Assembly (NCBI GenBank): GCA_008632985.1 | Contig: QPGO01000172.1 | Span: 124,001-159,496 of the forward strand | DNA length: 35,496 nucleotides | Direction of reading: 5' to 3' | From: Psammoneis japonica | Taxonomy: Eukaryota | Shown here: positions 1-35,496 of the stretch, one piece after another | Layout of the letters: the number at the start of each line of letters is the position of its first letter | How positions within the stretch are numbered: position 1 is the stretch's first letter | The notes under the pieces: model-generated | The model's database searches: none | Told to the model about the DNA's origin: nothing | Seen by the model: only the letters and a program-made list of their open reading frames with translations | Position numbers and translations under genes: made by a program

Positions 1-444
1 CATGGCGCCAATGCCAGCTGCAATGATTCCTCCACTTCTAGAATGGCATGCCAAGGAGCAAATTCAAAAGCACAATGTCTGCCAGCTTGCATCAACCAAA
101 CAAATGAGCTGCAGAGGGAGGCGGGGCAGCACCTGGTGTCTTTCACAATCGCGACATTCTGTGTTCGGCAATCAATTGAATCGACTGACTCGCTGCGTTG
201 GTGTTTGCGTCAATCTGCAAAGTTGGCAAACTCGAAGTGGAACACCAAATGAACTGTTGTCAAGAAAAGTTGACGCTGTGCTGGCAACCATTTCAAAATC
301 TTGTTGGAACATTGGACGTTGCAGTCCAGCTGACAAGTTGCAAACAAAAGCGCCACTCTGCTGGCACGGCACATGGGATTGGTTTTCCTTGTCCTTTGTG
401 AGATGCATTTGAGCACAAATGATGAACTGCGTCTAACTCCTGAG

Positions 445-1446
445 TCAGCTCATCAACAAACGCTCGTGCCAAACACTGAGTCAAAGGGAATGTCGCCCAT
501 CCCTTGTCACAGCACTGGATGACAATGGCTGCCCATCCAGCGTTTTTGTCATGTCAAAGCTTCCCAACTGCGGCAGGTGAAAATGACAAGTCCCAAGATC
601 CAACAAGTTGTCACAGCTGTGAAAGGTGCATGTGAGCTCCACATCAAATGTGCAATCTGCCGCATGTGTCGGCTTGGAGAGCTCCCTCTTGTGGCACTCC
701 AATGACTTGAAATGCTGTCAAAGCAAATTTGTGCTCTGTGGCATGTCAGCTTGTGGTGCGTGAGGTTCATTCCGGGGCAAGTCTGTGCTGAAGCTCTGTG
801 CTCCACTGGCAAGGAGCTCTGGCATGCGCAGCTCTTGCAAGATGAGATCTGCGACCACACCCTGTGACAGTCTGCAAACAAAGCTCTTGATGATGTTTCC
901 AATCAAAGGAGGTGGTGCCGGATTCAGAAGCTTTTGGAGCATGTCACCAAAGTGAACGCGTGACATTTTCAATGGCTCTTTGAACTGTCCTTGAACTGGC
1001 ACTTGCTTCTTCACCCTTGAGCGTTGCTCAGCATGCACATCGTGAGGTTGTGTTTCAAAGCCGAGCGAGAATGCTCTGCCCTTGAACAGTGGGGACTCAA
1101 ACTCTGTGCAGGGGCACCAACCGGGTGTGTTGCTTGCTGCAGTTTCCTGTTGTGATTGTGTCGTCGGACATCTGCATGAGTGACAGCTGATGAGGCCAGT
1201 CAGCAACATGATGCAGGAGCAACTTGAGAGCTTTTGCCAAGCATCTTTACATTCGCTTGCTGAGACACCACAGCATTCACCAAATGGCGCCATGTTCAAT
1301 GTCAGTGGAAGTGCCTTTTGGCACCTTTGGACCACCAACTCATGGGCAGAGAGTGGATCACTGCCATCAACCACTGGACACAATGACTCAGTGCCAGATG
1401 ATGTGGCACCCCACTCTGTGCAAAGAGCTGTTGTTCCCATTTCCAT
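445..1446 (-). pseudogene. DUF1769-like domain protein pseudogene
   Basis: ORFs 718..1446 and 481..702 share one frame, split by TGA at 720-718 and 483-481, and continue as *LSVWHERLLMS*. Motifs EFESPLFKGR, VQGQFKEP..SRV[H]FG, PAPPP, DL, T[C]TFHS[C]DNLLD..LDGQPL and WHERL occur in the order recalled for DUF1769 proteins. Confidence 0.72.
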
Positions 1447-1581
1447 TCATTCGTCCTCCAAGCCAGTCGTGGCTGGAGACGATGCAACTCGAGACACATC
1501 AAAACCACTCAACGATGCCACTCAAACCTGGATGACTTGAGACAATGCCTTTCAAGAGAAGAACCTGCAGAAGATGCAAAA

Positions 1582-1799
1582 TGAATGAATGAACATCAAA
1601 GCATGGGTCAGTGTGAGTTGCAAGTTGCAAAGTGCCGATGCAAGGCCAGACGAGTGCCGCCAATGTGTCTCGCCACAGATCACACAAAAAGCATGCCCCC
1701 AAGACAGGGGACACTTTTCTCATCTGTGACAAAGAGATGACAGCAAAACGGCGTGAAACAGAGGAGGTGCATTGAACGAATGAACATCAAAGCACGGGT
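1582..1799 (+). repeat. 27-nt direct repeat pair (1582-1608, 1773-1799)
   Basis: tgaaTGaatgaacatcaaagcaTGggt vs tgaaCGaatgaacatcaaagcaCGggt. Both differences are CG/TG. Confidence 0.9.
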
Positions 1800-2030
1800 T
1801 TGCCAAACTCATCGAAGACAACTGCGAAAAGACCCGTGTTTCGATTTCCACATGACGACAACTCTCTGTTTCTTGCCAAACCAAGGGCCTCACCTGACAA
1901 TTCGACCTCCCAAAAGCAATGTGCGCATCTTCAAAGAAGGAAAATGATCAAGAACAGCTCAAACAAGGCAGACAAATGCTGTTGTGTGGGCCGGCTGTGC
2001 GTCATCTCCAAAACAAAAAACAAAGCGCGA

Positions 2031-2235
2031 TTTTTTGTTCATTCATTTTTGTGTTTCGTTTGAATGTGCATCCAGTTTTTTTTTCGATTTTTTACATTCT
2101 TTCCATTTTTTGTGCATTCATTTTTGTTTGAATGTGCACCCAGTTTTTTCAATTTTTTGCAGTTTTTTGATTTTTTGTTCATTCATTTGTGTTTGATTCT
2201 GCTTCCATTTTTTCCGATTTTTCCAGCTTTTTTGT
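2031..2235 (+). repeat. T-rich degenerate tandem repeat, about 3 copies of ~65-75 nt
   Basis: ttttttgt(t/g)cattcattt..gtttga recurs three times, and gtttgaatgtgca(t/c)ccagtttttt recurs twice. Confidence 0.8.
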
Positions 2236-3655
2236 TTTGCTTCTCTGCAAAGGCTTGGTCTTGTTGAGCTTCAAGTCAAGATGCTGCGATGCTCACATGT
2301 TCGAATGTGTCTCATTGTTGATGCCGATCGGAAACAAGCACCACACATGGCGTGGTGTTTCAATTTTTGATTCGGCGATTGCGCTGAGCAATCGCATGGT
2401 GGCCTTGCATGACTCCTCATCAAAAGACCCGAGGTGAGTGTGCGAGTGTGGGAGAGATGAGGAATCAAACAGCAACAGTGCAGGAATTGTTTTTGTCAAG
2501 GGAATCTGTTTTCTTGTTCAGTGGAATAAAAACAGCATGAACTTGCAAACAAAAATGTGATTTTGGATGCGAGCAAGTCTTCTGTCAAACATTGGCCAGT
2601 CTCTTCAATGACTGTGCAGCTGCAAGCTGTCATGGGAGAGAAGTCTCTTCCATCACACATGTTGTCATTGCACTTGGCCGGTTGCCTGCTGAATCGATGT
2701 CGTTGGTTTGCACTCGAGACAATGCCGCGCTGCCGGCGTCGACCGCAATCTTCGCTCTTGGCTCCCCCCACACACTGCAAATTGCCAAACACTTGGCAAG
2801 AATGCGCGCAAAGCACCTTCGTTCACCTCTGAAGGGAAAATTTCCATTCGTTGAAATTTGGCAACAGATCCACACAGAAATTTGCAGCGCTGCATCTTGC
2901 TGCTTTCCGGCTCCCGCCTCCGACCTCCGACGAAGACACAGCGAATCATGAAGATGTGCCCAACAATGGCGGCACCCATTGTCATCAACTCTGCCAATTT
3001 TCATCTTCTCCCATGTTTCGTTCAGCTCCAAATGGCAATGAAAGAGAGCTTTGGTGCTTTGCATTGTTTCCACTGGCGGCTTCGCTCACATTCATTCTCC
3101 GTCTGTGCCACTTTGATGTCCCAGCTGGCATGATGCGCAGCTTTTGCTTTTGTTCAGGAGCACTGCGGCTCAAGTTGTCATTCATCAACTGATGCTGGTG
3201 AATTTGTTCAACTGTTGAACACCTGGTGTTGCTGTCTGCACATTTGAGGCAATGGGAGAGCAAGAAATGGCTTGTGCAAGAGCGCGCAACTCATCATGTT
3301 GCTTGGCAGATGTGCAGTGGAAAGCAGAGTTGGATGTGATCAATGAAGAGATTGAACTTGTGGTGCACAGGAGGGCAAACATCAGCTTCTCTCTGTTGGC
3401 TCACTTGCTTGCAACTAATTTTGGATTAGATCCCATGCCACTCCAAGTTGTTTGTTCAATGCTGCTCCAGATTCAATGCCACTCTCTGGGTTGTTTGTTC
3501 AGCACCACTCCAGATGAGATGCTGCTCTCCAGGTTCTTTGTTCAGCGCCACTCTGGGATGAATCTGAGGTCAAAAAATGCCCCAGCTGCATCAAGATTCT
3601 CATTTGCGCGTCCTTCGGCTTGGGAGAATGTGGCAATTGCCACTCCTGCAAAAAG

Positions 3656-3875
3656 GGCCTGTTCCAGCTCCAGGTGCTCTGCTTTTCATCACGCGAGAGG
3701 CCGACTTTCTGCGCAGTTTGGCACAATTGACTCCTTCAATTTTGATCGTTTCGAAAATCGAAAGGTGAATGTACACCCGAAAATGCATGTAAAGTGTGCA
3801 CTTGCCCTTCGATTTGGCAAAAAACCAAATGATGGGAATCGAACCCGCGCGGAGCACCTGGAGCTGGAACAGGCC
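3656..3875. mobile_element. Putative 220-bp MITE with perfect 24-bp terminal inverted repeats
   Basis: ggcctgttccagctccaggtgctc (3656-3679) and its exact reverse complement (3852-3875). AAAG flanks both sides (3652-3655, 3876-3879). Confidence 0.75.
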
Positions 3876-6800
3876 AAAGGAATGTCATGCAGTGGTTGCG
3901 ATGATTTTTGTTGTCATGCCAATGGCTGCCATGACATTCATTGCAGCACATGTGAAAGTTGTGGGAGCACCTGTTGCATGGAATGCCGCGAATCTAATCA
4001 GAGCGTTTGTTTGCATGTGAGCGGGGCCAAGCAAAATGATTGAGCCGCGTGTTCCAAGGTGTGACGCGCACTGCAGGCATGTCGCCACACAGGGAAACAT
4101 GGATGCACGCACACACAGGCCAAGGCTCAGCGACATCATTCCTGAACTGTGTTGGAGTGGGATCTTCACTTTTCTATGTGAGCACCCACTGGCAACCCCT
4201 GCGTGTGTTTCTGCGCGTGCTCTCGCACTGATGTCGCCCTTTTCAGACGGCGTTTCGCTGAGTCCCCTGTCAACCTTTTGGCCCCTTCTACCATTGGTGC
4301 ACCCTTTTATCTCCATGATGTGCAGTGATTTTCAGTGGAAAACGACTGGCGTCAACACTTTATGGTTCGCATGCTTGTTGTCTCATTTGGTGATTTTTTG
4401 CGGATTCGGTGCGATTTCTACACAGAATCCAGCACAAATTCTACGCGCTTCAGAAACATGTGCCGACAGTCATCACGTCTCCGATACGATCAACTTCCAT
4501 CCTCACCCGAAAGCCCCCAACAATTTCTTTTACTCCCACTGGCCACTCAAGTTCTTCACCTCATGTGGTGAAAGTGCTGTCCCTGTTGTGGCGCCTGCGA
4601 GTGTTTGCATGGACAAACCATCGGCATCATCTGACGACCGTCCATTTGCTGCGTGGATCGGCTTTTCTACGCAAGATTCAGTGTCAATTCTACGTGAGAA
4701 CAACATTTCTTCTGACGACCTTCTCGTCACATCACCAAGACTTCCTGTTTCATCCTTGCAAGTCACGAACATCCCCTTTTCCACTTGCTGGCCTGCCAAG
4801 ATCACTGTTCCGAGCAGTGAACTGCACATTGTTGTTCTGGTTCATGCAATTGTGAAATTCAATCAGTCTTTGTTGAAGACAAGATTCTCCCTCAGAGGCA
4901 AAGATTTTCTCTCAGAGCATGCGCTGACTTTGAATTCTCTGCTCAACTTGATTGTCCTTTGCTGTGGTGGTTTGGGTGCCTTGCATCCTCTCCGAAAGAA
5001 AGCAACAATCTCATTCTGGTGCAATTTTTCCTTGACCTTTTATCACTGGTGCGTGTCGCTGCAAAGCGGCGCATTGACCGACTGATCGCACGATGTTCTG
5101 CCGCACTCTCCTCGCAGGGTGTGCTGGAAGTGTGGGCCAGCCGGCACCAGTGTTGCTGGGCAAAGGTGCAACAGCACTTAAAATTGGGTTTTGGTTTTTT
5201 TGTGTTGGAGTGGGATCTTCAAACACTGTCTGGATTGTGGGGCACTCTCCCGAACGAGCCGTTTTGCACTTGGCTGTCTCATCTGCTGTGTTGAAGCCTT
5301 TTGCCCTGCCTGGTGTTTAGAAAGCCACAAAATCAATCTCAGCTTTTCATGTTTTCAGATTGTCTCAATGTTGAGGATTGGCGTCTTGGTGACAATGACA
5401 GCACGCTGTGAGTCTCATGCTCGACTCGACGTTGCCGCAGGATGCAGCCATTTTTGGAGCCCCACATGGCGGCACTCAACAGGTCTCTGATCCCACCTTC
5501 TGACACGCCAGAACTTCATTTGCATTGACTTGTTTCTCATTGCTGTTTCTTGGATGGCAGTTGGTGATGCTGGCTTCAGTGTTGGATTGGTGCAAGTGTC
5601 CACAGTTCTTGGGCTTGCCCCTGTTTGCAACTTTCTGGTGGCGGGCTTGGATTCATTCAAGATTTGAGCTTCACGAAAGACCATGGTTTTGGGGGCATTG
5701 TCCTTCATGGAATTGATTTGTTGGAGACTCAGTCACCTGGTGCAATGAAGGAGGAGAGACCACAGCAATCAAAAAGTGCACTGTTCAAGGTTGAAGCAGG
5801 ATGGCACAATGCCGCTTGCTTTTCAAATGAACAATCAGTCAGAATTCTTGGGCACACCAAAGCCGATCCAGACAACGACTTCATGGATCTGTGCCTCCAT
5901 TTTAATTCTGCTGAGATTTTCTTTTCGGAAAACAGGGAGAAGTTGCAGGAATCTCAGACCACAGACAATTGAGATTGAAGGGTCGTGTTGGAAGATGAGC
6001 ATGGGCCATTGAGATTGAGGGTCATCCAGGGCCAAGGTCACATTGGAAGGCAAGAAATGCAGCAGCGCATCACAGCTGGTGGCAACCCACTTTTTTCAAG
6101 TGTCTTTGCAGCTTTGCTGGGTGGGGCATTGTTGCAGGTCAATTTCAAAAATTGCTCCAGACTTGCAGATTGGCTGCAGCAGGGAGCTTGCAGTTTTGCT
6201 TCTCCTCCTTTGGACTCCTTGCTTCCCACAAACTCATGCATCCAATGAGCTCCAAATGACAGTCGCCAAACTTTTGATGGAGGATTTCTTCTTCCATGTC
6301 TGCACAACTGTCGTGTTGATTGTTCAAGCCACCACCATGTGTGAAAATGTCAAGACGGACTCAGCAAAGCAATTTGGAAGCAGGACAGTTGGCGGGCATC
6401 ACATTGGCATCAAAGACCACCCCATCAGGCTTTGACACTTTGCCAGCATTGTGGAGCACCGCACTCTTGCACACAGAGATTCTGGAATGCAGCACAACAA
6501 ATGTGAAAGAGTCCAATCAAATTGAACTCTCCCTGTGCTTGAGAGCACCGCCGGTGACTTGAGTTGTCTGAGGATGAGATGATTGGAGACGTTCTTGAGC
6601 AGCGCATTTTGTGGAGTTGGGGTTGAGATCCATCAAGACCAGCTCGCTCACCTTGTGTTTGGCATTGTGCAAGAAGCACCTGCTTGCGACACCAGCATCC
6701 AAGTGATGATTGCCCACGGACCTGTTGCACATTGCTTTTCTTTTTCCAGGGGGCATTTCCAGGCTTGCCAAATGGTGGTCTCCAAAACTGCCCAGTCTCA

Positions 6801-7869
6801 AAGGGGCAGCGTCAAAGCCCCATGGCATTTTGCACCGGCACTGTGGTTTTTGCTGCAGCAGATGATGGCATGATGCAAGTGTGAAGTGTTGCAATGAGCA
6901 CTCACAGCGCTGTCAGCTCATGTCTTTTCCTTTGACTTGATCACAATCTGGTCACTGTCAATTCTTTCGTTGTCATTGTCTCGGCTGGACTCGCAAAGCA
7001 TGAGTGAGTCAGTGGCGGCTGAGATTTGAGGGCAGAGACAGATCAAGAGGTTGCAAAAAAGAGAAGAGATGCAAGTTTTTGAAATTTTGGAGTCATTGTC
7101 CTCGTGGATCTGGATTGAAAACACCGGTTCTGACAAATGTTCTGTCCAAAATGCCGAACGAACAAGCAGGTCGTGGTTGTCATTGATGATGCTGACGACA
7201 ACAACGAAGAAGATGACACAGGTGAACAGTGAATGGCGACAATGCTCTTGCATGCAAGTGATTCTGTGGGGTGTGGTTCAACAGCAAGGGGGTTGTTGTG
7301 AGTGTTTTTTGTCGTCCTGCTGGTGGTGGAAATGATGGCTGCACTCGTTGTGGCTGGCGCAAGGGACTCTTGGGCTCTTGGGGGCAGCACTTTGTCTTTC
7401 TCAGTTGTTGTGTCTCATTTCAACAACCGGGTCATTCAGTTACAGTGACAAGGGAAATGGGCCGGGCGTTTCAGTCGAGGACACACATCAGCTCGACTGT
7501 TTTCTCATCACGCTGGGGGTTTGGTGGCCCATTTGTCGTGGCAACCAAGTCTTCGAGGTGGTGGGGTGCAGCTCCCAGTTGTAATTGGCTGTTCTAAAAA
7601 CACTCTCTAGTCCATGCTATTTTGTCACATTTCCATCTATTAAAGCTGTTCTCGTCATTGCAACGATGACATACATCTACCGGGCGGCAGCGTTTGGATC
7701 CGAGACTAACCACCTGTGCGAACACTGTCAGGGAGATAGAAGGGATTACTTCCACGTGGAGTCGCCTCGCAGTTTGTTGAACTTCAACCTGCTTCGCACC
7801 GTCAGTCGAAGATTTGTGTTCTGTTTTTTCATTTTGCGGAGTGATTTGCGCATTATCGACCCGTTCACC

Positions 7870-9119
7870 ATGATTATGATAAAGCTATCTACCGTTTTGG
7901 CTTTGCTAGTCACGGCGCCTTTGGCATGGGGCTTTGTCCCATCGTCGATATCATGGGTGTTCAGAGGAGGAGTCGCCTCGTGGTTGGTTCTTCGTCATTC
8001 AATCATGAAAAGAAAACTGGGTTGAAAATGTCGCTTTCCTCTGGAGATCGAATCATGTTGGTTGGGCCATCCTTTTTGCAATTGAACATTGCCAAGGCTG
8101 CCAAAGTGGCTGGACTAAGGCCTATGATTATTGCCGACAAGAAGAAGCTGGAGATGTTTTCGAACTACGTAAAGGATGATGAAATTATGAACGATGCAAC
8201 TTATGGTCTGCCTGAGGTTGACGAACCTGGATTTGGTGAAATCTCCGGTGTTGTATTCTGTGCCGAAGAAGCAGTCTTTGGTCCCAGTGTGGTAAAGTCC
8301 GTTTTGGATTATACGGACAAGGGCAAAAGTATCTTTAAGGATGGAACACCCAAGCGAGTTGTCGTGTGCGCTCCGGTGTCTGGACGCGAGGGCAAGGAAA
8401 AGAGTATGGGCTGGATGCCACTAATGGGGATGAAAGAGAAAGAGGAGGAAAAGATATGGAGTGACTTTGTCGAAGCATTTCAAAAGCACCCACTCTCGAA
8501 ACCACCGGTTGGTTCGTTGCTACGTTTTGGGTTCCTCTTGGGAGGCAGTGTCGACGGACCTGAGATTCTGCAAGAAGTCGGTCTCGACGAGCGTATTTAC
8601 AAGGTGAGTGACCAAAGAATCACAACCATCAGATAAACGTATGCTGTATGACGATTGCTTTACATGCTCATACGAATGGTTGGATCGTCTTTGGCACAGA
8701 TGTCTTTGGAGCAGTACAGAGATCTCCGGGAACGTGCCTTTGATCGCTTTAGGCTTGGCGCACAAGTTTTGGAAGGAAACAGCATCAACCCACAACCGCC
8801 AAACCAGCAGAAGATGGAAAAGGAGGGCATCGCCAATGACGAAGGGCGTGAGTGTTTCAAAATTGTGAATGGGTATCCCGAGGTAGACCGGGCCAATCGC
8901 CACACAGTTGCACAAGCGGTAGTCCAGTCACTCCTTAGACCTGCCGGGGACGGAGGGGTGCCTGCTGAAATGACGATATTATCCAAAAGTATTCAGAAAT
9001 TTCCAACCAAAGAGGAGTGGGATGAAATGTTTGCCAACCCTGGGCCTGCACGTTGGCCAGATCCATACGAATTCGATATGTCAATGTACGAAGATTCCTA
9101 CCAAATGGAACAGCAATAG
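7870..9119 (+). CDS. Putative plastid-targeted hypothetical protein (2 exons; apparent 1-nt frameshift near 7945-7955)
   Basis: Signal peptide MIMIKLSTVLALLVTAPLAWG-FVP from ATG 7870 lies in a different frame from the transit-like and mature region (ORF 7926..8636). Intron 8604-8699 (gtgagt...cacag) joins RIYK to MSLEQYRDLR in frame; stop at 9119. Confidence 0.78.
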
Positions 9120-9505
9120 AGTTTGCTTTAGTGGCTAGTTCAGTCTTTTCGTTACCCTTCTTATAGGCGACGCTTTCCCGTAATAAGTGAAGGAATAGAC
9201 CGGCATTGAAGCCACGTGCCAACGAGGGGGGTGCTATCTAAACACGTAGCAAGTGCCGCATCGGAACGGTTGGTGTTGCAACATTTTTCTGAAACTTGAA
9301 AACCGATACCGGTACTTTGGCTGCAGGAACAACAGCGTTACAAATCTAGTCTGTCCAAGGGGGTGGACAACACGACGTTCCTCCTTCGTCGATTGAAAAT
9401 CACGCTTCGTCGAGCAATCATGCAAGACACCAGTAACTGGTTCCAACTACGTTCACTCGAATATGAATGCTACTACCTTTGCGTCTGGCAACCCATGTGC
9501 CCAAC

Positions 9506-10076
9506 CAGGATTCTCACGAAAAGTATGCCCGCCCGCAGCATCAACTCCTCGTGTTTACAACAACAGAACTACCAGCAATTCTCATCGAGCCAACCGCCAG
9601 CGCCCATTACGGATGCAACACGTGCTCCTCCACGAGCCAATTTTGCCAGAAACAGCTACGGATACGATGGGAACAAGGAAGATCATCACCAGCCCCAAGA
9701 CATGCAATCGACTGACAGTACGCGCCCAAACATGAACTCCTTTGACAATGTCGGCTTTGATCCAAACAGTGTCCATGGTGAAGAAGAGGACGAATACCTG
9801 AATCATCACAATGATTCGCAAAGCACGGCTCCCTACTATCACGGGAATTACAATGCCGCCTCTACTAACAGTAGTGTAACAAAAGCGTACGGCCGTGCTT
9901 CAGACAAGCATCGCCAGCAAAAGCCGCATCCTTCTGAAACGTCGTATTCTCGCAAGAATGTCCCGTCTCGAGAACAAGATAATGCGAGAGGCGCAGACAA
10001 GAATCCATTGTGTACGAATCAATTGCTCCAACTCTTCACGTCGGCGACACAGAATGCATCCCTGAAAAATCCCTGA
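9506..10076 (+). CDS. Possible low-complexity (Q/N/S-rich) hypothetical protein
   Basis: Long hydrophilic ORF (9363..10076) in normal-composition DNA; start uncertain and no recognisable domain. Confidence 0.35.
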
Positions 10077-10453
10077 ATGAAAAAGATCTCTACTAGAGAG
10101 GGATAGAGTATAGAGACAATCCTGTACAGTAGCTGCACGCGCCTGGATGACAATGACAACGACGGCACTCCCAAGAAGGATTTTGGTTCGCACCGCGGTG
10201 CGGTGGTGTGCGGTGCGCGTTTTTGTTTCGCGCGACGGTGTTGAGTGTTGGAGGGAGAAATCCAAAATCAAAATTTTATCATCATCCTCGTTCATGAACA
10301 TTATATATATTCCAGCACAGCGCGACGGACAGAGGGCAGACAGAGGGCAGAGCCATATCTATCTTGCATCTTGCATCTGTATCTTTTTTCAAGTGCTGAT
10401 TGCTGATGTGAACGCAAAGTGTTGCACCACAAAGAAAAAAGAAGATAACGATC

Positions 10454-11287
10454 ATGTCAATGAAAATGGTTGCCAAAGTCGTTTTCATTGTAGCACTGCT
10501 TCACGTTCCGTCCATGACGCATGGCTTTCTTCCTCCGACAAGTGTAGGACCAGCCATGCATCCATTTGGTGTAGCTCACGCCCCCAAATCGCCCACGGAG
10601 TTAAAAATCAGCTTTACTTCTATTAAGAACTCCGTCAAGAAGCTTTTCAAACGAAGCAAAGAAAAGGTAGAGGAACTTGACGACAAGATCTCTTCTTTGG
10701 AGGCGGAGCTGTTTCAAAAAGCCGACAAGGCGCTCTTTGACTTGGAAGAGTATTTGATCGACTCGATGAAGAGAAAGAGCGAAGAAATTACAAATGATGT
10801 GGCCGTCGAGATTGTCAAGGTGCTAAACGGCGATTGGGATGTGGCTATTGCCACGGATAGGAACGAGACATCCAAAATGATGGAGGGTGCCATTGACAGC
10901 ATGTCGCAAGATTTAGCTGATCTTGGACTCGCCAACAATACGGCCGACACCAAGGACGCCTTGAGAGAGTCTCGACTTTCCTGGACAACGTCATGGGATG
11001 CCACGACTTATCCGTTAAAAGTGGAAAATAACATTTACGTTGGAACCAGCAAAGCGATTACCTTTTTCGGTCAGTTTCAGTTTGATATCTTGGAACATAA
11101 GGCTGTGTTTTCGTTGGACGAGCTGGTTGTTTTTGGGGTGAAGGTAGACTTGGAAAGTGTAATTGAAGAAGCCAATGCGGATGAGGAGACCAAAGAAGAA
11201 AAAGAAGAAGAAAAAGCCGAAACTGTTGCGGTTGTGGAGGAGTTTGTGAATGCGACGGCAGAAAAAGTCGATGAAGACACCGAATAA
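10454..11287 (+). CDS. Hypothetical protein with signal peptide/plastid-type presequence, coiled coil and acidic tail
   Basis: 277-aa ORF with hydrophobic N-terminus ending THG-FLPP, a heptad-like KEKVEELDDKISSLEAELF segment and an E/K-rich C-terminus. Confidence 0.85.
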   Translation: MSMKMVAKVVFIVALLHVPSMTHGFLPPTSVGPAMHPFGVAHAPKSPTELKISFTSIKNSVKKLFKRSKEKVEELDDKISSLEAELFQKADKALFDLEEYLIDSMKRKSEEITNDVAVEIVKVLNGDWDVAIATDRNETSKMMEGAIDSMSQDLADLGLANNTADTKDALRESRLSWTTSWDATTYPLKVENNIYVGTSKAITFFGQFQFDILEHKAVFSLDELVVFGVKVDLESVIEEANADEETKEEKEEEKAETVAVVEEFVNATAEKVDEDTE

Positions 11288-11904
11288 ATGCTTTTCGACT
11301 TGTGGGATAGGCAATGACCAGTAGTCTTATTTGTTTGTAGGGACAAAATCTAGATGTATTACATACTTGGCTTAACAAATAACTGAACGTCTCCACGTCG
11401 ATAGGATCGGTACACTCACAGAATAGGCATGATTTGCCAGCGCATTGTCGACAGTGCTTCCTTTAGACTATCAAAAGCTTCGTCTATTGACTCAACAGAA
11501 ACGCAAGTGAGCCCAAGCATAAAGCATAATTGCAAATGTTAAGGTGAGCATCTCCTAGTGTATTATTGAATATATCCCTGCAATACGTTCTTTCAAGAGT
11601 GGCGCTCATTCCGCCTCTCGGATCTTCTTTTCTTCTCTAAAGCGTAGATCAGAGCTTAACCCAACTCAATTTTCGCTCATGTGCCCAACCAGTTCATCAA
11701 CTGAGACATATGACTCTACAGTCTAGCTTTGGCAGAGCTGTGATAGCTTGCCCTGCCTCTGCGTAAGCAGTGGTTTGGAGATTGTTCGAATAAGCACATT
11801 GCTCGAGTGATGGATACTCTCTGATTTTCATCTGTAGCTATGTATTAGTTCTATCAAGAACACAACGCACTGTCAAAGCAAGATAACGAAACTTCATGAA
11901 CGCG

Positions 11905-12160
11905 TCCTCTCAGTTGTACCCAAGAGTGACGTGGATGGCGTTTCAACACTGATAAGAGTGAGCTTGAAATACTTCGTTTGCGCTTATCCATGATTCCGAA
12001 TGTCAAGTTCAATGAAAGAGCAGTTCAAAAAGTTATCGCTGGAGAGGGAGGATCAACAATTAACCTATTCTAAACAGTGATTCATTCGATCAGCGGTTTG
12101 ACAATGGCAAAAGAGACGATCTCTGTGTTTTGACCATATGTTTTAGGGCAAGGTATTGAT
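11905..12160 (+). pseudogene. Degenerate partial copy of the 3' end of the gene at 14319-15286
   Basis: Aligns to 15063-15316 (tcctctcagttgtac.caagagtgacgtggatggcg ... tgtgttttga ... aggtattgat), with a 1-nt deletion after ggatggcg and further indels and substitutions. Confidence 0.9.
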
Positions 12161-12208
12161 GCCTCAACTTCAAGTTTAATTCTAATACTACTGTATTGTT
12201 CTCAGTAC

Positions 12209-13737
12209 TCATTCGACGTCGCTGGACGATTCCACATTGCCTGAAGCCCCTATATCGGGAGTAGCAGCATCTTCATTACCATCCGTAGCTTCCCATTCCG
12301 TTTTCAGGTTGGCGGACTCGTCTCCATCGCTTCGTACGGGCACTGCGATTTCGTTACGCCGAACAATTGGAATAGTATAGGGTGGGTTGTACTGAAACAC
12401 AACATGCGGCACAACGGCTCCATGTGGGACATCAATCTCTATGCCGTCCAACTCCAATCGTGAAAGGAGCGCATCCTTTTGACGGCATACTTCACCCTCG
12501 GTGACAAATCCCGTGAATCTTGCTACAGCCAATCTGGCCGGGGGTACATCGACAATCTTGACGGCACCCTTTTCATAGAAGCCATTTGCATCTTCTTGCA
12601 ATGGATCCGGGAAACCTTTCGCGTCGCTCTCACTGTCTTTTTGGAGATAAAAGCGCATTTCACCCAGTGATGTTGTGGCAACCGGTGTCGTCATGGCCAT
12701 GGTCTTGCCCTCGTCATTGGCTCCAAACAGATAGGCGGCAAGTGTATTAAAGGCAGCTCCTCCACTCGCCAAATCGTCTACCGAGTAAGGCTCATCCACC
12801 TTTGCCATGTTTGTCGAGGCCACCACGTATCCTTCGTATTCCCGAATCTCATAGCCCTCTCCCTCTTGTACCACTTTGTAAGCAGGACCCACCAAACCTT
12901 GCGGTGTTTCCGAAAAGATGTTTTTCGCTTCGATTCCCACGCTTTCAATCTGCCGGGTGAGTCGTTTCGGAATGCGAGACGGGTCCTGCAAATCCCCTTG
13001 GAGCAGTTCGAGATTGCGCCTCGCTTGATTGGAGATTGCATTGAAAATACTGGTTCCTACCTTTGGAAGCAAGGTTGGCAAATCGGCCGGTGGTTGCTGT
13101 GATTTCTGAGTGGCCGAAGCTATTCCCGGTAAGATATCATTTGTCAATTGACGAGCTACGGCTCGAGTTCCGTCCTGGAGTTTCTTACTTTTCGGTGTCA
13201 AGAGAGAATCAATCTATGATACATGTGTTGTGAAACAAAGAAAGAAGCGACGGGAGAAAAATGGTAAGCGGATATACGAAGAAAAACGCTCCTGACAAGC
13301 ATGTAACACCGGATCCCATCTACAGAGTACCGCAGCAACGAGAATGCAATACCGACCTTTCCATCTCGGAGTGCAGCTTGTACGCTATCACGAATTTCTT
13401 CATTTGCGCTCAAGAGATCACTGAGAAGGATTTGTCGTCGAGCAAGAGACGTGGCCGGGTCTAAAAGCTCATCCAAACTCGCTTGCCACGACGCCTCTAC
13501 TTCTTGCCCTTGATCAGACGAAGACGTTCCTCCATTCGGTTCTTCTTCAAGGCTATCGGCAAAAGCAGAGAAGGCGTCTGCGTTTGCCGTAGCACTGTCA
13601 CCACTACTGCTCTCCGACAATGCCAACAAGGATGAAAGAGCATGGCCATGACGACACTGCCCCGTCGTTGATACAACACCAAAACCAGTCGCTGGATATA
13701 CCAGCAATAGCGTCGTTGCACCAAACAACCACTTCAT
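12209..13737 (-). CDS. SOUL heme-binding family protein, probably plastid-targeted (exons 13737-13357, 13213-12209)
   Basis: Motifs PAYKVV..GYEIREY, AFNTLAAYLFGAN, MAMTTPV, LAVARFTG and QYNPPYTIPIVRRNEI. Signal MKWLFGATTLLLVYPATG-F. In-frame intron 13356-13214 (gtcggt...catag). Confidence 0.92.
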
Positions 13738-14318
13738 GTTGTTTCTTCTCTGTTTTGTTTGATATGATAGAAATAACTCAAATCTCACAGCCATACAACA
13801 AGAAAAATTCGGACGAACTGAAACAAGGATATGAAAGCAAAGTACCACGAGGAAGTGGGCAGTCACCACAAACAGGCAGCGGTGTTCTTTCGGCCGAGAG
13901 CGAGGAAGGGTCCGCGATCCAAAGAGGAGGAGAGAGGAGAGAGGTGGTCGTTTTGGTTCGTTGCGATAACACAAAGAAGCATGTTGGCTAAAAAAATCGA
14001 TGGTGCCGTCGGCATGTTGAAGTTGCATCCGCTCGATGTTTTGGATACGGTATCTTTTGATACGCGCGCGCAATTTGGATCTTTCCGATTTCCCTGTCTC
14101 CTTCGCGCTCATGACGCTCAATAACATCCAACATCACGACAATTAATCAACATGCCAGGAGTGAATGCATTGTTTACATGTAAGAGCTACAGGCTACAGT
14201 GCTCCATTGATCATACCTGCAACTTGTAGAAGTAATGGGCAACCCCCATCTCTAGTAGAGCACTCAGTACCCACAACGCTCACTGCTTCTCTACTTCCTG
14301 TCAGCGAACAACACCATC

Positions 14319-15286
14319 ATGCCCATTCAAAGGATATCTTGTAGCTCGATCCGTCGTCGTGCCTCCTTTTCCGTTGCTATTCTCTTTGCGTTGTTGTTGG
14401 GCCAAGCACCGGCATCTGTAGCTCAAACGAGTTTACCCGTCGTGGGACCATCAACACACAACGTTCGAGGTGGAGCTGCCTTTGGAAAACAAAATAAAAA
14501 GGTTGCTACAGCGGTGGTGACCTCGTCGGTGAAGCGGCAGACAGCATTCCTCTTGCCGACAGCGGAATGGACGGCAAAAGAAATTGGAATACTATTGCTG
14601 GGACTTGTTGCCGGGCTTTCTTCAGCAGCCGTCATGTGGCTAGAAAACGGCCTCTTGATTGATGTAGTTGCATGGCTGTGTGTATTGTTTGGGTCCAGTA
14701 CCGTGGTCTTGCAGAGGAAACTGACTGATTTTGAGAGTACGTCCGATGCCGTTTGGTGCAACACGCTTGCTAGTTGTTTGTTTCCACGTCACTCACGTAT
14801 ACGCATTGTTTAGCCTTCCGCGAGTTAAACAACGAGACGAGGGAGCAGGTTAATCTATTAAAGGCTGCCAACACGCGACTATCCAAACAGAACAAGCAGC
14901 TAGCGTCAAGCACCGCAAAGCTGGAAAAGGCGCAGTCGGCCTTGAATGAAATCAGTTCGAACCAAGGAATGACTGTGGATGCGTTGGTCAAGCAAGTAGA
15001 ACAGTATAAGAAAGTTCAAGATCAGATGAAACAATCGATAAAGGCAAAGATCCGCCAGACTCTCCTCTCAGTTGTACTCAAGAGTGACGTGGATGGCGAT
15101 TTCGAGATTGATCAAAGTGAAATTGATACACTTTGTTCGCGCTTATCCATGATCCCAAATGTCAAGTTCAACGAAAGGGCATTTCGAAGAGTTATCGCCA
15201 GAGAGGGAGGATCAATAATGAACTTTTCAAACAATCATTTGGCCAGCGACTTGACAATTGCTAAAGAGAAGATCTTTGTGTTTTGA
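14319..15286 (+). CDS. Hypothetical membrane/coiled-coil protein with EF-hand-like loop (exons 14319-14736, 14814-15286)
   Basis: Two or three hydrophobic segments. Intron 14737-14813 (gtacgt...tttag) joins the frames as DFE-T-FRELNN, followed by a coiled coil and a DVDGDFEIDQSE loop. Confidence 0.85.
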
Positions 15287-16987
15287 TCAAATAATGTAAG
15301 AGAGCTAGGTATTGATTTGCACGCCACAAGCTATTGTTTATTCAGATTGACGATCACTTTGTTTCTGTTTTAGTCTTCAGTAAATCCGAGTCTTCTTAGG
15401 TGAGACCCTCAATTCCACAATTTTGTGGCACAGACAAACCACTTTTCTAGCTTCGTTCTTCTCTTTTACAAAAGGTTACATATCGATCCTCCCTCCTTCC
15501 TTCATATGTTTCTCTATTTTAAAAGTACAAAAGGCTGCACAGGAATACTCCCTCCTTCTTTGCATATGTCTCTGTAAAATGGAGGACAAGACGAGCTAGT
15601 CTAGAAAGGGGGGAGAGAGAGTTCGAAGCACGAGCGATTACGTGACGAGCGAAGGGAGCACCGATGATAGCGCCGCAAAAACAACGACACACAACATCGC
15701 GGAACAGAAGCGTTGAAGGCGCTCTCAAAGTACACTCGACACATACATCACACAAGGACGTCCACAGCGACGGCATGCTACATCGTTGCAAACCTTGCAG
15801 TACTATGACATTTCTCCTGAAACTGGAGGGTTTGATTGGCAACGAAGAAACCGCATGCATAGACCACCGTATTAGGAACGAGTCAAGCAACAATAGAGAG
15901 CAACAAAGACACACTCACACTTATTTGAACAGTACCAAGAGTTCCAGTCTCTCGCTCTTCCACTAGGTTTTAGTAGTTTGCCACTGAAATGGAAGGAAAG
16001 CAATAGATTCATAGGGGAAGTACAGGTATCGAAAAGGAACGCACAGTAAATATTCTCACTTGATCCCAATGCTTTGAACAATAGAGCAGTGTGCTCGCCC
16101 TTGAAGTAAGACAGCGATATCCTTGTCCAGTGTCGTCCTTCTTTCGCGACAGCTGCACGTAGCTTCTCTTCTCCGCTTTCTCTTCTTCGTGGCTTGAGCT
16201 ACGGTGCCATCATTTCCACCATCAAGCGGGTTGTGCGGATTAACTACCCTCGATTGTCATCATTTTCAATGTCGGATGAGGACTGCCGTGATCCAACGGT
16301 TGTCGACACGGAGGGGGCTTGGCTTGTCCGAAACGACGTCGCATCGAATACCGTTCTGCGTCGAGTCCGTGGTCGACCTATCTGTCTTTGACATTTCTGT
16401 GATTTCCCCGGCGTTGCCTCCAGCGTGCCCATCTCGAATATCATTATTGCGCTGTGGCGGGAAATTCGCTCTACGAGTCGACAGTCTCACAATTTTCTCT
16501 CGCAACTTTTGCGTGTTGGGATGGGGGCCCTTTGTTTCACTGCATGAGAACATTCGAGGGCGACGACATATTGAGATAAAAAGATTCGCCAATACAAAGG
16601 AGAAGCAGACAGTTTCTTCTTGCCTCCCAATATCGATAACTTTGAAAAGCAGAGCTCTCCCCGTTGAAGTAGTTCTTCGATAACTTTAGCCAGCTTCGTC
16701 CTTCCTTCTCTACAGCGACACGTAAATGCACGTCTTCTTTCCTCTGCTGCCCAACGCGCTGCCTGTCCTTGGCAGTTCGTGCAGCGGCAAGTCCATTTCC
16801 ATGGTCGGATCCGGGCTGAGTGGAGCCAATAACAGAGGTGATGTCATTCTTTGCACCGCCAGAACCCGCATGCCCCGATCCGAGCGTTGCTGAATCCTAA
16901 ATCGAGTGCCGTGTTGGGTAAAGCAAAGCAATTTTCCCAAAGAGTCGATGGATACCGAGAGAGGTATCTACGAATCATTTTCTTCCT

Positions 16988-18077
16988 TTGAAACCATATT
17001 ATTGGGTAACAAATATCCGGCCTATGGATCAAACAAAGGAAATTCGAATTTGGTTAGACCAAGATTCAGTTACAATATCTAATAACTACCAAAAACACAA
17101 TGCGAGATCATTGATGTTTGATAGCATTGTAGTCGATGCCTCCTTTTCAGATGCCGCTTTGCCGGCAGAGCAAGAAGCAAATGAAGAACAGTCTGACACG
17201 GTGGATCTCTCAAGCTACGCGACTGCTCCAGGGAACAAGTTTGAGCCCATCGCCACGTTGTTAAAGTCGAGCGAAACTTCTAGTGGCTGTGAGGGACTTA
17301 CTCGATTTCTCTCATTTCTGCATTCATATTGTGCCAAGAATAGCAAGAAGCCAAAACGGAGAGGTGAGTTTGTATTAGCGCAGTTAAGATTTCGTGCGGA
17401 GCATATGTAGCAGGTACGAGTTGATCCACGCAGACGGAATTAAATCTTTAAAAAATTGGGATACCATTTGAGAGTATGTGGCGCAGCACTGTGCAGGTGA
17501 TCATCAAAACTCACATGATCTTTTAAAGAGCTAATGGGAAGCTCTAAAAAGGTTGCGCGACCGTTGCTCGTAGGGTCAAAGATTCTGAAATCCCAAAGAA
17601 ACCAACAGACCGATAACTTGAACAATTGAAGATTGCGATGTTCCAACTATCCAAGAATTGGCCCAAGTACTTTCCTGGGGTAAGGGTGTTCCTGAACTTT
17701 CATCATCTTGAAGCTCACGTGTACAGCTCTTTGGAACGGTGGCGGATGTCTGGTGCATTGTCGGAGGAGGGCTATGAGAATGCTAATCCAGTCGATAATG
17801 AAATACGACACATGCTTTTAAGTCTATGGCATCCAAAACACAACGAATCAACACAATATGCCAGCGACTACACAATGGATTGAAAGAAGAAGTGTCAGAA
17901 ACAAAAGCAGCTGTTGCAAAGAGGGTTACAAAGAAGAAGCGCGGTACTTACAAAGTTTCAAGCCCAACAAGAGCGAATGATGAGGTGGCGGTGGTGAATC
18001 AATTGACTATGATGGTGGAGGGAGGGGAATACGTCCAGACACCTGATGACAACCTCATGTTTGCAGACTGGAAGTAA
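16988..18077 (+). mobile_element. Decayed DDE transposase remnant, RAG1/Transib/Chapaev-like C-terminal region
   Basis: VFLNFHHLEAHVYSSLERWRMSGALSEEGYENAN (ORF 17626..17883) fits the H-x3/4-H...G-x2-SEE-x2-E-x2-N pattern around the catalytic Glu of RAG1/Transib/Chapaev. The region is broken by stops and frameshifts and followed by G13 at 18095-18107. Confidence 0.65.
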
Positions 18078-18947
18078 GTCTACCACATGGCCGAGGGGGG
18101 GGGGGGGTGCCGGATTCGTGGTGGGCTCCGTTTGATGTTCGCACCGACCTACGCACAACATCAAAAGAAAAAGCAAGATTTAGTCAATAGTATAAACTTC
18201 AAACCGTACATTCGCATTCTTACATATCCAATGACAACACAAGAGCTTTGAACCACAATAAAACAAAAACTAACAAGCCTTCTCACAATTTTTCCTCGGC
18301 GCAGCGGGTAGAATCGACCGGTGCAACAACCAGTGTCGATCGGAACAAGCAACAAAGCAGCGGATCAACAATACAGCAATCCACCTCACTCGCATTCTTG
18401 CGTGTTTATATGACAACATTAGACCTCGCTAAAGAAACAGAACCGAAAATCAATCGAGTACTCTTGCTTCTTCTTCCGAATGCAAAAGAGAGAAGAAATT
18501 GCAAGTGAGAAAATGGAAAAGTACATTTCAATATTTTTATACTGTTTGGAATTGCAGTACAGTAGCCCCATTTACCTCACCTTGATTATTCAAAAGAAAC
18601 AATGTTCTAGCTATCGACTGAATAAGATGAACCGAAACGAAACCCCGCCGTGCTACTTGTCGCTTGTCGGCACCCTCAAAATGCTTCAACATTTCTTCCC
18701 CATTATTGGCAGCTGAATTTCTTTACCTTCCAAGCAATTTCAAGCAAACAACCAAGCTGGGGCATTCCTTCGAATGTTGATAATACAAAGACCTGATCGT
18801 CAGTACATGTTACGCTTACAACGACCGTCGGAACACACACTTCCCGCGTCATGGTTATTATCGCGGAGGAAGGCAGAAAAAATGTGCGACCTCGGTCGAG
18901 CGTCCGTCCGTCGAGCATGTTATGTCGAGGTCTTGCCGTCACAAGTC

Positions 18948-19246
18948 TACTACAAATTGCAAAACAATTGCGCGATACACGTGCCCGAAGCTCGAATGTC
19001 GTTGCCCGAAGCAACATTCTCCCTTCGCGCAGATGTCAATTCTACGTATGATGTGGTATCAAAATTTTCATTTTGGTCCCAGTCATTTCATCAAATGACC
19101 TTGTGGTACTCTCCTACGTGATCTACGAAAATCGGAGCTTCGGGCTGGCTGGTACATTTTCTACAGGCTCTACGTGCGCGAAGCTCGAATTTCAACAATC
19201 ACCCTTCGGGCACGTGAATCGCGCAATTGTCTTGCAATTCGTAGTA
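18948..19246. repeat. 43-bp imperfect inverted repeat (18948-18990 / 19204-19246)
   Basis: tactacaaattgcaaaacaattgcgcgatacacgtgcccgaag vs the reverse complement tactacgaattgcaagacaattgcgcgattcacgtgcccgaag (40/43). Extra gcccgaagc-like motifs lie between the arms. Confidence 0.88.
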
Positions 19247-19303
19247 CTGTACACAAAATGTTGGAACTGTTTCTACGCTCGTGCAAAAATGTCGCTCTAC
19301 AGA

Positions 19304-19376
19304 CGCTAAAAAACCGTTAGACCTCGCTAAAAAACCGTTAGACCTCGCGAAAAAACCGTTGGACCTCGCGAAAAAA
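19304..19376 (+). repeat. 21-bp tandem repeat x3.5
   Basis: cgctaaaaaaccgttagacct x2, then cgcgaaaaaaccgttggacct, then cgcgaaaaaa. Confidence 0.93.
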
Positions 19377-19429
19377 GCTCGTGCGTGGAGGAAAGTGAGC
19401 TGCGAGGTCTGAGGTCCAGACAAAAAGTT

Positions 19430-22400
19430 TAGCGGCCGCAATGCGCAATCGAAATCACCAATCACAGCAACATGAACCATGATGAAGACATTATGACGGA
19501 CAACGCCGCGATGCATTGAGCCAATTTACTGTGCATGTGTCGACATCATTGTCGTCACCCGCAGCACGGCAATGACACCATTTGAGCATTGCATGCTCTC
19601 GTGCTTGTTGCTTCAATCCCAGCCATCATGTGGAAGAAGAGCTTTGCACACTGAACAGTGACGACGACACAGCGGGCACGAAAGAGCATGACGTGTCTGC
19701 CGGTGCATTGGGGAGGGCAGTGTGTCTTCAACTGCCATCATCTCTCCTCGAAACCGTGGACGAATCTGCTGAAATTGTCTTTGAAGCGCCCGAAACATGA
19801 GAAACGTCGATGGAACCCCGAGCGCAGCAGAAAGAGAGACAAGCCTGCAAGTTGAACCGACAAGCAAAACCGACGTGTGTTGCAGTTCGTTTTCATCACA
19901 GAATCGTGTCTGGAATTTGTTGGGAGAGTGTCGACACGCGGCGCAACTCAAGTTGCCTTTGACACACAATGGTGCGAGACCTTGGACGAAAAGCAAGAGA
20001 GCGAAGGGAAATCGTGTGCCTCGAAACAGATGCTGATGTTTGGGAAGAGCAGCGCACTTCCAACGGAGGTGGACATGGAACTGCATTTGCAGAAACCAAG
20101 CGTTGAAAGAGCACAGGCCCGGCAACAACGAAGCGGCGAATTGCAGCTCTCAAATCGCAACGAAACAGTTCTGACCAAAGAGCAGATGCGTGGATCCCAA
20201 GTGCCTCAGATGTCCCAGAGTTGACAAAGGAAGAGTCTTCCAACACTGTCCAACTCCATGGTTGCCTTTGGGGGTCTACCCAGAGCACATTTCTAAATTC
20301 TTTCTGGGGCCACAAATGGAACATGTCTTTGTCATGCCGTGCTTCTCAGCAAGGATTGCCGCGTGGGACTCAAAAGTTCAAGGCAAAAGGCCGTCGCAGC
20401 CAATCATGAAGAGACATGGTCCAGATTTCAGGGTCTTTGTCAAATTACACTCTGCTCCATTGGAGGAAATGGCAACATCCAGACTGGTGAAATTGTGCAT
20501 TTGGAGATCAGCGGCAAGACCGAAGGAGCAGCAGGTCTGTGGCTCCGGCAGCACGGCCGCGCGCAACTTGTCTTTTGCTCAATGTGGTGAGCACACTTTG
20601 CTTGGGAACAACAACATCGCTTGCTGTTTGCACTTTCTCACAATTGCTGCTTCACATTGCCATCAACGCTTGCTCAAACTTGGGCGAAGCTTGCCCCCTG
20701 TGTCGCTGGTGTTCTTTGTTCCTCCACTTCTCATGATTTGACCTTTCTCCTGAAGGAAATGGATTTGTTGACAAGCACTGCCCTTGGCATGAGGATCTCA
20801 ACGTGTGCAACCAACAGCTCATGAGTCACCACAAAGATTTAATCCGGGAGTGCGAGAAGCTTGAGTCATCGGCAACTTGTGTTTTGATGCATGTCTACGA
20901 CCCCGAGTTGTCTCAGGATTCGATCGTTCGTCCAACAAGTGCCGCATCAAGTGTCCTTTCCAAAAGCATTGAGGAAGCAAGGAACAAGCTTCAGCAAGCC
21001 TTTCTCAAGCTTTGTTCCAGCAGCGGAGGTGACGCCAGCCCACTCAGACTTGGGAAGGAGGTTTGTCATTTTCCATTGCCTTCTGGGTGCTGCATTTCCA
21101 CTTTTGAATGATGCAGGATTTTTTTCGGTGAAACCAACAATTCCCGTTGTTTCATCTGTGCATGCACAATCCAGGAAGTTCAAAGCTTGGCGAGCAACGT
21201 CGGCTCCACATCTTTTGTGATGCCCAGGCTTGGCTCCGCTCAGAGGGGCACTCTGCAAGGCGAGCTGAACATTCTGAAAGACTGCAAGCGACGTCGAACG
21301 ACATTCTTCTGGGTCAAGCTCATCCTCTGTGCAGTGCAAGAACATCGTGACACACTCATCAGCACAACTGTGCAGAGCATGCAACACATTTTTCTGCCAC
21401 GGCTTGGATCAGATGTCAAACCCGCAGAAAACTGAATTGTTTCTTGAATGTTTCTCATTCACGGCTCAAGTGCTGCATCTCCCGATGAGAAGGAAAGTCA
21501 ACTGCAGAGTCGTCGTCATCGTTTGATTCCAAGAGACCAGTTGATGTGGCGGCAAGACGTTTGGAAATGCCCGATTCTGTTGCAGGTGGTGGTCGTTCAC
21601 GTGTGTCTCAAACGCTCAAACGGCAAACGGCATGTTGTCTCTTGCACTCGCCCGGTGCACTCGATTGTGATTGCACCACACATGTTGACATTTGTCACAC
21701 ACGTTGACATTTTTCACTGTTTCTCATTTGACACGTTTTGGCAGAGCAGCCAAACTCGGGATCCGTGCTGTGTTGTGATCTGTGCTGCTTGACTCAACTC
21801 ACACATGACTGCCATTGCTTTTCACACTTGCAGCGGCAATTTATGGCAATGCAGTTTGCGGTGTGATGATGGCGGGTCTCACACTGATGCATCAAATCAG
21901 TGTTGGTGAATCATCACGCATCATGCCTTCGTGATTGGGCTTGCTTTCCTGTTTTGCGGAGTTGCCAAAAGATGCCAGTTGTGTGTGTTGTCTTGTCACC
22001 AAGGAGGTTCTTTGGCAAAAGCTGGATGCATTGCAGACTTGAACCTGGCCTTGACAGACGTCAGTTGAGCGAACCTGCTCTCAGTTTCTCTGCAATTAAT
22101 TTGCAGAGGCAGTCGCCTGCTGCAAGTGCACAGCCAGACTTTGTTGCATGCCAGCTCTTCGCGAGGACGAGCCACATGAGAAGAGCCGAGGGACGGCATG
22201 GACACGATGGATTGCCGTGCCCCAATTTCTGGCAAGCTCAAGATCAACGTGTTTTGCGTGCTGACACCGCCATGCATGCACACGCCTCCTCTGATTGCTC
22301 GCAGATGACTGAACCTTGAGCATGTTTGTTGGCGCACCAAATCTGATGTGTTCCATCTGAGTTGATCCGCCATCTCAGGCACCTTGTCGGAAGTTTGTCG

Positions 22401-23580
22401 TGATTTAAAAAATGGGAGACACACAAGATTGAGTTTGCTTTTTTAACCCCGCCCCTGTCCATCCTTTGGGACATGTCGGCCCATCATCCGGCTGTCTGTT
22501 GAGTGGCTCCGATGGATGGAATTCGATCTGAGCATTTTGGAGGAAACTCACCCGGTCGCCTTCCTCCACAAGCATCCGAAATGTGGAGGGGCGTTTGATT
22601 TGCGACAATGATTGTGGCATGCATCGTGAAGGCCCACTCGTGAAGGCCCACTCGAGTGTTTGGAAGGCACATGGAAGCCTCTCATGAGGACGATGGTCCC
22701 TTTCACATTCTGCGGCAGGGTGTGTAACCTTTGAGAACCCAAGAATCACAGTCCTCTGTGTTTCGGAAGCACTCGAGCATTTTTGGGATTTGCCTCCTTT
22801 GGAAGCTTTGGAGCTTTCTAATTTCACTCAGAACATGGAACATCGTGCTGGGATCAACCCTTCAACCACCAGGGGAGCAAATCTCCACAGGTGGAGATTT
22901 GCTCTGCTCAAGGATGTGTGACGTGTCATGCACTTTTACAATGACATGATGAACACAGTAAAAAAAAGTCATGTCGTGCACAATCTGCGTAAAGCACACC
23001 ACGTGCATTTGCTCATTGGGAGCAAATCTCCACACCGGCGGAGATTTGCTCCCAAGGTGTGGCATTGTTGCTCCATTTGTGACAGCAATTCCTGACAAAC
23101 TGCATTGTCAGAGGTTGAGATTTAGTTCCTTTCTGTTCATGGATGAAGCTTGCAAAAAATCCGGTGTTAAAAGTCGACATTGAACTTTCTAAACTGCAAA
23201 AAGGGTGCCTCCAGATTTTCGGCGAGTGCGCGTTCCAGAACAAAATCACGCAAATGAAATGTCACACATGTCTGAAATTACTTCATTTGCCACATTTGTG
23301 ATGCAAGCGAGCAAATCTCCACTTGCTCAAGTCCGGTGGTTGAAGGGTTGGAGTGGTGTTGTCAGTTGCATGAGTGCAGTTTGAAGGTTGGCAGCATGAT
23401 GGTTGTCTGAAACCCAAACTGAGAAAAGTATTGCTGCCAGCTGATGAGAGCCCAAATCGGCAAAAATGCCATCAGACTGCTGTCCTGCCTGACTTGACAA
23501 GCCACGCACCTGGCATTGTGTTGAGAGGAACAATGGGAGGGGCAAAGGTGTTGCGGGCAGTGCGCACAATGCTGCACTGC
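19430..23580. other. TpA-depleted (TG/CA-rich) degenerate domain B
   Basis: Roughly 20-25 TA in ~4.1 kb by manual count, with none in 19530-20276 or 20899-21841. Nearly all ORFs are Tyr-free. The flanks have normal TA density. Confidence 0.93.
22875..23328. repeat. Cluster of gagcaaatctcc palindromes/hairpins
   Basis: 14-bp perfect stem 22875-22888/22891-22904; 16-bp perfect stem 23016-23031/23040-23055; third half-copy gagcaaatctccac-ttgctc at 23309-23328. Confidence 0.9.
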
Positions 23581-24090
23581 TCTGTCTTTAGAGCCACACT
23601 CTAGATTGTGCACCAGGTGGACGATTTCATTTCATCTGAATAAAGCCTCCAAAAGAATCTAGACTGGGGTGCATTCCGCAAGAAACATCCACGAATGCAT
23701 GAGAAGCAGTGGATGGGAAAAAAAAGCATCCAACGGAAAAAATCGAGCGGCAATCGCTGTACCAGATGCTTCCAATAGGGTTTAAAAAGACTCTTCCGAT
23801 GCGATTGCCACTCGATTATCAACATTAACGCCGCCGTAAACGATTTGCTCACCATGGTCGAAGTCTTTTTTTCTCGTGCAAAAAGCACAAGGATTGTGGG
23901 GTGGCGGACGAGCGTGCAAAAAATAATTTTAGTCGAATTATTCAGCTATAACGAATTCTTTTTGTACCAAAGATGTACGTACCTTTCTACACTGATATAG
24001 CGTATTAGAGTATTGACATTATAATAAGAAATCCTTCTAGATCTTTTTGAATATTTTTCTAGTGAATGTAGATGTCATGGACGACGAGAA

Positions 24091-25014
24091 ATGACACCGA
24101 GAGCGGAGCAACTTGAAACAGAACACAATGACGAGAACATTGAAATAGAAACAGCTCCGCTCGCAATGAACTCGAACCAAGAGCCCTTCAACGAAGCAAA
24201 CCCCGATCGCGCTGGTGCCGGTGGTGATGGTGAGCAGCCTCCGCCGCCTCGCGTGGAACCGCCGTTGTCGGAAAGATCGGCGGCCAACGTTGTTGAGATG
24301 ACAAGGCAGATGGTTGAATCCGTAACCACAGCCGTCACCACTACCGTCCGTTGTGTCCACGGGTAAGTGACTTGACTTGTTACTTTGCTGTTATTTTCTG
24401 TTGATGTCTCTGACCGTTCCATCCTTTTTGCGCTGCACAGATTTGCTCCTCAAGACATCACGGGGGCCATGCCACCCACCATTGCGGTGCCGGCGGCCAA
24501 TCAACCAGCTACGGTGGCTCAGCCTTTTGGCGCCGCCGCCAACCAGTCCAACAATTCTGGGCTGGCTTTTGGCGTGCCGAGTACGTCGACTGGATCTGGT
24601 GGGACTATGGCGGCCCCTCCTGCTGCGACTTATCAGCAGCCGTCTGCTCCTTTTGGTGGCGCTATGGCGGCCCCTCCTGCTGCGACTTATCAGCAGCCGG
24701 CTGCTCCTTTTGGTGGTGCTATGGCGGACCCTCCTGCGGCCAACCAGCCCCCGGCTGCTTCTTCGGGCTCTGGGGTGGCAAATAATGCGCCACCGCCAGT
24801 TGACGAAAGCGTCGTCAACGCTACAAACGGCGGCTTCATGTCGTATGGTGCCGACGCTGGTGGGACGGTTGTCATACCTTCTGCTGGTACGGCTGGAGAT
24901 GACGACGCTGCAGACGATGCAGCAGTAGACAACGGCGAAGACGACGATGGCGAAGGCGACGACGTCGTCGACGACGGCAATGCGGATGCGGCTGGGGACC
25001 ACGACGCTCTCTGA
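24091..25014 (+). CDS. Low-complexity Pro/Ala-rich, acidic-tailed hypothetical protein (exons 24091-24362, 24441-25014)
   Basis: Intron 24363-24440 (gtaagt...cacag) joins VHG to FAPQD in frame. Internal 57-nt repeat MAAPPAATYQQP(S/A)APFGGA. Confidence 0.72.
24598..24745 (+). repeat. 57-bp coding tandem repeat x~2.5
   Basis: atggcgg(c/a)ccctcctgc at 24607, 24664 and 24721. Confidence 0.9.
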
Positions 25015-25287
25015 CTTTCTCAAAAACAGGAAGTGGTGAGACAATGCCATCAGAAACAGCATGATGGTGCAATGGCATTAGCAGCAGCAGCAACAAGAGT
25101 GCCAGATTATACCGCCACGCAATGACGAGGAATCAACCAAGACCACGGTATTGTTATTTTTGCACTGGCTACAATATCGTAGAATAAGAAAAAAATAGAC
25201 CTAGAGGTTTTGTGAAATGATCATTATGCAGCTCACTTACAGTAGTTACGAATAAAGAGTGAAATGCGAAAGCTATCCACAAGTGCT

Positions 25288-27163
25288 CTACTCTTTAAAA
25301 TCAATACTCATCAAATCAAACGTGAGGCCTTCGGCAAAGGACCCATGCAGAGCATGAGGTATAAATGTGGGGAGCTGAACCCGTACAACTGGGCCCTTTT
25401 CCAGAGATCCCTTCCCCTCAACATCCATAACAACGAAGTCTGTTGTAAGGTCTCGTCCATTTACTACATAAGTAACAAGATACCCCTTGTCTTCCTGGTT
25501 TGGATTGGTCACGTCTGCTCCCTTTTTCGGGCAAAATACAACTTCGCCGGGGAATTCGTATGGCGCAAACGAAAACGACTCGGACTTTTCTGGTTGTGCC
25601 GTATCGAGTTTGAGTATGGCACCGCCGGGAGCACCACCACGACCATTGGGTTTGGTTTCGTAAGGCTCATGGGCGCCGACAGTATACGTATATCGATGCT
25701 TCTTGCCTGACAATGCCATTGGAATTGACGGAAATTCATTGGAGCGAGCGGAAATCACGTCAAAGCGAGTTCCTGGCGTGATACTCTCCAGCTCGGGAGA
25801 CACCGAAATTCGCACGTACTTGTTGGGAACGAAATCGTCCCAGTCAACCTGGTCCCATACCGGAATGTCTTTGGAAAAGCCGGCTCCAAGCTATACCGCA
25901 AGAAAGCGCGACCCAATGAGTTTCCAGATGCAAAACAAGCTAATCATGATAAACACACGAAACATGCCCTACCTCTGCTTCTTCCGTCATTACGGAATCA
26001 AACACAACATTGCCGTCTTCGTCCTCAAAGGCATTGGCAAAGTGAAAGTTGAAATGATACGGAACCTTGATTACTTTGATTCGTTTGTCTTGTCCTGCAC
26101 GAATATCTGCAGCCGTTCCCTCTTCGAGCTGTGTAATGCGTGGTACCAAAAAGACAGTCGACTCGGTAGCTTGAGAATCAAAGTCCACAACCTCTGCAAA
26201 AGCCGCTTGCCCGAACAAGGCCATAAGAGCCTTTTTGTTGTTAATGCCTGCGGGAGGCATGCAAAAGACATGCCAGTTCTCAGTAAGGACGTAATCATGA
26301 ACAACGGCGGCGCCATCAAATACAAAGGATACTTCATCCGTTCGGATTGGTTTCATATCCTTGTCGAATTCAAACAAGTTGATCTTGCTTTCTCCCTTTG
26401 CAGGATCGAGGCTCGTACCGAAATTAACAATGTTACCAGAATGGGAATCATATCGGTAGTGTGCCGCAAACTTGTCTTGGTCCTTCAAGAGGCCATCTAG
26501 GTCATGTCCCTTTGGTTCCTTGTCTACGTCGTTTTCCAATGTCAATGGATCTAGAATATATGGCCATCCACCTTCCCAAAGGGCGTACAACTTTTCTCCG
26601 CAGTACAGCACGTGGGTGTTGGCCACATTCTTGAAGTCGGTTCGAAAGAGGTTTGCGAAGAAGCCTCCAGAGACTCGTGTACCAAAGATACCCGGTTGAC
26701 TCATTTTCCCGGTTTCTAAGTCAGTACGATATCCTTCTGTGCGCACAAATCTGTTCCGAAACAAGAGCTTCTTCTGACGAGGATCAAACGTTATGGCTGA
26801 AACGAGGCCATCTCCATCAAACATGTGATGAGCACAAACCCCATCATCAGACTCAAACCGTCCATGGCCATTCCGATAATAAGTCCCTTCAGGAAAATCT
26901 TTGGGCAGATCCGGACAATCAATGACTGTTGCTGGTATCTCTTTGGGACACGTTGTGTACCCTCTCGCCCATGCTTTTTGGTCGTGGCCGGAGCGACTCA
27001 GTGCTGGTGAGGTGGAAGCTGCTGCTTGTCTACTCGTTGTGACTGCCATTCTTAGCGGATTGTGTTGTCCAACGGTCCAGCCACGAACGGGCTCTCGCAA
27101 GATCGTGACAAGCACGAGAAGTGCCGCCATTGGGAACTTCTTCCTACCGAGTCGTCGTTGCAT
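25288..27163 (-). CDS. Carotenoid oxygenase (RPE65/CCD/ACO family), probably plastid-targeted (exons 27163-25973, 25890-25288)
   Basis: Motifs LPKDFPEGTYYRNGHG, HMFDGDG, FRNRFVRT, NVANT, ALWEGG, FAAHY, VVHD, FHFANAFE, EVVFCP and PHALHGSF, which include the iron-ligand His motifs. In-frame intron 25972-25891. Start may be 27163 or 27130. Confidence 0.95.
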
Positions 27164-27777
27164 GATTGATGATTGGTGGCAACGAAATGAATATAACGCA
27201 GTTTTTCCGTTCTCTTTTCTATCAGGTACGAATACTGCAGTTTTCCACAACGAAGGAAACACGTTAGTTATGACGCTAAAGAGCGAGGTCAGATGATGCC
27301 GATCAACACATGCAGCATGGTTCCGGCCGCTGGTGATGAGCGGCATCTTTCGTCATGTTTTGCAACGTCAGGACAAGTTGGAAATCAGAAATCCAATGGA
27401 ATCCGGAATCTAGCTCTAGATGTGTCTGCTTTGAAGTTCCGGATTCCGTAAGCAAGTTGAAAGTAGAGATGAATTCGTTGGTGCGACGCGCGTCCCACCA
27501 TGGCGGTCAGGCATTCCTGCAGCACCGATATTCATCTTCAGGCAGCTCTCCATGGCTCATCCGAGAGCGCATTGTCTAACGATTCTAATGATGTGTCTTA
27601 AATGCCAACAAGGCACGTCATGATAATTTTTTTTACCACAGCTTTGCAGCACCCGATGAAAACTTGTGTTTTCGAGTCGCTCACAGATACAAAATGCGTG
27701 GCGAAGGGTACGTGCCATTCTTTGTATTTGATACTCATGTTCTCATTTCTTGCTGCTCGCTGCTTCTCTTTGTTCAG

Positions 27778-29947
27778 TGCTAAATCGTCCAAGTACTTTG
27801 TAAAGTTCATTTCCAAGTCGGAAAGTACTTCAACTCCGATGCAGCCACAAGCCAGCACAGAAAGCGACAAGAATCCATCATCTTCGCCTCCTCCTCCAAA
27901 ACCATCATGGCGCATCAAGACACAGAAAGAATATCTCGATGGCCTCTCAGAAGAAGAAATCCGAAAGAAAGGCGGGCTGCGGAAGCTAGAGAAGCAACCC
28001 ACAAATCGATACTTCAAGAGGACGAAGCTGACAGATATTATTGTAATGATGCATGGAGGGTCGAATAGGACGGATGAAGAACAAGAGGCTGTGGGGTTGT
28101 TTGTTCACTTTCTCATGGGTAAGCTTCGGTTTTGGCCGTCTCTTTTTACTTGTAAACTCCTTTGCTCATTTTTCTTTTGTCGAATGTAGGCATTCTTGAC
28201 CCAGATCCATGGAAGAGATGGACCGCTTTCCAAGCTTCACAGCATCCCTTCATAAGCGGGAGCAAGCTACACAGAAGAAAGCAAAGTACAAACTCTGACG
28301 GAGAAGAGAAGAATGATTTTGACATTTACTGTGTGCCGCCGTGGGATCCGTCTATCTGCCGCCGAAGGCTCCTACATGTGCAAAAAACGCGAGAGCGACA
28401 GCAGGCGATTAGGCAGAAGTATGGGCAGCCCGACGCGAAAAAAAATCAACGTCAGGAAATAATAGGTAAGCCTACAATGATATCGCGCAGCATGCTGCTA
28501 TTTTGTCCATCCGTTAACTCTTGAACTTACCTGTGTTTTCGTCTTTCTAGTGCATCGCGAGTAACAGCCATGGCAGAGAGCATGTCTCTCGACACAAAGG
28601 CGCACTCAGCTCCTCAACATATTGCGAGCTCCGGAGCATCTGGTTCTCCCCAAAGTCAATCGAACATGCGGCTGTCGCTGATCAGGTAACTCCTGCTACG
28701 CAACGCCATGCCGCCCATAATCAAGGTAGCTATCCGGTCGTGGTCAACGCTTCATCCAACGCAAGTAGTTTTGGGGCTGTCCAAGTTGGGGTGTATCAGA
28801 CTGATGGGAGTGGCGTTCCTGCCATGGCTAATGCGGCAAATGTCGCACGCTCTGCTTACGTTGCGGCGTCCAGTCTTTCTGATGTTTATCCTCATCATAG
28901 GGCCGTGGTTCACGGGGGAATGACGCCGATGGCATCCCCATCAATCCATAGCGTAAGCAGCGGAATCGGGGATACAACGCGAGTCACCAGCGACCGGTCT
29001 ACCTTCCATCTGGTGCTCAGAGCTTCTCAGGTTTAACACCCGATGGAATACAGCACTTGCCAATTGAGTCGGAATTGGGTTACGCCTTGCAGCGTCCTGG
29101 AGTTGTTCCCGGTATGGGTGGTGACATGGCATCAACTCCGCTACCGGTAGTGTATCCACACATGGCTACGATGATTCCTGCCGGAGCTCTCTCACCTCAT
29201 CAAATTAACCCACCCCCGCCAATGCGTTCCGGTAGCCTTTCGAATGCGCAGTCGAAGCCTTCTAGTCGAAGCAGACACACGTTCAATTCCATGAATAATC
29301 CAACATCTCCGGCGCATCGCGGTTCCCGCGCGCTATCATCAAGACCTGACATTCTTGAAGACGGTGCTGACTACGATGTTGCAAATGACGGTTCCATGCA
29401 GCCGCATGGAGTGACAGCAGCCGGCGCCACGAGTTTACCATCGCAGCAGCTGGCTGATCAGTCAGGTGTAAACCAACAGACGCAGGACCAACCGCCCCTT
29501 ATGATGGATCCCAATGTGCAACAGCAACAGATTTCGGCTTCTTTCCCGTATGGTGGATATGGAGTAAGCGCTGGGATGTGTGGTGCTGGAGGGTCGATGC
29601 CCCCTCAAATGAACGTTTACTACTATGTTGCACCCGACGTAAGTCATGTTATGGTCACTCCTCAACCAGTTGAAATGATGTCCGCATAGGCGCCAATAAT
29701 GTATGGTAGTCATGGTACAGGTGTGGCTCCTATGCAGTACGCCACCGCTGCAATGTCTGCCCCGATTCATCCGATGTCGCATGGAATCGTCCCGCAACAG
29801 CTTCCTCCACAATATTTTGAGGGAATGGGACTGCAACAACAGATGCAGCAGCAACAGCAGTGTGTACCTGGAGGCATCCCCTATTGGTCGGGGGAAATAC
29901 AGCCAAGACCGCCCGCGCCGTCATCTAGCACAGGCAAGAGCATGTGA
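27778..29947 (+). pseudogene. 5'-truncated Yak1/DYRK-like protein kinase pseudogene
   Basis: AKSSKYF...RYFKRTKLTDII...LFVHFLMG|ILDPDPWKRWTAFQASQHPFISG resembles subdomains X-XI of Yak1-type kinases. Introns near 28119-28189 and 28466-28550. No N-lobe, HRD or DFG seen upstream. A frameshift lies near 28960-29000, and an in-frame TAG at 29687-29689 interrupts the Q/P-rich tail. Confidence 0.72.
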
Positions 29948-30299
29948 ACTGTGAACACCTCATTTTGAGATAGTCACGGTTCAAGTGATGATTAAATAAT
30001 GCGATGCGTGTTATTGTCTGAGGCGGCACGCGATTCTGTATGTCGGTGTCAACATGAAACTGGGCTGTTCCCAAATCCTCCCAATCTTTTGACGAAGGTT
30101 AAGGGTCAGGGAGAATCCCAGTCTATCGTTCTTAGAGAGATGATTCGTGTGACCCAATGCATGTCTGACGCATGATCCGGCACCGGTAGGCGCATTGGGA
30201 CTTCACGTGAGTCATCTGACGTGGTACAGTAGCTCCACAGACTCATTCAAAGTGAGTAGTTTCTCTTCCCTAGTAGTAGAGAGCAAGTAGCTCGAAATG

Positions 30300-30379
30300 A
30301 TGAACAAGAGCAATGCCTCATGTACGAAGTAGCGTAAGAAGTTAACAATGAACAAGAGCAATGCTCCATGTACGAAGTA
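30300..30379 (+). repeat. 48-bp tandem duplication
   Basis: atgaacaagagcaatgc..catgtacgaagta at 30300 and 30348. Confidence 0.88.
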
Positions 30380-30479
30380 TGGTATGTTATCAAATAATGC
30401 TCTAGTAGCTGCAGTGATATTTATTGGTTCCTCCTCGAGCAGGAACTCTGGATTCATCGCCGGCAAAGGTCATAAGATT

Positions 30480-32232
30480 TCCCTCATCCATGTGGAACTT
30501 GCTCGAGTGACCAGGAGCATTTCCTGAAGAAAATAGGGGCTTCCCTGTCAACAATGCTTTTCTCCGAAGCAACTTCAATGAAGCGAAGGAAAGCGCTCGC
30601 AAAGTCACTGCGTTAGTCCTCATGCCACCAACAATTGTTATTTGAGATGCCATCAAAATTTGCATTGGAAAGGTAATCTCCTTGCATTGTGCCCTGCGGT
30701 CAATAAAAGCGGGCAGAAAACTGGTCATCTTTGGAGCTGCCGAGCCAGTATTCCCTCTTCAGTGGGCTTCCAGCAAATTTTTGGTGACAGGGCGAGTAGT
30801 TCGATGAATCTAGCAACTGACGAAATGTATTCTGTATTGCACAGTTTTGAATGAACTGATTAGGGCTCTTGCGCTTTTCTTCAAGTCGAGGTCGCTTGAG
30901 TGCAGGCTGGTAAGGCGGGTCATATTGCTCCAGCGACGGACTTCTTGATGCTGATGAAGCAGCTCGTGTTGGGTCAACGTGCCTCCCATCCCGTCCAAAC
31001 CGCCAAACAGCTGCCACATTTCGCAATGCTTCCGACGCATCAGTTTCCTCAGGATACCAGTAGATTCCTTGACTGCTCTGTAACGAGTTAGCACCTCGTT
31101 CTGCGTAATAGATACAATTATCAGTTGGGTCTTTGTATGCAGCAGTCATCCAGAGTTGTCCGCGACTGTCCTCCATGCGTTCCAGACAAATACCCCCATC
31201 GTGAAGGTTTACACTTCATGTGGTCAAATCTACACCTGTGTCCATGCATGCATCCCTCTACGCTGTTGAAAAATAAACACCGTCTATCCCTGCCTGAAGA
31301 CATCCAATCAACATCGTTGAGAGTAGGAAGCTCGTGTCTTTTTGTGGCGAGGATGAGCGGGGTCGAGACCACTGACTTCGGTCTCCAAATGATGACGAAG
31401 AATCGTACAGCTGCGACTCGGAGGTTCTCCTTCTCATTTGCGTTATTGATGCTTCCCATGCGTAGTAACCCTTCATGCCCGAGCTGACCGGAGAACGTCT
31501 CTTTGATACCTAAAAGACTCCAAAGAAGGCTTTCTCCCTCCCGATGCTGAAGGTGGCGATTGCCCGGCTTGGAATAGGGAGGAGTGTGTCTATCACAAGA
31601 GTCCGGTGGTGATGAGACTCCATCGAAGGAACGAGAATTCGTGGATTACAATGACACTCTAGGCCCATAGTAGTCTGGTGATGAGACCCCATTGAAGGAA
31701 TGAGAATTCGCGGCCGACAATGACACTCCAGGCCCGTAGTAGTCCTGCAATTCCGAAGCCATCCTCCTCTGTTTGATGATTTATTATGTGGAGTATCAGT
31801 GTCATTCATGCAATTCCAAACCGTCACAACTCTTGCCAGTGCTTCCGTAGCATCTGCCTCGTTTGGATACCAAAACATATCTTGGTGACTACGGCGGGAA
31901 CTCCCGCCACCCTCGGCATAGTAAATCGTTTTGTCCCCTGGGTTTTCATAACCTGCCGAAATCCTCGTCAGGCCTCTCGACATTTTCCTCCGCAATATGC
32001 TAATTCGCCTCTGGTCCAAGCATGCTGGATTGCCGGAAATTGAGTTTCCTTCACGGTCTACAGCCAAGAAGAGGTCGGACGTATCGGTTATGACATTCAT
32101 GTCTGCAAGAAGAGGGAGCTCGTCTGAGTGTGGCGATTGCGCTGGGCAATCAATGGCGTCGTGGCTGTGATTGGAAGCTGCCGGCGGACTCACTGATAAG
32201 TGATCCTTCTCTCGAAACAATAACGTAAACAA
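30480..32232 (-). pseudogene. Disrupted gene with a CCCH zinc finger and a repeated ~50-aa domain
   Basis: CLFFNSVEGCMHGHRCRFDH (C-x8-C-x5-C-x3-H). Two clear repeats: SAGYENPGDKTIYYAEGG..MFWYPNEADATEAL and TAAYKDPTDNCIYYAERG..IYWYPEETDASEAL. A more diverged third copy has in-frame stops, and the pieces lie in different frames. Confidence 0.65.
31607..31744 (+). repeat. 69-bp tandem repeat x2
   Basis: tggtgatgagac..cat.gaaggaa.gagaattcg...caatgacactc.aggccc.tagtagtc at 31607 and 31676. Confidence 0.9.
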
Positions 32233-33651
32233 TCAATCGTTGTCTGGCTGCGTAGTCTTGGGGCTTACGCGACGTTTTAATCAACCCGCCTTTTTTTGTC
32301 ATGAGCTGCGGCTGCATTTAATAAGTCGAGAATAGAATCATCCACTACCCCAAAGTCTCCTGCAATTCGAGAGCATCTTTTGACGAAAGAGCTTCACGAA
32401 GATGTTGCTTCAATAGTTCAAGCAATTCTTGCAACTTCTGTTAGGGCCCTAGAGAGAGACTTGCTTCACGTGTGCTGCCAAATCGAGTTGAAGGCGCCAG
32501 CATTGGGTCCTGAAAGGGATTGACTTTATGCGTTGCCACTTCCCAAAACTGGTGCTGAAGAGACTTGGTAAAAACTCGAACACCGGCATCATCAAATATG
32601 CGGTAAGCAAATGTCCCGGAAATGCTCTCTTTCTTAAAACCATGCACTATCCTGGAGCGGAGTCGAAGCAAACTGATCAAGTCGCTCATTTGTTCACACC
32701 TTCAAAAGATAGTGCCGTTCCATTGGCATCAAATGATTCTTATCTTGTCGCTACTACTTCCTTCCGATCCACGATACGAGATTTACCACCAACTCGTAGA
32801 TAGACCTCGTTGTGAGGCACAATAATCTACATGCCTCCTTCGATTACCTTGGTTGTCCTAAAGTGGTCGTTGTTATGAAGGTAATGGTGATTGTACTCTC
32901 GCAGTTTTGTCAGTAATGCCAGAGCCCCCGTCTCCCATTTATCAACTTGCCACGCAATACTGTGTACGCAGTAGATCCCCCTAACAACAACACTTTTGCG
33001 GCTGTTTCTATAATGCATAGAGGGTGACACTGCAGAGGGTCAGACGAGCATCGTATCGCATTATCCAAACGAGTGCCAAGCATGCAGCAACAATTCCACG
33101 GCGTCCATTTTCCCTTCAAATTGCAGTGGTGAACAACGAGCTACGATAGAAGGCAGGCATGGCATGTACCGTACACAAGAGCACAGGCTATTGATCTTCC
33201 AACTTCCAATTTGCTCAACGTGTTTCCTGCTTGTTTGCGTGGTATTCTTTTCGTCATTGCGTTACATTCGTCTTGATTGCGCTTCATCGTTTCGTCCCCT
33301 GATGTCATCAAAGAAACATTCCTTTTCGTTTTCGTATCGTCATGTACAAGTGCTGGCATCGGACATCATCATTGCTGGATTTCATTCTTCATTCTTCTTC
33401 GATTGCCGATCTGGCTGGAGATCCGGAACCAGGTAACCGCCGGGTTCGGGATCTGACGTCACACTTCTCCAGTCAGGTTTCAAATTTGAAAGTTGCTACC
33501 GAAGGTCGTACCGTAGAATTCTACGAAGATAAAAGTGATGATATACAGATTGAAGAAATTATATTATCATGAACAACGATTTTGGCGATTGACACAAAAC
33601 TGAGCACGACAAACAGAAAAACGAAGACGACTTGTAGTCGTACGGCAGACA

Positions 33652-35118
33652 ATGGCCAAGGATTCCAAGCCACAGAGCAAGCCACGGAGAAAGAAGAAGA
33701 CTAAAAAGGAGAGAGAAACGGCTGCGGAGATTGCCCGGGTAAAGAAGAATGCGACGCAAACGCGATACAGAGAGAGAGTGAAGGAAAAAAAAGAGGCGGC
33801 GGCCATGGCTGCTGCGCACGCCGCTATCTACGGACACTCTCAACGCCCTGCTGGTGGCGGGCGGCCGCCGGCTTTTCCAGTCTCTGCTCCTCGACCGGCA
33901 ATCGCCGCTGTCCATGGACACTCTCAACGCCCTGCTGGTGACGGGCGGCCTCCGGCTTTTCCAGTCTCTGCTCCTCAGCCGGCAATCGCCGTTCATGACG
34001 GATATTATCCACTCCCCGCTGGTGGTGGGTGGCCTCCCGCTTCGCAGTTCCACGCTCCTCACAATCATTATGGATTTTCTCCACTCCCCGCTGGTGGTGG
34101 GTGGCCTCCCGCTTCGCAGTTCCACGCTCCTCACAATCATTACGGATATTCTCCACTCCCCGCTGGTGGTTGGTGGCCTCCCGCTTCGCAGTTCTATGAA
34201 CCTCGACTGCCTTTGAACAATCAATCAGCGCGGCCTGGTACTGTGGGAAACAACGTGGCGACAATTGTTGAGAGCGCGACTACCGAGACGCCTCCGGTTC
34301 TACCGTCACATTCGGCGGCGACTGTTGAGAGCAAGACAACCAAGAAGGTTCAAGAGTCATCCGAGAGGGAGCAGCTTGTCGAAAAGACCAAGACAGTAGA
34401 TGTGGCCAATGACCGTGAGAAAGCTGTGCACTCGAAGCTCTTTGACGAGAGTGAAACGTTGCAGTTTGGGGAAAAAACAGGACTATTAAAAACGCTTGCT
34501 GAAGTAAAAGGGTTGACTGTCTTAGTGCATGGCTTGTTGGAATTCAAGGCTGACCGTTCCATTTATCTTGTGGGAACTCACTTGGAGTTGATAGGAGCAG
34601 ACATTCGATTGCCCGCAGTGGATTTGATTTGGGTTCGAAAACCGCATCGTCTTGATAATTGTCTCACGGAGATTGTCGATTCGGACGTTCAGAATGAAAA
34701 TCACCCGTTTGCAACTATGGGTATGGAATGGTACGATGTCAAGACAACCTTGGAGGAGTACCAAGGACGAATCAAAATTTTGCGTGCGTTGGAGAAATTG
34801 GAAGAGTTGCCGGTAAACTGCGACGAGAAATGGAGACGCAGCAACAGCAATTTGATGCTCGCACCTAGCGTAAATGCAGCTCGAATTGTAAGAGTTGTTC
34901 GTGTTATTGACACGCACGGCATTTTTGTCGACAGCAAGAAACTTCTGGAATCCCTTCATAATGGTGTAAATCGACAACTGTATCCAGTGTTTGGTGTCTT
35001 TTTGAACGGTGTCTATCATCGTCATCGCGGCGAGCTCCCTGTTGCAAGCCACACGAGCACGTCCAAGAACCAAAATGCTGTGCGACCTGAGGGGAAAGAT
35101 GGCGATAATGGCTCATAA
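33652..35118 (+). CDS. 488-aa hypothetical protein with a basic N-terminus, Pro/Gly-rich repeats and a globular-looking C-terminus
   Basis: Single long ORF in normal-composition DNA. K/R-rich NLS-like start; 84-nt repeat x2 (33832, 33916) and 72-nt repeat x~2.7 (34009, 34081, 34153). Confidence 0.75.
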   Translation: MAKDSKPQSKPRRKKKTKKERETAAEIARVKKNATQTRYRERVKEKKEAAAMAAAHAAIYGHSQRPAGGGRPPAFPVSAPRPAIAAVHGHSQRPAGDGRPPAFPVSAPQPAIAVHDGYYPLPAGGGWPPASQFHAPHNHYGFSPLPAGGGWPPASQFHAPHNHYGYSPLPAGGWWPPASQFYEPRLPLNNQSARPGTVGNNVATIVESATTETPPVLPSHSAATVESKTTKKVQESSEREQLVEKTKTVDVANDREKAVHSKLFDESETLQFGEKTGLLKTLAEVKGLTVLVHGLLEFKADRSIYLVGTHLELIGADIRLPAVDLIWVRKPHRLDNCLTEIVDSDVQNENHPFATMGMEWYDVKTTLEEYQGRIKILRALEKLEELPVNCDEKWRRSNSNLMLAPSVNAARIVRVVRVIDTHGIFVDSKKLLESLHNGVNRQLYPVFGVFLNGVYHRHRGELPVASHTSTSKNQNAVRPEGKDGDNGS

Positions 35119-35496
35119 ATCTAGAAATACCAATAACGCCATTATAAACGGCACAAGTCTAATAAATTTTGACAGCATCATAAGTAGCAACAATACGGTT
35201 GTGAGACTAGGGTCTATTGATAGTGCTGCAGCAGTATACCGTACGACAGTTGGTTCGAAATAGTGCACAAGAGCAACAGTATTAAAAGTATTATCAAATG
35301 CTAGCTGCAGTACATTTGTCTCAGCCGCGCGGCTTCGTCATCGGTGTGAAGTCAAAGCTGTAACGGCCTTGCATAAAGCCTCGCCAAACTCAAAGGCTTC
35401 TTTCACTGATCGACGAGGAAGCTTGATAAAGTACAGAGGGTGCAAGGTCGGGAACAAGGCGTTTGTATTCTTTCAGAGCCTTTTTAAACACTGCAC

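Follow-up and report, generated by a model that had tools for sequence, protein, structure and literature searches.

Extent and composition of domain B

The window, i.e. the whole stretch of 35,496 nucleotides of Psammoneis japonica DNA analysed here, contains two blocks in which the dinucleotide TpA (TA) is almost absent. Domain A, recognised by its dinucleotide observed/expected ratios (o/e), covers 1..7440 and is open at the window start; the stretch 3991-4700 is a partly erased block. Domain B extends over 19340..23585 according to the maximum-likelihood bounds of a two-rate segmentation, and both its edges lie inside the window, as claimed in the preliminary description, whose left edge (19430) lies slightly inside the bound found here. 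It consists of a single-copy, non-coding core (19340..22856; assigned by sequencing depth, Pfam, period-3 and stop-spread results), a MITE-like high-copy insert (22857..23352), and a distal remainder past the insert (23353..23585). A high-copy repeat region (18806..19407) adjoins the left edge, which is crossed by a 21-nt tandem repeat of 3.5 copies (19304..19376, detected with TRF). The genes flanking domain B are diatom genes. To the right of the block there is a gene, at window position of about 23.6 kb, and to its left a repeat, at position of about 19.3 kb.

Within the 4246 bp of domain B there are 22 TA where 171 are expected (binomial P = 4.5e-48). The TA o/e is 0.08 in domain B and 0.05 in domain A compared to 0.59 in the rest of the window, while CA (1.61, 1.73, and 1.15, in the same order) and TG (1.55, 1.59, and 1.16) are in excess and CG is reduced (0.68, 0.53, and 0.98). 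Only these four dinucleotides deviate in domain B. The other 12 of the 16 are little changed, and there is no depletion of AA (1.23) and GA (1.13). The TA o/e does not exceed 0.16 in any of the 500-bp windows from 19501 to 23001. The TA-free runs 19530-20276 and 20899-21841 that had been reported before are borne out by the TA positions, with gaps of 750 bp (between the TA at 19527 and 20277) and 946 bp (20896 and 21842), whereas gaps without TA reach no more than 169 and 177 bp in the two stretches of background. At the background rate the probability per TA is about 1e-14 for a gap of at least 750 bp and about 3e-18 for one of 946 bp. In the core, TA is found at 0.0028 per bp versus 0.039-0.042 in the background, i.e. 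about 93% of the expected TA are missing, and the 233 bp of the distal remainder contain a single TA (o/e of TA 0.07, TG 2.10, CA 1.72, and CG 0.26). The survival of TA is biased by context, with TTAA and CTAA/TTAG persisting while ATAN has been erased.

The hits fall evenly on both strands. Domain B contains 391 TG and 376 CA, a runs test gives no indication of strand patches (z = 0.91), and the dispersion of TG minus CA per 200 bp is not above background. A centromere or another AT-defined structure was considered and rejected, given a GC content of 0.50 and two such blocks within 35 kb.

Edges, insert, and neighbourhood

The repeat region at the left edge reaches depths of 4000-4600 (300-bp bins) and has a normal TA content (TA o/e 0.70, CG 1.57). 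It includes two 52-nt inverted arms (18948-18999 and 19195-19246) that are 87% complementary. In the 21-nt tandem repeat, copies 1 and 2 contain TA, the last being at 19339, whereas copy 3 inside the block reads TTGG instead of TTAG. The other difference between the copies, CTA versus CGA, is a transversion, which leaves one informative site, and this observation is thus anecdotal.

The MITE-like insert, identified by depth, contig ends, and sequence, is bounded by a terminal inverted repeat (CAACCCTTCAACCACC / GGTGGTTGAAGGGTTG) and contains internal GAGCAAATCTCCAC hairpins. Its depth is 3600-4800 compared to about 60 (bins 22719-23320), and many contigs end loosely at 22856/22857. The insert contributes 7 of the 22 TA of domain B (compared to the remainder of the block, Fisher P = 0.010) and has the skew of domain B in weaker form (TA o/e 0.19, CA 1.62, TG 1.64, CG 0.59). 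In the comparison with its other copies, none of the best-supported differences restores a TA. Its skew may result either from in-place mutation of this copy or from membership in a TA-poor family.

Rfam and tRNA searches of the window gave no match. When metagenomes were scanned for the surroundings of the neighbouring carotenoid-oxygenase gene, only two short contigs (3.6 and 2.7 kb) were obtained, both with normal TA o/e (0.59 and 0.67).

Copy number and variation

The sequence of domain B was compared with a public sequencing run (X1), which may be the assembly's own source sample and whose platform and library type are not on record. Three X1 contigs (921, 798, and 1635 nt) span 19503-22820 with 9 substitutions in 3354 nt (>99.5% identity). 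Their depth is 60-73, compared to 58-75 in the single-copy flanks. Apart from the MITE-like insert of about 500 bp, domain B is thus single-copy, and its TA-free sequence is not an assembly quirk, X1 being not fully independent with respect to systematic read errors. Six of the 9 differences are exchanges between CpG and TpG/CpA, which means that CpG in domain B is still unstable. At another one, the TA of the window at 20446-7 reads TG (TA/TG polymorphism at 20447). With 6 differences in 2454 nt, the flanks are no less variable than domain B, and ongoing hypermutation is therefore not supported. However, only about 15 TA targets are left in domain B, and the low diversity would also fit a burnt-out domain.

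Sequence content of domain B

Domain B is non-coding and gene-free as far as the tests for coding remnants, which are mixed but mostly negative, can tell. None of its 46 ORFs of at least 60 aa reaches the Pfam threshold, and three matches (E = 0.03-0.1) are at chance level. The period-3 power is 0.99, although this is a weak test given that even the genuine gene remnant in domain A reaches only 1.45. Stop codons are spread evenly over the six frames (24-34 per frame), the longest ORF has 188 aa compared to a shuffle mean of 194, and the composition is like that of random translation. There are, however, 7 ORFs of at least 140 aa where 3.0 are expected, a number reached in only 1 of 300 shuffles, and this excess is unexplained.

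We did not find any long terminal repeats (LTRs), reverse transcriptase, or poly-A in domain B. A close-relative scan of IMG/VR with three ORFs of domain B and one of domain A detected no relative, and a search of the ESM Atlas with the longest ORF of domain B gave no usable match. Together with the Pfam results, these searches provide no indication of a viral or transposon origin. A second copy in the 35-kb window was found neither by sensitive blastn nor by tblastx.

Domain A and the direction of change

The two domains have a common dinucleotide signature, and sensitive blastn and tblastx searches detected no similarity between them, in agreement with the preliminary description. Domain A contains a pseudogene of the Duc1 family (PF08588; Pfam E = 2.1e-8 and 1.5e-6) on the reverse strand (484..1446), which consists of a single frame of 963 nt with one in-frame TGA and without frameshift. 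An exhaustive HMMER search revealed 59 homologues at E <= 1e-3, while a word-based search with this remnant and with a 354-aa ORF of domain A gave no match. In an alignment of the top 40 of the 59 homologues, tyrosine is the commonest residue in seven columns. At the six of these with a tyrosine frequency of 0.64-0.97 the remnant has His (two) or Cys (four) in every case, and at the seventh (frequency 0.41) it has Leu. In total, the remnant contains no tyrosine and about 6% cysteine, compared to 3% and 1.1% in the homologues. Because tyrosine was replaced by His or Cys at all six clear tyrosine-majority columns, the loss of TA in domain A is derived and not ancestral, and the direction of change is established as TAY to CAY/TGY. 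Of the 37 mismatches at conserved columns, 7 are explained by TA>TG/CA and 5 by CG>TG/CA, compared to 2, 0, and 0 in three control classes. The other 25, in addition to the stop, are of other kinds.

For domain B, no ancestral or orthologous copy was found, and the direction of change is therefore deduced from composition modelling, the one polymorphic site, and the analogy with domain A. In the modelling, host background DNA was subjected to 95% TA>TG/CA and 35-45% CG>TG/CA changes and compared at k = 2 to 4. The k = 3 distance to domain B is 0.014 for the simulated sequence (95% TA, 35% CG) and 0.041 for unmutated background, whereas the distance between 4-kb chunks of the background and the background as a whole has a mean of 0.013 and a maximum of 0.021. 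The results for k = 2 and k = 4 agree with this, and domain A behaves likewise. Thus, the simulation matches the 2- to 4-mer spectra of domain B to within sampling noise. The increase in GC content from 0.478 in the background to 0.499 in domain B also matches the prediction of the TA>TG/CA plus CG>TG/CA model. The changes at TpA are accordingly A>G/T>C transitions, read directly from the Duc1 remnant in domain A and indirectly, from the k-mer model and position 20447, in domain B.

Discussion

Domain B is a strand-symmetric, single-copy block with a sharply bounded signature of TpA erasure. We consider it probable that it represents the near-saturated footprint of a locus-targeted hypermutation of TpA on both strands, accompanied by CpG decay, on ordinary single-copy non-coding diatom DNA. 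The process would turn TpA into TpG or CpA, i.e. A into G after T on either strand, by many independent events that would be even on both strands and end within about 100-200 bp of each edge. About one third of the CpG would have been lost to TpG/CpA in addition, as expected of cytosine-methylated, silenced chromatin. By its CpG deficit and TpG/CpA excess domain B would be classed as a domain of the CpG-methylation-decay type. The chemistry may be the deamination of adenine in TpA to inosine, which is read as G, as has been proposed for Bigelowiella natans, and by the same analogy the enzyme would be a candidate DNA adenine deaminase. The outcome would be a permanent inactivation of the contents of such domains, as suggested by the Duc1-family gene of domain A, which has lost every tyrosine codon.

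The preliminary description had attributed the common signature of unrelated sequences to a host process acting on chromatin domains or repeats and not to an intrinsic composition. A host process is supported by the missing similarity between A and B, the k-mer spectrum of the host, the Tyr to His/Cys replacements in the Duc1 remnant, and the single-copy depth. Repeats as trigger are unsupported in domain B because only the 0.5-kb MITE-like insert is repeated, and a process acting on DNA within a silenced chromatin domain is suggested only indirectly, by CpG decay and by edges that are sharp. The scenario named there as refutation, in which A and B are parts of one TA-poor element family, fails because domain B is single-copy by depth.

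To our knowledge, targeted hypermutation is well established as genome defence only for fungal RIP and for animal APOBEC/ADAR. RIP in ascomycetes resembles domain B in being limited to regions, in its dinucleotide-specific transitions on both strands, and in the irreversible inactivation. However, its direction is opposite: RIP changes CpA/TpG to TpA and thereby raises TpA, whereas in domain B TpA is changed to CpA/TpG. RIP also needs duplicated sequence and lowers the GC content, while domain B is single-copy and has gained GC. Therefore, we rejected RIP for domain B based on the depleted TpA, the enriched CpA/TpG, and the single-copy state. In animals, ADAR (A-to-I) and APOBEC3 (C-to-U) share with domain B a context-biased hypermutation of the deaminase type, theirs being directed against selfish nucleic acids of viruses or retroelements. 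They act on RNA or single-stranded cDNA in strand-coherent tracts with a relative preference for neighbouring bases, whereas domain B is strand-symmetric, strictly TpA-specific, and part of the resident single-copy chromosomal DNA. The decay of 5-methylcytosine depletes CpG in silenced DNA such as methylated transposons and repeats, also in diatoms. The blocks resemble such DNA in their CpG o/e of 0.53-0.68, the gain of TpG/CpA, and the six CpG-TpG/CpA exchanges among the nine differences, but CpG decay explains the CA/TG gain only in part and the TA loss not at all. The available text of PMC6604790 mentions DNA methylation in P. tricornutum.

TpA-specific hypermutation has so far been reported once, in a preprint on the chlorarachniophyte B. 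natans (Mettrop et al. 2026, bioRxiv 10.64898/2026.01.13.699255), and the following refers to the available part of its text. Integrated NCLDV and virophage DNA is subject to localised TpA>TpG/CpA hypermutation. In mutation-accumulation lines, two integrated viral regions that are single-copy had 231 mutations, of which 230 were A>G/T>C, every GC-biased mutation in these regions was on TpA, and in some lines the de novo rate was about 1000-fold over the rest of the genome. Genome-wide, 124 clusters are depleted in TpA and enriched in CpA+TpG (a TpA Rho of at most 0.43 together with a CpA+TpG Rho of at least 1.52 in at least three consecutive 1-kb windows). Domain B passes these cut-offs (TA 0.08, CA 1.61, and TG 1.55 over 4.2 kb). 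According to this text, the two systems have in common the exclusive TpA target, the transitions to TpG/CpA on both strands, the long-term signature of depleted TpA and enriched CpA+TpG in clusters at kb scale, and the single-copy targets, many of which cannot be annotated. They differ in the host, a rhizarian there and a diatom, i.e. a stramenopile, here. The erasure is near-saturating in domain B (TA o/e 0.08), whereas the active NCLDV region has a Rho of 0.45. The targets in B. natans are of viral, transposon, or other foreign origin, while no viral or transposon origin was found for domain B and domain A contains a host-type Duc1 gene. CpG is co-depleted in domain B, but CpG, diatoms, and stramenopiles are not mentioned in the available preprint text. 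Our literature search for this signature, which covered diatoms and other organisms, retrieved only this preprint and papers on fungal RIP with its opposite direction, and the term TpA does not occur in the available text of a P. tricornutum mutation-accumulation paper.

Because TA is its own reverse complement, the adenine and thymine routes cannot be distinguished by sequence: the double-strand footprint of A>G following T is identical to that of T>C preceding A. Therefore, a lesion of thymine (T>C before A, for example when the T of TpA is oxidised or modified and then mispairs or is repaired incorrectly) or a tract of biased mismatch repair or gene conversion favouring TG/CA would look the same, and the convergence of both TA and CG on TG/CA could even mean one process instead of two. 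We regard such a route as unlikely, however, given that it has no positive evidence, that no thymine-modifying system is documented here, and that ordinary deamination of 5-methylcytosine is a simpler account of the CpG loss. It is much harder to imagine that double-stranded RNA was hyper-edited from A to I by an ADAR- or ADAT-like enzyme and then reverse-transcribed and inserted. Such RNA would be edited on both strands, and U 5' of the edited A is favoured by ADARs as stated in the available preprint text (bioRxiv 10.64898/2026.01.13.699255). But in domain B the events leading to TG and to CA are intermixed on a fine scale without strand-coherent tracts (runs-test z = 0.91), and neither reverse transcriptase nor LTR nor poly-A accompanies this single-copy sequence. 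The neighbour preference of ADARs is only relative, whereas the specificity for TA is absolute here, with AA, CA, and GA undepleted and about 93% of the expected TA gone. In addition, the left edge is located inside a genomic tandem repeat, and the host-type gene in domain A was altered in place without frameshift. ADAR-type editing fixed via reverse transcription was thus rejected.

Domain B could also be DNA of a foreign or specialised kind that avoids TA intrinsically or under selection, for example a viral fragment evading a TA-cutting nuclease or a sequence avoiding the TA/TTAA target sites of transposons, and this would be in line with the lack of any homologue in our searches. However, its 2- to 4-mer spectrum matches that of the host once the TA/CG>TG/CA shift is set aside, the shift is common to two unrelated sequences, and in domain A the loss is derived and destroys conserved tyrosines. 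It is not plausible that selection could clear non-coding DNA of about 150 TA and leave such sharp edges, and we give this explanation hardly any credit. A long-read base-caller might instead have systematically misread densely modified bases at TpA (and CpG) as TG/CA, because such miscalls can be context-specific and domain-wide, and the platform is on record neither for the assembly nor for X1. This is very improbable because the k-mer contigs of X1 repeat the TA-free sequence with >99.5% identity at the depth of the flanks, and residual TA are present inside domain B. The Duc1 remnant, with 25 of its 37 mismatches of other kinds plus the stop, also fits a real decayed pseudogene and not a miscalled live gene.

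If domain B is indeed the saturated footprint of TpA hypermutation, its presence in a diatom would mean that the process is not peculiar to one species, and diatoms matter greatly in ecology and biotechnology. Tentatively, and with more doubt than confidence, we suggest that TpA-specific, domain-targeted editing might be an ancient genome defence across Rhizaria and stramenopiles, possibly SAR-wide, that would mirror fungal RIP. Its guide would be silenced chromatin with methylated cytosines, and not duplication or viral origin, and it would be saturating and would also destroy host-type genes caught in the domain. One deaminase might attack both A in TpA and methyl-C in CpG, thereby driving all pyrimidine-purine steps to TG/CA. 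The tie to CpG decay would probably imply a tie to DNA methylation, so that the targeting mechanism and the enzyme could be sought in a narrower field. If it occurs naturally and is strictly TpA-specific, an A>G editor of DNA would also be of interest to base-editing technology. In practice, a TA o/e below 0.1 together with CA and TG o/e of about 1.6 could serve as a sequence diagnostic for silenced or invaded algal DNA. Genes in such blocks lose all tyrosine codons and should be annotated as pseudogenes.

TpA erasure and copy number of block B

The TpA erasure of block B, the fully bounded TpA-poor stretch of the window, is a real and highly significant feature. TA is nearly absent from about 19.3 to 23.6 kb, both in 500-bp sliding counts and in the full list of TA positions, and a two-rate likelihood segmentation sets the limits at 19340-23585. 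The preliminary description (19430-23580) was thus right that the block is bounded, but its left edge belongs about 90 bp to the left of the stated position. The claimed depletion is borne out by 22 TA against 171 predicted from the background rate (binomial P = 4.5e-48), and the two long TA-free runs are found as described, as gaps of 750 bp (19527>20277) and 946 bp (20896>21842), while the two background stretches have no gap longer than 169 and 177 bp, respectively. At each edge the TA rate shifts about 14-fold across roughly 100-200 bp. Only four of the 16 dinucleotides depart from the rest of the window, the observed/expected ratios being 0.08 in the block and 0.59 in the rest for TA, 1.61 and 1.15 for CA, 1.55 and 1.16 for TG, and 0.68 and 0.98 for CG; AA, GA, and the other steps containing A or T are unchanged. 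In the companion block A (1-7440) the shift has the same form and is slightly stronger (TA 0.05, CA 1.73, TG 1.59, CG 0.53). Neither sensitive blastn nor tblastx detects similarity between the two blocks, so that a common signature on unrelated sequences, as first proposed, is upheld.

One public study contains the stretch. Contigs of its sequencing run X1 (921, 798, and 1635 nt) span 19503-22820 with nine substitutions and two gaps. Their depths of 63.7, 73.3, and 59.6 match those of unique flank contigs (58-75), and the core of block B is therefore single-copy. Depth rises to 3600-4800 in two bins, 18806-19407, which lies left of the block and has normal TA, and 22719-23320 within the block.

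Anatomy of block B

Within the block, a high-copy MITE-like element of about 496 bp (22857-23352) has terminal inverted repeats of 16 nt and, internally, repeated GAGCAAATCTCCAC hairpins. It is present in roughly 60-80 genomic copies (contig depth 3600-4800 versus about 60), and many contigs break at 22856/22857. Seven of the 22 TA sit in this element, which is denser than in the remainder of the block (Fisher P = 0.010) and still far under background (TA 0.19, CA 1.62, TG 1.64, CG 0.59). Among the best-supported differences that set it apart from the other copies, not one brings back a TA. This copy may have inserted late and then been edited where it lies, or it may belong to a TA-poor family. 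Distal to it, 23353-23585 is erased again, with one TA in 233 bp. The left edge falls within a 21-nt tandem repeat (19304-19376), whose copies 1-2 hold the last dense TAs; there TTAG stands against TTGG in copy 3, a single informative site and thus anecdotal. The second high-copy repeat region (18806-19407; TA 0.70, CpG 1.57) directly adjoins this edge and contains 52-nt inverted arms (18948-18999 and 19195-19246) that are 87% complementary.

In the core, no long terminal repeat was found, Rfam and tRNA searches gave no match, and an Atlas search gave no usable one. Pfam domains were detected at threshold in none of the 46 ORFs of at least 60 aa, and IMG/VR relatives for none of three ORFs. 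Period-3 power is 0.99, compared with 3.9-5.9 for the genes of the window, and stop codons are even across all six frames. Contrary to this non-coding appearance, the block has seven ORFs of at least 140 aa against 3.0 in dinucleotide shuffles, a number matched by one of 300 shuffles.

Direction of change in block A

That the loss of TA is derived could be demonstrated directly in block A. A remnant of a Duc1-family gene (PF08588) occupies 484-1446 on the minus strand; its 963 nt form one frame, broken by a single TGA but not by any frameshift. An exhaustive HMMER search gave 59 relatives at E <= 1e-3, and in the alignment of the best 40 of the 59 tyrosine is the commonest residue in seven columns. 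The remnant has no tyrosine at all. In the six columns with a tyrosine frequency of 0.64-0.97 it has histidine (two) or cysteine (four), corresponding to TAY>CAY or TGY, and in the seventh (0.41) leucine. Of the 37 mismatches over 92 conserved columns, a TG/CA>TA change restores the consensus in seven and a TG/CA>CG change in five, compared with two, none, and none for three control transition classes.

Two further segments of block A were observed. The sub-block 3991-4700 has 11 TA (TA 0.26) and near-normal CpG (0.86) between fully erased neighbours (TA 0.03 and 0.02), and could be an insertion of later date or a segment that was less exposed. An open frame of 354 aa at 4021-5082 (+) exceeds 99.5% of dinucleotide shuffles of the block; it gave no match in Pfam or IMG/VR or in a word-based homologue search and may be a further erased gene remnant.

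Explanations of the erasure

The best-supported explanation is a locus-restricted hypermutation of TpA to TpG or CpA, acting on DNA and near saturation, in a domain that also undergoes methyl-CpG decay. Random conversion of 95% of the TA in the window's own background DNA, and of 35-45% of the CG, to TG or CA gave simulated DNA that matched the 2-, 3-, and 4-mer spectra of both blocks. At k=3 this lowered the distance to block B from 0.041 to 0.014; for comparison, 4-kb chunks of ordinary background lie on average 0.013 from the whole background. The rise in GC from 0.478 to 0.499 is predicted by the conversion. Block B therefore resembles host DNA plus two transition classes and not foreign DNA of its own composition. 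An intrinsic or selected avoidance of TA fits the data worse, and the initial view that a host process and not the composition of one element is at work is judged sound. Hyper-editing of an RNA followed by retro-insertion also fits worse. TG (391) and CA (376) are balanced, z is 0.91 in a runs test, and the TG-CA difference per 200 bp is not over-dispersed; such symmetry speaks for numerous independent events distributed over the two strands and is a misfit for one processive pass along a single strand or transcript. A base-calling artefact from base modification is likewise the poorer explanation, being strongly opposed by the X1 contigs, in which k-mer assembly of the reads recovered the TA-free sequence; this evidence is not fully independent because X1, whose platform is unrecorded, may be the assembly's own sample.

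Concerning the mechanism, hypermutation would be targeted to chromatin that is silenced and methylated, with the adjacent high-copy repeats perhaps as nucleation sites, and the chemistry would be adenine deamination. A thymine-directed route may operate instead, and because TA is palindromic the two are inseparable by sequence alone. The contexts of the 39 surviving TA of both blocks (insert excluded) are non-random (Monte-Carlo P = 0.0005), with CTAA/TTAG (8 observed, 2.6 expected) and TTAA (6, 1.6) in excess and ATAT (0, 2.7), ATAC/GTAT (2, 5.8), and ATAG/CTAT (1, 4.6) underrepresented. Such a bias is a hint that the process has a sequence preference wider than TpA itself; the alternatives are that ATA is attacked more readily than TTA or that the surviving sites arose newly by mutation. 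Both blocks are also poor in CpG, the ratio of which correlates weakly with that of TA per 500 bp inside them (Spearman 0.41, P = 0.065, n = 21). Of the nine positions in block B at which X1 departs from the window, six are CpG<>TpG/CpA and another is a TA of the window (20446-7) that is TG in X1. Diversity is not higher in the block (9 in 3354 nt) than in the flanks (6 in 2454 nt), and the block looks burnt out rather than hyperactive now.

Comparison with known systems

The sole matching description found in full-text literature searches is a preprint on Bigelowiella natans (Mettrop et al. 2026, bioRxiv 10.64898/2026.01.13.699255). According to its accessible part, mutation-accumulation lines have about 1000-fold higher rates in two single-copy integrated viral regions, where 230 of 231 mutations are A>G/T>C, all stated to be on TpA; the genome holds 124 clusters depleted of TpA and enriched for CpA+TpG, and the enzyme put forward is an ADAT2-like deaminase. 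Block B satisfies the cluster definition as worded there. However, the lineage is another one, and that part of the preprint mentions neither diatoms nor stramenopiles nor CpG. Further differences are that the erasure of block B is near-complete and that it is coupled to CpG loss. In contrast to the viral targets, a viral or transposon origin was not detected for block B, and the victim in block A is a host-type gene. TpA is also unmentioned in the accessible part of a P. tricornutum mutation-accumulation paper. Fungal RIP is the mirror image, making TpA and requiring duplication, whereas block B loses TpA and is single-copy. As far as these sources extend, block B adds a new major lineage to a type of process that only one preprint has described until now.

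Flanking genes

Block B is flanked by intron-poor genes, among them one for a SOUL haem-binding protein and one for an RPE65-type carotenoid oxygenase. For the oxygenase, the best relatives with a name come from diatoms (Asterionellopsis, Odontella, Coscinodiscus, and Fragilaria), and the top identity, 70%, is to a protein without a name; the host is therefore a diatom of which the protein collection contains no close sequenced relative. The gene (25291-27352, minus strand) consists of two ORFs, 25291-25890 and 25943-27352, separated by about 50 nt that are probably a short intron. In-frame tandem repeats of 84/72 nt (33819-34214) and 57 nt (24584-24754) lie in the ORFs 33604-35115 (+) and 24376-25011 (+), respectively, both Pro/Ala/Gly-rich and without a Pfam domain. 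A 124-nt direct repeat with 82% identity (11941-12064 and 15100-15223) is found 3.2 kb apart on either side of the SOUL gene region.
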